The notes beneath the pieces were generated by a model. It saw only the letters and a program-made list of their open reading frames with translations, had not been told where the DNA came from and did no database searches. The translations under genes were made by a program, and so were the position numbers. Below are positions 1 through 64,000 of a stretch of 64,000 nucleotides of DNA, piece after piece (the first letter of the stretch is position 1; the number at the start of each line of letters is the position of its first letter). The stretch is from Candidatus Omnitrophota bacterium (GTDB taxonomy: Bacteria; Omnitrophota; Omnitrophia; Omnitrophales; Aquincolibacteriaceae), in assembly GCA_903884815.1 (NCBI GenBank), contig CAISGE010000062.1:17-64016 (forward strand), read 5' to 3'.

Positions 1-8
1 CGGATCTT

Positions 9-3000
9 TTGTCCGCGCTTCCTGGTTTTAAGACCGGGGAACTCACGACCGTGAGTTTTGTGATCGATGAGAACGTGGTTCCTGCCGGGACGAGCGGCAA
101 GGTGACTGTGGACACGATGAACCTGAAGTATATCCCCAGCGTGAATCCCAACCTGGGGTCGACAACGGCGAGTACTTTGCCTCTCTTTTCGGATCTGATC
201 GCGTTTCAAAGTAAAGCACCAGATCCCACCGCAATCGCAAATGTGACGGCTCTTTCAGCCAACCGGTTCAACTTGCTTTTCACTGTCGCAAACGAGGGGA
301 GCTACGGTGGAACTGCCAGCGTTTATACGGAAGCGCACGATTTCACTGCGCTGAGTCATTTGGTGCTTGGCCTGAGATTGTCCGCGGGGAGTGGTGATGT
401 TTTTCTCGAGCTCCAGGATTCTACGGGGGCAAAAGGGAGCGTTCGTTTGACCGGGGTGAATGGGACCCTAGGTTTCTACGACGTGGCTTTAACGGAATTC
501 ACAAATTACTCGAATGTGAATCTTTCCAAAATCTCCAATGTCAATCTCGTGGTCACGTATGATTCTATGTCCGCGTCGGCACGCACGGCTACAACCCTTG
601 AAGTTACTCTTGCAAATCAGCCGTTCGTGACGAACGTTCCGTGGGATCCGACAGCGACGATCAATGACATTTCTCTTCTCCCGCAGTTCAAGAATCTTGT
701 GGCATTCGGGAGCAAGACACCTGCGCCTACCGGGGTGGCAACGGCGACGCCGTTTACGGCAACCCGTTTTAACCTTAATTACAACGTGTTGAATGGCGGC
801 AGCTATGTCGGGAGTATCAGCACCTATGATGATTTTTCGACACCGGCCATAGAATCCATACCCCTTAGTCTGACAAAGCTCGTGCTTGGTCTGCGCCTGC
901 AGTCCGGAGGTGGGGCTGTGAAGATCATTGTGGAAGATGCCTCTACTCCTGGGAACAAAGCGGCTGTTCTCCTCACGGATGTCACGACGACAGAGAAATT
1001 CTATACCATCGATAAGGCCCTTTTTGCGGGCATTGATTGGTCGAAGGTGAGGAATATCATTGTCCAGGTTGAGTCCAAAGATGTTTCGGAAAAGATCGGC
1101 GTGCTGGAAGTGCGTTTCGGGAACAATTACTTTATCCCCGGGGTCATCACGGGGACGACTTATAATCCCGCTGCGTTGACCTCTCTCCCGTTCTTTCCGG
1201 CGCTTCTTGCGGGTTCAGCCAATTCTGCCGCGGGTGAGGCCAAGCCAACGATTACCATGACGCCGAATTCGTCCAGCGAGTTCGAGTATCAGTACGATCT
1301 CTCGCATGGACTTTCCGGATTCACCTTTGTTTCAATCGCAAGGACAGGGTCGCTGGTGTATCGGTTTCCGACCAATCAATATGTCTTTGCGGCCAAAGGC
1401 AGTGCGGGAGAGCGGATTCAGGTGGAGATCAAGGATCCTGACAACTGTGGTACCGCGGCCGGGTGCGATACGGCGGTTTATACGATCGAGTTGACTTCGG
1501 ACTATCAGAATTTCGTGCTGGATCTTCCGGCGAATATCGACCGAACGAGGATCAAGGAAGTTGTTTTTGTCCAGACCGCCAATTTGGGGTCGCCGCTGTT
1601 GAATGATTTTGTGAAGATCCAGACGACGGGATTGAAGACAGTGGTCAATCCTTTGCCGACGGATCTCCAGGCAATTCAAACGACGCTGGCCACGCGAGGT
1701 ATCGGTTATTTTGATCCTAATGCCATAGATTCGGGGATCGATCCTGTCACACATTTCCCGTACGATAATATTACGGATGGTGTGGCCAAAAAACAAACTC
1801 AGCCGACGCTGATCGGATTCTATCTTCAAATCCTCGGGGATGTGGTGCTGAAAGCTCTCAACAACGGCATGGACCAGGCGCATGCGCTTGCCGAGATTCA
1901 GACCGTATTGACCAATCTTCTTTCCGCTCAGGCTCAATATGGTTGGGCTCCTCCCGGGCAAACCGTCAAGGGTCTGATTCCCTGGTTTGATCTTGGAACT
2001 ACCGGCATTACGAAAGCGTCCACGGATAAAGTTGCTCTCGGGGACAACGCGAATTTGGCGCAGAGTTTGGCCGTCATGGTCGGCGCGCTGAAAAATTCGG
2101 GGCTGACCGGGACGAATCTGACAACGGCACAGTCTATCGCCGCCAAGGTCGAACAATTTCTCGATAACCAGAGAGTGGGTTATGAGAAGTTCGTAGATAC
2201 CTCCAAGGGGCAATTCTATGGCGATGTTAGCACCGTGACAGGAGTGTTTTCAAATCACATTGATCGCCTGGCCAATGAATTCCGTGGAGCGATCGCGTTC
2301 CTTATGGTTCGATATCCGACCTTACCGAAAAAGACAAGTGATGGCTCCTCGGTCTGGGACAATCTCGAGGTCGTGACGAATGACAGCTATGTGGATCGTA
2401 ACGGGGATACCATCACGAACCTTGCGGCATGGGATGGCGGCGCTTTTCAGACTTTCTGGCCGTCACTCAGAAATAATGAAATGGATTTTATCGGGTTCCG
2501 GAACGCCCTTTACAATCAGCTCGTCACGCAGTTGGACTATGCGTATCAGAACCGTATCCCCGGCATTTTGTCAGCCAGCGCGCGACCCGACAATAACGCT
2601 TATGAAGGCGATATCGGGATACCGCAGATCGCTGAAGAGAACATGAATCACCCGGCTGGGTCAAATCTGCTTCTGGCCGATGTCGGTTCCACCTATGCTC
2701 TGGCTGCGGCGATGAATGTGGATAACTACGCTGTCTTGGGTTGGTTGGATACGATCGACTTTTTGTACGGGGTTAATGGCTCTTTCAAGTTTCTCGTGTC
2801 GGATTTTATCGGGACCTTTGATGCCAACTCTTTTAAGGGGAACGGGCTGGCGGATGGTTGGGATCAGGGGAAACTTACTCCCACACCTGCTACTCCGGAG
2901 GCTTGGCGCGATGCTCTCAATCAGATCCTGCCGGTAAGAATGCGCACCACGGATTATCAAAGTATTCAATCCAATTCAACGATTCTGGCCAAACTCGACG

Positions 3001-4301
3001 CGGAAGCCAAAGGATTGCTCACCAAGGCGCTCATTTCGCCCGCGGTCGACATGACGGTATCTGAGCTGGAAGTTTTGAACAGACGGATCATCGAGGCCGT
3101 TTATCCTCAACTGGTAGAAAAGGCTCACTCCTACGGTTTCTATGATTCAGCTCGGTCTGCCAGCGAGATTTCCTCGAGCTACGTCGGGATCGATGTGGCG
3201 TCGACAGTTCTTGGCCTGTCGGGCAAGGGAGGCGCGGATTTCTCGGCTTATTTGACGGATAAAGGCTGGACGGCAGCCTACAACAAGCTTTACGACGATA
3301 AGAGCCATCTCCTAATGGGAATTACCCGGACAGACACGACGGTTCCCGTTGCGCCTGAGTTTCCGGACCGTTCTTTCGCGGTGTTCAGTAATCTCTCGTC
3401 CCAGGGAGTGATCAATAATTTTCTGCCGACCACGACGCAGCCCTACGGGATACGTCTTGCCTACACCGATTTGAAAGGCGTCGACAGTGGTTATTTCTGG
3501 AAATTTGATCAAGCCTATAACGCCACGGCGAATCAGCTGATCATCAACTATTCGGCGCCTGTGACGCCGCAGAGTGTAAGGCTCGAGTTCAAGGATGCCG
3601 CGGGGTTGGTGCTTTATCAGACGTCCATAATGCTTCAGGATAAGGCCACGTTCGCGCGTCTCATGATCGATCTGCCGAACTTGGCGATCCTGAGCCAGGT
3701 CAAGGAGCTTGATCTTGTAGTGGATCCCCAGGAAGGCGGTGCCGCTCAAGGGGATTTCACGATCCATGCGATTGACTTCCAGCATGTGCCGTCCGCACCG
3801 GTGGTGCCGCTTAGCGTGGTGCCAAGTCCGGCCGTGGTCACAGTATTGCCTGTGAATGACGCTACCGTTCCGGTTGCTGGCGTTCCGGAAGTTGTGGGGA
3901 CATCTCCCAATGACGTGGTGGCACATACGCCGGGTACGAACATTACGGATCTCCATTTTGATCTGAGGCAGCCCAACGCTATTGCCGCGATCGTTCTGAA
4001 TTTCGATCCAAATCTCAAGGGGAATAGTATCGATCTTTCCGCGATCCCGAATCTGATCTTTGGGATCAGTTCGGCAGTGGCGATGAATATCCAAATCGAA
4101 ATTGAAGATACCAAGGGAAATACCTACAGAACCTCGCATTCGGACATTGTGGCGTCGGGATATTACAAGTTTCTGACGTCCCTGGCGTTTGGGCGGGTGG
4201 ATCTGAGCCACGTGAAGGCTATTAAATTTGGCGTGGATCAGTATTCCGTGACAACTCCCACGGAAGGGGATCTGCAGCTTGAGATCGGCGGCTTGTCCTA
4301 G
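9..4301 (+). CDS. Giant (>1430 aa, 5'-truncated by window edge) secreted/surface multi-domain protein; several ~120-aa beta-rich repeat modules (CBM/Ig-like) at both ends flanking a central (alpha/alpha)-barrel-like glycoside-hydrolase-like (glucoamylase-like) region
   Basis: Single uninterrupted ORF in frame from the window start. Internal repeat modules share the motif L(S/T)(H/K)LVLGLRL..G.G. The central segment (DPVTHFPYDNITDG...WDGGAFQTFWP...) resembles glucoamylase-like GH folds. There is no homology to cytoplasmic enzymes. Confidence 0.55.
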   Translation: MSALPGFKTGELTTVSFVIDENVVPAGTSGKVTVDTMNLKYIPSVNPNLGSTTASTLPLFSDLIAFQSKAPDPTAIANVTALSANRFNLLFTVANEGSYGGTASVYTEAHDFTALSHLVLGLRLSAGSGDVFLELQDSTGAKGSVRLTGVNGTLGFYDVALTEFTNYSNVNLSKISNVNLVVTYDSMSASARTATTLEVTLANQPFVTNVPWDPTATINDISLLPQFKNLVAFGSKTPAPTGVATATPFTATRFNLNYNVLNGGSYVGSISTYDDFSTPAIESIPLSLTKLVLGLRLQSGGGAVKIIVEDASTPGNKAAVLLTDVTTTEKFYTIDKALFAGIDWSKVRNIIVQVESKDVSEKIGVLEVRFGNNYFIPGVITGTTYNPAALTSLPFFPALLAGSANSAAGEAKPTITMTPNSSSEFEYQYDLSHGLSGFTFVSIARTGSLVYRFPTNQYVFAAKGSAGERIQVEIKDPDNCGTAAGCDTAVYTIELTSDYQNFVLDLPANIDRTRIKEVVFVQTANLGSPLLNDFVKIQTTGLKTVVNPLPTDLQAIQTTLATRGIGYFDPNAIDSGIDPVTHFPYDNITDGVAKKQTQPTLIGFYLQILGDVVLKALNNGMDQAHALAEIQTVLTNLLSAQAQYGWAPPGQTVKGLIPWFDLGTTGITKASTDKVALGDNANLAQSLAVMVGALKNSGLTGTNLTTAQSIAAKVEQFLDNQRVGYEKFVDTSKGQFYGDVSTVTGVFSNHIDRLANEFRGAIAFLMVRYPTLPKKTSDGSSVWDNLEVVTNDSYVDRNGDTITNLAAWDGGAFQTFWPSLRNNEMDFIGFRNALYNQLVTQLDYAYQNRIPGILSASARPDNNAYEGDIGIPQIAEENMNHPAGSNLLLADVGSTYALAAAMNVDNYAVLGWLDTIDFLYGVNGSFKFLVSDFIGTFDANSFKGNGLADGWDQGKLTPTPATPEAWRDALNQILPVRMRTTDYQSIQSNSTILAKLDAEAKGLLTKALISPAVDMTVSELEVLNRRIIEAVYPQLVEKAHSYGFYDSARSASEISSSYVGIDVASTVLGLSGKGGADFSAYLTDKGWTAAYNKLYDDKSHLLMGITRTDTTVPVAPEFPDRSFAVFSNLSSQGVINNFLPTTTQPYGIRLAYTDLKGVDSGYFWKFDQAYNATANQLIINYSAPVTPQSVRLEFKDAAGLVLYQTSIMLQDKATFARLMIDLPNLAILSQVKELDLVVDPQEGGAAQGDFTIHAIDFQHVPSAPVVPLSVVPSPAVVTVLPVNDATVPVAGVPEVVGTSPNDVVAHTPGTNITDLHFDLRQPNAIAAIVLNFDPNLKGNSIDLSAIPNLIFGISSAVAMNIQIEIEDTKGNTYRTSHSDIVASGYYKFLTSLAFGRVDLSHVKAIKFGVDQYSVTTPTEGDLQLEIGGLS

Positions 4302-4398
4302 CTTCCTCTCTTCGTTTCAATAAAGGTTGCTAGGGCTAGTCCAATTTTCGATTTAGAAATAAATGCGGTGAATTGGGCTTGTCCTAGCTTCCTCTCTT
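4291..4398. repeat. Two perfect 22-bp direct repeats (gcttgtcctagcttcctctctt) at 4291-4312 and 4377-4398; the first copy spans the stop codon of the giant gene
   Basis: Exact 22/22 match read directly in the sequence, 86 bp apart. Confidence 0.8.
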
Positions 4399-4589
4399 TT
4401 CGTAAGGGAATCGGATTTGCAATAATACCGGGTCAGGGTTACAATCCACTCACGATTTTTTTAAACACGGGGATGGAATGTATGGAAAACGAACCCGGTA
4501 TCCTCGATCTCATTGAGACTCTAAAGAGCAGTCAAACATCCCGCCCGGCGGGCTCCAGAGCGGTTGCAACCCCTATAGGGAGGTCCACC

Positions 4590-5456
4590 ATGAATAATCC
4601 CATCTCGGGACTCATCTTTTTCGCACTTCTCATCCTCGGTTTTCTTGTGGGCGCGCCGATTTTTATGGCGAATCAGGCCCTCGGGGGAATGCTGGGGGTG
4701 GGCTGGTTCTTTCTTTCCATGGTCATCGCCAATGGGGTTCAAATGGCGGCGCAATGGGAGAAGGGAGTGGTTTTTCAGCTTGGAAAATTCAGCAGAATCG
4801 CGGGGCCCGGACTTTTCTTTATTATTCCGGTGGTGGAGGAGGTTCGCAAGATCGATATGCGCGTTCTCACGATGGATATCCCGTCCCAGCAGGTGATCAC
4901 CAAGGACAATGTGCCCGTGAAGATCAATGGCGTGATCTTTTTTAAAGTCGATGATCCCGCGAACGCGATCATTAAAGTGCAGGATTATCGTTACGCGATC
5001 TCGCAGTACTCCCAGACCTCGCTTCGTGACGTCATCGGTCAGATGACGCTCGATCAGCTTCTGACGGAACGGGAAGAGATCGGCAAAAAGATCGAGGCGA
5101 ATGTGGAAAAAGACACCGAAGCCTGGGGACTTGAAGTGACAGGCATCCGGATCCAGGATATTGATATGCCGGAAGAGCTTAAGAAGATGATGTCCCGTCA
5201 AGCCTCGGCGGAACGGGAAAAGCGCGCGACGATCACGAAGGCGGAAGGCGATCGCGATGCCTCGGCGAACCTTGCGCTAGCGGCGAAGATCATGGCGGAA
5301 AGTCCAGGGGCGATGCAACTCAGGACGCTTCAGACGATTGATGGTCTTGGGCCTACGGCTTCGAACACCGTGGTGCTTGCGGTGCCTATCAATATCATGG
5401 ATATCTTGGATCAGACCAGCGCGTTCTTGAAGACCAAGACGAACAAACCGACTTAG
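4590..5456 (+). CDS. SPFH/band-7 (stomatin/prohibitin/QmcA-like) membrane protein
   Basis: N-terminal TM helix followed by a typical SPFH core (VFQLGKF...GPGLFFIIP...IPSQQVITKDNV...) and an Ala/Glu-rich coiled tail. Start chosen at the ATG at 4590, preceded by GGGAGG; the upstream in-frame extension looks non-coding. Confidence 0.8.
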   Translation: MNNPISGLIFFALLILGFLVGAPIFMANQALGGMLGVGWFFLSMVIANGVQMAAQWEKGVVFQLGKFSRIAGPGLFFIIPVVEEVRKIDMRVLTMDIPSQQVITKDNVPVKINGVIFFKVDDPANAIIKVQDYRYAISQYSQTSLRDVIGQMTLDQLLTEREEIGKKIEANVEKDTEAWGLEVTGIRIQDIDMPEELKKMMSRQASAEREKRATITKAEGDRDASANLALAAKIMAESPGAMQLRTLQTIDGLGPTASNTVVLAVPINIMDILDQTSAFLKTKTNKPT

Positions 5457-5820
5457 GCGGCGGGACTTTGGGGCAAAAAAAAGCCCCAACAATGAGTTCG
5501 AGAATCACGCTTTATCTAGCAATTTTATAGTATAAAAAACCGCATTGCTCGTCAGGCGAAATCCTCTAGGCTGTGGCTGTTATGCTCACGTTGAGGCTTT
5601 TAGCTCTTGGGAGGAACGGCTTCGAATCCTGCCTTGCTTCGCCGTTCCTCAATGTCAAAGAATCATGTATAATACCCCTCAATTGAAGGGTAGCTGTCCC
5701 AGGCTCATCTGTCAAGGTTCGTAAGCCTAATCAGTTAAAAGACTTAGGAAAGCAGTTTTTGACAATAAATGGGGTTGTTGTTAGGATAACTCGCAATGGT
5801 GTTCAAAATCTGAAAAGGTT

Positions 5821-7035
5821 GTGACGATGCACAGTACGACAGAAGAGATTATCCAGGATATTCGTGAGGGTCGCATGGTCATCATGACCGATGATGAGAC
5901 CCGTGAGAACGAAGGCGACATTGTTTTTGCCGCTTCCAAGACGACTCCTGAGATGGTCAATTTCATGATGAAATACGCGCGCGGGCTGATTTGTGTTCCT
6001 ATGGCCGCAGATCGCATTCAGGTTTTAGGGCTTGATCAGATGAATCCGAATCCTGAAGACTCCATGAAAACCGCGTTCACGGTATCGGTGGACGCGCGAG
6101 TCGGCATTACCACAGGGATTTCCGCCTATGATCGGAATCGAACCATTGAACTTCTCGCCGACTCCCGGACGCACCGCGAAGACCTGGTGATCCCCGGGCA
6201 TATTTTTCCGCTCAAGGCTAAGCAGGGAGGCGTGCTTCGCCGTGCCGGCCATACCGAAGCCGCGGTAGATCTGGCAGAGGCCGCCGGGTTGCCATCCGCG
6301 GCGGTAATCTGCGAGATCGTTAATGACGATGGGAAAATGGCGAGACTTGCGGATCTCCTGGAATTCGCAAAGGCGCATAAGCTGAAGATCGGAACGATAC
6401 AGGATCTCATCGCTTACCGGACCAAGGCCAACAAGCTTGTGAAGAAAATAAGCGAGGCGCAGCTGCCGACTAAATTCGGCGTTTGGACCATCAAGATCTA
6501 TGAGTCGGTCCTTGACGGCGCGCAGCATGTCGCGTTGATCCAGGGGAAGGTCGGGGATAGTCCGGCGCTCGTGCGTGTCCACTCGGAGTGTTTTACCGGG
6601 GATGTGCTGAGTTCTCTGCGCTGTGATTGTCAGGATCAGCTTGCCGCAGCGATGAAGATGATTCAAAAAGAAGGTGCGGGCGTGATCCTCTATATGCGTC
6701 AGGAAGGTCGTGGAATCGGTCTCGCGAACAAGATCAAGGCGTACGGGCTTCAGGACGATCAAGGGCTCGACACGGTCCAGGCAAATGAGGCGCTCGGTTT
6801 TAAGCCGGATCTTCGCGATTACGGGATCGGGGCCCAGATCCTTCACGACCTTGGGCTTTCCAAGCTTCGTCTGATGACCAATAATCCCCGCAAGATCGTG
6901 GGACTGGAAGGGTATGGTCTTCAGATCGTCGAGCGGCTTCCGATCGTTATCCCCTCGAACCCTACGAACGCGAAATACCTTCAGACGAAAATAGATAAAT
7001 TCGGCCATCTTTTCGGTAAGGAGACGAACCCATGA
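5821..7035 (+). CDS. ribBA: Bifunctional 3,4-dihydroxy-2-butanone-4-phosphate synthase / GTP cyclohydrolase II
   Basis: N-terminal DHBP synthase motifs (MTDDETRENEGD) and C-terminal GTP cyclohydrolase II (HSECFTGDV...CDCQDQL...YMRQEGRGIGL). Confidence 0.92.
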   Translation: MTMHSTTEEIIQDIREGRMVIMTDDETRENEGDIVFAASKTTPEMVNFMMKYARGLICVPMAADRIQVLGLDQMNPNPEDSMKTAFTVSVDARVGITTGISAYDRNRTIELLADSRTHREDLVIPGHIFPLKAKQGGVLRRAGHTEAAVDLAEAAGLPSAAVICEIVNDDGKMARLADLLEFAKAHKLKIGTIQDLIAYRTKANKLVKKISEAQLPTKFGVWTIKIYESVLDGAQHVALIQGKVGDSPALVRVHSECFTGDVLSSLRCDCQDQLAAAMKMIQKEGAGVILYMRQEGRGIGLANKIKAYGLQDDQGLDTVQANEALGFKPDLRDYGIGAQILHDLGLSKLRLMTNNPRKIVGLEGYGLQIVERLPIVIPSNPTNAKYLQTKIDKFGHLFGKETNP

Positions 7036-7535
7036 CGGTTTATCACGGCAAGATCCTCGCTGGAAATAAGAAGTTCGGCATCGTTGTTTCGAGATTTAAT
7101 GATTTTATCACCTCTCGGTTGCTCAACGGGGCGGTGACGACCCTCAAGAAAGCCGGAGCGCCGGACAAGAACATCAAGATCGTCTGGGTCCCGGGCGGCC
7201 TTGAAGTTCCTTTTTTCTGTAAAAAGTTGAAATCTCAAAAACATTGTGATGTGGTGATTGCTCTCAGCTGCGTGATCCGCGGGGGAACCTACCATTTTGA
7301 GTGCGTGTCGAATGAACTTACCCGCGGGATCAGCCAGGTGGCGCTCGAGACCGGGACGCCGATCGCGTCGGGGATCCTGACGGTTGAGAATCTGGAACAG
7401 GCGATTGACCGGGCCGGGTTGAAGCATGGCAATAAGGGCGAGCAAGCCGCTTTGGCGGCGCTTGAGATCGCAAGTTTGAATGACCAGTTATCCGGCAAGG
7501 GAAAGCCTTCGAAGGTTCGTGCTAAGAAGAAGTAG
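7032..7535 (+). CDS. ribH: 6,7-dimethyl-8-ribityllumazine synthase
   Basis: Family signature (GIVVSRFNDFITSRLL...VWVPGGLEVPF); start overlaps the ribBA stop (ATGA). Confidence 0.9.
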   Translation: MTVYHGKILAGNKKFGIVVSRFNDFITSRLLNGAVTTLKKAGAPDKNIKIVWVPGGLEVPFFCKKLKSQKHCDVVIALSCVIRGGTYHFECVSNELTRGISQVALETGTPIASGILTVENLEQAIDRAGLKHGNKGEQAALAALEIASLNDQLSGKGKPSKVRAKKK

Positions 7536-7567
7536 GATCTTTCGACAAAAAAACGGTAAAGGAAAAC

Positions 7568-8017
7568 ATGCAACGTAAACGAACCCAATCCCGTGAGTGC
7601 GCGCTCCAGATCCTTTATCAGCATGAGATGAATCCCGAGCCCATGCCGGAGATCCTGAAATTGTTTTGGTCCCAGCAGGATGAAGTTTTCTCCGATGAAG
7701 TCCGGACTTTTGCGGAAAAACTCGCGCTGGGGGTTATGGAAAATCAGCTTGAGATCGACCAGGTCCTGGGGAAGTACGCGGATAACTGGGAACTTTCGCG
7801 TATGGCCATGATCGACCGGAATGTGATGCGCCTCGCGACTTACGAACTGCTTTATCTGGCCGACGTTCCGCCTAAAGTCACGCTGAATGAGGCTGTGAAT
7901 CTTGCCAAGAAGTTTTCGCAGGAAGAATCCGGCAAGTTCGTCAACGGCATCCTCGATAAGATCAACCACACCGAAAAGCCAAAAAATCCCAAGGACCATG
8001 ACCCTTCCGTCGCATGA
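7568..8017 (+). CDS. nusB: Transcription antitermination factor NusB
   Basis: NusB-like sequence (RECALQILYQ...DRNVMRLATYELLY). The position next to ribH is a widely conserved linkage. Confidence 0.85.
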   Translation: MQRKRTQSRECALQILYQHEMNPEPMPEILKLFWSQQDEVFSDEVRTFAEKLALGVMENQLEIDQVLGKYADNWELSRMAMIDRNVMRLATYELLYLADVPPKVTLNEAVNLAKKFSQEESGKFVNGILDKINHTEKPKNPKDHDPSVA

Positions 8018-9122
8018 ATTTTGGATGAAGCGCGCGATCGCTTTGGCGGAAAAAGGACGTTTTAGCGTCAGTCCTAATCCCATGGTTGGAGCCTGTGTCG
8101 TCCTAAAGGGGAAACTGGTGGGCTCCGGCTTTCATGAGAAATTTGGTGCCCCTCACGCTGAACCCAACGCCCTCGCCCGGGCCGGAAACAAAACTAAGGG
8201 CGCCACGCTTTACGTGACACTGGAACCCTGTGCCACCTGGCAAAAAACCCCGCCCTGCGCTCCTATGATCCTCAAAAAAGGCATACGGGAAGTCGTGATC
8301 GGTTGTCTGGATCCGAATCCTCTCAATCGTGGGAAAGGGGTTCGCTTTCTCCGCCGTAACGGAATTGCCGTGACAACAGGAATCCTAGAGCTGGAGGTTC
8401 GAAAGCAGAACGAAGGCTTCTTCAAGTGCATGACCGATAAGCGGCCCTTTGTGACACTTAAAATGGCGCAAACGCTGGACGGTAAAATCGCGACACACCG
8501 GGGACTTTCTCGATGGATCTCTTCGCCGCCGTCGCGTGAATTTGTTCACGAGCTTCGGGCCCAGCACGATGCTGTCCTGGTGGGCAAGAACACCTTTGAG
8601 AAGGATGATCCGAGGCTTACAGTTCCGAAACGTTCCCGTTCCCTTGAATCGGGGAAGCCCTGGAAAATCATCATGATCTCCGCAACAGGGTGGTCACGAA
8701 AGGCGCGGATTTTTGAGGATGAACGGCTGACGGTCCTTGCGTTCCGGGAGAAGGATCTTGGTGCGATCGCGAAAAAAGCAGAAGCTCAAAAAGGATCTCT
8801 AATGCTTTTACCGGTCAAAGAGAGACACGGAAAGCTGGAAGTGCGCGATCTTCTCAAGAAACTTGCGGCGATCGGTGTGACGCGGTTGCTTGTCGAAGGC
8901 GGCGGAGAGCTGGCATGGTCTTTTCTCGAGGCGGGATGCGTGGATCGGGCTTTTTGGATCATCGCGCCCAAGATCTTCGGGGGACGGAATGCAAAGACCT
9001 CCGTGGAGGGCTCGGGCGTCAAGATACCTGACCAGGCATTTTTGTTTCTACCTGAAAAGGTAACGCGTTCAGGAAAAGATTGGATCTTCTCAGGGAATTT
9101 TAAGAAAAATAAAATAAAGTAA
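7998..9122 (+). CDS. ribD: Riboflavin biosynthesis deaminase/reductase
   Basis: CMP/dCMP-type deaminase zinc motifs (HAEPNAL...TLEPCA...C) and a C-terminal RibD reductase domain. The ATG at 7998 is preferred over the ORF-track ATG at 7902, which would overlap nusB by 116 nt. Confidence 0.85.
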   Translation: MTLPSHEFWMKRAIALAEKGRFSVSPNPMVGACVVLKGKLVGSGFHEKFGAPHAEPNALARAGNKTKGATLYVTLEPCATWQKTPPCAPMILKKGIREVVIGCLDPNPLNRGKGVRFLRRNGIAVTTGILELEVRKQNEGFFKCMTDKRPFVTLKMAQTLDGKIATHRGLSRWISSPPSREFVHELRAQHDAVLVGKNTFEKDDPRLTVPKRSRSLESGKPWKIIMISATGWSRKARIFEDERLTVLAFREKDLGAIAKKAEAQKGSLMLLPVKERHGKLEVRDLLKKLAAIGVTRLLVEGGGELAWSFLEAGCVDRAFWIIAPKIFGGRNAKTSVEGSGVKIPDQAFLFLPEKVTRSGKDWIFSGNFKKNKIK

Positions 9123-9131
9123 GGAGCGACT

Positions 9132-9803
9132 ATGTTCACGGGCATTATTGAGAATCAAGGCATCGTTAAAAAAAGGGAAGATCGCGGCGGGCAGGTCCGC
9201 TTCGGGTTCCGGTTCAGGAAAAAAGAAAAAGGACTCCGTGTGGGAGAAAGCATCATGGTCTCCGGGGTATGTTTGACAGCCGTTCGCGTGAGTCCCGAGG
9301 GTTTTGAAGCAGATGTGGTGCATCAGACGCTTCAAGCGACGACGCTTGGAGCGCTTAAGATGGGCGGTGTCGTCAATCTTGAGAGGTCGCTCAAGGTGGG
9401 AGATGGGATGGGCGGGCATTTTGTGACCGGTCATATCGACGGCCGCGGCACGATTTGTAAGATTGAAAAGAGAAAAAAGAATACGACCTTGTTCATTAAA
9501 GCTTCCAAGGATATAATCGCGCTGCTCGCGGACAAAGGCTCGGTTGCTTGTGACGGAATCAGCCTGACCGTCCAAAAAGTTCGCGGGGGAATTTTCCAAA
9601 TTGCTGTGATCCCTCACACGCTCAAGGTGACGACGTTGGGGATCAAGCGAGTGGGCTATGAAGTCAATCTCGAAGTGGATATTGTGGCGCGCTATCTTCA
9701 AATGTGTTTTGCTAAAGAAAAGTCCCGGAAAACTTTTTCATCGCGCGCGATACTCCGGGAACTTCTCCAGCAGGGGCGTGAGTGGAAAAAAGATTTGAAT
9801 TGA
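9132..9803 (+). CDS. ribE: Riboflavin synthase alpha chain
   Basis: Begins MFTGIIE..G, the classic riboflavin synthase N-terminus, with a duplicated lumazine-binding half (HFVTGHIDG); AGGAG RBS present. Confidence 0.85.
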   Translation: MFTGIIENQGIVKKREDRGGQVRFGFRFRKKEKGLRVGESIMVSGVCLTAVRVSPEGFEADVVHQTLQATTLGALKMGGVVNLERSLKVGDGMGGHFVTGHIDGRGTICKIEKRKKNTTLFIKASKDIIALLADKGSVACDGISLTVQKVRGGIFQIAVIPHTLKVTTLGIKRVGYEVNLEVDIVARYLQMCFAKEKSRKTFSSRAILRELLQQGREWKKDLN

Positions 9804-10186
9804 GTGCGTCGTCGGAAGTCCTTTCTCCGTTCCGTAAGGAGTTCCGCGGAATTCTGGGACAAGAGGGATGGGAGAAAAAGACGACCGAAGAGATCCTTCT
9901 GTGTGTTGATGAAGCCCTGACCAATATCATCCGGCACGCCTACCAGGGAAATCCCGGGAAGATGACGGTCTTGGTGCAGGTGAATCATGACAAGGTTGAG
10001 ATCGTGATGGAGGATCAGGGGAAGAAGTTCGATCCGACGCAAGTGCCTTCGCCGGAACTTCCGCGTGAAAAGCCGGGCGGTCTCGGAGTTCATTTTATCA
10101 GGACAATCATGGATCAGATGATCTATGATGCTCATTACCTTCAGGGAAACCGGCTTCGTTTGATCAAACATAGGCGTAAAATTTGA
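9782..10186 (+). CDS. Anti-sigma regulatory factor, RsbW/SpoIIAB-like serine kinase (HATPase_c)
   Basis: GTG start. The N-box EALTNIIRHAY, the segment DQGKKFDP and the G-box PGGLGVHFIRTIMD are typical of partner-switching kinases. Confidence 0.7.
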   Translation: MEKRFELSASSEVLSPFRKEFRGILGQEGWEKKTTEEILLCVDEALTNIIRHAYQGNPGKMTVLVQVNHDKVEIVMEDQGKKFDPTQVPSPELPREKPGGLGVHFIRTIMDQMIYDAHYLQGNRLRLIKHRRKI

Positions 10187-10202
10187 AAAGGAAGGTGGCG
10201 GC

Positions 10203-10547
10203 ATGAATATCCAGTCGAAGAATCAGGGGGATATACAAATGTTGGAACTTTCCGGCGAACTCGATTATCATTCTTCGCCGGAGCTTCGCGAAAAGTTGAC
10301 CGAGTTGACCGGGAAACAGACGGCAAAGATCCTCGTGGATCTTTCCGGCGTGGATTATATGGACAGCTCCGGCATTGCCACCTTTGTGGAAGCTTTCCAG
10401 AAGACCAAACGTTATCAGGGACGGCTCATTCTTGCGGCGCTTACGGATACGGTGCGGGGGGTTTTTGAGATTGCCAAGCTTGACAGTATTTTTGAGATAG
10501 CCCCTACCGTTGTCGAAGGGGTGGCGAGCTTGGGTTCCAAAGTTTAA
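10203..10547 (+). CDS. STAS-domain protein (anti-sigma-factor antagonist RsbV/SpoIIAA-like; also positioned like MlaB)
   Basis: STAS fold with a conserved phosphorylatable serine (YMDSSGIATFV); good RBS; lies directly upstream of mlaE/mlaF/mlaD. Confidence 0.75.
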   Translation: MNIQSKNQGDIQMLELSGELDYHSSPELREKLTELTGKQTAKILVDLSGVDYMDSSGIATFVEAFQKTKRYQGRLILAALTDTVRGVFEIAKLDSIFEIAPTVVEGVASLGSKV

Positions 10548-10572
10548 ACCGTTAGACGAGGATCCTTTTTCC

Positions 10573-11373
10573 ATGAACGAATTTTTAGGAAGTATCGGTC
10601 AGAGCGTGCTTTTTGTTTTAGCCGGAGTCGCGCGCTTGTGGGCACTGGGAGCCGCGGTCGTCGGCTTCACCCTCCAGTCCTTTTTAAATAAGAAGATTAT
10701 TCCGCGCGAAGTCTTTTTCCGTCAGCTGGTCCTGATTGGCATCGATTCTACGGCGATAGTCTCCCTCGTGGGCGCTTCGGTTGGGACGGTTCTGGCGTTG
10801 CAAGCGGCCTATTCTCTGAAGACCTTTGGGGCGCTCATGTACACAGGAAGCCTTGTGTGCGTGGCCATGGCCCGCGAACTGGGTCCCTTGATCGCCGCGA
10901 TCGTGATCTCTGGCCGCATCGGCGCGCGCATGGCGGCCGAGATCGGTACCATGATGGTCCAGGAAGAAGTGGATGCTCTTACCACCATGGGGATTAATCC
11001 CATCCGGTTTCTCGTCGCGCCGCGTGTTCTCGCGCTGGCCTGCATGCTCCCGTGTCTGACGGTCATCGTGGATATTGTGGGGATGATCGGGGGTTGGGCG
11101 ATCGGCGTGACAGGTCTCGGCATCAATTCTACTCTTTATATCGCGAAGAGTATCGAGGCGCTTTGTCTCAAAGATATCTATACCGGTCTTCTGAAGAGTA
11201 TTATTTTCAGCATTCTTATCGCGCTGGTGAGTTGCCATCAGGGGCTTTCGGTTTCGGGTGGCGCGGACGCGGTGGGGAAAGCCACCACGCAGGCGGTCGT
11301 GATCTCGATCGTGTTGATCATTGTGGTGGACTGTTTGGCGACGGCGGTTATTTATTACGCCTTGCCCACGTAA
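10573..11373 (+). CDS. mlaE: Mla/Ttg2-type ABC transporter permease
   Basis: Multi-TM protein with MlaE family motifs (ARELGPLIAAIVISGRIGARMAAEIGTMMVQEEVDAL); start at the ATG at 10573. Confidence 0.85.
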   Translation: MNEFLGSIGQSVLFVLAGVARLWALGAAVVGFTLQSFLNKKIIPREVFFRQLVLIGIDSTAIVSLVGASVGTVLALQAAYSLKTFGALMYTGSLVCVAMARELGPLIAAIVISGRIGARMAAEIGTMMVQEEVDALTTMGINPIRFLVAPRVLALACMLPCLTVIVDIVGMIGGWAIGVTGLGINSTLYIAKSIEALCLKDIYTGLLKSIIFSILIALVSCHQGLSVSGGADAVGKATTQAVVISIVLIIVVDCLATAVIYYALPT

Positions 11374-11380
11374 GGAATTT

Positions 11381-12187
11381 ATGAGCGAATCAGAACCGCA
11401 CGTTATTGAAATCAGGGATCTCGTTAAACGTTTCGGGGATTTGACCGTTCTGAACGGTATCAATGTCAAGATCCCGCGCGGCAAGATCACGGTCATTATG
11501 GGCGGTTCGGGGTGCGGCAAGACGACTTTTTTAAGGCATCTGATCGCTTTGCACCAGCCCACTTCCGGGGAGATCCTGGTGGATGGCAAGAACACCGTCG
11601 GACTCAATGAAAAGGATATGAACGAAGTGCGGCGCAAGTTTGGCATGCTCTTCCAGGGGTCGGCACTTTTTAATTCTATGACTGTCGGGGAAAATGTCGC
11701 GGTGCCCCTTAAGGAACACACTGATCTTTCCCGGGAGATCATTCGCATAATCGTTCGCGTAAAACTTGAGCTCGTGGGGCTTACGGGATTTGAGGATTTT
11801 ATGCCCCACCAGATCTCGGGCGGTATGAAAAAACGCGTGGCACTTGCCCGGGCGATCGCGCTCGACCCGAAGATCGTTTTCTATGATGAGCCGGGCGCGG
11901 GTTTGGACCCGATCACCGCGAGCATGATCGACCGGTTGATTCTGGACCTTAGCAAAAAACTTAATATCACTTCGGTTGTCGTTTCCCATGAAATGAAAAG
12001 CGCGTTTAGGATCGCGGACCAGATCATTGTTCTTCATAAAGGGAAAGTGCTGCAGGTCGGCTCGGCTGATGAGATCAAGAATTCAAAAGATTCGTATGTG
12101 CAGCAGTTTATTCAGGGAGAATCTGAAGGCGTTATTCCGTTCAAGCAAACCAGCGAAGCCTATTTGAAAGGGCTTCTCTCTACTTAA
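11381..12187 (+). CDS. mlaF: Mla/Ttg2-type ABC transporter ATP-binding protein
   Basis: Walker A (GGSGCGKTT), ABC signature (ISGGMKKRVALARA) and Walker B (VFYDEPGAGLD). Confidence 0.88.
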   Translation: MSESEPHVIEIRDLVKRFGDLTVLNGINVKIPRGKITVIMGGSGCGKTTFLRHLIALHQPTSGEILVDGKNTVGLNEKDMNEVRRKFGMLFQGSALFNSMTVGENVAVPLKEHTDLSREIIRIIVRVKLELVGLTGFEDFMPHQISGGMKKRVALARAIALDPKIVFYDEPGAGLDPITASMIDRLILDLSKKLNITSVVVSHEMKSAFRIADQIIVLHKGKVLQVGSADEIKNSKDSYVQQFIQGESEGVIPFKQTSEAYLKGLLST

Positions 12188-12208
12188 GCGTTTTCCGAGG
12201 AGGAAAAG

Positions 12209-12844
12209 ATGGATTCATCAAAGTCTTATTCGTCATCCGAGATCAAATCCGGATTTTTTGTGTTGGTCGCGCTTGTGATGCTTTTGGTGCTCACCTTCGT
12301 GGTCGGAGGCTATTTTAAGAAAGGGGCCAACGAATGGAAGGTCCAGTTCGGCTACCTGAGCGGTTTGAGCGACAGTGCTCCCGTTTATTATGCGGGGCGT
12401 GAAGTGGGCAAGGTGGACAGTATTCAGATCCTTCGTGGAAGTAATCGGCCTGTGCTCGTGACGATCAAGGTTTCCAACGATGCCTACGTCCGCCAGGACA
12501 GTGTGGCGTATATCGATACGCTCGGGATGATGGGGGAGAAGTTCATCGAGATCTCTGTCGGTTCAAAGGATGCGCCGCCCCTGGAAGCCGGTAAAGTGAT
12601 CGAGGGCGTGGACCCGATCCCGATGCATGTTCTGATCCGAAAAATGAACCTTTTGGCAGACGAAGTCGAAACGATGACAGTGAGCCTCAACCCGCTCTTG
12701 AAGAACGTCAATGACGTGGTAGCTGGGAATAAGGAAGAGATCTCCAAGAGTCTCACGAATCTTCATGAAGTTTCCGCGAACCTACGGGATATGACCGCCG
12801 ATCTCAAGCTCCATCCGTGGCGCCTGGTTCGCAAAGGTTCTTAA
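12209..12844 (+). CDS. mlaD: MCE-domain substrate-binding protein
   Basis: N-terminal TM anchor followed by an MCE domain; operon position after mlaE and mlaF. Confidence 0.75.
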   Translation: MDSSKSYSSSEIKSGFFVLVALVMLLVLTFVVGGYFKKGANEWKVQFGYLSGLSDSAPVYYAGREVGKVDSIQILRGSNRPVLVTIKVSNDAYVRQDSVAYIDTLGMMGEKFIEISVGSKDAPPLEAGKVIEGVDPIPMHVLIRKMNLLADEVETMTVSLNPLLKNVNDVVAGNKEEISKSLTNLHEVSANLRDMTADLKLHPWRLVRKGS

Positions 12845-12853
12845 GGGAGTTCT

Positions 12854-13192
12854 ATGCGCTTAAAGACGGCGATTTTGCTCATTCTTTGTTCTCTTGTCGG
12901 GGCTCCTTTCGTTGTTGCGGAAGGAACGGTCGGGGATTATATGTATGGGATCGGGACAAAATTCGGGCGCGGCCTTGAAAATGTGGTGACCAGCCTCGCG
13001 GAAGTCCCTTGTACGGTTCACACCGAGATGAAAGATCAAGGGGGCTCCGGATTTTTTCCGGGACTCGGCAAAGGAACTCTTTTTATGTTGCGTCGGATGC
13101 TCGTCGGCGTGACCGAAGTCGGTACTTTTTTCATCCCCATGGAGCGGACGATTCCCCGAGTCTGCCAGGAAACCAAGCCTTCGGTGGTCTGA
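12854..13192 (+). CDS. Small secreted hypothetical protein (signal peptide)
   Basis: Signal-peptide-like N-terminus (MRLKTAILLILCSLVGAPFVVA) and an RBS; no recognised domain. Confidence 0.4.
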   Translation: MRLKTAILLILCSLVGAPFVVAEGTVGDYMYGIGTKFGRGLENVVTSLAEVPCTVHTEMKDQGGSGFFPGLGKGTLFMLRRMLVGVTEVGTFFIPMERTIPRVCQETKPSVV

Positions 13193-13304
13193 CGCGATCG
13201 GTCGCGTGCCTCAGGAAATTTTTGCGGGAATTTTATGGATTGCCGCTTGACGCTGGCGCGCAGGTCTTCCTATAATAGCCCGTCACTTAACTGAAGGAGA
13301 AATA

Positions 13305-13646
13305 ATGACTCTAAATGAGAAAGCTGTCGCACCCAAGGACCCCGAGGTCCAGGACGCGCAGTTCTTTGCGGCGATCGGCTATTTGAGTTTTCTTTGTTTT
13401 GTACCGCTTGCGCTCAAGCGTGAGAACAAGTTTGCACTTTTTCACGGGAAACAGGCCTTGGTTCTTTTTATTATGGAACTGGCCGCGGCGATCCTGAAGG
13501 TGGTGCCGGCCTTAGGGGATCTCGTGTTCACTTTGGCGTTCGTGGTGTTTGGGATCCTTTCTCTTATCGGGATCGTGAAGGTGCTGATGGGAGAACGCTG
13601 GGAGATCCCGGTGGTGAGTGAGATCGCCGAGAGGATCACCTTCTAA
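13305..13646 (+). CDS. Small integral membrane protein (DUF4870-like)
   Basis: Strong AGGAG RBS and two to three TM helices; resembles the short conserved membrane-protein family DUF4870. Confidence 0.45.
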   Translation: MTLNEKAVAPKDPEVQDAQFFAAIGYLSFLCFVPLALKRENKFALFHGKQALVLFIMELAAAILKVVPALGDLVFTLAFVVFGILSLIGIVKVLMGERWEIPVVSEIAERITF

Positions 13647-13791
13647 TACTGTTCTCAATTTGATTTTATGGATTAATTGTGCTGTGCCGCATACCCGTAA
13701 TATCAATTGTCATGTGGTTCTAGAAGTGGTGCTATTTATACCGCAGTACGCCGTGTCCTTTTCTTTCAATCAGAGACCCTGAGGGGTTGGC

Positions 13792-15363
13792 ATGCTTACT
13801 GGTACTAAAAAAGTTCAGCCGGGTGGGCAAGACTGGTTTGTGGTCCTGAACCCCCTCAAGAGCGAATTGGAACGCAATAAGATCGCCCGCGAGATCGCCA
13901 AGGCTTTTGGTCTTCCCGTGGATGAAGCGTTCGATCTTGTAGCCAATACCCCCATTATCCTGATCGACAATCTTCTTTACGCGACAGCGCTTCAGATAAA
14001 ACAGTATTTCCGCAACTCTCAGACGGATATCGCGGTCAGTAACGATAGCCTCCTGAAGAGGCGCTGCTACCGGACCGTGTGGCCCACATCCCCGAGCCTT
14101 GCTTTTCTCCATCATATGGAAGCCTCGACTCCTTCGGCAAAAGCAAATGAGTCGGAAAAGCTCGATCACGCCGAGGCAATTCAAGAGATACGTTCCTGGG
14201 TGCAGACCGAGGGCGTTTCTCCAGAGGGTGCCGAGAGGCATTCTTCCCAGAACGGCAGGAGTCATCACGCTCCGCGTCATTTCCGGAGTATCCTCGAAGA
14301 TGATCAGGAAAGACTGCTCAAGGAGAGCGTGGGAATGAAGGAAAGTATGGGGCAACTCCGCAAGGCTCTGGAGAAAGCCCAGGAGGAAGTTGCGGAAAAG
14401 GAGAAGGCCGTGCGGGCCAGTGAGATCGCGAAAACGCAGAAAGAAAAGGAAGTTCAGGAGCTTCACAATCTGGTGGCTCATGCGGAAGAAAAATACGAAC
14501 TTCTTCGGGAAGAATTCCGGGAGACCCGCCAGTACTTCGAGGAGAAGCTTGGTTCCCAGGATCAGAAATCGGAGGAGTTCCTGAAGCAGATCGAAGAACG
14601 TGATCTCGCCCAAAAGGAGATCTTGCAGGAGAAGCAGGCCCTTCTGAAAAGTTTTCACGCTGTGAAAAGCGATCTTCAACGTGCGAAGGATGAGCAAGAG
14701 CAGTCGCGTCGCGAATGGGAGAGCCAGGCGTCCCAGTTTCGAAGAGAACTTGAAAATCATAAGACCGTTGTGGAGAGCCTTCACGCCAAGATCCAGAATC
14801 TGGAGGAAGGCAAGAAGATCGTGCAATCGAGTGAAACTCGTTTGCTCCAGGAATTAGAGCTTCAGACCCAGCAGGCCAAGCAGTGGGAGCAGAAATCCTC
14901 CGAGTTTGAAAAGGAGATCCGGCGGCTCCGCGGCTCATTTGAGGATCAGCAGAAGACCTGGCAAGTGCGTCTCGCGCAGCTTGAGGCCCGGGAGATGGAT
15001 CTTGAGAATGCGCGAAAGCAGATCCGTGAGCTTTATACAGAATTGGACCAGCGTGAGGCTGTGCAGAAAAAGGCACAGCTGCAGGAGCAACTGGCTTCCT
15101 GGGAGTTGCGGCTCAAGCAGGTGGTGAAGCATCAGGAAAGGATCGAGTCCGAGATCCGTGAGCGCGAAGAGGAAATGCGCAAGCTTCTTGAGGAGCAGGA
15201 GAAGATCGAGAGGGAAGTGATCGAAGGCAAACAGGCCCAGCGACACCTTGCTGAAAAAATCAAACATGAAGGTCCTCACGGAGAGCCGCAAAAGCCCGAA
15301 AAAAACGCCGATTCTTCCGCCCTTCATCCTTCTCAGTCGCGGCCCGAGGTTGTGGATGATTGA
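13792..15363 (+). CDS. Long coiled-coil protein with a ~110-aa globular N-terminal domain (possibly ribosomal L7/L12-CTD-like fold)
   Basis: About 400 aa of heptad-rich E/K/Q/R sequence follow an N-terminal domain (FVVLNPLKSELERNKIAREIAKAFGLPVDEAFDLV). The antisense 364-aa ORF is leucine-rich, as expected opposite a coiled coil. Confidence 0.5.
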   Translation: MLTGTKKVQPGGQDWFVVLNPLKSELERNKIAREIAKAFGLPVDEAFDLVANTPIILIDNLLYATALQIKQYFRNSQTDIAVSNDSLLKRRCYRTVWPTSPSLAFLHHMEASTPSAKANESEKLDHAEAIQEIRSWVQTEGVSPEGAERHSSQNGRSHHAPRHFRSILEDDQERLLKESVGMKESMGQLRKALEKAQEEVAEKEKAVRASEIAKTQKEKEVQELHNLVAHAEEKYELLREEFRETRQYFEEKLGSQDQKSEEFLKQIEERDLAQKEILQEKQALLKSFHAVKSDLQRAKDEQEQSRREWESQASQFRRELENHKTVVESLHAKIQNLEEGKKIVQSSETRLLQELELQTQQAKQWEQKSSEFEKEIRRLRGSFEDQQKTWQVRLAQLEAREMDLENARKQIRELYTELDQREAVQKKAQLQEQLASWELRLKQVVKHQERIESEIREREEEMRKLLEEQEKIEREVIEGKQAQRHLAEKIKHEGPHGEPQKPEKNADSSALHPSQSRPEVVDD

Positions 15364-15760
15364 ATTGGTTTTAAGTAAGATCAAGGTGGATGAAAATCGC
15401 CACGAGCAGCTGGTCGTCTTTCGGGAAAAGGAAGGCAACCGGTTTCTCCCCGTGGTGATAGGCCTCCCTGAGATCCATGCCATCAAATTGAAGCTGGGCA
15501 ATGTCAAGCCCCCTCGGCCGATGACCCATGACCTCATGCTGAAGATCGTCCAGGAACTGGGGGGGAAGCTCCAGCGGGTGGTGATCGACAAGCTTGAGAA
15601 TAATACCTTCCATGCCAAGATCCATATCCAGAAAGAGGACGGCCAAGAGGTGATTGTGGATTCTCGTCCTTCGGACAGCGTGGCGATCGCTTTGCGCGCG
15701 CAAGTGCCGGTTTTTGCCGAAGAATCGATCCTAAATGCGGCGAGCGTTTACGAGGTCTAG
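15356..15760 (+). CDS. Bifunctional nuclease (BFN/DUF151) domain protein
   Basis: BFN family motifs (LPVVIGLPEIHAI...PRPMTHDLM...IDSRPSDSVAIALRAQVPVF); start overlaps the upstream stop (ATGATTGA). Confidence 0.65.
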   Translation: MIELVLSKIKVDENRHEQLVVFREKEGNRFLPVVIGLPEIHAIKLKLGNVKPPRPMTHDLMLKIVQELGGKLQRVVIDKLENNTFHAKIHIQKEDGQEVIVDSRPSDSVAIALRAQVPVFAEESILNAASVYEV

Positions 15761-15764
15761 GCGC

Positions 15765-16691
15765 ATGGAAAAAAAGATCCATGACATTATGATTATCGGC
15801 GGGGGCGGGGCAGGCCTCACCGCGGCCTTGTACAGTTCGAGAGCCAATCTTTCCACGATCCTTTTCGAAAAACTTGTGCCTGGTGGGCAGATCGCGTCGA
15901 CGGATCTTGTGGAGAATTATCCCGGTTTTGTCGAGGGGGTTCTGGGGCCTGAGATTGCGCAGAAAATGGAAGATCAGGCGGTTCGCTACGGAACGCAGGT
16001 GATATGCGAGGAAGTCAAAAAATTGCGGCTCAAAGGCGATAACTTTGAGGCGGTGACGGATGCTTCGGTCTACGCGGCGCGAGCCGTTATTCTCGCCATG
16101 GGAGCCTCCTACAGGACGCTCGGCGTTGCGAATGAAAAAGAATTTACCGGAAAAGGCGTCTCTTACTGCGCAACCTGTGACGGGGCTTTTTTTAAAGGTA
16201 AGAAAGTCATCGTCGTCGGTGGTGGGGATTCCGCCTTGCAGGAAGGTCTTTTTTTGACCCGGTTTGCGGAGACAGTGACCGTCGTTCACCGGCGTGATGC
16301 ATTGCGGGCCAGCCCGATCTTGCAAGAGAGAGCGCGGAATAATCCAAAGATGAGCTTTATTTGGGACACGGTTGTTGATAAAATTGAGGGTAACGGGAAG
16401 GTCGAAGCTGTTCTTCTGAAAAATGTGAAGACCAAAGAGGTGAGGCTTGAGGACACCGAAGGTGTTTTTATCTTTGTTGGACATGACCCCAATAGCCAGT
16501 TGGCCAAAGATTTTGTCACGCTTGATGAAAAGGGGTATGTGGTAACCAACGCGGCTTTTGCGGCTTCTTTGCGCGGTGTTTTTGTGGCCGGCGAAGTGCG
16601 GCAAGGGGCGGTGCGGCAGTTGGTGGCGGCCTGCGGGGAAGGCTGCGGGGCGGCTTTGGCGGCTCAGGCTTATTTAGATGATCATCGATAA
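15765..16691 (+). CDS. trxB: Thioredoxin-disulfide reductase
   Basis: FAD motif GGGGAG, redox-active CATCDG and NADPH motif GGGDSA. Confidence 0.88.
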   Translation: MEKKIHDIMIIGGGGAGLTAALYSSRANLSTILFEKLVPGGQIASTDLVENYPGFVEGVLGPEIAQKMEDQAVRYGTQVICEEVKKLRLKGDNFEAVTDASVYAARAVILAMGASYRTLGVANEKEFTGKGVSYCATCDGAFFKGKKVIVVGGGDSALQEGLFLTRFAETVTVVHRRDALRASPILQERARNNPKMSFIWDTVVDKIEGNGKVEAVLLKNVKTKEVRLEDTEGVFIFVGHDPNSQLAKDFVTLDEKGYVVTNAAFAASLRGVFVAGEVRQGAVRQLVAACGEGCGAALAAQAYLDDHR

Positions 16692-16729
16692 CTGAAATTT
16701 TTCATAGAACTTATTTCGGGAGGACCATC

Positions 16730-17047
16730 ATGAGTTTTGAGGGCGAATTTGAGCAGAACATGAAGCAATTGATGAAATTGCTCAAGAAGATCATGACCCA
16801 GTATCCTGCCGAGGGGGGGAAGAGCCCTTCCGAGGCGATGAAGTTCCTTAAGGATATGAAGGATAAGAGCCCGGATGTTAATATTTTCTTTTTGAATATG
16901 TCCCCGCTCTCCCCGGAAGAGTTCTGTGAGATGGAGGAAATGTTCGAGTCCGGGGCGATGAGCGAACATTTTCGGATGGGCGAGTTGAAATGCGAGTTGA
17001 ATGACGAAGACCAGGATTTTTTAAAGCAGCACGGTATCCGCTTCTAA
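16730..17047 (+). CDS. Small acidic hypothetical protein
   Basis: Good RBS (GGGAGG); no recognisable domain. Confidence 0.4.
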   Translation: MSFEGEFEQNMKQLMKLLKKIMTQYPAEGGKSPSEAMKFLKDMKDKSPDVNIFFLNMSPLSPEEFCEMEEMFESGAMSEHFRMGELKCELNDEDQDFLKQHGIRF

Positions 17048-17057
17048 GGATCTCCCT

Positions 17058-17885
17058 ATGAATTTCAGAAAGACATTCTCCGGGTTTCTTTTTTTTACGG
17101 TATTTTCCTTTTTCGCAAGCCTTCCAGCCGCCATGGCCTTTGACCATTCGCCGTGGGATGCTTTTTTGAAAAAGCAAGTGGATGAAAAAGGGAATGTGAA
17201 TTATAAGGAGGTGGCGCGCGATCCGAAGGCTCTTCAGGATTATCTGGCGAGCTTGATGGCGGTGAACGAAGTGGAAATGCGGTCATGGCCCCGGGAGGAA
17301 ACACTGGCTTTCTGGCTCAATGCCTATCACGCGACGTTGATCAAATTGGTGGTCGAGAACTATCCTGTGAACTCGGTCCAGCGGATCCCGAGTTTTTGGG
17401 ATATCTCTCTTATACGGTTTGGTAAAGCTTCGAAGGAACAGAAGCAATACAGCCTGAACGATATCCGGACGAAAAATCTGATGGGCGTTTTTCGTGATGA
17501 AAAGATCCAGTTGGCGCTTTCCCTGGGTGCCCGGGGCGGTCCCAGGCTGATGCCGGAGGCTTTCACCGGTCCCAAGGTGGAGGGCCAGCTCTTTCTTCTT
17601 ACCCGAAAGTTTGTGAATGATCCTTATTTTGTGGATGTGACACCGGGCCGGAAGAAGATCATGATCTCGAAGCTTTTCAAGTGGTACGCAAAGGATTTCA
17701 AGCTGGATTTTGGAACTCCGGAAACTTTCGGAAAATTTTCCGCGGGGGACACTGCCGTTCTTTCCTTTCTGTCCTATTATCTCGAAGATGAAGCGAAGGG
17801 GGAATTTCTCCAGCAAGCGGGTTACAAGATAGAATATCCAGCATTTGATTGGGCTCTTAATGATCAAAAGGGGAGCAACGCCTGA
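17058..17885 (+). CDS. Secreted DUF547-domain protein
   Basis: Signal peptide and DUF547 core (LAFWLNAYHATLIKLVV...SLND.IR). Confidence 0.6.
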   Translation: MNFRKTFSGFLFFTVFSFFASLPAAMAFDHSPWDAFLKKQVDEKGNVNYKEVARDPKALQDYLASLMAVNEVEMRSWPREETLAFWLNAYHATLIKLVVENYPVNSVQRIPSFWDISLIRFGKASKEQKQYSLNDIRTKNLMGVFRDEKIQLALSLGARGGPRLMPEAFTGPKVEGQLFLLTRKFVNDPYFVDVTPGRKKIMISKLFKWYAKDFKLDFGTPETFGKFSAGDTAVLSFLSYYLEDEAKGEFLQQAGYKIEYPAFDWALNDQKGSNA

Positions 17886-17966
17886 CGTCGCTTTTTAAAG
17901 GAGCCGGCCTGGTCGGAAGGGTTATAACTCTTTCTTTTTAAAAGACTTGCGGCCCTTTAAAAAGCA

Positions 17967-17995
17967 TTGACAGCCTGGTCGAATTTCCATATCAT
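17967..17995 (+). promoter_or_regulatory. Sigma70-type promoter (TTGACA-17-TATCAT) upstream of rplU
   Basis: Exact -35 hexamer, 17-nt spacer and a near-consensus -10, about 30 nt before rplU. Confidence 0.55.
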
Positions 17996-18027
17996 ACGCA
18001 CTCTCTTAAAGTCAAAGGAGTCATTTC

Positions 18028-18351
18028 ATGGCAAATTATGCAATCGTTGAGACGGGGTCCAAGCAATATTGGGTGGAGCCCAAGCAAGTGATCGAAGTCG
18101 AACTTTTGGATATTCCGGAAGGCCAAAAAGAGGTCGTTCTGGATCAAGTGATGCTCGTTCAAGCCGGCGGACATTTGACGGTCGGCACGCCGGTCATCGC
18201 TGGTGCCAAGATCATCTGTGAAAATCTCGGGGAGTTCCGCGGTCCCAAGCTGATTCATTACCGGTACCGTCGCCGTAAGTCCTCACGGAAAAAACAGGGG
18301 CATCGGCAGGACATGCTTCGCTTACAAGTCAAAGAGATCAAAGTCGGTTAA
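18028..18351 (+). CDS. rplU: 50S ribosomal protein L21
   Basis: Begins [20 protein letters not shown], the canonical L21 N-terminus. Confidence 0.92.
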
Positions 18352-18371
18352 TCTCACTTTTAGAGGAAAAC

Positions 18372-18614
18372 ATGGCACATACAAAAAGTCAGGGTAGTAC
18401 AACAAACGGAAGAGACTCTAATTCAAAACGCCTGGGTGTGAAGATCTATGGCGGGCAGAAGATCACGCCGGGATGCATTATTGTCCGGCAGCGCGGGACG
18501 CGTTATCACCCCGGGAATTTTGTCGGGATCGGGAAAGATTACACTCTTTTCGCGAAACGCGCAGGGATCGTGGAATTCCGGGCTAACCGATCTGTTCATA
18601 TTATTCCGAGTTAA
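18372..18614 (+). CDS. rpmA: 50S ribosomal protein L27
   Basis: Begins [24 protein letters not shown], the canonical L27 N-terminus. Confidence 0.92.
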
Positions 18615-18690
18615 TTCAGTTTCAACCAAGTTCGAAAAGGCCAAAAAGCGATCCCAAGCTTTTTGGCCTTTTCTCTTTTAAAGGAGCTCT

Positions 18691-19662
18691 ATGCTAGTCG
18701 ACAAAATACATCTGACCGTTCAGGGCGGACGCGGCGGCAAAGGGTGTGAAAGTTTTAACTTTCGCAGTGACCGCAAGAGAGTTCCGAATGGCGCCGACGG
18801 CGGTGACGGCGGGAATGTGATCTTTCGCGCCTCGCATAACGCGCCGGGGCTCGATCGTCTTCGCTTGAAGCAGCATTTGGAGGCGGAGAACGGCGAGCAA
18901 GGCAGCAGTGACAATAAACGTGGCGCCAAGGGCGACGATCTTCTCGTGTTGGTCCCGCTTGGGACGTCGATCTTTCGTCGGGAAAAACATCTCGCGATAC
19001 GCGACCTCTATCTTGAAGGAGAGGAAGTGATCGTCGCGCGCGGCGGCAGGGGAGGTTCCGGAAATATCGGGGACAAGACGGCAACTTCGGGTGAAGAGGG
19101 GGAATCGCTTGAGATCGATGTGGAGTTCCGCATCATGGCGGATGTTTTTCTCTTGGGTCTTCCGAGTGCCGGAAAATCTTCATTATTGCACCATCTGACA
19201 CGTGCGCCGATCGAAGGCAAGGATTATCCTTTTGCGACGCGCAGTCCTGTTCTTGGGATCCATCCCTATGATGACTATAAGCAAATCATTTTTTGCGAGC
19301 TTCCTTCAATTTTTGAAGGCTCCAAAGAAGGGCGCGGGTTGGGGACTGATTTCCTGCGGCATCTGGCACGCGCGAAGCTGATCGTATTCATGATCGATGC
19401 GACCCTTAAATTTTCAGAATCAGCGATCGCTGGATTGAACACGTTGCAAAAACTTGCCTATGAGCATGACGCGGCTTTTCGGCAGATCCCGAGCGTGGTG
19501 GTGGTCAATAAAATCGATCTCGGGCAGGACCTTGGCGTGATCGAGGCTGAAATGAAGAGCTCGGGCCAGATCTATTTTTTGATTTCGGTGAAAACCGGAG
19601 AAGGGGTAGAATCCCTCATGAAGTTCATCCACGAGAAAATTGAGCACGAAGGTCATGTCTGA
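18691..19662 (+). CDS. obg: GTPase Obg/CgtA
   Basis: Gly-rich Obg fold (GGRGGKG...GGDGG) followed by a GTPase G1 motif (GLPSAGKSS); conserved rplU-rpmA-obg linkage. Confidence 0.9.
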   Translation: MLVDKIHLTVQGGRGGKGCESFNFRSDRKRVPNGADGGDGGNVIFRASHNAPGLDRLRLKQHLEAENGEQGSSDNKRGAKGDDLLVLVPLGTSIFRREKHLAIRDLYLEGEEVIVARGGRGGSGNIGDKTATSGEEGESLEIDVEFRIMADVFLLGLPSAGKSSLLHHLTRAPIEGKDYPFATRSPVLGIHPYDDYKQIIFCELPSIFEGSKEGRGLGTDFLRHLARAKLIVFMIDATLKFSESAIAGLNTLQKLAYEHDAAFRQIPSVVVVNKIDLGQDLGVIEAEMKSSGQIYFLISVKTGEGVESLMKFIHEKIEHEGHV

Positions 19663-20770
19663 GCGCGTCCGCCACGCCCAAAAGATCGTTATTAAGATCG
19701 GGACAAGCATCCTTAAGACCCGAGGGGAAAGTTTTTCCCATAAAGAGCATGCGCGTGTCTGCCAGGAGATCCATACTCTTATCAAAAAAGGCCGCCGCCC
19801 GGTCCTTGTAAGCTCCGGCGCTATCGCGCTGGGGATGAAGAGCTGTGGCTTCAAAAAGCGGCCGAAGGAAATGGCGGAGTTGCAGGCTTGTGCCGCGATC
19901 GGTCAGGGCAAGCTGATGCATGCCTACGAGACTTTTTTCGCCAAGAAGAATGTTCATACCGCTCAGCTGCTTCTGACACGCGACGGGCTGGAGGACCGCA
20001 AACGGTTTCTTTGCGCGCGCAACACCCTCGAGACCCTCCTGAAGCTCAACATCCTCCCGATCGTCAATGAAAATGATACGGTGGCGGTCGAAGAGATCGC
20101 GTTCGGCGATAATGATATCCTCTCAGTTCATGTGGCCCACCTGGTCGGCGCGGATCTTTTGGTAAACCTTTCGGACGCGGAAGGTTTTCTCCTGAAAGAT
20201 GGGACCCGCGTGCGGGAAGTGACCTCGGAAGACGAGATCGATAGCAAACTCGTGATGCATCTGGCAGACAAAAAACGTGAAGAGACTGTCGGCGGTATGC
20301 GCGCCAAGCTCAAGGCGGCCCGTGTCGCGATGCAACTCGGGATCCCTTTCATGATCGTGAACGGCCATAAGCCCCATATCCTTCAGGAGATCATCGAGGG
20401 GAAGGATGTCGGAACCTTATTTATTACTTCCGGAGCTCAAAAAGACATGCGTCACAAGTGGATCGCCTTTTCGGCGACACGGAGCGGCAGCGTGACGGTC
20501 GATGACGGGGCTTATCAGGCCCTTCTTGCAAAAAAGAGCCTTTTGCCCGGCGGAATCGTGAAGATCCAGGGGAACTTCGAAGCCGGGCAGGTGGTGGAGC
20601 TTGAAACGCTCGAAGGCAAGGTTTTCGGACGAGGCGTGGTCCACTACAGTAGCCGCGATCTCGGGCGTATTGCCGGGAAGAAGTCCGGAGAGATCCAAAC
20701 GATTCTCGGTAAAAAAGCCTCGGATGAAGTGATCCACAGAAATGACCTTGTGATCTGGAGCGAACGATGA
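19655..20770 (+). CDS. proB: Glutamate 5-kinase (with PUA domain)
   Basis: Amino-acid-kinase family motifs (VIKIGTS...VSSGAIALG) and a C-terminal PUA domain. Confidence 0.88.
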   Translation: MSERVRHAQKIVIKIGTSILKTRGESFSHKEHARVCQEIHTLIKKGRRPVLVSSGAIALGMKSCGFKKRPKEMAELQACAAIGQGKLMHAYETFFAKKNVHTAQLLLTRDGLEDRKRFLCARNTLETLLKLNILPIVNENDTVAVEEIAFGDNDILSVHVAHLVGADLLVNLSDAEGFLLKDGTRVREVTSEDEIDSKLVMHLADKKREETVGGMRAKLKAARVAMQLGIPFMIVNGHKPHILQEIIEGKDVGTLFITSGAQKDMRHKWIAFSATRSGSVTVDDGAYQALLAKKSLLPGGIVKIQGNFEAGQVVELETLEGKVFGRGVVHYSSRDLGRIAGKKSGEIQTILGKKASDEVIHRNDLVIWSER

Positions 20771-22023
20771 ACTGGAAACGGCAGTTGGAGCGAATGCTTG
20801 TGAAGGCCCGTCCCGCCGCCGCTGCGGCAGGACAATGGTCCACGGATTTTAAAAAGAAGCTTCTCCTGGATATTGCTTCGCGAATTGAAAAAAAAGCCGC
20901 GTGGCTTGTTGCTGAAAACAGCAAAGATCTCGTGAAGGCCAAGGCGGGTGGACTCTCCTCCGCGATGATCGATCGTCTGACGCTCAGTGAAAAGCGCGTG
21001 AGGGAGATGGCCGCGGGCGTGCGTGCCGTCGCACGACTGCAGGATCCGATTGGCAGGGTGCAGGCGAAGTGGACGCGACCCAATGGCCTGAAGCTACGGA
21101 AAGTGACTGTGCCGTTGGGTGTCATCCTGATGATTTATGAATCCCGCCCGAATGTAACCGTGGAATGCGCGGCGCTTTGTCTTAAAAGCTCCAATGTGGC
21201 GATCCTTCGCGGCGGTCGGGAAGCCATGGCCTCGAACCGTGCGTTCGTTTCGATCTTCCAGGACTCCCTCATAGCTCACGGACTTTCGCCTTTTTATGTG
21301 AACCTTGTCACGACCACGGACTACGATGCCGTGGATTTTCTTTTGAAACAGGAAGGCAGGATCGATCTTGTGATCCCGCGCGGCGGAGAAAAACTGATTC
21401 GCCGTGTCGTGCAGAAGTCGCGTATTCCGGTGGTGAAACACTACCAGGGGATTTGCCATGTCTATGTGGACAAAAAAGCCGACCTCAAAAAAGCGGTTGC
21501 GATCACGCTGAACGCAAAGCTGCAGCGCCCGGGGGTGTGCAATGCGATGGAGACCCTTCTGGTGCACCGGGAGATTGCCGCAAAGTTTTTGCTGCTGGTG
21601 GGGGATCCCCTTAGGCGCGGCGGGTGCGAGGTCCGGGGGGACGTGTTGTCTTGTCGCTACCTCCCTTGGGCGAAGCGCGCAAAAGCCAATGATTATGGGC
21701 ACGAATTTCTGGAGAAGATCCTTGCGGTACGTGTTGTCAAGGATTTGGAAGAAGCCGTTCACCACATTGAGACCTACGGGTCCCATCATACCGACGCCAT
21801 CGTGACCCAGGATAAGGAAACGGCTGCGGCATTCACGGCGAAGGTGGATTCGTCGTCCGTCATGGTCAATGCCTCCACGCGTTTTTCGGACGGATTTGAG
21901 TACGGATTTGGTGCCGAGATAGGTATCTCGACCGACAAGGTTCACGCGCGTGGGCCCATGGGACTTGAGGGCCTTACTTCGTACAAATATATCGTCGAGG
22001 GGAATGGCCACATACGTAATTAA
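20767..22023 (+). CDS. proA: Gamma-glutamyl phosphate reductase
   Basis: Aldehyde-dehydrogenase-like ProA with catalytic Cys (QRPGVCNAMETLLVH); start overlaps the proB stop. Confidence 0.9.
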   Translation: MNWKRQLERMLVKARPAAAAAGQWSTDFKKKLLLDIASRIEKKAAWLVAENSKDLVKAKAGGLSSAMIDRLTLSEKRVREMAAGVRAVARLQDPIGRVQAKWTRPNGLKLRKVTVPLGVILMIYESRPNVTVECAALCLKSSNVAILRGGREAMASNRAFVSIFQDSLIAHGLSPFYVNLVTTTDYDAVDFLLKQEGRIDLVIPRGGEKLIRRVVQKSRIPVVKHYQGICHVYVDKKADLKKAVAITLNAKLQRPGVCNAMETLLVHREIAAKFLLLVGDPLRRGGCEVRGDVLSCRYLPWAKRAKANDYGHEFLEKILAVRVVKDLEEAVHHIETYGSHHTDAIVTQDKETAAAFTAKVDSSSVMVNASTRFSDGFEYGFGAEIGISTDKVHARGPMGLEGLTSYKYIVEGNGHIRN

Positions 22024-22032
22024 AGGCGGTCT

Positions 22033-22617
22033 TTGAGCATGAGGATCGGTATCTTTGGAGGGACCTTTGACCCGGTTCACCGCGGACATCTGGAGCTTGC
22101 TCAAAATGCCCGGGCCCAGTTCTCGCTTGATAAAGTTGTTTTTGTACCAGCGTATCAGCCTCCGCATAAGCAAAACACTCCTTCTTTGACCCCTGCTCAG
22201 GATCGGTATGAAATGGTGCGCCTTTCCCTGGAGGGAGAGGCGGGCCTTGAAATCTCTGATTGTGAGGTGTCGCGAAAAGGGGTTTCCTATACTGTCGATA
22301 CCATTCTCGAATTTGAAAAAAAATATCCGGGGGCGGAATTATTTTTGATCCTCGGAAAAGACACGCTCACCGGCCTTTCGGGTTGGCATCGTGCCGATGA
22401 GCTGAAGAAAATGGTTCGTTTTCTTGTCGCGAGGAGAGAGACGGATGAAACTCCCGAGGTCCCAGGGGCCCGCGTCGACTGGATAAGAATGCCATTATGT
22501 CCGGTCTCAGCTTCGGGGATCCGTCAGGCCATCAAGCAGGGCAAGCAAGTGGACGATGATCTGCCTCTCAAGGTTCAGCAATACATTCGAGAACACAAGC
22601 TTTACCGGGAAAATTAA
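22033..22617 (+). CDS. nadD: Nicotinate-nucleotide adenylyltransferase
   Basis: GIFGGTFDPVHRGH nucleotidyltransferase motif. Confidence 0.88.
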   Translation: MSMRIGIFGGTFDPVHRGHLELAQNARAQFSLDKVVFVPAYQPPHKQNTPSLTPAQDRYEMVRLSLEGEAGLEISDCEVSRKGVSYTVDTILEFEKKYPGAELFLILGKDTLTGLSGWHRADELKKMVRFLVARRETDETPEVPGARVDWIRMPLCPVSASGIRQAIKQGKQVDDDLPLKVQQYIREHKLYREN

Positions 22618-22620
22618 AAG

Positions 22621-23856
22621 ATGAATATCGCCATGCACTTAGCCATTTTGGGATTGCTCTTCCTCCTCTCCTTCTTTTTTTCCGCTTCCGAGACGGCCCT
22701 TTTCTCCCTTTCGAAGCTCGACAAACGCAAGCTCAAGGAGCAGTCCCCGCATCTTTCGAAATGGATCTTTGAGCATCTTGAAAAACCGCGCAAGACCCTC
22801 GCGACAGTTCTGATCGGTAATTTGTTTGTAAATTCTCTTGCGACGGCGACGGTCACGCTCATTGTTCTCAAAATATTCGGGAGTTCGGGCTTGGGCGTTT
22901 GGATGACGGTTTTCACTGTTTTTCTCATTGTCTTCTGCGAGATGTTCCCGAAGATCCTCGCGGTTCAGGCGCGGATCAAAGTGGCCTTGCTTGTGTCCTT
23001 ACCCTTAAAATTCTTCGCGATACTTTTCGCGCCGTTCAGAATTTTGATGCGCTTTGCCACCGATAGGATCCTTTCTTTTTTAGTGCACGAGAAGATCGAG
23101 CAGTCGGACATGATTTCGGAAAAGGAACTCAAAGTCCTTGTGAAGATCGGGGAGGAAGAGGGGGTTTTAGGCGGCCAGGAGCGCCACATGATCCAGAAGC
23201 TTTTGGATCTTGGCGAGCGACCGGTTAAAGATATCATGACGCCACGAACGGATTTAGTCGGACTTGATATCGACGAGCCTTCCGAGAAGCATGAGGAGTT
23301 GATCCGGAAATATCACTTTAGCCGTCTTCCGATTTTTCAGGGTTCACTCGACCATATTCTTGGGGTCGTGGAGTCGCAGAATTATCTATTGCAGGAACCC
23401 CGGTTGGATGTCAAGCGTGTCATGCGAGAATCGCTCTTTGTTCCGGAAAGTAAACGGATCGACGATCTCCTTGAAACGTTTCGGATCAAGAATGAGCGTT
23501 TTGCGGTGTGTGTGGATGAGTTTGGCGGGACGGCGGGGGTGGTCACCCAGGAAGATATTCTGGAGGAGATCTTTGGAGAGTTCTATGACGAATACTCCAA
23601 GGTCGAAAATCCTATCCGGCGTCTGGGGGAAGATCTTTATCTTGTGGAAGGAAAGGTCAGCCTCCAGGAGTTTAACGAATTCTTTTCCGCGCATCTTGCT
23701 GCGGAAGAAGCCACGACTCTGGGCGGCTATCTCTTCGAAAAAATGGGGGTCGTTCCAGTTAAAGGTGCTGCTTTGAACACGGAGCCTTTCGATTTTGTGA
23801 TCCAGGATATGGTGCGTCAGCGGATCCACCAGGTCACAGTCAGGAGGAAGAAGTGA
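22621..23856 (+). CDS. CNNM/CorC-family transporter (DUF21 + CBS pair + CorC_HlyC)
   Basis: DUF21 TM domain (SASETALFS), a CBS pair and a C-terminal CorC/HlyC transporter-associated domain. Confidence 0.8.
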   Translation: MNIAMHLAILGLLFLLSFFFSASETALFSLSKLDKRKLKEQSPHLSKWIFEHLEKPRKTLATVLIGNLFVNSLATATVTLIVLKIFGSSGLGVWMTVFTVFLIVFCEMFPKILAVQARIKVALLVSLPLKFFAILFAPFRILMRFATDRILSFLVHEKIEQSDMISEKELKVLVKIGEEEGVLGGQERHMIQKLLDLGERPVKDIMTPRTDLVGLDIDEPSEKHEELIRKYHFSRLPIFQGSLDHILGVVESQNYLLQEPRLDVKRVMRESLFVPESKRIDDLLETFRIKNERFAVCVDEFGGTAGVVTQEDILEEIFGEFYDEYSKVENPIRRLGEDLYLVEGKVSLQEFNEFFSAHLAAEEATTLGGYLFEKMGVVPVKGAALNTEPFDFVIQDMVRQRIHQVTVRRKK

Positions 23857-24806
23857 TCGGACTTCTGGTCATTTTCTTTTTGTCGGTGGTCGTTTCAGCG
23901 TTTTTTTCCGCGGCCGAAATGGCGTTTGTTTCCGCGAACAAGCTGAGGCTCCGGGAAATGGCCGATGCGGGTGATAAAAAAGCCCGGTTCATCATGCAAC
24001 TCCAACAGCATCCCAATTATTTCCTGACAGCGCTCCTGATCGGAAACAATGGCGTGAACGTTCTCGCGATCTCCATCGCGACCTGCATTTTTAAGAAATA
24101 TCTCGGGTGGAATAGTGAGTGGCTTGTGATGCTGCTCATCGCCCCGATCCTCATTATCTTCGCGGAGATGGCACCTAAGGATTATGGCCGTTTGAATGCT
24201 ATTTCTTTTCTACGCGGAAAAACATTTTGGATCCGATGGCTCAAGGCCGTCCTCTATGGACCCATCATTTTGTTCTTCAGGATTCTGGGTTTCTTTTGGC
24301 CGTCTTTTCAGCAAGGCCAGGTCCGTGATATTTTCGTCAATGAAGAGGAATTCCGTTCCCTGATCGAGGAAAGCTCTCACCGAGGCATCGTGGGCCCCCA
24401 AGAGCAGAAGTTGATCCACACGATCCTTGATTTCGAGCGTATCCAGGTGCAGTCCGTGATGTTGCCCCTCGGGAAGGTCCCGATGGTGGATATCCACAGT
24501 AAGATCGAAGATGTCAAGCGTATCGCCCGGGAAACCCAGTCCCGCATGATGCTTGTTTATGAGGAGATCCCTTCGATCGTTATGGGGATGGTCTATGTTT
24601 TCGATATTCTGTGGGAGGAAGAGAATGCGCGTGGTCTTCACGACTTTCTCCGTGCGCCGATCTTTATCCCTGAAGAAACGTCCCTGGAAAAAGCCTTCCT
24701 GCTGCTGCAGAAAAAACGCCAATCCTACGCCGTAGTGACGGATCGGGCGGGGGATATCAAAGGGGTTGTTCCCATAGAGCGGCTTCTTATATTTGAAAAG
24801 CACTGA
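23853..24806 (+). CDS. Second CNNM-like protein (DUF21 + CBS pair, lacks CorC C-terminus)
   Basis: GTG start overlapping the upstream TGA, AGGAGG RBS, DUF21 motif (SAAEMAFVS) and a CBS pair; tandem paralogue. Confidence 0.7.
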   Translation: MIGLLVIFFLSVVVSAFFSAAEMAFVSANKLRLREMADAGDKKARFIMQLQQHPNYFLTALLIGNNGVNVLAISIATCIFKKYLGWNSEWLVMLLIAPILIIFAEMAPKDYGRLNAISFLRGKTFWIRWLKAVLYGPIILFFRILGFFWPSFQQGQVRDIFVNEEEFRSLIEESSHRGIVGPQEQKLIHTILDFERIQVQSVMLPLGKVPMVDIHSKIEDVKRIARETQSRMMLVYEEIPSIVMGMVYVFDILWEEENARGLHDFLRAPIFIPEETSLEKAFLLLQKKRQSYAVVTDRAGDIKGVVPIERLLIFEKH

Positions 24807-25020
24807 CCGAAACCTTTCTTTCTCTCGCGATCGTTTTTTAGTCCGATAATATCGGCCTTCCTCGAAGTTCTTACTAAAGAGAGCTTCTTTTTATTCAGAC
24901 TTCCGCAAATGTTGGATTCCATTAGTCCGATTTCTACTATAGCGATTCATTACTATAAAGCTTTACTAAGACAAGCCGTTACATTACAGGCAAATCTTTT
25001 AATTCAAGGAGACGATCTTT

Positions 25021-26121
25021 TTGAGAATTATCGCCATCGCGAATCAAAAAGGCGGATGTGGAAAGACTACGACCAGCATTAATTTCTCGGCTTGTCTGAA
25101 TTTTCTTCAGAAGAAAGTGCTCGTGGTCGATCTGGATCCGCAGGGGCATTCCACTTGTGGGTTGGGTGTCAAAACTCAGAGGGGCATGCTGACCCTTTAT
25201 GACCTTTTGAGTCCTCTTCAGAGCGTGACGCCTTCTCTTTCCCAGGTCATCCAAAACCTTCGGACGGATTTTGATCTCCTTCCTTGTAACGCAAGCCTGA
25301 ACGCGATCGAAGAAGAATTCGGGTTTATGCCCAATTATCACCTTAAGCTTCGGGATCTTCTGGCCAGGATTTCTGAAGACCCTCGCCGATACGATTTTGT
25401 GGTGCTGGATTGTCCTCCGAATCTTGGCATGCTCACCTGGAACGCTCTGAATGCGGCCGATGAGATCATTGTTCCCGTGGAGCCCTCCTTTTTTTCGCTG
25501 CATGGCCTCGCCAAGATCTCGGAGACTCTTCAGATCGTGAATCGAAGCCGGGAGACGCCTTTGGCGGTTCACGCGCTTCTGACGCTTTTTAACTCCGAGG
25601 TGAATTTCTCCCATGAAATCTACGATGAAGTTCGCGCCCACTTCAAAGACAGGCTCTTTACAACGATCATTCACGAACATGTCAGTCTCAAAGAGGCCGC
25701 CGCGGCGGGGCAGAGTATTGTTCAGTATGGGCCACAATCACAAGCCTTTCAGGACTACCTGAATCTGGCGGTGGAATATCTGGAACGGGACTGGAATCGC
25801 AAACTCCCGGAAAAGGAGTTGGGTTGGGAGCAGGTTTATCAAAACCATTTTGGGCCGCGGCAGGTTTCGGACGGGATCCTCTTTCAGTTTTTGAGCAAGA
25901 CAGCGTCGTCTGTGGAGATCGCCGGGGATTTTAATCATTGGGTCGCAGAGCCTCTCTTGCGGCGCAATCAAGACGGGCTTTGGCAGAAGGTTATTCCGGT
26001 GGAGCCTAAAACGTTTCGATATAAGTTTATCGTGGATGGGGAGTGGCAGGTTGATCCTAGTCAACCCATGCAGCGAGAAAATGCTTATGGCGGCGTTGAT
26101 TCTTACGTGGAGTTATCCTGA
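25021..26121 (+). CDS. ParA/Soj-family P-loop ATPase fused to a C-terminal AMPK-beta-type glycogen-binding domain (CBM48)
   Basis: TTG start with an AGGAG RBS. Deviant Walker A (NQKGGCGKTTTSINFSACL) and Walker B (VLDCPPNL). The C-terminal ~85 aa (VEIAGDFNHW...YKFIVDGEWQVDPSQP) align closely to the AMPK beta GBD/CBM48 (SGSFNNW...YKFFVDGQWTHDPSEP). Confidence 0.8.
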   Translation: MRIIAIANQKGGCGKTTTSINFSACLNFLQKKVLVVDLDPQGHSTCGLGVKTQRGMLTLYDLLSPLQSVTPSLSQVIQNLRTDFDLLPCNASLNAIEEEFGFMPNYHLKLRDLLARISEDPRRYDFVVLDCPPNLGMLTWNALNAADEIIVPVEPSFFSLHGLAKISETLQIVNRSRETPLAVHALLTLFNSEVNFSHEIYDEVRAHFKDRLFTTIIHEHVSLKEAAAAGQSIVQYGPQSQAFQDYLNLAVEYLERDWNRKLPEKELGWEQVYQNHFGPRQVSDGILFQFLSKTASSVEIAGDFNHWVAEPLLRRNQDGLWQKVIPVEPKTFRYKFIVDGEWQVDPSQPMQRENAYGGVDSYVELS

Positions 26122-26933
26122 TGAATGAGGATGCGAAAAAATTGGTGCGTGGGCTGAAGGATCTTTCGCCGCTTTTCGGTGTTGTCCCTGAAGAAGTTGT
26201 AGCCCGCAGATCTCCGGAAGTTCAAATTTTAGGGGTCTCAAGCCCGGACTGTGAAGGCGATTCTTTGTTCCTTAACACATTTTTTGCTTCGCAGCTCCTT
26301 CTGTCGGAGAAAGCCTGCTCTCTGGTCAGCGTTTTATCCCGGTGTTCCAAGAATTTGCCAAGGGAGGGAGAAGTTTCTCCTGAATTGTTCGGGGAGCACC
26401 TTCAGCGCTACTCCCTTTATTGGGATGAGCTCCGAGATCTTGTAGGGGGGGCTTCCTCGGGAAAATCGGGGGGGGTGTTGCAGAGTCGGGATATTTTTTT
26501 GGATTTTGAGTACCGGCATTTGCTCCACTTTGAGGGGGCCATTTGTCTTCTGGATAAGTGGGTTCTACTTTTGAAGCCGAACGCTGAATCTCTGACTGAG
26601 GGTTATAAAATGATGAAGGTTGGGCATTCCCTTAATCCGCAGCTTGAGTTTTGTATCGTATTGGAAGGGAGGGCTGAGGAGGCGAAAGGGGAGATGCTCT
26701 TTAAAAGATTCTCGGATTTCACTATGAGGTATCTTGATATTCAGTTGGGTTGGCTTGGTTGGATGGATCTTGCGGACCCCGCCCGTCATTTCTCGTCAGC
26801 GCTCCATGTGGAGCCTCTGCGCTTTCGATCCTGGGACCCGAAGCCCAGCTTGCAAAAGTTTGTCCTCGCCCATTGGGTTGAATCCCTAGAGAAGAAGATG
26901 GCTGTTGGAATTTCCGAGGGGGGCTCGCGATGA
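26121..26933 (+). CDS. Hypothetical protein, possibly a degenerate ParA/MinD-fold pseudo-ATPase
   Basis: Translationally coupled to the upstream gene (ATGA overlap). The N-terminal segment ILGVSSPDCEGDS sits where a Walker A would be but lacks lysines; assignment is tentative. Confidence 0.4.
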   Translation: MNEDAKKLVRGLKDLSPLFGVVPEEVVARRSPEVQILGVSSPDCEGDSLFLNTFFASQLLLSEKACSLVSVLSRCSKNLPREGEVSPELFGEHLQRYSLYWDELRDLVGGASSGKSGGVLQSRDIFLDFEYRHLLHFEGAICLLDKWVLLLKPNAESLTEGYKMMKVGHSLNPQLEFCIVLEGRAEEAKGEMLFKRFSDFTMRYLDIQLGWLGWMDLADPARHFSSALHVEPLRFRSWDPKPSLQKFVLAHWVESLEKKMAVGISEGGSR

Positions 26934-27466
26934 TCGCCGCCCCCGAACGCATTTTTCGCCAGGAGATCTTTCAATCGATCCGCTCCTCCATCCAGGAACT
27001 TCATGCGGATAAAGTGATCCTTGAGGACGTGAATGGAGCCCCCTACCTCTTTAAAAGCAAAGATGCGCAGGTTTGGGCGCGGATTTTTTACAGGTCCATG
27101 CGGGATTATTCCCTTGTGGAACTTCAGCAGGAGATCAGGAAGCTCTGGGTGCTAATGCCGAGTAGTGCGGTACTCTATCTTTTTTATCCAGAATTGGACC
27201 GTCAGCAGATCCTCAAAATGAACGGCTTTAGCGATCGTTTGAGTTTTTTTGAATATGCGGGACTTTCTGGCGTGGCGCATGAACAGAGGGACATCAAAAT
27301 CTGTAAGTGGATGCCCTCCTGGATTCAAGAGGGGATTTCCCCTCGAGAGGGTGTGGTTGCTCCTCTGGTGCCGGTTTCGCCCGCCAGCTTTTTGAGAATT
27401 TCTTGTCTGACACCGCAGGAGATCCAGGGCCTTACGGAGTTGTCTTTGGCTTTATCCCGGGTCTGA
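26930..27466 (+). CDS. Hypothetical protein
   Basis: Translationally coupled (ATGA); no recognised domain. Confidence 0.4.
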   Translation: MIAAPERIFRQEIFQSIRSSIQELHADKVILEDVNGAPYLFKSKDAQVWARIFYRSMRDYSLVELQQEIRKLWVLMPSSAVLYLFYPELDRQQILKMNGFSDRLSFFEYAGLSGVAHEQRDIKICKWMPSWIQEGISPREGVVAPLVPVSPASFLRISCLTPQEIQGLTELSLALSRV

Positions 27467-27538
27467 AGCTACACGTGAAGGGTTTTTATATTTCGTTCTT
27501 GATGGTGCCTCCCAACTCTTCTATAATCACCCCCACTT

Positions 27539-28255
27539 ATGACAAGCTCAATTATCCAGAATCTTGATACCCTCAAAAAAGCCCAGCGCTTGGACAGTGA
27601 GATTCATCAAGCCCAAGGTCTCCTGGAAGAGATTCCTGCAAAGCGAGCCAAGCTCAAAGCTGAAATGGAATTCGAGAAAGGGCGTCTGCATGAGCTTGAA
27701 AAATCCCTCAAGGATATTCAGGTGAAGTTGAAGGACCGGGAATTGGAGCTTTCTCAAAAAGAAAATCAGATCAAGAAACTTGACGGGCAACTCTCGCAGG
27801 TAAAAACGAATAAGGAATACGCCGCGTTGCAGCAGGAAGTCGCTTCTCTCAAAGCCGACAACTCTCTTCTCGAGGAGGGGATCATTCATATTTTGGATGA
27901 AGTCGATGCTGCCAAAGACGAGACTCGGAAGGAGAAAGAGAAGCTTGCTCTTATTACAAAATCCTTTCAGGAAAAAGACGATGCGTTGGCCGGTCAGGAA
28001 AAGACCTTGCAGATTCGCCTTGCTGAGATGAAGAAGCAACGCGACGAAGCAGTCGTCCAGTTACCTCTCGAACTCGGAGAGCTCTATCAAAGGATTGCTT
28101 TCAAAAAACAAGGGCTTGCGCTGGCGGCTGTAAATGGTGAAAATTGCGCGGCCTGTCAGATGAATTTGCGTCCGCAGCTTCTTAACGAAATACGGCTAGG
28201 GGAACAGATCATTGTTTGCGAGAATTGCTCCCGCATTCTCTATTACGAAGCTTAG
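27539..28255 (+). CDS. Coiled-coil protein with C-terminal C4 zinc ribbon (zf-RING_7/DUF164-like)
   Basis: About 190 aa of coiled coil followed by C..C-(17)-C..C (CAACQMNL...CENCSRILY). Confidence 0.6.
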   Translation: MTSSIIQNLDTLKKAQRLDSEIHQAQGLLEEIPAKRAKLKAEMEFEKGRLHELEKSLKDIQVKLKDRELELSQKENQIKKLDGQLSQVKTNKEYAALQQEVASLKADNSLLEEGIIHILDEVDAAKDETRKEKEKLALITKSFQEKDDALAGQEKTLQIRLAEMKKQRDEAVVQLPLELGELYQRIAFKKQGLALAAVNGENCAACQMNLRPQLLNEIRLGEQIIVCENCSRILYYEA

Positions 28256-28416
28256 TTTTCCCTCCCTTCCCGGAGTTGCTCCAAAGATTTCCTCTTAACC
28301 AGTCCGTTCTTTAGGTATTTGCTTTCCCCTATAGACGTTTTCCCGACTTAGCTCAAAACCCCCCTTGGGTCTTTCTGCCCGGCCGTCTTTTTCCGAATTC
28401 CCTGAAAAAAAGAATA

Positions 28417-28445
28417 TTGACAGGGTATTAAGGTAAAGATATACT
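28417..28445 (+). promoter_or_regulatory. Pmra-like sigma70 promoter (TTGACA-17-TATACT) upstream of mraZ
   Basis: Exact -35 hexamer, 17-nt spacer and a TATACT -10, about 60 nt upstream of mraZ. Confidence 0.6.
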
Positions 28446-28460
28446 GCCGCCGATAATAAA

Positions 28461-28485
28461 GTGGGAGGAAGTGGGAGATAGTGGT
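28461..28485 (+). promoter_or_regulatory. MraZ operator: three direct GTGG(G/T) repeats at 10-bp periodicity
   Basis: GTGGGaggaaGTGGGagataGTGGTagata between the promoter and the mraZ start, matching the known MraZ box architecture in E. coli and B. subtilis. Confidence 0.55.
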
Positions 28486-28508
28486 AGATAAGAAAGGAGT
28501 AGGAATCC

Positions 28509-28946
28509 ATGTTTTACGGTGAGTTTGAACATGTGATCGATACGAAAAGCCGCGTGATGATCCCCGCGAAATTCCGCGAGATCTTCAAGGAGCGCTATGC
28601 AGAGCGCTTTTTTATCACCCGCGGTCTCGATCAGTGCTTATTTGTTTTCACCGAGGAACAGTGGAAGACGGAAGAGAAAAAGTTTCGCGACATGCCTTTC
28701 ACCAAAGCCGAATCCAGAACCTTCAATCGTCTTTTCTTTTCAGGAGCTTGTGAAGTGGTGTGTGACAAACAGGGGAGAATTCTCATTCCGGATTATCTGA
28801 AGAGCTATGCGGAGATCAAGGCGGATGTCACGATCGTGGGCGTTTCAAGTCGTATAGAAATTTGGGCGAAAGAAAAGTGGCAGGGATTTTTCGATCATCA
28901 TAAAGGTCATTTTGAAGAACTCGCGGAAAAATTAGTCGCAGAATAG
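28509..28946 (+). CDS. mraZ: Transcriptional regulator MraZ
   Basis: Duplicated MraZ (DUF-UPF0040) halves (IDTKSRVMIPAKFRE and CDKQGRILIPDYLK). Confidence 0.9.
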   Translation: MFYGEFEHVIDTKSRVMIPAKFREIFKERYAERFFITRGLDQCLFVFTEEQWKTEEKKFRDMPFTKAESRTFNRLFFSGACEVVCDKQGRILIPDYLKSYAEIKADVTIVGVSSRIEIWAKEKWQGFFDHHKGHFEELAEKLVAE

Positions 28947-28959
28947 AAAAGGAGTCATT

Positions 28960-29298
28960 ATGGTCTATCACGCCAGAACGAAGAGTGCCGTGGATGTATT
29001 GCGTTTCAATGGGGACCTTGATGCGCTAAGCATGATCAAAATGAAAGATCGGATGAACCGTTTAATGAACAGGAACCACAAGCGTCTTTTGTTGGACCTG
29101 AAAGATACGAAGCACGTGGAATTAGCAGGCGTCGGTATCTTGGTCGATCGTCTGCGTAAAGTGCGCGAACAAAAAGGGGACATCAAACTTTGCAATCTGC
29201 GTCCCGAAGTTGAGAAGACTTTCCAAATGATCGGGGTCAATGGCTTGATGGAAAGTTATTCGACGGAAGAAGAGGCGATCCTTAGTTTTGCGTCATAG
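28960..29298 (+). CDS. STAS-domain protein (anti-sigma-antagonist-like, non-phosphorylatable) inserted between mraZ and rsmH
   Basis: STAS fold with a strong RBS; the usual DSSG phospho-site is replaced by ELAGVGIL. Confidence 0.6.
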   Translation: MVYHARTKSAVDVLRFNGDLDALSMIKMKDRMNRLMNRNHKRLLLDLKDTKHVELAGVGILVDRLRKVREQKGDIKLCNLRPEVEKTFQMIGVNGLMESYSTEEEAILSFAS

Positions 29299-30196
29299 TC
29301 CGGTTCTTTTACAGGAAGTTCTCGATCAGTTGGGCCTCAAGTCCGGGGCTATCGTGATGGATGGAACTCTCGGGAGTGGGGGACACTCGCAGGCGATGCT
29401 TGCTAAGATCGGTCCCAACGGAAAATTGATCGGGTTTGATCAGGATCCCGAGGCGATTGCACGATGCAGGGAATTGTTTCAAGCCGACACGCGGGTCGTG
29501 CTGGTACATGAGAATTTCAGGAATTTAAAAAAAGTTTTTCCGGCTCTTGGTGTAGCGGCTTTCGATGTAGTTCTTTTGGATATCGGGACTTCGTCGGAGC
29601 AGTTGGCGGATGGGAAGCGCGGTTTCAGTTTCCAAGCGGAAGGGGAATTGGATATGCGGATGAATCCGGAAGTCGGTTTGAAAGCTTCAGAGTTGCTCGC
29701 TCAAATGTCCGAGGTCGAGCTGGCAGACCTCTTTTACCATTATGGCGAAGAGCGGCACTCTCGACGTTTTGCTCGCGTGATTGTTGAAAGAAGGCGCCAG
29801 CAGCCCATCCGTACGATCGAAGATCTCAACCAAACTCTCGAGCTCGCGGTTCCCCCGCATTTACGCTTCAAGAAAGGGAATAGGCCTTCATGGGCTCGGC
29901 GTCATCCCGGGACGAAGGTATACCAAGCCCTTCGCATAGGCGTGAATGATGAACTGGAGGCGCTGAAAGAGGGCATGTCGGGGGCTTTTGAGCATCTCTC
30001 GAAGGGCGGCAGGTTGGGAGTCATCAGTTTTCACTCGATCGAAGACAGGATCGTGAAGCAGCAGTTCCGCAAGTGGGATGACGAAGAACAAGGAAAATTG
30101 ATTTTTCGTAAACCTATGGTTGCAAAGCGGGAAGAAATATTGAATAATCCAAGATCAAGAAGCGCAAAACTAAGAGTCATCGAGAAAATATCATGA
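29288..30196 (+). CDS. rsmH: 16S rRNA (cytosine1402-N4)-methyltransferase
   Basis: TTG start overlapping the upstream stop. N-terminus H.PVLL.EV, SAM motif DGTLGSGGHS and FDQDP.A. Confidence 0.85.
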   Translation: MRHSPVLLQEVLDQLGLKSGAIVMDGTLGSGGHSQAMLAKIGPNGKLIGFDQDPEAIARCRELFQADTRVVLVHENFRNLKKVFPALGVAAFDVVLLDIGTSSEQLADGKRGFSFQAEGELDMRMNPEVGLKASELLAQMSEVELADLFYHYGEERHSRRFARVIVERRRQQPIRTIEDLNQTLELAVPPHLRFKKGNRPSWARRHPGTKVYQALRIGVNDELEALKEGMSGAFEHLSKGGRLGVISFHSIEDRIVKQQFRKWDDEEQGKLIFRKPMVAKREEILNNPRSRSAKLRVIEKIS

Positions 30197-30585
30197 AAGG
30201 CAGTGGAAAAATACTAATTCTTATAACATTGTTAGCCTGCTCGATGCTTTTTTATGTGCATCTGCAGGTTGCTTCCGTCTTGGTATCTTTAGATCTGCAT
30301 CGAAGTTCCCGCCAAGTTGCCGAGAAACAAGAGTTGCTCCGCAGATTCCAATACAAGGTTGATCAGTTGAGGGCCCCCCGCCTTCTTGAAGAGAAGATGA
30401 TGCGTCACGATATGGGTTTGGCGCTTCCCAATAAGGTCCAGGTCGTTGAGGTGCCGGCCGCTGCGGATATCGTTATTCCCATGGCACCGGCACAAAAAGT
30501 TGTGCGAACTTTTTCCTCCGAAGTGTCGAGCTTTCTTGGACGTTGGATACAGACGGCCCAGGCCAAGACCGATCTCTCCTCTTAA
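30193..30585 (+). CDS. ftsL: FtsL-like cell-division protein (single TM + short coiled region)
   Basis: Position between rsmH and ftsI; N-terminal TM helix, small size and overlap with the rsmH stop. Confidence 0.5.
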   Translation: MKGSGKILILITLLACSMLFYVHLQVASVLVSLDLHRSSRQVAEKQELLRRFQYKVDQLRAPRLLEEKMMRHDMGLALPNKVQVVEVPAAADIVIPMAPAQKVVRTFSSEVSSFLGRWIQTAQAKTDLSS

Positions 30586-30588
30586 AAA

Positions 30589-32343
30589 ATGCGAGCGTTG
30601 CTTTCGCCGCGTCGGTTCTGGTTTCTCTACATCGTTTTCTTTGTTATTTTCGGTCTCATCATCTATCAGATCACCCAGTTGACTTGTTTTCATCAAGCCT
30701 CCCTTCTTAAGCTGGCGCACCGCCAACATAATCTGACGATTGATACACCCTCTTTGCGCGGACCGATCACGGATCGCAACGGGAATGAGTTCGTTACCAA
30801 TCTCAAGATTCCGTCCATATATGCAGTGCCACGCGCAGTCGCAGAGGAAGACCTTCCGGGGCTCAGCCGTGAGATTGCCAAGATCTTGAAGGTTGATCCA
30901 AAGTGGGTGAAGGACCGCTTAGCGCGCGATAAATCGTTTGTGTGGCTCAAGCGGCGCGTGACTTTTGAGGAATCAGAAAAGATTAAAAAACTCGAGTGCC
31001 CCGCGCTCGGAATCCTGGAAGAATATAAGAGATTTTATCCACAAGGGTCCATGCTGGCCCAGGTGCTCGGATTCTCAACGGTGGATAACCAAGGGGTCGA
31101 AGGGCTTGAGCGTTCCATGGATGCGGATCTTCGAGGGAAACCCGGAAAACGAGTCACCCAGCGGGATGCCAAAGGGCGTGAGATCAAGGCCTTTGAGATC
31201 ACGAGCGTGCCCGTGGTCGATGGGAACCGAGTGGTATTGACGATCGATCAGCATCTTCAGTACCTGACCGAGAAATCGCTGGAACAGGCCTTCAAACAGT
31301 GGAAAGCCAAGGGGGCCTGGGCGATCGTGATGGATCCGAATACGGGGGAGATCTTGGCCATGGCGAATCAACCCGGGTTCGATCCTAACCATTACGCGAA
31401 CGTCGGTCCTGACGCCAAGCGTAATCGTGCTGTTACGGATATGTATGAGCCTGGATCGATTTTTAAGATCGTTGCCGCAAGCGGGGGGCTGAATGATGGC
31501 ACGGTGACTCCTGAAACAGTGATCAACTGCGAGAACGGAAAATGGAATTATGGCTTTAAGACGCTCCATGACGTTCATCCGTATGGCATGTTGCCCATGA
31601 TGGAAGTGATCGTGAAATCCAGCAACATCGGGACCGTGAAGATCGCGCTTAAAATGGGGGCCCAACAATTTCAGAGTTACGTGACGGGCTTCGGCTTCGG
31701 AGCGCTGACCGGGATCGACCTTGCCGGCGAAGCGCCGGGTTTCACGCGGCCGCCTTCTCAATGGTCCAAGACCTCTCCGTATAATATCCCGATGGGCCAG
31801 GAAGTTATGGTGACGGCTCTCCAAATGGTGACGGCGATGTCTGTGATCGCGAATGGGGGGAACCTCGTACGGCCCTATATCGTGTCGCGCGTCGAGGATT
31901 CTGCCGGCGTGATTATTAAGCAGAAAAAGCCCGTGATCAAACGGCGGGTGATCAAGCCAGAAACAGCCGCGACGATGCGGGAGATCCTGACCCAGGTCGT
32001 GGAAAGAGGGACTGGGACGAAAGCGAAGATCCCGGATGTTTTGGTCGCGGGTAAGACGGGTACGGCACAGAAGATTTTGCCCGGGGGCAAGGGCTATTCT
32101 CACACTGCTTTCATGTCTTCTTTCGTTGGTTTCGCGCCTGCGGATAATCCTCGCTATGCCATGGTGGTGGTTCTCGATGAAGCGCGTCCCATGTATTACG
32201 GGGGTGTTGTTGCCGCACCAGTCTTCAAGGAGGTCTTGGGTGCGGCGCTTTTGACGCAGGGAGCTCAACCCTATCATGAGAGTGCGCCGCCCTTGACGAA
32301 GGAGCAGGCTGCGGCGGCGGCCGACCTGGCGGTCGCTGATTGA
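30589..32343 (+). CDS. ftsI: Penicillin-binding protein, class B transpeptidase (FtsI/PBP3-like)
   Basis: PBP dimerisation and transpeptidase domains with SxxK (SIFK), SxN (SSN) and KTGT (KTGTAQ); position in the dcw cluster. Confidence 0.85.
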   Translation: MRALLSPRRFWFLYIVFFVIFGLIIYQITQLTCFHQASLLKLAHRQHNLTIDTPSLRGPITDRNGNEFVTNLKIPSIYAVPRAVAEEDLPGLSREIAKILKVDPKWVKDRLARDKSFVWLKRRVTFEESEKIKKLECPALGILEEYKRFYPQGSMLAQVLGFSTVDNQGVEGLERSMDADLRGKPGKRVTQRDAKGREIKAFEITSVPVVDGNRVVLTIDQHLQYLTEKSLEQAFKQWKAKGAWAIVMDPNTGEILAMANQPGFDPNHYANVGPDAKRNRAVTDMYEPGSIFKIVAASGGLNDGTVTPETVINCENGKWNYGFKTLHDVHPYGMLPMMEVIVKSSNIGTVKIALKMGAQQFQSYVTGFGFGALTGIDLAGEAPGFTRPPSQWSKTSPYNIPMGQEVMVTALQMVTAMSVIANGGNLVRPYIVSRVEDSAGVIIKQKKPVIKRRVIKPETAATMREILTQVVERGTGTKAKIPDVLVAGKTGTAQKILPGGKGYSHTAFMSSFVGFAPADNPRYAMVVVLDEARPMYYGGVVAAPVFKEVLGAALLTQGAQPYHESAPPLTKEQAAAAADLAVAD

Positions 32344-32462
32344 CGCCTTTCATTGTATACTGAACAAGAGAGTGATATAATCCCGGCCGTTTCGGTCCTG
32401 CCCAAGGCGACAAGCTCCATGAAGGGCTGCACCAATTAATAGGAATTTAAGAAGGTGTTATA

Positions 32463-32600
32463 GGGACGTCCCAATTTCATTCTTATAAAATTGAAAATTG
32501 GGACTGTCCCAACGATTCATTAATTTTTTGATTATACGTCGGGGCGTCCTAATTCTCAGTTAACCATGGACGGTGAATGAGGACAGTCCCGATATTCATT
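32463..32600. repeat. Four iterated ~20-bp repeats with a palindromic core GGGAC(N)GTCCC followed by AAYNNTTCATT, spaced about 40 bp apart upstream of tRNA-Pro
   Basis: Copies read directly: GGGACGTCCCAATTTCATT (32463), GGGACTGTCCCAACGATTCATT (32500), GGGGCGTCCTAATTCTCAGTT (32541), GGACAGTCCCGATATTCATT (32581). Confidence 0.7.
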
Positions 32601-32620
32601 GAAAATTTAATTTAAGTTTA

Positions 32621-32698
<78 letters not shown>

Positions 32699-32770
32699 TT
32701 TTTTTTTGCGTTGCAATTGAAAGCCGAAGGCTTTCCATAAAGTGAGACGAAAAAATGGGCAGCACCCGAA

Positions 32771-32800
32771 GTCCCGCCGAAGGCGGGACGGAGTGGTGCG
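32771..32800. repeat. GC-rich palindromic element (gtcccgcc-gaag-ggcgggac-ggagtg), related to the REP-like copies at 44211 and 59387
   Basis: Shares gtcccgcc, ggcggga and ggagtg with the two other copies in this window. Confidence 0.45.
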
Positions 32801-32879
32801 ATTGCTTTAGGCGATTCAACACTTGCACCGATGTGCAAGTGCGATGCCGACGCTCCTCAGAAGAGTCGCGTTCGCATCG

Positions 32880-32894
32880 ATCCTATCGCCCCGA
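32880..32894 (+). repeat. 15-bp perfect direct repeat of the tRNA-Pro 3' end (atcctatcgccccga; first copy 32682-32696)
   Basis: Exact 15/15 duplication 198 bp downstream; both copies are followed by a T-run. Confidence 0.8.
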
Positions 32895-32973
32895 TTCTTT
32901 TTTTAAGTAATATCAATAAAATTCTATCCGGTTTTTTCCGGCCGGTTTCCTTCCGTTAGAGGGCAAGACGCCG

Positions 32974-33168
32974 ATGGATTGCAAGGTCGCGACCAATCGA
33001 AAACGCTGCAATTGCTCTTACGAACCTTGTTCCCGCAAAGGGATCTGCTGCGACTGTGTGGCGTATCACAGGAGCCAGGATGAGTTACCCGCTTGTTATT
33101 TTCCAGACAACGTCGAAAGATCCTACGATCGTTCTATCAAAAAATTTCTATCTCTCCACAAGACGTAA
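32974..33168 (+). CDS. Small cysteine-rich protein (CNC..C..C..CC.C motif; DUF6485-like)
   Basis: 64 aa with an RBS and the conserved pattern [22 protein letters not shown]...LPACYFP...SYDRS, typical of a small conserved family. Confidence 0.5.
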
Positions 33169-33215
33169 ACTCCCATCGCGCGGTCGGTGGCGCGCCTCTG
33201 CTTAAAAAGGATTCG

Positions 33216-33983
33216 ATGGAGCGTAGTAAAAAAAAAGCTATTATTGTCGGAAGTAGTAGCGGGATCGGACGCGCGCTGGCCATCAAATTATCTGCGGAAG
33301 GCTATGTCCTTTGCCTCACCGGCCGGTCGCTGGAGAGACTGGAGGCTCTTCAAAAAGATCTCGCGGGGGAGAGTATCGCGAGACAAGTCGATGTCAGTAA
33401 TCCCCGGGAAGCGATCCATGCGCTCCGGAATGTTATTATGTCTTTGCACGGCCTTGACCTGATGGTGATCAACGCCGGAGTGCTTTTCCAAAATGATAAA
33501 CTTCTGTGGCAACCCGAAGAGGATATGATCAAGGTGAACGTCCTCGGATTCGCGGCTGCGGCGAATGTGGCTGCGGATTATTTTTCACAGAAAGGCGCCG
33601 GCTGTATTATCGGGATCTCTTCGGTGGCTTCTCAAAGTGCCAGCGGACGCTCTCCGGCCTACAACGCCTCCAAGGCTTTTGTCTCGAATTATATGGAAGG
33701 CCTCCGCCAGAAATTTTCGGGTACACCCGTTCGGGTTCTGGACATCCGTCCCGGGTTCGTGGACACGGATATGGTCCGCGGTCGCAAGGGACTTTTCGGG
33801 CTTGTGTCGGCCGAAAGCGCTGCGAGCGATATCTACCGGGCTTTCCAAAAAGGAAAACGCGTCGCGTACGTGCCGTTCTGGTGGGGGATTGTCGCGTGGC
33901 TCTTCAGGCGTTTTCCTGAATCAGTTCGTAACTTGGGATACCGCCGCTATATTGCCTGGGACACAAAACATTCGGTTTCCTGA
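33216..33983 (+). CDS. Short-chain dehydrogenase/reductase (SDR) family oxidoreductase
   Basis: Rossmann motif GSSSGIGRA and catalytic motifs NAG and YNASK; start at the ATG at 33216 with an RBS. Confidence 0.8.
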   Translation: MERSKKKAIIVGSSSGIGRALAIKLSAEGYVLCLTGRSLERLEALQKDLAGESIARQVDVSNPREAIHALRNVIMSLHGLDLMVINAGVLFQNDKLLWQPEEDMIKVNVLGFAAAANVAADYFSQKGAGCIIGISSVASQSASGRSPAYNASKAFVSNYMEGLRQKFSGTPVRVLDIRPGFVDTDMVRGRKGLFGLVSAESAASDIYRAFQKGKRVAYVPFWWGIVAWLFRRFPESVRNLGYRRYIAWDTKHSVS

Positions 33984-33985
33984 CC

Positions 33986-34579
33986 ATGAGGAAATTAAGC
34001 CACCCGGAACTTTTGGCCCGTCAGCAGGTGCGGCAGAAAGAACCGAAGCTGCCATTCTGTGTCGTCCTCAATGATATACGCAGTCTCTACAATGTCGGCT
34101 CGATTTTCAGGACAGCGGATGGCGCCGGCGTTGAAAAATTATGGATCTGCGGCATTACAGGATTCCCACCCGATAACCAGATCTCCAAGACCGCGCTCGG
34201 GGCTGAAAAGGAAGTTCCCTGGGAATACCGTCGGCATGTCTGCGAAATCGTGCGGGAACTGAAAGCCCGGGGCTACCAGATCCTCTTTCTCGAACAACTT
34301 GCCGAAAGTATCCCCTATCAGGATTTCCGCGCCTCCGGCCCCGTGTGTCTGGTTCTCGGCAATGAGATCTCGGGGGTTTCGGAGGAACTGCTCGCGCTTT
34401 GCGACAAAACGATCGAGATCGATATGGCAGGGGCGAAAAACTCCCTGAATGTTTCCGTCGCATTCGGTGTGGTGGCATACCATTTACGCAATCAATTACG
34501 CGGGAAGCGTGATGCGGGGAACGGGGAACGTGGAGACGAAACCGTAACCCGTTCGCCGGTCCCCATTTTCCGGCTTTAG
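33986..34579 (+). CDS. SpoU/TrmH-family RNA 2'-O-methyltransferase
   Basis: SPOUT motifs (NVGSIFRTADGAG, LVLGNEISGVS, NSLNVSVAFGV). Confidence 0.8.
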   Translation: MRKLSHPELLARQQVRQKEPKLPFCVVLNDIRSLYNVGSIFRTADGAGVEKLWICGITGFPPDNQISKTALGAEKEVPWEYRRHVCEIVRELKARGYQILFLEQLAESIPYQDFRASGPVCLVLGNEISGVSEELLALCDKTIEIDMAGAKNSLNVSVAFGVVAYHLRNQLRGKRDAGNGERGDETVTRSPVPIFRL

Positions 34580-34581
34580 CT

Positions 34582-34859
34582 ATGAGTGAAAAACGGATGC
34601 AGCTTTTTTTAGCGGGACGGTGCAAGGCGTAGGATTCCGTTTTACTGCGGAGCGGCTGGCCCGGCGTTTTCCTGTCACCGGATTCGTCCGGAATCTCGAC
34701 GACGGGCGCGTGGAACTGACCGCGGAGGGGGATGAAAAATCGCTCGCCGGATTTCTGGCGGCGATCCGGGAGTCGGCGATGAAGGATTATATCCGGGAGG
34801 TTGAAGCTCATTGGTCTTCCGGCCAAGGATGTTTCAGCCGATTTTCCATTACCTATTAG
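34582..34859 (+). pseudogene. acyP: Acylphosphatase disrupted by a +/-1 frameshift in a T7 homopolymer (34604-34610); the intact downstream part is 34620-34859
   Basis: ATG 34582 encodes [16 protein letters not shown]. Adding one T to the T-run would give [21 protein letters not shown]..., a full acylphosphatase N-terminus. The frame continues with [13 protein letters not shown]. Confidence 0.6.
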
Positions 34860-34902
34860 CATTTTTTCCCACATGCCTGAGGGTGTGAGAGGCGGAGAAA
34901 AT

Positions 34903-37663
<2,761 letters not shown>

Positions 37664-37674
37664 CGGGGGGCAAG

Positions 37675-38253
37675 ATGCGAGAATACGACAAGATGATCGC
37701 GGGGGAGCTTTATAACGGGCTGGATCCCGAATTGACACAGATGAGGCAAGTCGCACGGGAGTTGTGCAACAAGATCAATGCCTCGATCGTGGAAATGAGG
37801 GGCTCTGACGCGAGCTTGAGCCTCTGCGCCGAATTGTTCGGCAAGGTTGGCAAGAACCTCTGGCTCCAACCCCCGTTCTATTGCGATTACGGGAAAAATA
37901 TTTTCTTGGGCGACAACGTGTATGTGAATTTCGGTTGTGTGATTCTGGATGTCGCCCGGGTGACGTTCGGCTCGCATGTCTTTCTGGGCCCGAATGTCCA
38001 GATCTATACCGCGACGCACCCCTTGATCGCGGAAGAGCGGAACCGGGGGCTGGAGTCCGGCAAGCCGATTACGATCCGGAGTAATGTCTGGATCGGCGGC
38101 GCGGCAATCCTTTGTCCGGGAGTGACCATCGGGGAAGGAAGCGTCATCGGCGCCGGTGCCGTTGTGACAAAGGATGTTCCTCCGCGGGTCGTGGTGGCCG
38201 GAAATCCCGCCAAAGTCATCCGGTACCTTCCGGCGGTTCCTTCTCAAACGTGA
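37675..38253 (+). CDS. Sugar O-acetyltransferase (maltose/galactoside acetyltransferase-like, LbH fold)
   Basis: Mac N-terminal domain (MIAGELY) followed by hexapeptide repeats (NVWIGGAAILCPGVTIGEGSVIGAGAVV). Confidence 0.8.
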   Translation: MREYDKMIAGELYNGLDPELTQMRQVARELCNKINASIVEMRGSDASLSLCAELFGKVGKNLWLQPPFYCDYGKNIFLGDNVYVNFGCVILDVARVTFGSHVFLGPNVQIYTATHPLIAEERNRGLESGKPITIRSNVWIGGAAILCPGVTIGEGSVIGAGAVVTKDVPPRVVVAGNPAKVIRYLPAVPSQT

Positions 38254-38263
38254 CAGGAGACCT

Positions 38264-39433
38264 ATGGACATTTTTACGCTGTTTTTGACCGTCGGCGTCT
38301 GTTTTTCTATGATTTTTGCGGTGGTCGCAATGATCGTCTCGTCCCGTAACAGCGAAGCAAAATTCCGGGAATCCCTCGTCGCGGCCTTGGGACCGGGGGT
38401 GGATTGGGACGAGAAAAGGCAGACCTTTCGGCAGGTGGGAATGAATTTTCGCTATCAAAAATATCAGGGCTCAAGGAACAGCCCGCCCAGTTTTTCACTG
38501 TTTCTTGAATGTCCCGTCACCGGAGGGGAATTTGAGATCGCGACCGAGAGCGCGGTGGATCGTTTCTTCAAAAATATCGGGATTACGCTTGAGGTTCAGA
38601 CCGGGGACGAGGTGTTTGACGGTCGTTGTTTTATCGCTTCGAACACGCCCGAGTTCGCGAAGGAGTGTTTTGCTTCCGCTGAAAGAAGAGAGACCGTGAA
38701 ACGTCTCTGGGACATAAAAGTCCGGAAGATCGTTTATCGCGGCCAGAGCCTCGCGTTGATATGGCAGGGGCAGACCTCACACGCGGACGGAGTTTCGAAT
38801 CTGAAGGAATCTCTGGATCTGATGGCGGTTTTGATCCGGGATCTGCCGCAGTATCACGAGATCGTTTCTCTCGCGGGTTCCGGCCCGGCGGGGCCGGCAG
38901 AGCGGAATCTGGTGATGGGCATCGCCGGAGCCTCTTCGGCGTTGGGGGTCCTGAGTTTGATCTGGACCAATCTTCAGTATCCTCTTTTTGATCCCGCGGG
39001 CTTATTCCTTTTTTCTTTAAAGTTTTCCGTGCCGGCCCTGGCTGTATTTATCGTCTTGGCCGTTCGAACCTTGTCTGGGCGCTCTCGCTCGCACCGTGAT
39101 CTTCTCCTTGCCTGTGGCTTGGCCCTTGCGGGTTTTCTTTTTACGGGATACGGGGTGGTGGCTCTCTATAACGGCATGGCGGATCTGTCGGCGCCGGCCA
39201 GTCATATTGCGCTAATTCAGAATAAAGAGATGCACCGTAGCAAGAATTCCAGGAGCTATCATCTTTATGTGCGGTCCTGGAAGTCGGGCCGGGCGTTGGA
39301 GGATCTCAACACCGGCAGCGGGATCTTTAACTGGGTGATCCCGGGGAAACACGAGGCCGTCGTCCGCACGAGGGCCGGAAAGCTTGGCTTCGAGTGGCTT
39401 GTCTCGTATCAGGTCAGGGACAAACAAACGTAG
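38264..39433 (+). CDS. Hypothetical polytopic membrane protein
   Basis: AGGAG RBS, an N-terminal TM helix plus a cluster of C-terminal TM helices; no recognised domain. Confidence 0.45.
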   Translation: MDIFTLFLTVGVCFSMIFAVVAMIVSSRNSEAKFRESLVAALGPGVDWDEKRQTFRQVGMNFRYQKYQGSRNSPPSFSLFLECPVTGGEFEIATESAVDRFFKNIGITLEVQTGDEVFDGRCFIASNTPEFAKECFASAERRETVKRLWDIKVRKIVYRGQSLALIWQGQTSHADGVSNLKESLDLMAVLIRDLPQYHEIVSLAGSGPAGPAERNLVMGIAGASSALGVLSLIWTNLQYPLFDPAGLFLFSLKFSVPALAVFIVLAVRTLSGRSRSHRDLLLACGLALAGFLFTGYGVVALYNGMADLSAPASHIALIQNKEMHRSKNSRSYHLYVRSWKSGRALEDLNTGSGIFNWVIPGKHEAVVRTRAGKLGFEWLVSYQVRDKQT

Positions 39434-39479
39434 GGCGTCTGTCGCAACGTTCTTCCGGATAAAAAATGTGGAGGTTCTT

Positions 39480-40166
39480 ATGAAGCTCGCAAAAAGAAAA
39501 ATCTCTTTGAGGATGGCGTGGATGATCGTTCTGGGTTTTTTGATCCTTGGGAGTTTCGGGGTCTGTATCAACGGGGAAGCGGCCATGAGCACCGGGGGAA
39601 AAGCGGGACTTATGAAACTGGGAGATACGGCGCCGGATTTTAAACTACCCGATGTCGTGACGGGAAAGGAAGTCACGCTTGGAAATTTTAAGGATTCGAA
39701 GGTTTTGTTGGTGGCTGTTATCTGCCGCCATTGCCCGTTCGTTCAGCATGTCAAAAAGGAACTGGTGCGTCTCGGCAGGGATTATCAGGGAAAAGGTCTC
39801 GCAATCGTCGCGATCAGCGCGAACGATCCTGCGGGCTATCCGGAGGATGCGCCCGGGAAGCTAAAGGAAATGGCGCTCGAGGCAGGATTCACTTTCCCGC
39901 TAGTCTTTGATGAGACCCAGGCGACGGCCAAGGCCTACACCGCGGTCTCGACGCCCGATTTCTTTTTGTTCGATCAGGAACGGAAGCTTGTCTACCGCGG
40001 ACAGTTTGATGATTCGCGGCCGAAGAGCGGGATTCCCGTGACGGGAAAAGACGTGCGTGTGGCCATTGACGCGGTGCTTGGGGGACGTCCTGTGTCTCAG
40101 AATCAGCGGCCGTCGGTGGGTTGTTCGATCAAATGGAAACCGGGAAAAAATCCGGATTATCGCTGA
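39480..40166 (+). CDS. Secreted thioredoxin-fold redoxin (AhpC/TSA/TlpA-like thiol-disulfide oxidoreductase, CxxC)
   Basis: Signal/TM N-terminus and a redoxin motif (VLLVAVICRHCPF) with CRHC as the active site. Confidence 0.7.
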   Translation: MKLAKRKISLRMAWMIVLGFLILGSFGVCINGEAAMSTGGKAGLMKLGDTAPDFKLPDVVTGKEVTLGNFKDSKVLLVAVICRHCPFVQHVKKELVRLGRDYQGKGLAIVAISANDPAGYPEDAPGKLKEMALEAGFTFPLVFDETQATAKAYTAVSTPDFFLFDQERKLVYRGQFDDSRPKSGIPVTGKDVRVAIDAVLGGRPVSQNQRPSVGCSIKWKPGKNPDYR

Positions 40167-40304
40167 AGGCCGCCACCTAGCAGATCTTGACATATAGGCG
40201 TTCTATTTCTCGGTTTTTGTAGGACCCTCGTGTTCAAGGCGCCGCTTCATGGGGTCGATACAGTACCTATGATCGAAGCCACGCTTGAAGTTGCCGGAAA
40301 ACCC

Positions 40305-41195
40305 ATGGATAAGAATCAGCTTCTTTACGAGGAGTTCCTGAACTATCTCTCCGTCGAAAAGGGCTTGGCCCAGAATACCCTCGATGCCTACCGCCGCGAT
40401 CTCTCGCACTACGACGCCTTCCTCAAAAAAGAAAAGGTGTCCGACTGGAGCAAAGTTTCGCGGACGCATATTATGAAATATCTCAATGCCGAAAGTACTC
40501 GCGGGTTGGAGTCCTCTTCGATCGCGCGGGGTCTTGTTTCTGTGAAGCTTTTCCACCGGTTCCTGACCAAAGAGCGTTATGTCCCGGGAGACATCACAAG
40601 CGTCCTCGAATCACCCAAGCTCTGGAAGAAACTCCCGCAGTTTCTGACCTCTTCGGAAATGGAATCCCTTCTCAAGATGCCGGATAATAAAAAGCCGGGA
40701 GGGCTCCGTGATCTCGCGCTTCTGGAATGTCTTTACGCGACGGGGATGCGGGTCTCCGAGATCACCGAGATCTCGGTGGAGCACGTCTATCTCGATAATA
40801 AGTTCATCAAGTGTCGCGGGAAAGGGGACAAGGAGCGACTTGTGCCGCTCGGCAGTGTCGCGGTTACCGCTTGTCAGGCGTATCTGAGTCGCGTGCGGGC
40901 CAAGATGAAAGCCAAGACGGATCATTTTTTTCTGGGAAGGAACGGCACAGGACTCACACGTCAATATGTCTGGCAGATGATCAAAAAATATGCGCGGCTG
41001 GCCGGCATTGCCAAGGTCATTACGCCCCATACCTTTCGCCATTCTTTCGCGACCCATCTTTTGGAGCGCGGTGCCGACCTGCGCGTTGTTCAAGAACTTC
41101 TCGGCCACTCCGATATTTCCACCACTCAGATCTATACCCACGTCTCCGGCAATCGCCTCAAGTCCGTTCACGCGAAATTTCACCCCAGAGGGTAA
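40305..41195 (+). CDS. Tyrosine recombinase, XerC/XerD family
   Basis: N-terminal SAM-like domain (FLNYLSVEKGLAQNTLDAYRRDL) and the catalytic R..HxxR..Y region (TPHTFRHSFATHLLERGADLRVVQELLGHSDISTTQIYTHV), ending HPRG like XerD/XerC. Confidence 0.8.
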   Translation: MDKNQLLYEEFLNYLSVEKGLAQNTLDAYRRDLSHYDAFLKKEKVSDWSKVSRTHIMKYLNAESTRGLESSSIARGLVSVKLFHRFLTKERYVPGDITSVLESPKLWKKLPQFLTSSEMESLLKMPDNKKPGGLRDLALLECLYATGMRVSEITEISVEHVYLDNKFIKCRGKGDKERLVPLGSVAVTACQAYLSRVRAKMKAKTDHFFLGRNGTGLTRQYVWQMIKKYARLAGIAKVITPHTFRHSFATHLLERGADLRVVQELLGHSDISTTQIYTHVSGNRLKSVHAKFHPRG

Positions 41196-41337
41196 AAGCT
41201 CTGGGGCTGCGCAGTCTCGAATTGAATGTTATGCGACTGTCCTCGAGAATAAGTTTCGGTTCAATCCAGGCCCCAGATGTAGCGTTTCCCATTTTGCGTT
41301 CTCCGAAGATATGGTATACTCGCGCGCGAGGTGACCT

Positions 41338-41607
41338 ATGAAAAAACTTTTAGCGGTTTTAGCTTTGTTCGTATGCCTCCTGGCCTTTGCACTTCCGGTT
41401 TCTCGGGCGGCGGAGGAGAGCGAGGCGGCAGGGACGGGGATGAGCGGGACGCCCCAGGATTTCTCCGACCTTGAAAAAACGCTCAAAAAAGACAAATACG
41501 ATGAGCTTCAGAAAAGGGTCTCAGATCTGGAGCAGGCGAATCGTTTTCTGACGGAGCGTGTCCGCGATATCGAGCGTTCCCTGTACGATTTTAAAGCCAG
41601 GCAATAG
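41338..41607 (+). CDS. Small secreted coiled-coil protein
   Basis: Signal peptide (MKKLLAVLALFVCLLAFALPVSRA) and an RBS. Confidence 0.4.
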   Translation: MKKLLAVLALFVCLLAFALPVSRAAEESEAAGTGMSGTPQDFSDLEKTLKKDKYDELQKRVSDLEQANRFLTERVRDIERSLYDFKARQ

Positions 41608-41686
41608 AAGATCGGCCGCTTAGCTTTGGCGTTCAGCGCGGATTCCGGATGGTCGGAAAATCGGTTGATTTTCAGAAGTAGTATGA

Positions 41687-41715
41687 TTGACATTCAATAA
41701 GGGCAAAGTTATACT
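41687..41715 (+). promoter_or_regulatory. Sigma70-type promoter (TTGACA-17-TATACT) upstream of tRNA-Glu
   Basis: Exact -35 hexamer, 17-nt spacer and TATACT -10; about 120 nt upstream of the tRNA. Confidence 0.45.
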
Positions 41716-41836
41716 GCGCGCGTTTTTGGCGTTCCTTTTCCCCCCGTAACTTGTTTTTCAATCGCAGGTTAGACTATCGTGGGTCTCGTGTTTCTGACGC
41801 AGGCGCACGTATTTTGAATTTGAATGGATCCATCAG

Positions 41837-41914
41837 GGCGCTATCGTCTAGCCTGATCTAGGACGCTGCCCTCTCAAGGCAGAAACACGGGTTTAAATCC
41901 CGTTAGCGCTACCA
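41837..41914 (+). tRNA. tRNA-Glu (anticodon CTC), CCA encoded
   Basis: Manual fold: acceptor GGCGCTA/TAGCGCT (G-U at 1-72), D-stem GTCT/GGAC, anticodon stem CTGCC/GGCAG with loop CTCTCAA, T-arm ACGGG-TTTAAAT-CCCGT, then A-CCA. The D-loop is rather long, so the boundaries are approximate. Confidence 0.7.
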
Positions 41915-41947
41915 TTTGTTGTAAGCCGTAAGAAAGGTTGATACAAG

Positions 41948-43270
41948 ATGATCTCTCGTTACACGCGGGCAGAAATGGCGAAGGTTTGGACAGAAGAGAA
42001 CAAGCTCCGGAAGTGGCTTGAGGTGGAACTGGCCGCTTTGGAAGGACTTGCCCGTTATGGCTATATCCCCAAAGATGTTCCCTCGAAGGTACGTGCTCGC
42101 GCAAAATTTGATGTTGAGCGCGTCAAAGAAATTGAAAAAGTCTGCAATCACGACGTCATTGCCTTTTTGACCAATGTCGCGGAACACGTGGGCCCCGTCG
42201 GCCGCTACGTTCACTTCGGCCTGACTTCCTCGGATATTCTGGACACCGGACTTTCGCTTCAGGTCATGGAAGCCTCCGACATCCTGATCCGCGAACTGAA
42301 AAAGCTTATCGTCTTGCTCGGTCAAAAAGCCAAAGAACACGCCAACACCCTGATGGTCGGCCGCTCGCATGGAGTTCATGCCGAGCCCATTACGTTCGGG
42401 CTTAAGATGGCCCTTTTTCATGCGGCATGCACTCGCGGTCTCGTGCGCCTCGAAGCCGCCAAAGAGAATCTCCGCTACGGGAAGATCTCGGGTGCGGTCG
42501 GAACTTTTGCTAATGTGGATCCCAAGGTTGAGGAATTTGTCTGTAAAAAATTGGGCCTCCACGCGGCGCCGGTTTCCACGCAGGTTCTCCAGAGGGATCG
42601 TCATGCTGAGTATCTGGGAGCGCTCGCGGTGGTCGGCGGATCGTTGGAGCAGCTTGCCACCGAGATCCGCGGTCTGCAGAAGACCGAAACTTATGAAGTT
42701 CAGGAGTATTTTTCGAAAGGGCAAAAGGGCTCTTCGGCGATGCCGCATAAGCGTAATCCCATCACCTGTGAACGGGTCGCGGGTCTCTCGCGCATTCTTC
42801 GCGGCAATGCCTTGGCTGGCTTTGAGAATATCGCGCTTTGGCACGAACGCGACATCACTCATTCCTCCGTGGAACGCGTCATTTTTCCGGACAGCACCAT
42901 CCTTCTGGATTACATGCTGGGTCTGATGCAAAACGTGATCGAGAACCTGGTGGTCAATAAGGAAAGGATGCTCAAGAATCTGGAATCGAGCCGCGGGATG
43001 GTATTCTCCCAGGGGTTGCTTCTCAAGCTGGTTGAAAAAGGCCTGACGCGTGAGGAAGGTTACAAACTTGTGCAGGATGCGGCGCAGAAGCTTTGGGAAG
43101 ATGAAAGCCTTTATCTTGAGCAAGTGGTTGTGAAAGACGAGAAGATCCTGAAATTTCTCACCGTGAACGAGATCCGCGAGGTTTTTAGCTACGACAGACA
43201 CCTAAAAAATGTGCCGGTCATTCTGAAACGAGCGGGGATTCTTCCAACCTCCCGAAAAGGAAAAAAATGA
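41948..43270 (+). CDS. purB: Adenylosuccinate lyase
   Basis: Fumarate-lyase family with the signature GSSAMPHKRNP. Confidence 0.92.
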   Translation: MISRYTRAEMAKVWTEENKLRKWLEVELAALEGLARYGYIPKDVPSKVRARAKFDVERVKEIEKVCNHDVIAFLTNVAEHVGPVGRYVHFGLTSSDILDTGLSLQVMEASDILIRELKKLIVLLGQKAKEHANTLMVGRSHGVHAEPITFGLKMALFHAACTRGLVRLEAAKENLRYGKISGAVGTFANVDPKVEEFVCKKLGLHAAPVSTQVLQRDRHAEYLGALAVVGGSLEQLATEIRGLQKTETYEVQEYFSKGQKGSSAMPHKRNPITCERVAGLSRILRGNALAGFENIALWHERDITHSSVERVIFPDSTILLDYMLGLMQNVIENLVVNKERMLKNLESSRGMVFSQGLLLKLVEKGLTREEGYKLVQDAAQKLWEDESLYLEQVVVKDEKILKFLTVNEIREVFSYDRHLKNVPVILKRAGILPTSRKGKK

Positions 43271-44199
43271 ATATGGCCAGCGACCTTGGTAAGGGTGAAG
43301 CGATCCTGGAAACCCATTTGCCGCTGCCGCGTGTCGCGGTCGGAAAAGTGCGTGACATCTACGGGGTCGGTACGGACAAGCTTTTGATCGTCACCACGGA
43401 CCGACTGAGCGCTTTTGATGTCGTGATGCCGGACCCTATCCCGATGAAGGGGAAAGTGCTGAATCAGATCACGCTTTTTTGGCTGGAGCAGTTTGAAGGT
43501 ATCTTGCCGCAGCATCTCATTACGGCCGATGTGGACGCGATGGGCCTGCCGGCGGCAGTGGTTAAGAATTTTCGCCATGAACTTGAAGGGCGCTCAGTAC
43601 TCGTCAAAAAAGCCGAGCCGCTTGCGATCGAATGTGTGGTCCGGGGTTACATCACCGGTTCCGGTTGGAAGGACTATCTGGCAACCGGCAAAGTGTGCGG
43701 GCACACGATCCTTCCGGGCATGAAGCAGTGCCAGCAATTCCAGGAGCCGCTCTTTACGCCGTCTACTAAGGCGAAGACGGGGCATGATATTAATATCGAT
43801 TTCAGCGAAGCGATCCGGATCGTGGGCAAGGATATCGCCCAGCAAGTGAAGGACCTTTCTATCCTTCTCTATAAGAAAGGGCAGGAATACGCGGCTTCCA
43901 AGGGGATTATTATCGCCGATACGAAGTTCGAGTTCGGGATCTATGACGGCAAGCTCATGTTGATCGATGAGATTCTGACGCCGGACAGCTCGCGCTTTTG
44001 GCCGGCCGCCCATTATGAAACGGGACATGACCAGCCGAGTTTCGACAAACAGATCGTTCGGAATTATCTGGAGACGCTCAGTTGGGAAAAACGACCGCCC
44101 GGACCGGAACTTCCCGAAGACATCATTGCAAAGACCACGGCAGCTTACTGCGAAATTTTTACGCGTTTATCCGGAAAAGACATTCGGAACTCTAAGTAG
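43267..44199 (+). CDS. purC: Phosphoribosylaminoimidazole-succinocarboxamide synthase
   Basis: SAICAR synthetase motifs (GKVRDIY, DRLSAFD, IIADTKFEFG). Confidence 0.9.
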   Translation: MNMASDLGKGEAILETHLPLPRVAVGKVRDIYGVGTDKLLIVTTDRLSAFDVVMPDPIPMKGKVLNQITLFWLEQFEGILPQHLITADVDAMGLPAAVVKNFRHELEGRSVLVKKAEPLAIECVVRGYITGSGWKDYLATGKVCGHTILPGMKQCQQFQEPLFTPSTKAKTGHDINIDFSEAIRIVGKDIAQQVKDLSILLYKKGQEYAASKGIIIADTKFEFGIYDGKLMLIDEILTPDSSRFWPAAHYETGHDQPSFDKQIVRNYLETLSWEKRPPGPELPEDIIAKTTAAYCEIFTRLSGKDIRNSK

Positions 44200-44210
44200 G
44201 AGAGACTATG

Positions 44211-44253
44211 CCACCGCCTGCGAAGCGGCGGGGTCCCGCCAACGGCGGGAAAG
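44211..44253. repeat. REP-like palindromic element (ccaccgcctgcgaagcggcggggtcccgcc...ggcgggaaag), copy 1
   Basis: 30-nt core identical to the copy at 59387-59416; forms two GC hairpins followed by a T-rich tract, so it is a likely terminator downstream of purC. Confidence 0.6.
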
Positions 44254-44284
44254 TTTATTTTAAACAGGAAAGGATTAAAACACT

Positions 44285-44542
44285 ATGCAGTTCAAGGCCC
44301 GTATTCACACGAGTTTAAAGAAATCGGTACTGGATCCCCAGGGGCAGACCACGCTGCACGCCCTTGCCTCGATGGGATTCAAAGAAGCCCAGAGCCTCAG
44401 GATCGGGAAGTATTTTGAACTGGCGCTTGAGGCGGAGAGCCGCGCGAAGGCGGAGGAATGCATTCACGCGATGTGCGACAAGTTGCTTCATAATCCGGTC
44501 ATTGAAGAATATTCGTTCGAGTTGCAAGAACTGCCATCCTAA
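44285..44542 (+). CDS. purS: Phosphoribosylformylglycinamidine synthase subunit PurS
   Basis: About 85 aa with the PurS fold; lies between purC and purQ. Confidence 0.85.
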   Translation: MQFKARIHTSLKKSVLDPQGQTTLHALASMGFKEAQSLRIGKYFELALEAESRAKAEECIHAMCDKLLHNPVIEEYSFELQELPS

Positions 44543-44629
44543 TTAAAATATCGGGGAACGGGGAACGGGGGACGCAACAGCTTTAATGTCCCGGATTTTC
44601 CGGTCATCGCATCCCTAAAAGGATTTTTC

Positions 44630-45319
44630 ATGAAAGCCGCGGTCATTGTTTTTCCGGGTTCCAATTGTGATACGGATTGTTTCCATGCGCTCCGGGATGT
44701 CGTCAAGGTGCCGGTTGAGTATGTCTGGCATAAGGACCGCCATCTTCCCAAAGTAGACCTGGTGGTCATTCCAGGAGGATTCAGCTACGGGGATTATCTC
44801 AGAACCGGGGCGATCGCGCGTTTTTCGCCGGTGATGGAATCCGTGATCCAGCACGCGAACGACGGCCGTGCGGTTCTCGGGATCTGCAACGGTTTTCAGA
44901 TCCTTCTCGAAGCCGGGCTTCTCCCGGGGGCAATGCTCCGGAACAAGACGCTGGAATTCATTTGCAAACACGCCTGGATCCGAACGGAAGAGAATTTGAC
45001 GATCTTTACGGGGCAGATGGAACCGGGTGAGACGCTTTGTGTTCCCATTGCTCACGGCGAGGGGAATTACTATTGCGACGATGACACTTTGAAATCCCTT
45101 CATGATCATTCGCAGGTCGTTTTCCGTTACTGTTCCGAAGATGGAAAAACCGGGGATGCATTTAATCCCAACGGTTCTAAGGATCACATTGCCGGGATCG
45201 TGAACAAAAAGAAGAACGTGCTCGGGATGATGCCGCATCCGGAACGCTCGAGTGAAGCCATCCTCGGATCTTCCGACGGGCTCAAGATCTTCGAAAGCAT
45301 TCTAAACGCACTGGAATAA
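44630..45319 (+). CDS. purQ: Phosphoribosylformylglycinamidine synthase glutaminase subunit
   Basis: Class I GATase with catalytic GICNGFQ and HPER. Confidence 0.9.
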
Positions 45320-45322
45320 AAT

Positions 45323-47590
45323 ATGCCATCTCTTGATTCGACTACACCGATTACAGCGGAACTGATCGCGGCTCACGGGATCACCACCGAAGAGTATCAG
45401 CACATTCGCGATATTCTCGGCCGGGACCCCAACATCACCGAACTCGGGATGTTCAGCGTGATGTGGAGCGAGCACTGTTCCTATAAGAATTCCAAGCCGA
45501 TCCTGAAGCTTTTCTCCAAGATGAACGCGGAATTGCCGCGCCAGGAGAATCTGCTTGTGAAGCCGGGGCAGGAGAACGCCGGGATCGTGGATATCGGCGA
45601 TGGTCTCGCGGTGTGTTTTAAGATCGAAAGCCACAATCACCCCTCCGCGATCGAACCTTTCCAGGGCGCGGCAACAGGCGTGGGCGGGATCTTGCGTGAT
45701 ATTTTTACGATGGGCGCGCGGCCGATCCTTCTTATGAATTCTCTTCGTTTCGGAGATCTCGCGCAGCCGGTGAGTCAGCGTCTTTTCCGTGGCGTAGTCG
45801 CCGGGATCGCGCATTACGGTAATTGTATGGGGATCCCGACTGTGGGCGGCGATGTTTATTTTGACGCGTCCTATGAGGGCAATCCCTTGGTGAACGCGAT
45901 GGCGCTCGGTATTATCAAAAAGGACGAGATCGTGCGCGGCGCGGCGCACGGCATCGGCAATCCGGTCTATTACGTCGGAGCCACGACCGGACGGGACGGA
46001 CTCGGCGGTGCGGCGTTCGCCTCCAAGGAACTCTCGGAGCAAAGCCATGAGGACCGTCCGGCGGTACAGGTCGGCGATCCCTTTATGGAAAAACTTTTGA
46101 TGGAAGCGTGTCTGGAGCTTCTCAAGACCGATGCGTTGGTCGGGATGCAGGATATGGGCGCCGCGGGCCTGACCTGCGCAGGTTGCGAGACGGCGTCACG
46201 CGCGAGCACCGGGGTTGAGATCGATCTGGCCTTTGTTCCTCGCCGCGAGACCGGGATGATCCCCTATGAGATCCTTCTTTCCGAGTCGCAGGAGCGTATG
46301 CTGGTGATCGTCAAAAAAGGAAAAGAAAAAGAGGTTGAGGATATTTTCGAGAAGTGGGATCTCCATGCCGTAAAGATCGGCGAGGTTACGAAGGGCGATA
46401 AATATCGCGTAATGGACTCGGGGAAAATGGCCGCCGAGATCCCGGCCAAGGCGCTGGCCGATGATGGGCCCGTTTATACGCGTGAGGAAGAAAAACCTGC
46501 GTACCTTGAAGATGCGCAAAAACTGGACCTCACGGCAATCCATGAACCGAAAGATTTTAATGCGGTGCTCAAGCGGCTCCTGTCGCATCCTTCGATCGCG
46601 TCGAAAGCCTGGGTCTGGCAGCAGTACGATCATATGGTCCGCACGGATACGGTGTTCTACCCTGGACATGATGCCGCGCTGATCCGCGTCAAAGGCACGC
46701 ATAAGGGCATCGCTGTCTCCACCGATTGCAATAGCCTTTATGTTTATCTCGATCCGTTGGAGGGCGGCAAGATCGCCGTCGCAGAAGCGGCGCGGAATGT
46801 TGTTTGCTCCGGTGCCCGGCCGATCGGCCTGACGAATTGTCTGAACTTCGGGAATCCTATGAAGCCCGAGATCTTCTGGCAATTCCACAATGCCGTATCG
46901 GGGATCATCGAATCCTGCAAAACCCTTGAAATTCCCGTGACGGGCGGGAATGTGAGCTTCTACAATGAAAGCCCTCAGGGAGCGATCTATCCGACGCCGA
47001 CGATCGGCGTGGTGGGTCTGATCGATAATATCGAAAAGCGTGTTCCTTCCGCTTTTCAGAACGAAGGCGACGTGATCTTTCTTGCCGGCGAGACTTTTAA
47101 CGAGATCGGCGGAAGCCATTATTTGATGATCGAGCACGGCCTAAAGCAGGGATTGCCTCCGAGACTAAATCTCGCCCGGGAAAAAGCCCTTCATCAATTC
47201 ATTCTCGCGGCTGCGGACGGAAAAAAACTCGTCTCCTGCCACGACCTCGCCGAGGGTGGACTCACGGTGGCGCTCGCGGAATGCTGTTTGAAGAGCGAGG
47301 CGGGCCTGGGAGCCAGGATCCAGGGACTTAACGGACTCCGGAAGCACGGGACCGCCCTTCGTGACGACGCGCTTTATTTCGGAGAAACCCAGTCGCGTGT
47401 CGTCATTTCGGTCAAACCCGAGCACCAAAAAGAAGTGAAGACTCTTGCGCAAAAACAGGGTGTTGCACTCTGTGAGATCGGGAAGGTTGACGGGGATGCG
47501 CTTGTTTTAGAAGAGCGGATCCATGTGTCGGTTCGGGAAATGACGAATCTGTTCGAAAATTGGATCCCCAACATTATGGAGCGACAATAA
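45323..47590 (+). CDS. purL: Phosphoribosylformylglycinamidine synthase subunit PurL
   Basis: Duplicated AIRS-like domains and small-PurL motifs. Confidence 0.92.
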
Positions 47591-49011
47591 TGGGCGGCGA
47601 AAACATAAAACATCATTGCGGGATCTTCGGGATCTTCAACCATCCTCAGGCGGCGCGCATCACGCAGCTCGGGCTTTTCGCGCTCCAGCATCGCGGCGAA
47701 GAAGCCGCCGGGATCTGTACGAGCGACAGCTCCGATCTCTATCTTGTCAAAAAAATGGGGCTGGTCGGCGAGGTGTTCGATGAGGATTCTTTCGCGCAGC
47801 TTCCCGGAAAAAATGCCATCGGCCATGTCCGCTATTCCACGACCGGGTCTTCGACGCTGCTTAACGCGCAGCCCTGCAAAGTCGATTATTCCCGGGGGCA
47901 GATCGCGATCGCCCACAACGGCAATCTTGTGAATTCCCAGATTTTGCGCGCCGAACTGGAAGCATACGGCTCGATCTTCGGGAGCACGATCGATTCCGAG
48001 GTCTTTGTTCATATGATCGCGAAGCCTTCCTACCGCACGCATGAAGAAGGCGTGATCGGGGCGACGAAACGGGCGAAGGGCGCGTTCAGTCTGGTGCTTC
48101 TGACCGAGGATCATCTCTTCGGGGTTCGCGATCCTCAGGGGTTTCGCCCTCTCTGTTTGGGGAAGCTGGGGAACAGTTATGTGCTTGCCTCCGAGACTTG
48201 CGCATTTGATCTGATCGAAGCGGAGTTTATCCGCGAGATCGAACCAGGTGAAGTGGTGGTGATCGATAGTACGGGAATCCGCAGCCATTTTCCTTTCAAA
48301 GACGAAAACATTCCCCTGGCCCATTGCATTTTTGAGCATGTCTATTTTGCCCGACCGGACTCGTATATTTTTGGTGATAGTGTGGGACTTGTTCGCGAAA
48401 AACTAGGCGCCCAGCTTGCCAAAGAACATCCTGTGGAAGCGGACATCGTGATCCCGGTGCCGGATTCGGGGAGCTTTGCGGCTCTGGGCTATTCCCGGGA
48501 ATCGGGGATCCCTTATTCCCACGGGTTTATTCGTAACCACTACATCGGCCGCACGTTCATCAGTCCTTCGGAAGCGGGGCGTATCTTGAAGGTGAAGATC
48601 AAACTTAATCCTATCCGGCAGGTCGTGGATGGCAAGCGTGTGATCGTGGTCGATGATTCGATCGTGCGTGGCAATACGGCCAAGAATCGCGTTAAGCTTT
48701 TACGCGCCGCGGGTGCCAAGGAAGTGCATATGAGGATCAGCTGTCCGCCGCACATTTCGCCCTGCTTTTACGGGATCGATTTTCCTTCTAAAAAGGAGCT
48801 GCTCGCCGCGAATAAGAGCATCGAAGAGATCACGAAGTTCCTGAATGTGGATAGCCTCGGCTATCTCAGCCTTCAGGGGATGCTTGGCGCCACGACGCAG
48901 GATCCCCGGGATTTCTGCTCGGCCTGCTTTTCCGGGAAATATCCGACGAAGATCTACGACGCGGACGACAAGTACAAGCTGGAGAGCAAAAGGAATACCT
49001 GCAAAATATGA
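47590..49011 (+). CDS. purF: Amidophosphoribosyltransferase
   Basis: Ntn-hydrolase catalytic Cys after a short propeptide (MGGENIKHH|CGIFGI) and a PRTase motif (VIVVDDSIVRGNT). Confidence 0.9.
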   Translation: MGGENIKHHCGIFGIFNHPQAARITQLGLFALQHRGEEAAGICTSDSSDLYLVKKMGLVGEVFDEDSFAQLPGKNAIGHVRYSTTGSSTLLNAQPCKVDYSRGQIAIAHNGNLVNSQILRAELEAYGSIFGSTIDSEVFVHMIAKPSYRTHEEGVIGATKRAKGAFSLVLLTEDHLFGVRDPQGFRPLCLGKLGNSYVLASETCAFDLIEAEFIREIEPGEVVVIDSTGIRSHFPFKDENIPLAHCIFEHVYFARPDSYIFGDSVGLVREKLGAQLAKEHPVEADIVIPVPDSGSFAALGYSRESGIPYSHGFIRNHYIGRTFISPSEAGRILKVKIKLNPIRQVVDGKRVIVVDDSIVRGNTAKNRVKLLRAAGAKEVHMRISCPPHISPCFYGIDFPSKKELLAANKSIEEITKFLNVDSLGYLSLQGMLGATTQDPRDFCSACFSGKYPTKIYDADDKYKLESKRNTCKI

Positions 49012-50027
49012 GCGCCTGGACCTATGAAAAAGCAGGCGTGCCTCATCTCAAGGGCGATGCCGCTTACAATCGAAAGATCTCCGGACTGATCCGTTCCACC
49101 CACGTCCCGGGCGTTTGCGGCGACACGCTTGGATTCGCCTCACTTTTTGATCTGAAGAAAACCGGCATCAAAGACCCGTTGCTCGTGGCCTCGACCGACG
49201 GGGTGGGGACTAAGCTGGAACTTGCCAGGCTTCTTGGCAAGCACGATACGATCGGGATCGATCTCGTGGCCATGTGCGTCAACGACCTCATCACCTCCGG
49301 CGCACGCCCGCTTTTTTTTCTTGATTATTACGCCTCCGGAAAATTCCAGACGAATGTGATTGGCGAAGTCTTGAAAGGGGTTACGGAAGGCTGTCGGCAG
49401 TCCGGCTGCTCTCTGGTGGGCGGTGAGACGGCCATCATGCCCGGCTTTTATTCGGACAACAAGAAAACCCTTGCGGCTCAGTACGACGTTGCGGGCTTTT
49501 CGGTGGGCGCCGTCGAGCGCAAGAAGGTTGTGACCGGAAAAAAGATCAAGGCGGGGGACGTGATCCTCGGGATCCAGTCTTCTGGTTTTCATTCGAACGG
49601 TTACTCCCTCGTGCGGAAAATCTTTTCCGAAAAGACACTGCGCGGTCCCGTGGGCAAGAGACTTTTGACGCCGACCATTATCTACGTCAAGCCGGTACTC
49701 GCACTTTTGAAGAAAGTCGCGGTGAAGGGGATCGTCAATATCACCGGCGGCGGCTTCTATGACAATCTGCCTCGCGTTATTCCTCACGGCCTCGGCGCTG
49801 CGATCGATAAGTCCTCATGGAAAGTTCCCGAGATATTCCGGATCGCGCAAAAGTCGGGCGGTATTTCGGACCATGAAATGTACAAGACCTTCAATATGGG
49901 CGTCGGCATGGTGGTGATCCTTGGGAAGAGCCATGCTGCGGCCGCTCAAAAAGTCCTGAAGTCCTTCAAACTGAATTCCTGGGTGGTGGGCACGATTACA
50001 AAACACGCAGGGGTCACCGTCGCATGA
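49008..50027 (+). CDS. purM: Phosphoribosylformylglycinamidine cyclo-ligase
   Basis: AIR synthetase motifs (ASTDGVGTKL, DLVAMCVNDL). Confidence 0.9.
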   Translation: MSAWTYEKAGVPHLKGDAAYNRKISGLIRSTHVPGVCGDTLGFASLFDLKKTGIKDPLLVASTDGVGTKLELARLLGKHDTIGIDLVAMCVNDLITSGARPLFFLDYYASGKFQTNVIGEVLKGVTEGCRQSGCSLVGGETAIMPGFYSDNKKTLAAQYDVAGFSVGAVERKKVVTGKKIKAGDVILGIQSSGFHSNGYSLVRKIFSEKTLRGPVGKRLLTPTIIYVKPVLALLKKVAVKGIVNITGGGFYDNLPRVIPHGLGAAIDKSSWKVPEIFRIAQKSGGISDHEMYKTFNMGVGMVVILGKSHAAAAQKVLKSFKLNSWVVGTITKHAGVTVA

Positions 50028-51313
50028 AAGTTCTCATTGTCGGATCCGGTGGCAGGGAGCACGCGTTGGCGTGGAAGATCGCCCAGAGCCCGCTTCTGAC
50101 CAAGCTTTACGCCGCTCCGGGGAATGCCGGGATCGCAACCCTCGCGGAATGCGTTGCCATTGCTTCTGATAATATCGACGGCCTCCTGGAATTCGCTCTT
50201 CGCGAAAAGATCGACCTGACCATTGTGGGGCCTGAGATGCCGCTTGTGGCGGGGATCACGGACAGGTTCCAGGAGAAGGGCCTTAAAGTTTTCGGTCCCT
50301 CTCAAGAGACCGCGCTCCTCGAAGGCAGCAAAGCTTTCTCCAAAGATATCATGACTAAATTCGGCGTGCCGACCGCGGATTACGAGATCTTCACCAGCAC
50401 CAAAGAGGCCAAGCATTACGCCATCGAGTCCGAGATGCCGGTTGTGATCAAGGCGGATGGTCTCGCGGCCGGAAAAGGTGTCGTGATCTGCGAAAGCTCC
50501 GAGCAGGCGGTCGCAACCCTCACTCAAATGATGGAAGAGAAGATCTTCGGGGAAGCGGGCGCCAAGGTCATTATTGAGAAAAAATTAGAAGGTGAAGAAC
50601 TTTCGATCCTTGTGCTGACCGACGGGAAGAGGATCATTCCTCTGGCGAGCGCCCGGGATCACAAACGTGTCTACGATCATGACCGCGGGCCGAATACGGG
50701 CGGCATGGGGGCTTTTTCTCCCAGCATGAAGATCCCGGAATCCGAGATCGGGGGGATCATTGATATCGCGGTGCGTCCGATCATAGAGGGCCTGGCTCTG
50801 GACGGGATGCCGTATCGCGGCGTTCTTTACGCGGGGATCATGATGACCAAGGACGGTCCTTTCGTGCTCGAATACAATTGTCGGTTCGGGGATCCGGAGA
50901 CCGAGGTGATTCTGCCGCGCCTGAAGTCGGATCTTTTGCCGGTGATGATGCAGATCGCGAACGGGCGTCTTGAGACGGAAACTTTGGAGTGGCATTCGAA
51001 GGCGTGTATCACGGTCGTGATGGCTTCCGGAGGCTATCCTGGCGCCTATGAGAAAAATGTGCCGATTTACGGGCTTGAATCCGCTCAGGGACAGCCGGAC
51101 GTCGCGGTCTTTCATGCCGGGACGGCGCTTAACGCCGCAAAGCAGATCGTAACGGCGGGCGGGCGCGTGTTGGCGGTCACGGCCTGGGGGGATACCCTGA
51201 AAGCCGCGCATGACCGCGCGTATCAATTTGTTTCCAAAATTAATTTCGCCGGCGGTTTTTGCCGTCGCGACATCGGCCATAAAGCCATGGCACCGCATTT
51301 TATTAATGATTAA
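50024..51313 (+). CDS. purD: Phosphoribosylamine-glycine ligase
   Basis: ATP-grasp GARS with an N-terminus beginning MKVLIVGSGGREHALAWK. Confidence 0.92.
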   Translation: MKVLIVGSGGREHALAWKIAQSPLLTKLYAAPGNAGIATLAECVAIASDNIDGLLEFALREKIDLTIVGPEMPLVAGITDRFQEKGLKVFGPSQETALLEGSKAFSKDIMTKFGVPTADYEIFTSTKEAKHYAIESEMPVVIKADGLAAGKGVVICESSEQAVATLTQMMEEKIFGEAGAKVIIEKKLEGEELSILVLTDGKRIIPLASARDHKRVYDHDRGPNTGGMGAFSPSMKIPESEIGGIIDIAVRPIIEGLALDGMPYRGVLYAGIMMTKDGPFVLEYNCRFGDPETEVILPRLKSDLLPVMMQIANGRLETETLEWHSKACITVVMASGGYPGAYEKNVPIYGLESAQGQPDVAVFHAGTALNAAKQIVTAGGRVLAVTAWGDTLKAAHDRAYQFVSKINFAGGFCRRDIGHKAMAPHFIND

Positions 51314-51377
51314 GGGTATGCGGTGCCATACTGTTAACCTTTAATTTTTTGATAGAGAACAGTATGGAGGTGATGCA

Positions 51378-51881
51378 ATGAAAGAACTCGTTTCGATCGT
51401 GATGGGAAGTGATTCCGACCTTGAGACGATGCAGGAATGCGCGAACGTGCTCCGCGATTTCGGCGTTCGCTTTGACATGCAGGTCCTCTCGGCTCACCGG
51501 ACACCGATGCTTGTCTCGGACTTTGCGACACGGGCCCAGAAGAAGGGCCGCAGGGTCATTATTGCCGGTGCGGGCGGTGCCGCGCATTTGGCCGGAGCTG
51601 TGGCCGCGAACACCATTCTGCCCGTGATCGGCGTGCCTCTTGCCGCGACGCAATTAAGCGGTTTCGACGCGCTTCTCGCCACCGTTCAGATGCCTGCGGG
51701 CGTTCCGGTGGCGACCGTGGCCGTGGGGATCCCGGGAGCGCGCAATGCCGGTCTTCTGGCCGTGCAGATCCTGGCGCTTTCTGATTCAAAGTTGACTGCG
51801 AAACTTAAGAAATACAAAGATGCCATGGCGCAAAATTGTCAGGACAAGAACAAAAAGTTGCAGGCGAAGATCCGAAAGTAG
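51378..51881 (+). CDS. purE: N5-carboxyaminoimidazole ribonucleotide mutase / AIR carboxylase catalytic subunit
   Basis: PurE motifs (VSIVMGSDSD, SAHRTP, AGGAAHL); no purK is adjacent. Confidence 0.85.
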   Translation: MKELVSIVMGSDSDLETMQECANVLRDFGVRFDMQVLSAHRTPMLVSDFATRAQKKGRRVIIAGAGGAAHLAGAVAANTILPVIGVPLAATQLSGFDALLATVQMPAGVPVATVAVGIPGARNAGLLAVQILALSDSKLTAKLKKYKDAMAQNCQDKNKKLQAKIRK

Positions 51882-51961
51882 TAGACCCGGCGGGACACGG
51901 AGGTGCGTATATTGTGAAGGCGGCTCCTGGAGTCATCAAGATCGACAGTCATGATCCGGAT

Positions 51962-52981
51962 ATGTCCCGCATCCGCGAGGTGGCGCACGCCTGTAAAAAG
52001 GGTAAGGTGGTGGTGTTTCCGACCGAAACGGTTTACGGGATCGGCGGATCAATGAGCGCGCCCCATATAGAGCAGCGGCTCCGGCAGATCAAGGGGCGTC
52101 CGGACGGCAAGCCTTTCGCGTATCATATCGGCGACTGGTCGATGATCGAGAAACTCCGGGTCAAAAAGACGCCGCTTGTCCGCGCGATGGCACGTCAATT
52201 TTGGCCGGGTCCTGTTACGCTTGTTGTGCCCGATCTTGACGGAAAAACGATAGGCATCCGGTTCCCGAAGAACAGGGTTGCGGTCGCGCTGATCCAGGAA
52301 GTTGGGGAGCCTTTTATCGCGACTAGCGCCAATCTAAGCGACAAGCCGTCGTCTCATACAGCGCATCAAGTGCTTGAGCAGTTGCAAGGTTCTTTTGAGC
52401 TTCTTCTGGACAGCGGCAAGACTGAGTTCATGCTCGACTCGACCGTAGTGAATGTGACAGGGGAAATGCCCGAAGTTCTCCGCAAAGGGGCGCAGGGTGT
52501 GGATGTGGAAAAAGCGGTTGCAAAGATCCGTGCCGGGAAATGCGCGAGAAAGCGCATCTTAATCGTCTGTACGGGGAATTCCTGCCGATCGCCGATGGCG
52601 GAAGGTTGGCTTCGACACGAGATCGAGAAAAAAGGATTATCCTCGGAGATCGAGGTTTCCTCCTGTGGTACCAGCGCGCGGGATGGTATCCCTTGCACGC
52701 CGGAAGCGGAGCTCGTGCTACGGAATCGCGAGATCGATCTGAGCCAGTTCCGGAGCCGGGTTTGCCGTAAGGGGGATCTTTGGGCCTCGGATCTGGTGAT
52801 CGCGATGGCGTCTCAGCACGCGGAAGCCGTCGCGAAGTTGTGGCCTTCTGTGAAGGATAAGACAATCACGCTTGACGTGGAAGATCCGATCGGAATGGGA
52901 ATGCAGGTTTATGAGAAGACTTTACTTGATATCGAGACCAAAATGAAACAGTCTATGCACCGGATCCTTCAACTGGACTAA
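51962..52981 (+). CDS. tsaC: Fusion: L-threonylcarbamoyladenylate synthase (TsaC/YrdC domain) + low-molecular-weight protein phosphatase (LMW-PTP/arsenate-reductase fold)
   Basis: YrdC domain (VVFPTETVYGIG...FIATSANLS) followed by the LMW-PTP P-loop (LIVCTGNSCRSPMAEG) and a C-terminal DP motif (DVEDPIG). The start is uncertain: an in-frame GTG at 51914 has GGAGG upstream, and there is an ATG at 51836. Confidence 0.7.
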   Translation: MSRIREVAHACKKGKVVVFPTETVYGIGGSMSAPHIEQRLRQIKGRPDGKPFAYHIGDWSMIEKLRVKKTPLVRAMARQFWPGPVTLVVPDLDGKTIGIRFPKNRVAVALIQEVGEPFIATSANLSDKPSSHTAHQVLEQLQGSFELLLDSGKTEFMLDSTVVNVTGEMPEVLRKGAQGVDVEKAVAKIRAGKCARKRILIVCTGNSCRSPMAEGWLRHEIEKKGLSSEIEVSSCGTSARDGIPCTPEAELVLRNREIDLSQFRSRVCRKGDLWASDLVIAMASQHAEAVAKLWPSVKDKTITLDVEDPIGMGMQVYEKTLLDIETKMKQSMHRILQLD

Positions 52982-52998
52982 ATCCAAAGGCGGGTATT

Positions 52999-53454
52999 AT
53001 GATGAAACCCAAGATCGCCGTAGCGACCGATCATCGCGGCGTGCAGCTTAAGAGCGCTTTGATCGAATTTCTCAAGAACAAGAATTTTGACGTGGTCGAC
53101 TGCGGCGCTTTCACGGATGAGTCCTGCGATTATCCGGACTTCATCTTCGCGGCGGCGGAGAAAGTGGCGAACAAAGAGTGCCACAGGGCGATCGGGATCT
53201 GCTATACCGGGATCGGCAGCACGATCGCTGCGAACAAGGTCAAGGGGATCCGGGCGGCCCTTTGCTCCAATATCGAACAGGCCCGTCTTTCCCGCTGTCA
53301 CAATGATTCCAATATGCTGATCCTCGGCTCCGGTTTCCTGCCGCAGGATATTATTTTTCCGCTCGTCGATACCTGGCTCAATACACCATTTGAAAGGGGA
53401 CGTCATGAGGTCCGTGTTAACAAGATTAGGGCTTATGAAGAAAAGCATCATTGA
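52999..53454 (+). CDS. rpiB: Ribose-5-phosphate isomerase B
   Basis: RpiB/LacAB family motifs ([25 protein letters not shown]). Confidence 0.85.
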
Positions 53455-54700
53455 TCAGACGAATCTGAAAAAGAGCGATCCGGAGATCTACGAAGCGATC
53501 CAAAAAGAGGTTCGCCGCCAGAATGAGAATATCGAGCTGATCGCGAGCGAGAACTTCACGTCGCTCGCCGTCCTCGAGGCGATGGGCTCGGTCCTGACGA
53601 ATAAGTATGCCGAGGGCTATCCTGGGAAGCGCTGGTACGGCGGCTGCGAGAATGTGGATGTGGTGGAGCAGCTCGCGATTGATCGCGCAAAACAGCTTTT
53701 TGGCGCGGAACACGCGAATGTCCAGCCGCACAGCGGGACTTCTGCTAACATCGCGGTATTCATGGCGGTGCTGGAACCGGGCGACAAGATCCTCGGTATG
53801 AATCTCACGCATGGCGGGCATCTTTCTCACGGACATCCAATGAACTATTCCGGGAAGCTGTACACGATCATCCCGTACGGCGTGAGTCCGAAGGATGAAC
53901 AGATCGATTACGATGCCTTAGAGGCGCTCGCCAAGGAACACAAACCCAAGATGATCCTTCTTGGGGCCTCGGCTTATCCCCGGATTATCGATTTTGCTCG
54001 CGGCCGGAAGATTGCCGACATGGTGGGGGCGATCCTGATGGTGGATATGGCCCATTTTGCGGGCCTTGTGGCAACGGGACATCACCCGAGTCCGATGCCT
54101 TATGCTGATATTGTGACGACGACGACGCACAAAACACTTCGCGGTCCTCGCGCCGGTCTGATCCTTTGCAAAGAGAAATACGCGAAAGCCATCGATTCCG
54201 CCGTGTTTCCGGGAATCCAGGGCGGTCCGCTCATGCACGTCATTGCGGCCAAGGCCGTCGCGTTCAAGGAAGCTCTGAGTCCGGAATTCAAGGAATACAG
54301 CGAACAGGTCGTGAAGAATTCGAAGGCTCTCGCGAAAGCGATGGCGTCGCGTGGCTTCCGGATCATCTCGGGGGGTACGGACAATCATCTGATGCTCGTG
54401 GATGTGACCGTGAAAGGATTTAACGGGAAGCAAGTCCAAGAGCTCCTCGACAAAGTCAAGATCACGGTCAATAAGAACATGATCCCGTTCGATAAGGAAT
54501 CGCCCTTTAAAGGTTCCGGGGTCCGGTTGGGTACACCGGCCGTGACGACGCGGGGGATGAAGGAAGCTGAAATGGAACTGATCGCGGAGCTAATCGAAAC
54601 AACGCTCAAGGCTCCCGACGACGAAGCGAATCTCGCGGCCGTTCGTTCACGGGTTGAAGCCCTGACCCAGAAGTTCCCGCTCTATCCGGAGCTCCAATAA
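53435..54700 (+). CDS. glyA: Serine hydroxymethyltransferase
   Basis: SHMT motifs ([23 protein letters not shown]); start at the ATG at 53435 overlapping the rpiB end. Confidence 0.9.
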
Positions 54701-54715
54701 AAGAAAAGAGACTGA

Positions 54716-55174
54716 ATGCGTTGTCCCTTCTGTAAACAGGATTCTGATAAGGTGATCGATTCGCGCGCGGCGAATGAAGGGGAAGTGGTTCGCCGGCGGC
54801 GCGAGTGCACCGCCTGCACGAAGCGCTTCACGACTTACGAGCGGGTCGAAGAGATTCCGATGTTCGTGGTCAAGAAGGACCAGCGCCGCGAAGCGTATGA
54901 ACGCGGGAAGGTTCTCGCCGGGGTTTACAAGGCCTGCGAGAAGCGCCCCGTGCCGCTTGCGGCTCAGGATAAGATCGCCGATGATCTCGAGACCACGATC
55001 CGCGAAAAATATGACCGGGAAGTTCCGTCGCGGATCATCGGGGAGTTTATCATGCAGAAGCTCGCGAAGATCGATCAGGTGGCGTACGTTCGATTCGCGA
55101 GCGTCTACCGCGATTTTCAAGATGTAAGTCACTTTATGAAAGAACTGAAGTTTCTTCTCGCGAAGCCGAAATAG
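54716..55174 (+). CDS. nrdR: Transcriptional repressor NrdR
   Basis: Begins MRCPFC with a zinc ribbon, followed by an ATP-cone domain. Confidence 0.9.
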   Translation: MRCPFCKQDSDKVIDSRAANEGEVVRRRRECTACTKRFTTYERVEEIPMFVVKKDQRREAYERGKVLAGVYKACEKRPVPLAAQDKIADDLETTIREKYDREVPSRIIGEFIMQKLAKIDQVAYVRFASVYRDFQDVSHFMKELKFLLAKPK

Positions 55175-55308
55175 TCCTCTAAATATCATCGCAAAAGCTT
55201 TATTGTCGTCTTCGGAATTGTATTGTAGGATACAACCAGTAAAGCCGTGGCAGCGAGTTCGGGTGACCGGACACGAGATCCCGGTTTAAACCAAAAGGAG
55301 AAAGCATT

Positions 55309-55563
55309 ATGGCGAAAGCAAATTCAGCGTTCATGAAACCGATGAATATTAGCGCCGAGCTCGAAGTCGTGGTCGGTAAAGGTCCCATTCCGCGCAGTGA
55401 AGTCGTCAAGAAGCTTTGGGTCTACATCAAAAAGAATAATCTCCAAGATGATAAGAATAAGCGTAACATCAACGCGGATGACGCGCTCAAAGTTGTGTTT
55501 GGTGGCAAGTCTGTCGTCAACATGTTCGAGATGACCAAGCTCGTCAGCAAGCATCTCTCTTAG
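55309..55563 (+). CDS. SWIB/MDM2-domain protein
   Basis: SWIB core (VVKKLWVYIKKNNLQDDKNKRNINADDALKVVFGGKSVVNMFEMTKLVSKHL) with a strong RBS. Confidence 0.75.
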   Translation: MAKANSAFMKPMNISAELEVVVGKGPIPRSEVVKKLWVYIKKNNLQDDKNKRNINADDALKVVFGGKSVVNMFEMTKLVSKHLS

Positions 55564-55723
55564 TTCTCGTTCGTTTTTAATTGCTCTGGCCGGCGCCTAA
55601 AGGGCAACGGTGGGTGTTAGAAAGTGTTGGGTGACTGGGGAGGATCCGGATAACCGGGTCCTTCCCAGCTTCAAGTCAGAATTTTCTAATAATCAAAAAA
55701 ATGAAATAGGAAGAGAGTCCTTT

Positions 55724-56662
55724 ATGGGTTCCAAATTGGGTATTATTTTTGCTTTTTTGCTTTCTCTTGCCGCAGCGGGCGGTTCTTATTATTTATATCA
55801 GGGATGGGTCGAAGAGCGCACCGTTCGCGGAAGTACCGAGGCCAAGTTGGACCAGGTGCAGGAAAAAATGAGCACCGTGCTGTCCGAAAAAGAACAGCTT
55901 GAAGCCAAGAGTGAGGAATATCGGAACAAGGCCGAAGCTATGCAGTCTCAGCTACAAAAACTCCAGGCTGAGCAGAGCCGCATGGATAACGAGAAAGCCG
56001 CTCTCAAAAAGCAGATGGAAGGGCATCAGGGGATGATCGCGGAGCTCCAGAAGAAGGTGAGCGAGCTTGAGAAAAAGGCCAAAGACGCTCAGGCCGCTTG
56101 CGGTGTAACTCCCGCGGATCTCAAAACGGACCCCTTTGCTGCCGCGGCGCCTCAGCCCTTCGAAACTTCGTCTACCGCGCCTGTCGCGACCTCGGTCCCG
56201 GCCGGATCCGAGACGGTATCGTCAGCGCTCGTCTTTAAGCCGACAACTGCATCGGGAGCTGCGGCGGCAAAGACTTCCACAAAGACACCTACGCCTTCGC
56301 TTCTTCCTGCTGTGATACCAACAGCTCCGGCCGCGTCGTCGGTCGTTACTGCCGTCAAAGAAACTCCTACGGCCGCGGTGCCTGCCCCGGTAAGCACGCA
56401 ACCGGTCCAGGTCGTTTCTCCTTCTGCGGGCGCTGCCGTTTCCAAAGTGCTTACCGTGAACCGCAAGTTCAATTTTGTGGTGATCAATCAGGGCTTGCAG
56501 GACGGACTTAAGATGGGAGACAAGCTGAGAGTCCTGAAACAGGGACAGGAAGTTGCCACCCTCCAGGTTGAGAAGCTTTACGACAAGTTTTCCGCAGCCA
56601 CGCTGCTGGAAGAAAATCCAAAACAGCAAGTGGTTGAAGGCGATGAAATCCGCAAGATCTAA
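55724..56662 (+). CDS. Membrane-anchored coiled-coil protein with an Ala/Pro/Thr/Ser-rich linker and a small C-terminal domain
   Basis: N-terminal TM helix, about 100 aa of coiled coil, a low-complexity linker, then a conserved-looking C-terminal ~70 aa. Confidence 0.5.
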   Translation: MGSKLGIIFAFLLSLAAAGGSYYLYQGWVEERTVRGSTEAKLDQVQEKMSTVLSEKEQLEAKSEEYRNKAEAMQSQLQKLQAEQSRMDNEKAALKKQMEGHQGMIAELQKKVSELEKKAKDAQAACGVTPADLKTDPFAAAAPQPFETSSTAPVATSVPAGSETVSSALVFKPTTASGAAAAKTSTKTPTPSLLPAVIPTAPAASSVVTAVKETPTAAVPAPVSTQPVQVVSPSAGAAVSKVLTVNRKFNFVVINQGLQDGLKMGDKLRVLKQGQEVATLQVEKLYDKFSAATLLEENPKQQVVEGDEIRKI

Positions 56663-56879
56663 GCTGTTTTTATTTTCTTTCCTTTTGTTGGGGACCCTTG
56701 TTGCTTCTCAGGTTTGCCAAGCCGAGGAAGGGGCTTCAACGGCGCCGTGTTCCCGCGAGCTCGAAGGGATCAAGAGCCAGCTCGCAGCGCTTGACCAGCA
56801 GGAGAAACAAATCCTCGCCAACCAGCAGGAAACTTTTCAAAGATTGGATCAGCTGCGTATTTGGGTCCACCGGAAATAA
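56643..56879 (+). CDS. Small secreted protein (signal peptide + short coiled coil)
   Basis: Signal peptide (MKSARSKLFLFSFLLLGTLVASQVCQA); overlaps the upstream stop. Confidence 0.4.
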   Translation: MKSARSKLFLFSFLLLGTLVASQVCQAEEGASTAPCSRELEGIKSQLAALDQQEKQILANQQETFQRLDQLRIWVHRK

Positions 56880-56889
56880 CTTTTTTCAA

Positions 56890-58182
56890 ATGAACCCTCT
56901 TTCCTTTACCGGGCCTGCTCAATTTCACGGGACTTACGCACCTCCCGGCGACAAATCCATATCCCATCGTGCCATCCTTTTCGGCGCTTTGTCTGAGGGA
57001 GAGAGTGTCTATGAGAATTTTCTGGAGGCCGAGGACTGTCTCCATACCCTCGAAGCGATGCGGCAGATGGGGGTGGGGATCGTTCATGAAAAGGGAACCG
57101 GCAAGGTCGTGATCTCGGGCAAGGGGCTTCATGGTCTTGGCGCGCCCGGCAAGTCACTTTACTTAGGAAACTCCGGAACTTCCATGAGGCTTCTCATGGG
57201 GATCCTCGCGGGCCAGCGTTTTGAGACGGTGCTGACTGGAGATCCTTCGCTCTCGGGACGCCCCATGCGTCGCGTGACCGACCCTCTGAAGCAGATGGGA
57301 GCTCAGATCAAGGGTAAGGAGAACGGAAATTTCGCACCCCTCACGATCCGGGGAGGGAAACTCCGCGGGATCGATTTTGACAATAAACTTTCAAGCGCCC
57401 AGGTCAAATCCGCGCTTCTTTTTGCGGGCATGTACGCGGAAGGTCGGACGCTCGTGCGTGAAACTATTCCTTCGCGTGATCACACGGAACGTTTTCTTGA
57501 AGCGTCGGGGGCCCATTTTCAAAAAGTGGGAGGTCACCTGATCGTTGAAAAAACGGAAATGCTTTTGCCGCTGCACGCGCGCGTCCCGGGCGACATTTCT
57601 TCCGCGGCCTTTTTTATCGTGGGCGCCGCGATGATCCCCGGATCAGAAATCACCATTCAAGATGTCGGACTCAATACCACGCGCACGGGACTTCTTGAAG
57701 TTTTGAAGCGCATGGGAGCGACGATCGAAATCGAGATCACGCAGACGATCCCGGAGCCGATGGGAAATATTCATGTCCGGGGCGCAAGACTCCAGGGCAC
57801 AGGGATCACGCACGAGGAAATCCCATCCCTCATTGATGAATTGCCGGTTCTGATGGTCGCGATGGCGCTTGCGGAAGGCGAAAGTCTAATCTCCGGAGCG
57901 GCGGAGTTGCGCGTTAAAGAGACCGATCGCATTCAATCGATGGTCCGGAATCTTAAAGCTATCGGTGCTTCGATCGAGGAGTTGCCGGATGGTTCCCTCA
58001 TTCGCGGTGTGGAAGCTTTCCACAGCGCGACAGTGGAAAGCTTCGGGGATCACCGGACTGCGATGAGCATGGCCGTGGCGAGCCTTGCCACGAAGGGAAC
58101 GATCACGGTCACGGATACGGCCTGTATAGCGACATCCTACCCGACTTTCACGGAGCATTTTCTGCGTTTAATCCTGAATTAA
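56890..58182 (+). CDS. aroA: 3-phosphoshikimate 1-carboxyvinyltransferase (EPSP synthase)
   Basis: EPSPS motifs (PGDKSISHRA, LGNSGTSMRLL, RPM.RV). Confidence 0.9.
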   Translation: MNPLSFTGPAQFHGTYAPPGDKSISHRAILFGALSEGESVYENFLEAEDCLHTLEAMRQMGVGIVHEKGTGKVVISGKGLHGLGAPGKSLYLGNSGTSMRLLMGILAGQRFETVLTGDPSLSGRPMRRVTDPLKQMGAQIKGKENGNFAPLTIRGGKLRGIDFDNKLSSAQVKSALLFAGMYAEGRTLVRETIPSRDHTERFLEASGAHFQKVGGHLIVEKTEMLLPLHARVPGDISSAAFFIVGAAMIPGSEITIQDVGLNTTRTGLLEVLKRMGATIEIEITQTIPEPMGNIHVRGARLQGTGITHEEIPSLIDELPVLMVAMALAEGESLISGAAELRVKETDRIQSMVRNLKAIGASIEELPDGSLIRGVEAFHSATVESFGDHRTAMSMAVASLATKGTITVTDTACIATSYPTFTEHFLRLILN

Positions 58183-58201
58183 AATGCGGGGTTGTTTTGG
58201 T

Positions 58202-58230
58202 TTGACACTGAAAAAGGCTTTCGCTATACT
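58202..58230 (+). promoter_or_regulatory. Sigma70-type promoter (TTGACA-17-TATACT) upstream of mreB
   Basis: Exact -35 hexamer, 17-nt spacer and TATACT, about 50 nt before mreB. Confidence 0.55.
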
Positions 58231-58280
58231 ACGGCCTCTTAAACATAACCCCACGCAACAGATACGAAAAGGTAAAGCCC

Positions 58281-59333
58281 ATGTTCTTGATCGATAAATT
58301 GTTAGGTTTTTTCTCAAGTGATATTGGTATCGATTTGGGCACCGCCAACACTCTCGTTTATGTCAAAGGCCAGGGCGTCGTTCTGTGTGAACCTTCTGTG
58401 GTTGCGATAGATCGCACGACCCATCAAGTTCTCGCCGTCGGCGAAGAAGCCAAGCGCATGCTCGGCCGCACGCCGGGAAACATCACCGCCATTCGTCCTA
58501 TGAAAGACGGCGTTATTGCCGATTTTGATATCACCGAAGCCATGCTCCGCTATTTCATCCGCAAGGTCCACCGTCGGAAAACCGGTATCAGCCCGCGCGT
58601 CGTGATCGCGGTACCGAGCGGGATTACGGAAGTTGAGAAGCGTGCCGTGAAAGATTCCGCCGAACGGGCCGGAGCGCGTACCCCGGTCTATCTTGTGGAA
58701 GAGCCCATTGCCGCGGCGATCGGTGTTGGCCTTCCGATCCATGAACCCGCCGGCAATATGATCATTGATATCGGCGGCGGAACGACCGAGATCGCCGTGA
58801 TCTCCCTTTCCGGTATTGTTTTCGCGAAGAGCATCCGCATCGGCGGCGACGAGTTCGATGAGTCGATCATGTCGCATCTGAAAAAAGCCTACAATTTGAT
58901 GATCGGGGAGCGCACCGCCGAAGAGATCAAGATCCGCATCGGTTCCGCGTATCCGCTCGAGGAAGAGACGACACTCGACGTGAAGGGGCGCGATGTCCTC
59001 GCCGGCTTGCCGAAGACCATCAGCGTGACCAGTGAAGAGATCCGTGAAGCTCTTTCCGAACCGCTCTCTGCGATCCTTGAAGCCGTCCGTATCGCGCTGG
59101 AAAGAACACCGCCGGAATTATCTGCCGATCTGATCGATCGCGGTTTGATCTTAGCAGGAGGGGGATCGCTTCTACGGGGATTTGACAAGCTGGTCAGCGA
59201 AGAGACCGGGCTTCCTGTTCATATCGCGGATGATCCTCTCACCGCCGTGGCGCTTGGTACGGGACGTTATTTGAGCGATTTCCACCTTCTGAAGCGTTTG
59301 TCGGTGAACAGCAATACCGCCCGGGAATATTAG
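58281..59333 (+). CDS. mreB: Rod shape-determining protein MreB
   Basis: Actin-like ATPase motifs ([22 protein letters not shown]). Confidence 0.92.
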
Positions 59334-59386
59334 CGCACCTATAGTTTGATTTTTTTTATCTCCTCTCCGGTTCTGTTATTCCCGCG

Positions 59387-59435
59387 CCACCGCCTGCGAA
59401 GCGGCGGGGTCCCGCCGGAGTGCAGGCGGGAAAAG
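59387..59435. repeat. REP-like palindromic element, copy 2 (ccaccgcctgcgaagcggcggggtcccgccggagtgcaggcgggaaaag)
   Basis: Shares a 30-nt identical core with 44211-44240; hairpins plus a T-tract downstream of mreB. Confidence 0.6.
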
Positions 59436-59508
59436 CGGCCTCCTGGCGTTTGAAGCAGTTTTCTTTTCAGGGTCTTTTTATTTATCGCTTATCGGAGATC
59501 GTGCCCCC

Positions 59509-60309
59509 ATGCGGCGCTGGCGTTCGTATTATTTTCTTGTGGTCCCTGTCGGCCTGCTCATCTTGTTCTTCCAATACCCCCGATTGAATCAAACCGTCCA
59601 TTCTATTTGTTCGACGATCGCCAAACCCGCGCAGGCGGCCGGAAGCGGCGTGCGTGAAGGCTTTTACGCGCTTCGCTATCAGTCCGGCAATTTCCTCGAC
59701 GCGGTCAGAAAGCAAAAAGAATATCTCGATCGCATTCAGGACCTCGAGACCCAGTTGCTCCATTTTCATGAAATGGAGCGCGAGAATCAGCGGCTGAGGA
59801 GGCTTCTTAGCTTCAGTACACCCGCTGCGGAGCGTACCATCGGGGCTCGTGTGATCGGGCAGGATGGAACGCCCTGGAAAAAAGTCCTTGAACTGGACAA
59901 GGGGAGCCGCCAAGGCATCAAGAAGGACATGGTCGTTCTTGCCCCCGAAGGTTTGGCGGGAAGGATCCTGGAAGTGGATCCGTCGACTTCGAGCGCGATC
60001 CTTCTGGTGGATGCCGATTGCCGGGTGAGCGCCCTGACCGCCACAAGTCGCGCGCAAGGCGTGATCACAGGGATCGGGACCGATAAACTGCAGATGAAAT
60101 ATCTCGCTCTCGACGCGGAGATCGCGATCGGAGAGGATGTCACCACCTCGGGTATCGGAAGTATTTTCCCCAAGGGTATCCAGATCGGGAAGATCGAATC
60201 CATTGAGCGCGACACGGACGGCCTGCATCTTCTCGCCCTCGTCAATCCCGCGGTGCCGTTTTCCAAGCTTGAGGAAGTGCTATGCCTCGTCTCCTCTCCG
60301 CAAAAGTAA
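59509..60309 (+). CDS. mreC: Rod shape-determining protein MreC
   Basis: N-terminal TM helix, coiled coil and MreC beta domain; position after mreB. Confidence 0.8.
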   Translation: MRRWRSYYFLVVPVGLLILFFQYPRLNQTVHSICSTIAKPAQAAGSGVREGFYALRYQSGNFLDAVRKQKEYLDRIQDLETQLLHFHEMERENQRLRRLLSFSTPAAERTIGARVIGQDGTPWKKVLELDKGSRQGIKKDMVVLAPEGLAGRILEVDPSTSSAILLVDADCRVSALTATSRAQGVITGIGTDKLQMKYLALDAEIAIGEDVTTSGIGSIFPKGIQIGKIESIERDTDGLHLLALVNPAVPFSKLEEVLCLVSSPQK

Positions 60310-60797
60310 TCTTTTTTTTCCTTCTTCTTGCGGTCCTGGACGGGACTGTCATGCCGGTCTTTCAGATCTGGGGTGTGTATCCAAGCTTCCTCTGTCTTTT
60401 TATCTGCTACGCCGCTTTTGAGTGGGGCGGGCACAAGACCGTCTATGTCGCTTTTTGGGCCGGACTTTTACGCGATTTTCAGGGGCATGGATTGATCGGG
60501 CTTGAGGCGGGTCTTCTCGCCGCCTTGGCGCTCGCGCTTGATTTTCTGGTGCGGAAAATGGAGCGTGGATCAAGATGGATCTATTTTGTCATTACCTTCC
60601 TTTTTGTTTTTTTCGCGGGGGCTCTGAGACTCTTGGCGGGGTATACGGGGGAGCTTCCCGTGTCTATGGCATGGGAATATCTGGGACTCGTTACGATGAC
60701 GGCCCTTTATACGACAGCTTTTCTTCCACTCTTATATTTCGTGAGCAATCGATGGTTTGGTCACTCTTCCGCAAAACAATATGAGCTTTTTCCGTAA
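60282..60797 (+). CDS. mreD: Rod shape-determining protein MreD
   Basis: Polytopic small membrane protein between mreC and mrdA. Confidence 0.7.
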   Translation: MPRLLSAKVIFFFLLLAVLDGTVMPVFQIWGVYPSFLCLFICYAAFEWGGHKTVYVAFWAGLLRDFQGHGLIGLEAGLLAALALALDFLVRKMERGSRWIYFVITFLFVFFAGALRLLAGYTGELPVSMAWEYLGLVTMTALYTTAFLPLLYFVSNRWFGHSSAKQYELFP

Positions 60798-62521
60798 TGT
60801 TCACTCGTTTCCATTTTTTTCAGGTTTTTGTTTTTGTTCTCTTAACCCTTTTGGGTCTGGGGCTTTTTCAAACCCAGGTGGTACGCGGACACTATTATTA
60901 TGAGTTGAGCAAGCGTAACCGCGTTCGCCTCATCCCGCTGGAAGCCCCGCGCGGACGCGTGTTCGACCGCAAGGACCGTCTGCTTGCCACGAATCGTGCT
61001 TCCTACAATGTGATCGCGATCCCGGAGGACGTATTTCCCGAGGTCTATCCGAGGCTCGCGAAATTGCTCGAGATGCCTGTCAGCGAGATCCGCCGTCGCA
61101 TGAGCGCCGGCCGGGAGTACCCCTTCGCGCCGGCGGTGATCAAAGAAGATGTGGATCAGGAGGTCGCGTTCCGGATCGAAGAGCGTAAGCCCGAGCTTCC
61201 CGGTGTGAGCATCCGGGTGGACGGCATTCGCTATTATCCTTACGGAGAAACCGCGTCGCATGTGATCGGTTACATCGGAGCGGTCGGGCAGGACGAATAT
61301 GCCGGGCTCGACCACGACCGTTTCGGGATGGATTCGAAGATCGGACGCGCCGGGATCGAAAAGGTCTTTGACGAATCTCTTCGCGGATGGCGCGGCGGTG
61401 AACAGATCGAGGTGGACGCGCGCGGCCAAAAAGTGCAGGTGCTTTCTGACCGCAAACCCGAGCCCGGCGCGGATATCAAGTTGACGCTTGATCTTGAATT
61501 CCAAAAAAGGATCATGGAGATGATCAAGGGGCTTCACGCCAGCGTCGCGGTGCTGGACCTTGAGACCGACGGGTTGCTCGCTTTAGCGAGCGCGCCGGCC
61601 TATGATCCGAACATCTTTGTTTCACCGTCCGCCAGCGGTCAGCGTCTCCAGGTTCTCAAGGATGAGAATGCCCCGATGCTTGACCGCGGGATCAATGCGG
61701 CTTATCCTCCCGGTTCAATCTTCAAGCTCGTGACCGCTCTTGCGGGACTCGATCTCGGAAGGATCACGCCTCAGACAAGGTTCAATTGTACCGGTTCTTT
61801 TCAGTTAGGTCCGAAGTCAAAGCCCGCGCATTGCTGGAATCATGAAGGCCATGGAAGTTTGAATCTTTATGAGGCCCTCGAGCGCTCCTGTAATATCTAT
61901 TTTTTTAACGTGGCAAAACGGCTATCCCCGGATGAGATCGCCCATTATGCGCACGAGCTCGGTCTCGGGGAACCCCTGAAGCTCGAGATCTCCCGGATCG
62001 CGCCCGGCCTGATCCCGGACTCGGCATGGAAGCGGGAACGTTTCAACCAGCCCTGGTATCAGGGGGAGACCCTCAATATGGCGATCGGGCAGGGCTATAT
62101 GCTTGTGACGCCGTTTGAGATTCTGCGTCTCACCTCGATCATCGCGAAGAACGGAAGAGTCGTGGAGCCGCATCTTATCGTTCAGGATCGTTCCTTGATG
62201 ATGGAACCTCCTCGCGTGGCGATCCGGGAGGAAAATCTTGAGGTGATCAGGCGGGCGATGCTGCAGGTCGTGGAATCGGACTACGGCACGGGACAGTTGG
62301 CGCGCGTGGATTTTGAAAAGCTTGCGGGCAAGACAGGGACCGCCCAGGCACCGCCCCTTCAGGCGCACAGTTGGATGACCGGATTTTTTCCCTATAAGGA
62401 TCCCAAACTCGCATTTGTCGTGTTCGTGGAGCACGGGGGTTCCGGGGGGATCACAAGCGCTCGTCTTGTGAAACAGATTCTCGAAACGTGGAGGGATCTC
62501 AATGCTGCGCCGGTTGCTTAA
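60797..62521 (+). CDS. mrdA: Penicillin-binding protein 2 (elongasome transpeptidase)
   Basis: PBP dimerisation and transpeptidase domains with SxxK (SIFK), SxN and KTGTA; lies between mreD and rodA. Confidence 0.88.
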   Translation: MFTRFHFFQVFVFVLLTLLGLGLFQTQVVRGHYYYELSKRNRVRLIPLEAPRGRVFDRKDRLLATNRASYNVIAIPEDVFPEVYPRLAKLLEMPVSEIRRRMSAGREYPFAPAVIKEDVDQEVAFRIEERKPELPGVSIRVDGIRYYPYGETASHVIGYIGAVGQDEYAGLDHDRFGMDSKIGRAGIEKVFDESLRGWRGGEQIEVDARGQKVQVLSDRKPEPGADIKLTLDLEFQKRIMEMIKGLHASVAVLDLETDGLLALASAPAYDPNIFVSPSASGQRLQVLKDENAPMLDRGINAAYPPGSIFKLVTALAGLDLGRITPQTRFNCTGSFQLGPKSKPAHCWNHEGHGSLNLYEALERSCNIYFFNVAKRLSPDEIAHYAHELGLGEPLKLEISRIAPGLIPDSAWKRERFNQPWYQGETLNMAIGQGYMLVTPFEILRLTSIIAKNGRVVEPHLIVQDRSLMMEPPRVAIREENLEVIRRAMLQVVESDYGTGQLARVDFEKLAGKTGTAQAPPLQAHSWMTGFFPYKDPKLAFVVFVEHGGSGGITSARLVKQILETWRDLNAAPVA

Positions 62522-63584
62522 CGGGATCCATTTTCCGCTCATCATCTCTGTCGTGGCCCTGGCGGCGATCGGCATCCTTTTTATCTACAGCGCTTCCTAC
62601 CGTGATATGGGGGGCTATGAAGCCAAACAGATATTCTGGATCGTGGTGGGCCTCGGGGTTTTGATCGGCGTTCCGTTCGTTGGCTATCGTCCGATCCTCA
62701 GTATCTCCTATCCTTTCTATATTCTGACCCTGATCCTGCTGGTCTTGGTCGATTTCTTCGGCAGCAAACACCTCGGCGCTCAGCGATGGCTGACACTGGG
62801 ACCCATTGCGATCCAGCCCTCGGAATTCGCGAAGCTCGGCGCTCTTTTGGCGGTTGTGAATTTTCTCGGGTCGTATCATCCCTGGGAGGGGCAGGTCAAG
62901 ACCGTCTCGATCGCTCTTTTGCTTTTAGTGATTCCACTTTTTCTGATCGTCAAGCAGCCGGATCTTGGGACGGCTCTTCTCTTTATCCCCATGTCGGTCG
63001 TGATGCTCTTTCTATGGGGGGTGCGGAAGCGTTTTCTGATCGCCACTTTCAGCGCGGTGGCACTGGCTTGTCCGCTCGCCTGGGAATTCCTTAAAGGATA
63101 TCAGAAGAAGCGGCTGATGGTATTCTTGAATCCCAACCTGGATCCTCTGGGCTCCGGGTATACGGCGCTTCAGGCCAAGATCGCGGTCGGCTCCGGAGGC
63201 CTTTGGGGAAAGGGCTACTTGGGCGGGACGCAGTCGCAACTTCACTTTGTGCCGGAGCATCATACGGATTTTATTTTCTGTGTGATCGGGGAGGAAATGG
63301 GATTTCTCGGAAGTCTTCTGGTGCTTTGTCTCTACGGTTTTCTTTTCCATTCGATCTTTCTTGTTATGCAGCACACGACCGACGTCAAGGCGAAGATGTT
63401 GTGCGGGGGAGTGCTTGCGCTTCTTTTTTCTCACGTCATGATCAATATCGGAATGACCTTTGGCCTCATGCCGATCGCCGGGGTGCCGCTGCCGCTCATC
63501 AGCTACGGAGGCTCCTCCTTCATCATGACCTGCATGTGCCTGGGACTTGTCCTGAGCGTCTACAAGGAACGGTCGATCTTTTAA
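62502..63584 (+). CDS. rodA: SEDS-family peptidoglycan polymerase RodA
   Basis: FtsW/RodA family with ten TM helices and a conserved C-terminus (PLPLISYGGSS). Confidence 0.88.
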   Translation: MLRRLLNGIHFPLIISVVALAAIGILFIYSASYRDMGGYEAKQIFWIVVGLGVLIGVPFVGYRPILSISYPFYILTLILLVLVDFFGSKHLGAQRWLTLGPIAIQPSEFAKLGALLAVVNFLGSYHPWEGQVKTVSIALLLLVIPLFLIVKQPDLGTALLFIPMSVVMLFLWGVRKRFLIATFSAVALACPLAWEFLKGYQKKRLMVFLNPNLDPLGSGYTALQAKIAVGSGGLWGKGYLGGTQSQLHFVPEHHTDFIFCVIGEEMGFLGSLLVLCLYGFLFHSIFLVMQHTTDVKAKMLCGGVLALLFSHVMINIGMTFGLMPIAGVPLPLISYGGSSFIMTCMCLGLVLSVYKERSIF

Positions 63585-63698
63585 TCGATGGAGTCCTTTC
63601 GTCGGATGTGCGCTAATACTAAAAAATAGCGAGGCGGGGGGGGAAGGGCGGGATGGGGATGGAGGGTTGTAATGAGCGCTTACTGTCCCGCAGGTAGC

Positions 63699-63956
63699 TT
63701 ATTTCGCAGAAGACCTTTTGCGGAGCCTTCGGCGTTCATTCATGCAAAGCAGAAGGGCTATGAGCGTTGGCGCTGGCAAGATCCATTCCAAGGTCAACTG
63801 CCCCTTCATTTTCAACACGCAGACGCTTATGAGCAGTAACGGGACAAAACAAACGAGTTTCTTCGGAATCGATAGAAAAAATCCGTCACAAAAGCAGAAT
63901 CCGAGAAAAAACGTATAAATGGCAATCGTCAGAAATTGAAACAGTAATGGTTCCAT
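63699..63956 (-). CDS. Small hypothetical membrane protein (the only plausible minus-strand gene in the window)
   Basis: ATG preceded by GGGAGG at 4-nt spacing on the minus strand and two predicted TM helices; sits in an intergenic gap after rodA. Confidence 0.35.
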   Translation of the reverse strand: MEPLLFQFLTIAIYTFFLGFCFCDGFFLSIPKKLVCFVPLLLISVCVLKMKGQLTLEWILPAPTLIALLLCMNERRRLRKRSSAK

Positions 63957-64000
63957 TTTTCCTCCCTTAAGATGTCTTTGGCGGAATAAAGTTCGTGGCT

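Follow-up and report, generated by a model that had tools for sequence, protein, structure and literature searches.

The canonical 5' part of the dcw cluster in E. coli, B. subtilis and Mycoplasma runs mraZ-rsmH-ftsL-ftsI and continues with murE and further genes. A 64-kb stretch of DNA from a Candidatus Omnitrophota bacterium, referred to as the window, keeps this gene order but differs by an extra gene for a STAS-domain protein between mraZ and rsmH and by a stop after ftsI at a tRNA-Pro. The locus thus raises the questions of whether the additional gene is genuine, whether insertion and truncation belong together, and what the encoded protein might bind. All elements named in an earlier note on this DNA were recovered in the window at the coordinates assigned there, almost to the base (Table 1).

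Table 1 Features of the dcw locus and of the RsbW-like/STAS gene pair in the window.
Feature	Position	Strand	Description
Sigma-70-type Pmra promoter	28417..28445	+	TTGACA 28417-28422, 17-nt spacer, TATACT 28440-28445
CCGATAATAAA element	28450..28460	+	Between -10 hexamer and first MraZ box; near-invariant among relatives' upstream regions
Putative MraZ operator	28461..28484	+	Three GTGG direct repeats, 6-nt spacers, 10-bp phase, 3' of -10 hexamer
mraZ	28509..28946	+	145 aa; Pfam MraZ 3.3e-34
dcw-embedded single-domain STAS protein	28960..29298	+	112 aa; PF01740 1.7e-16; SpoIIAA/RsbV-like
rsmH/mraW	29288..30196	+	302 aa; TTG start; Methyltransf_5 6e-96, full length
FtsL/DivIC-like small bitopic protein	30193..30585	+	130 aa; assigned by position and profile match
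ftsI-type class B penicillin-binding protein	30589..32343	+	584 aa; PBP_dimer and Transpeptidase domains
tRNA-Pro(CGG)	32622..32698	+	ARAGORN and Rfam; conserved cluster end
att-like duplicate of tRNA-Pro 3' end	32880..32904	+	25-nt direct repeat of 32681-32705, 88 % identity
RsbW-like gene	9782-10186		With second STAS, first genes of mlaE / ABC-ATPase / mlaD operon
Second STAS	10203-10547		MDSSG motif; Mla-type operon

Promoter, operator and genes of the cluster

The Pmra-type promoter matches the consensus at 11 of 12 positions and is the top sigma-70-type match within 27.4-33.2 kb. In an alignment of about 57 distinct related upstream regions its hexamers and their spacing are kept, while the flanks diverge. 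The GTGG boxes, which start at 28461, 28471 and 28481, are likewise conserved across these regions, and the pattern GTGGN6GTGGN6GTGG occurs a single time in the 64 kb compared to none in 100 shuffles. Three boxes with 6-nt spacers downstream of the -10 hexamer agree with the known MraZ operator architecture (PMC12957436), as had been proposed for this promoter and its phased repeats, and a promoter followed by three GTG(G/T) boxes is also the arrangement of the canonical cluster. Judged by consensus and conservation, the boxes are a predicted MraZ binding site; MraZ bound there, just past the -10 hexamer, would be expected to shut off or modulate the operon that encodes it. The CCGATAATAAA element is probably the transcription-start region. 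The MraZ translation contains the predicted DNA-contact residues K13, R15 and R90 in two DxxxR motifs, a further likeness to canonical clusters; the M. genitalium residues used for comparison are K13/R15/R86 (PMC12957436).

The STAS gene, which the earlier note had placed as an insertion between mraZ and rsmH, is real and strongly constrained. A Shine-Dalgarno sequence, AAGGAG, lies 6 nt 5' of its ATG. At E <= 0.001, 205 homologous proteins were recovered, and nearly all of the best 120 of these are 111-112 aa long. Substitutions between related genes fall chiefly on the third base of the codon, with 9/4/41 as one example, and identity to relatives is higher for the STAS protein (47-96 %) than for RsmH (40-85 %). 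The protein scores 60.1 bits against NCBIfam TIGR00377, the family of anti-sigma-factor antagonists, above the cut-off of 53.45, and its AF2 model (pLDDT 78) finds the SpoIIAA-SpoIIAB complex as best PDB match with a TM of 0.85. Apart from the a-priori possibility raised in the earlier note, nothing speaks for an artefact, be it a spurious STAS reading frame or an assembly join that mimics a cluster end at the tRNA. Against this explanation stand the retained length and sequence, the codon-position bias, the Shine-Dalgarno sequence and the confident fold; moreover, dozens of assemblies made independently show the same step from ftsI to tRNA-Pro. We take the explanation as refuted and give it next to no credence.

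The STAS stop and the rsmH start share an 11-nt overlap, AGYTTTGCNNCATAA, which is kept in most related loci. The TTG at 29288, already suggested as the overlapping start, is the sole start that retains the conserved N-terminal HxPVLL of RsmH. The STAS gene is translationally coupled to rsmH here. The 130-aa protein encoded next has no Pfam or NCBIfam match of its own. However, its Omnitrophota profile matches the same-position proteins of other phyla (hhalign 95.6 %, E 1.2e-8), three of four of which have DivIC or FtsL Pfam matches, two of these weak. For the ftsI product the top NCBIfam types are SpoVD, PenA and FtsI, each under its equivalog cut-off; the PBP2 (mrdA) equivalog is a separate gene at 60797.

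Conservation of the insertion and the break after ftsI

For comparison, 59 related loci from Omnitrophota species-representative genomes were used. In all 59, as far as the contigs reach, a CT398-like gene borders the order mraZ-STAS-rsmH-ftsL-ftsI, so that the STAS gene lies between mraZ and rsmH throughout; these loci keep the promoter and the MraZ boxes as well. The tRNA-Pro(CGG) was found downstream of ftsI in 38 of the 44 Omnitrophota loci scanned, directly or beyond gshB/GCS2. Since the tRNA recurs after ftsI and the gene order is kept, the truncation is ancestral to this Omnitrophota clade and no misassembly, which bears out the abrupt cluster end described before. The genes just 3' of ftsI vary among the related loci, and no mur genes were found at this place. 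In the window, the att-like copy of the tRNA 3' end lies 199 bp downstream of the original, and its first 15 nt are identical.

The statement that no mur, ftsW, ftsA or ftsZ genes follow within the next 30 kb holds by Pfam and NCBIfam, with two caveats. An EPSP-synthase-family gene at 56698-58182 was considered as murA and rejected, as it is aroA. RodA, in turn, is a paralogue of FtsW; rodA belongs to an elongasome cluster, mreB-mreC-mreD-mrdA-rodA, at 58281-63584. A survey reported most dcw genes as conserved in Ca. Omnitrophota (PMC12283558), so the remaining dcw genes must lie elsewhere in the genome. A split ancestral cluster with its genes reported as retained resembles what is known from the PVC superphylum, where dcw clusters are fragmented. 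Here, however, the break is defined (ftsI to tRNA-Pro) and conserved across a deep Omnitrophota clade, and at least one genome labelled Omnitrophica lacks it.

That genome has the STAS gene between mraZ and rsmH and retains ftsI-murE. Besides this other Omnitrophica, lineages under the labels Hydrogenedentes, Abyssubacteria and Binatia/"Deltaproteobacteria" have a STAS gene embedded at the same site. Across most of these non-core lineages, contigs reaching past ftsI show murE next, and murF too in two places. The idea that insertion and truncation form one remodelling was therefore not sustained: as other lineages and the Omnitrophica-labelled genome combine the same insertion with murE after ftsI, the two are independent events. 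The break after ftsI is best explained as a separate, older rearrangement within Omnitrophota.

A STAS family without the phospho-serine

The earlier note had reported the phospho-serine of canonical STAS proteins to be missing, with AGVG in place of DSSG. The loss of the serine was confirmed, but the register had to be corrected: in a profile alignment to SpoIIAA, the motif ELAG stands where SpoIIAA has DSSG, with Leu55 at the position of Ser58. This leucine is invariant in every member of this Omnitrophota clade. In the wider dcw STAS group the site is occupied by a hydrophobic or aromatic residue, mostly Tyr outside Omnitrophota, and in most of these non-Omnitrophota members the Tyr could in principle be phosphorylated. 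Otherwise the protein resembles SpoIIAA and RsbV closely: it is a single STAS domain of ~110 aa with the beta-alpha fold, these proteins are its top sequence matches among solved structures, and helix alpha2 keeps its G-x-G cap. Conservation within the protein is strongest in the loop-helix face. Besides the residue at the serine site, it differs from SpoIIAA/RsbV by its place in the mraZ-rsmH core and by a signature of its own, LV(E/D)RL in alpha2 and GD(I/L)KL in beta4.

An exhaustive profile search recovered further single-domain STAS relatives lacking the serine. Outside the core clade, seven of the eight looked up adjoin rsmH, six of them demonstrably between mraZ and rsmH; at locus L069, a 161-aa gene upstream of the STAS gene is MraZ-like by tblastn. 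In 46 of 47 metagenome loci of the Tyr type, the STAS gene is next to mraZ, rsmH or both. One non-Ser relative (P0152) is without dcw context, and a Ser-type control STAS gene lies outside any dcw cluster. In neighbor-joining trees the non-Ser proteins tend to group away from the Ser forms, although their monophyly is weakly resolved, with the exact split in 8 of 60 bootstraps. The STAS start overlaps the mraZ stop in a Hydrogenedentes locus (L067) and at one locus of P0352; for some Hydrogenedentes-like loci at least, the gene is thus translationally coupled to mraZ. Taken together, these proteins form a non-Ser, SpoIIAA-like single-domain STAS group that occurs in several lineages, with genes that usually sit between mraZ and rsmH. 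The dcw STAS protein seems to be an accessory component of this cluster that has escaped recognition; no published description of a dcw-embedded STAS was found in the literature searched.

Candidate partners of the dcw STAS protein

The RsbW-like gene and second STAS gene at 9.8-10.5 kb had been taken to link the dcw STAS protein to partner switching. One may accordingly propose a constitutive, non-phosphorylatable antagonist of an RsbW-type anti-sigma kinase, e.g., the product of 9782-10186, through which transcription of the division operon feeds partner switching for a sigma factor or envelope functions. Replacing Ser58 of SpoIIAA by a non-phosphorylatable residue gives a constitutive binder. 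The nearest relatives in sequence and fold, SpoIIAA and RsbV, include structures complexed with their kinases, and both the TIGR00377 score and the conserved loop-helix face fit this proposal. The RsbW-like gene, however, lies 19 kb away and is adjoined by its own phosphorylatable STAS (MDSSG), and the pair is a self-contained kinase and STAS module heading an Mla-type operon, with no alternative sigma factor beside it. The two STAS proteins of the window share only 21 % identity. No RsbW-type kinase or PP2C phosphatase gene was found within 5-10 kb at ~115 dcw-STAS loci, whereas canonical outgroup STAS genes stand directly beside both. The suggested tie to this kinase is hence unsupported, and we consider such an antagonist unlikely. 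Given the TIGR00377 score and the retained G-x-G cap, a distant GHKL kinase could nonetheless be a partner.

Our preferred reading, held with modest confidence and drawn from sequence comparison, is that the dcw STAS protein would bind its partner independently of phosphorylation, would be dosed through the promoter under MraZ control and would probably act on MraZ or RsmH. A role as binding subunit is suggested by the missing serine switch together with the lack of a kinase or phosphatase encoded nearby. Its activity would then be set by its amount, and so by the promoter. The likeliest partner would be a product of the bicistronic core, MraZ or RsmH, as judged from conserved adjacency and coupling, and binding would use the loop-helix face with which canonical STAS proteins contact kinases. 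Once inserted, the gene would be kept next to mraZ and rsmH by the generally rigid dcw gene order anyway. MraZ and RsmH reportedly act antagonistically in E. coli (described, it is said, by Eraso et al. in 2014).

MlaB, the STAS subunit of the lipid transporter MlaFEDB, sets a precedent for a small STAS protein whose control of a partner other than a kinase needs no phosphorylation. By analogy, the dcw STAS protein might serve as accessory subunit to an ATPase or a membrane machine, such as the ABC ATPase FtsE or MlaF, or the divisome proteins FtsL/FtsI, with no action on MraZ, RsmH or a kinase. MlaB is a weak fold match, NCBIfam mlaB_1 is hit at E 4e-4, and the operon predicts co-expression with FtsL and FtsI, two division proteins of the membrane. 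The similarity is marginal, however: mlaB_1 scores 20.7 bits, far below its cut-off of 90, and the TMq of 0.62 to MlaB is well under the value for SpoIIAA. The genomic context differs as well, since the gene is always found between mraZ and rsmH and never beside ftsL/ftsI or transporter genes. We regard this explanation as improbable; the Mla operon of the window has a STAS protein of its own.

The STAS gene within the division cluster

An earlier note had described a STAS gene inserted between mraZ and rsmH, the TTG start of rsmH overlapping its stop codon. Homologues of this 112-aa protein, here termed dcw STAS after the division/cell-wall (dcw) cluster in which it lies, number 205 at E <= 0.001; among the 120 listed nearly all are 111-112 aa long, and every name given is Candidatus Omnitrophota or Omnitrophica. 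Nucleotide differences between the window and locus L005 are distributed over the three codon positions as 9/4/41 with only 5 amino-acid changes, and against relatives generally they likewise fall mostly at third positions, which indicates purifying selection on a genuine ORF. A spurious ORF lacking conservation in relatives, the possibility that the note had raised against its own reading, is thus ruled out by the homologues, the third-position bias and a confident STAS fold.

Features of the window discussed in the text
Feature	Coordinates	Strand	Basis or remark
ORF, 1430 aa	9-4301	+	no Pfam match at E <= 1e-4
RsbW-like gene	from 9782	+	HATPase_c_2; RsbW and SpoIIAB models under cut-off
Second STAS, 114 aa, MDSSG	10203-10547	+	directly after RsbW-like gene; overlaps mlaE
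mlaE	10510-11373	+
ABC ATPase	11321-12187	+
mlaD	12209-12844	+
Genes ahead of the dcw promoter	25021-28255	+	ParA/MinD-type ATPase to CT398-like gene
Promoter (Pmra)	TTGACA 28417-28422; TATACT 28440-28445	+	17-nt spacer; sequence reading
CCGATAATAAA	28450-28460	+	between -10 hexamer and first MraZ box
Three GTGG boxes	28461-28484 (starts 28461, 28471, 28481)	+	sequence reading
mraZ	28509-28946	+	Pfam MraZ 3e-34; Shine-Dalgarno ahead
dcw STAS, 112 aa	28960-29298	+	Pfam STAS (PF01740) 1.7e-16; AAGGAG 6 nt ahead of ATG
rsmH	29288-30196	+	Methyltransf_5 6e-96
130-aa gene	30193-30585	+	FtsL/DivIC-like (called from profile-profile comparison)
Class B PBP (ftsI)	30589-32343	+	PBP_dimer + Transpeptidase (Pfam)
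Palindromes	32460-32600		GGGAC(N)GTCCC
tRNA-Pro(CGG)	32622-32698		ARAGORN + Rfam
mreB-mreC-mreD-mrdA(PBP2)-rodA	58281-63584	+	complete elongasome cluster

The protein scored 60.1 bits against the NCBIfam anti-sigma-factor-antagonist superfamily model TIGR00377 (cut-off 53.45) and remained far under the NCBIfam cut-offs for SpoIIAA proper and for MlaB; Pfam and NCBIfam hold no subfamily model specific to dcw STAS. Its AF2 model adopts the STAS topology (pLDDT 78), with SpoIIAA chains from SpoIIAB complexes as top PDB matches (TM 0.85), and a profile of the orthologues found SpoIIAA, TM1442 and RsbV as nearest solved relatives. Both fold and sequence family are therefore those of SpoIIAA/RsbV-type antagonists.

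The insertion is shared by the related loci examined. Scanning one genome per species yielded 59 Omnitrophota or uncultured loci and two outgroups. By tblastn with the window proteins, and as far as contigs extend, the CT398-like gene and the order mraZ-STAS-rsmH-ftsL-ftsI were found in 59/59 loci, with identities to the window proteins of 47-96 % for STAS, 63-94 % for MraZ and 40-85 % for RsmH; precomputed Pfam labels at two look-ups agreed with this. Apart from the inserted gene, the window follows the dcw order of mraZ first, then rsmH, ftsL and ftsI (Pfam, NCBIfam; ftsL by profile-profile comparison). The call of the 130-aa gene as FtsL/DivIC-like concerns a product with an N-terminal hydrophobic segment and no Pfam or NCBIfam match; its orthologue profile matches same-position proteins in four loci of other lineages (hhalign 95.6 %, E 1.2e-8), three of which have DivIC or FtsL Pfam matches, two of them weak.

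TTG 29288 is the first start in the rsmH frame and the sole one retaining the conserved N-terminal HxPVLL, so it must be the rsmH start, which confirms the proposed overlap at 11 nt. The junction AGYTTTGCNNCATAA, kept in most Omnitrophota loci, carries the C-terminal STAS codons (S-F-A-x-stop) together with the rsmH TTG; the invariant STAS C-terminus thus partly reflects a dual-coding constraint, and STAS and rsmH are translationally coupled. In a Hydrogenedentes locus (L067) and at the P0352 locus the overlap is instead that of the mraZ stop with the STAS start.

The gene directly 5' of the dcw promoter encodes a CT398/HP0958-like coiled-coil zinc-ribbon protein and stands ahead of mraZ at almost every Omnitrophota locus of sufficient length; besides the window, the observation covers L001, L005-L063, L066 and L118. 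In the window it is preceded by a ParA/MinD-type ATPase that ends in a CBM48/AMPK1_CBM glycogen-binding domain and, after this, by two conserved proteins of 270 and 178 aa without family match.

Loss of the regulatory serine and spread of the non-Ser group

Profile alignment to B. subtilis SpoIIAA (1auz) places Glu54-Leu55-Ala56-Gly57 of dcw STAS opposite Asp57-Ser58-Ser59-Gly60, and hence Leu replaces the regulatory serine, Ser58. The phospho-serine is missing, as had been noticed from the sequence, and the register originally given (AGVG for DSSG) needs a shift of two residues. All Omnitrophota orthologues carry V(E/D)LAG(L/V)G with an invariant Leu at this phospho-site, most relatives from other lineages carry Tyr, and dcw STAS lacks the conserved phosphorylatable Ser/Thr with which helix alpha2 begins in such antagonists. 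Conservation is highest over residues 53-65 (the loop and first half of helix alpha2) and in GD(I/L)KL of beta4. The loop-helix part probably corresponds to the SpoIIAA face that binds SpoIIAB in their complex, with altered chemistry: L or Y at the phospho-site and, within the helix, an (E/D)R pair of one acidic and one basic residue.

An exhaustive profile search over 1.84 billion representatives gave only 14 matches at E <= 1e-30. Among its best 150 matches are single-domain proteins whose phospho-site holds Tyr, Leu, Phe or Ile, the remainder having Ser. Large proteins of 600-1500 aa with three tandem STAS domains and the motif SSGGWG (P0125-P0141, from outside the window) are also among the best matches of the Omnitrophota STAS profile. 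Searching a protein collection with divergent non-Ser forms returned 285 matches, with Tyr at the phospho-site in 80 of the 115 newly returned. Among the names given are Deltaproteobacteria bacterium GWA2_57_13 and RIFCSPLOWO2_02_56_12, Candidatus Binatia, Candidatus Hydrogenedentes and Omnitrophica, and one cluster includes a protein under the name Candidatus Abyssubacteria.

Gene order at loci of individually inspected STAS homologues
Protein (locus)	Label	Gene order or context
P0291 (L066)	'Deltaproteobacteria'	CT398-like, RNase H, mraZ, STAS, rsmH, FtsL, ftsI
P0320 (L067)	Hydrogenedentes	mraZ, STAS, rsmH, x, ftsI, murE, murF
P0352		mraZ, STAS, rsmH, x, ftsI, murE, murF
P0313 (L068)		mraZ, STAS, rsmH, DivIC, ftsI, murE
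P0149 (L069)		161-aa gene (MraZ-like by tblastn), STAS, rsmH, DivIC, ftsI
P0157 (L118)	Omnitrophica	CT398-like, RNase H, mraZ, STAS, rsmH, x, ftsI, murE
P0238 (L119)		mraZ, STAS, rsmH
P0152 (L120)	Ile at phospho-site	non-dcw context, 2.3-kb contig
P0366 (L070)	KSB1; Ser-type control	between secDF and bactofilin gene

A metagenome scan restricted to Tyr-type STAS with (S/N)Y(M/V)G(V/I)G yielded 47 loci, in 46 of which mraZ and/or rsmH flank the gene. Non-Ser STAS genes thus have dcw context at 59/59 Omnitrophota loci, 46/47 metagenome loci and 7/8 individual look-ups; an RNase H gene intervenes between the CT398-like gene and mraZ at L066 and L118. The dcw-embedded non-Ser group is defined in the present analysis and is not a curated family. 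The window protein has all its characters, namely a single STAS domain, a non-Ser site, LV(E/D)RL and GD(I/L)KL, and a position between mraZ and rsmH. Neighbour-joining trees set non-Ser apart from Ser forms, the exact split appearing in 8/60 bootstrap replicates (mean best Jaccard 0.94); bootstrap support is weak, and a single origin of the group is no more than suggested.

Fold and family are common to dcw STAS and SpoIIAA/RsbV, whereas dcw STAS lacks both the phosphorylatable Ser and a kinase or PP2C encoded nearby. Three RsbW-type and two PP2C proteins served as tblastn queries against all these loci and the window (1.35 Mb). No RsbW-type or PP2C gene was found in the flanks of ~115 dcw-STAS loci, and dcw STAS has no cognate GHKL kinase/anti-sigma factor encoded alongside. 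The sole matches were at position 9782 of the window, 19 kb from the dcw operon, and at L064 and L065, the loci of the canonical outgroups; the two outgroup STAS proteins (34-35 % identity, Bacteroidota and Ignavibacteriales) carry ISSAG and lie within classical PP2C-phosphatase/STAS/RsbW-kinase modules.

A distant RsbW-type kinase, as the earlier note envisaged, is a possible partner of dcw STAS. The particular link drawn to the RsbW-like kinase (9782-10186) and second STAS at 9.8-10.5 kb finds no support: that kinase has its own MDSSG-bearing STAS within an Mla-type operon, this second STAS is 21 % identical to dcw STAS, and no such kinase lies near the ~115 loci. The genes from 9782 to 12844 form a self-contained module heading the Mla-type operon. 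They are tightly packed, and the STAS in MlaB position of what looks like a lipid transporter could be under a dedicated serine kinase. It is also possible that dcw STAS serves an ATPase or membrane partner in the manner of MlaB, another protein in the STAS family. MlaB, however, is a subunit of the Mla transporter encoded in the mla operon, whereas dcw STAS has no adjoining mla genes and scores 20.7 bits with mlaB_1 against a cut-off of 90, and a different STAS belongs to the Mla-type operon at 10.5-12.8 kb.

The putative MraZ operator and a candidate role for dcw STAS

The promoter TTGACA-17-TATACT and the GTGG repeats, proposed beforehand as an MraZ operator layout, stood up to comparison. 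The promoter is the top sigma-70-type match within 27.4-33.2 kb, with 11/12 consensus positions, and GTGGN6GTGGN6GTGG occurs a single time in the 64-kb window and in 0 of 100 shuffles. When the 140 nt 5' of mraZ from ~57 distinct loci were aligned by eye, TTGACA and TATACT at their 17-nt distance, CGATAAT, and the three GTGG boxes in 10-bp phase were kept while the surroundings diverge. The string CCGATAATAAA is almost invariant over the ~57 related promoters, a conservation exceeding the needs of transcription start alone.

The window thus has three GTG(G/T) boxes with 6-nt spacers adjoining a promoter, in agreement with the architecture described in PMC12957436. The MraZ base contacts reported there are Lys13, Arg15 and Arg86; translation of the window gene reads K13 and R15 within DTKSR and R90 within DKQGR. 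The first box lies ~15 nt past the -10 hexamer, near the expected start site, so that MraZ, if bound here, would presumably interfere with initiation or early elongation.

We propose that dcw STAS would act as a binding module without a serine-phosphorylation switch. Not being switched in this way, its activity would follow its own concentration, which the MraZ-controlled promoter would set. As partner we modestly favour MraZ or RsmH over a distant kinase or an MlaB-like ATPase or membrane partner, because the gene holds an invariant position between both and is coupled to one or the other. Work by Eraso et al. in 2014 is said to have shown that RsmH counteracts MraZ toxicity in E. coli. More tentatively, and with doubt prevailing, dcw STAS might regulate the MraZ/RsmH pair directly and post-translationally, e.g., as an anti-repressor that titrates MraZ away from the GTGG boxes or as an adaptor coupling RsmH to MraZ.

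The dcw cluster is among the most conserved bacterial gene arrangements. To our knowledge, the control of MraZ and the reason for the adjacency of RsmH to MraZ are still unclear, and the missing regulatory partner has a concrete candidate in this strongly constrained extra gene from a reversible-binding family, always between the two and present in several uncultured lineages. If the regulator reading is true, dcw STAS would be the first protein known to feed into MraZ activity and an unrecognised part of the division-cluster control circuit, spanning lineages labelled Omnitrophota, Hydrogenedentes, Abyssubacteria and Binatia-like. It would also illustrate a route by which a partner-switching protein drops its phospho-switch and is re-used as a dosage-controlled subunit. 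A full-text literature search combining STAS or anti-sigma antagonist with mraZ, rsmH or dcw returned no paper with both, the main comparative dcw-evolution study lying outside its scope. What is new is the conserved dcw genomic role and the lost switch; the STAS fold and family are known, and promoter, operator and split cluster belong to ordinary types.

The end of the cluster at tRNA-Pro

The window shares the mraZ-rsmH-ftsL-ftsI order and the boxes with the canonical dcw operon, but adds STAS and lacks the continuation murE-murF-mraY-murD-ftsW-murG-murC-ftsQAZ. In line with what had been read from the sequence, no Mur ligases, mraY, murG, ftsW, ftsQ, ftsA or ftsZ were found between ftsI and the window end. 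Instead ftsI is followed by tRNA-Pro, SDR, SpoU methylase, acylphosphatase, metallophosphoesterase, LigA, an integrase-family recombinase and tRNA-Glu, and further downstream by eight pur genes, a fusion of a Sua5/YrdC-family gene with a low-molecular-weight phosphatase domain, SHMT (serine hydroxymethyltransferase), aroA and mreB-mreC-mreD-mrdA-rodA. Rfam gave no structured RNA other than tRNA in the region. Two candidates for missing genes were rejected: the supposed murA at 56.7 kb is aroA (TIGR01356 413 bits, above cut-off), and the supposed ftsW at 62.5 kb, after mreBCD-mrdA, is rodA. The elongasome cluster lies ~26 kb past ftsI with aroA ahead, so that the window has both class B PBPs but, of the SEDS proteins, that of the rod system alone.

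What follows ftsI varies between relatives and is never a mur gene (among others HSDR_N-like, RmuC, lectin-like protein, ArgRS, DUF192/PilZ, gshB with a GCS2 ligase). ORFs of ~455 aa located ~1 kb 3' of ftsI in divergent relatives were considered as Mur ligases and proved to be GCS2 glutamate-cysteine ligases, with gshB ahead on the opposite strand. This gshB/GCS2 pair occupies the interval between ftsI and tRNA-Pro, ~0-2.5 kb after ftsI, in the divergent loci L029-L062, and is absent there in the window's close relatives.

The abrupt end at the tRNA is real. Directly or behind gshB/GCS2, tRNA-Pro(CGG) follows ftsI in 38 of the 44 loci scanned, and the junction is therefore old and reproducible over independent assemblies. 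This recurrence, together with the gene order, rules out a misassembly at the tRNA and fixes the split point of the dcw cluster in one Omnitrophota clade as ftsI/tRNA-Pro. Most dcw genes have been reported as conserved in Ca. Omnitrophota (PMC12283558), and those missing here are thus expected elsewhere in the genome. In the metagenome Tyr-type loci murE follows ftsI wherever the contig is long enough to detect it; the Omnitrophica-labelled locus L118 likewise keeps ftsI-murE, which places the break after the acquisition of STAS.

The tRNA-Pro 3' end (32681-32705) is duplicated 199 bp downstream, at 32880-32904 (25 nt, 88 % identity), and gene content past the tRNA differs between relatives, with restriction-type, RmuC and lectin-like genes. 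The 3'-end copy and this variable content suggest past integration at tRNA-Pro. Between ftsI and tRNA-Pro, a gap of 280 nt contains several copies of the short palindrome GGGAC(N)GTCCC, including an 18-nt inverted repeat (32492-32509 / 32581-32598).
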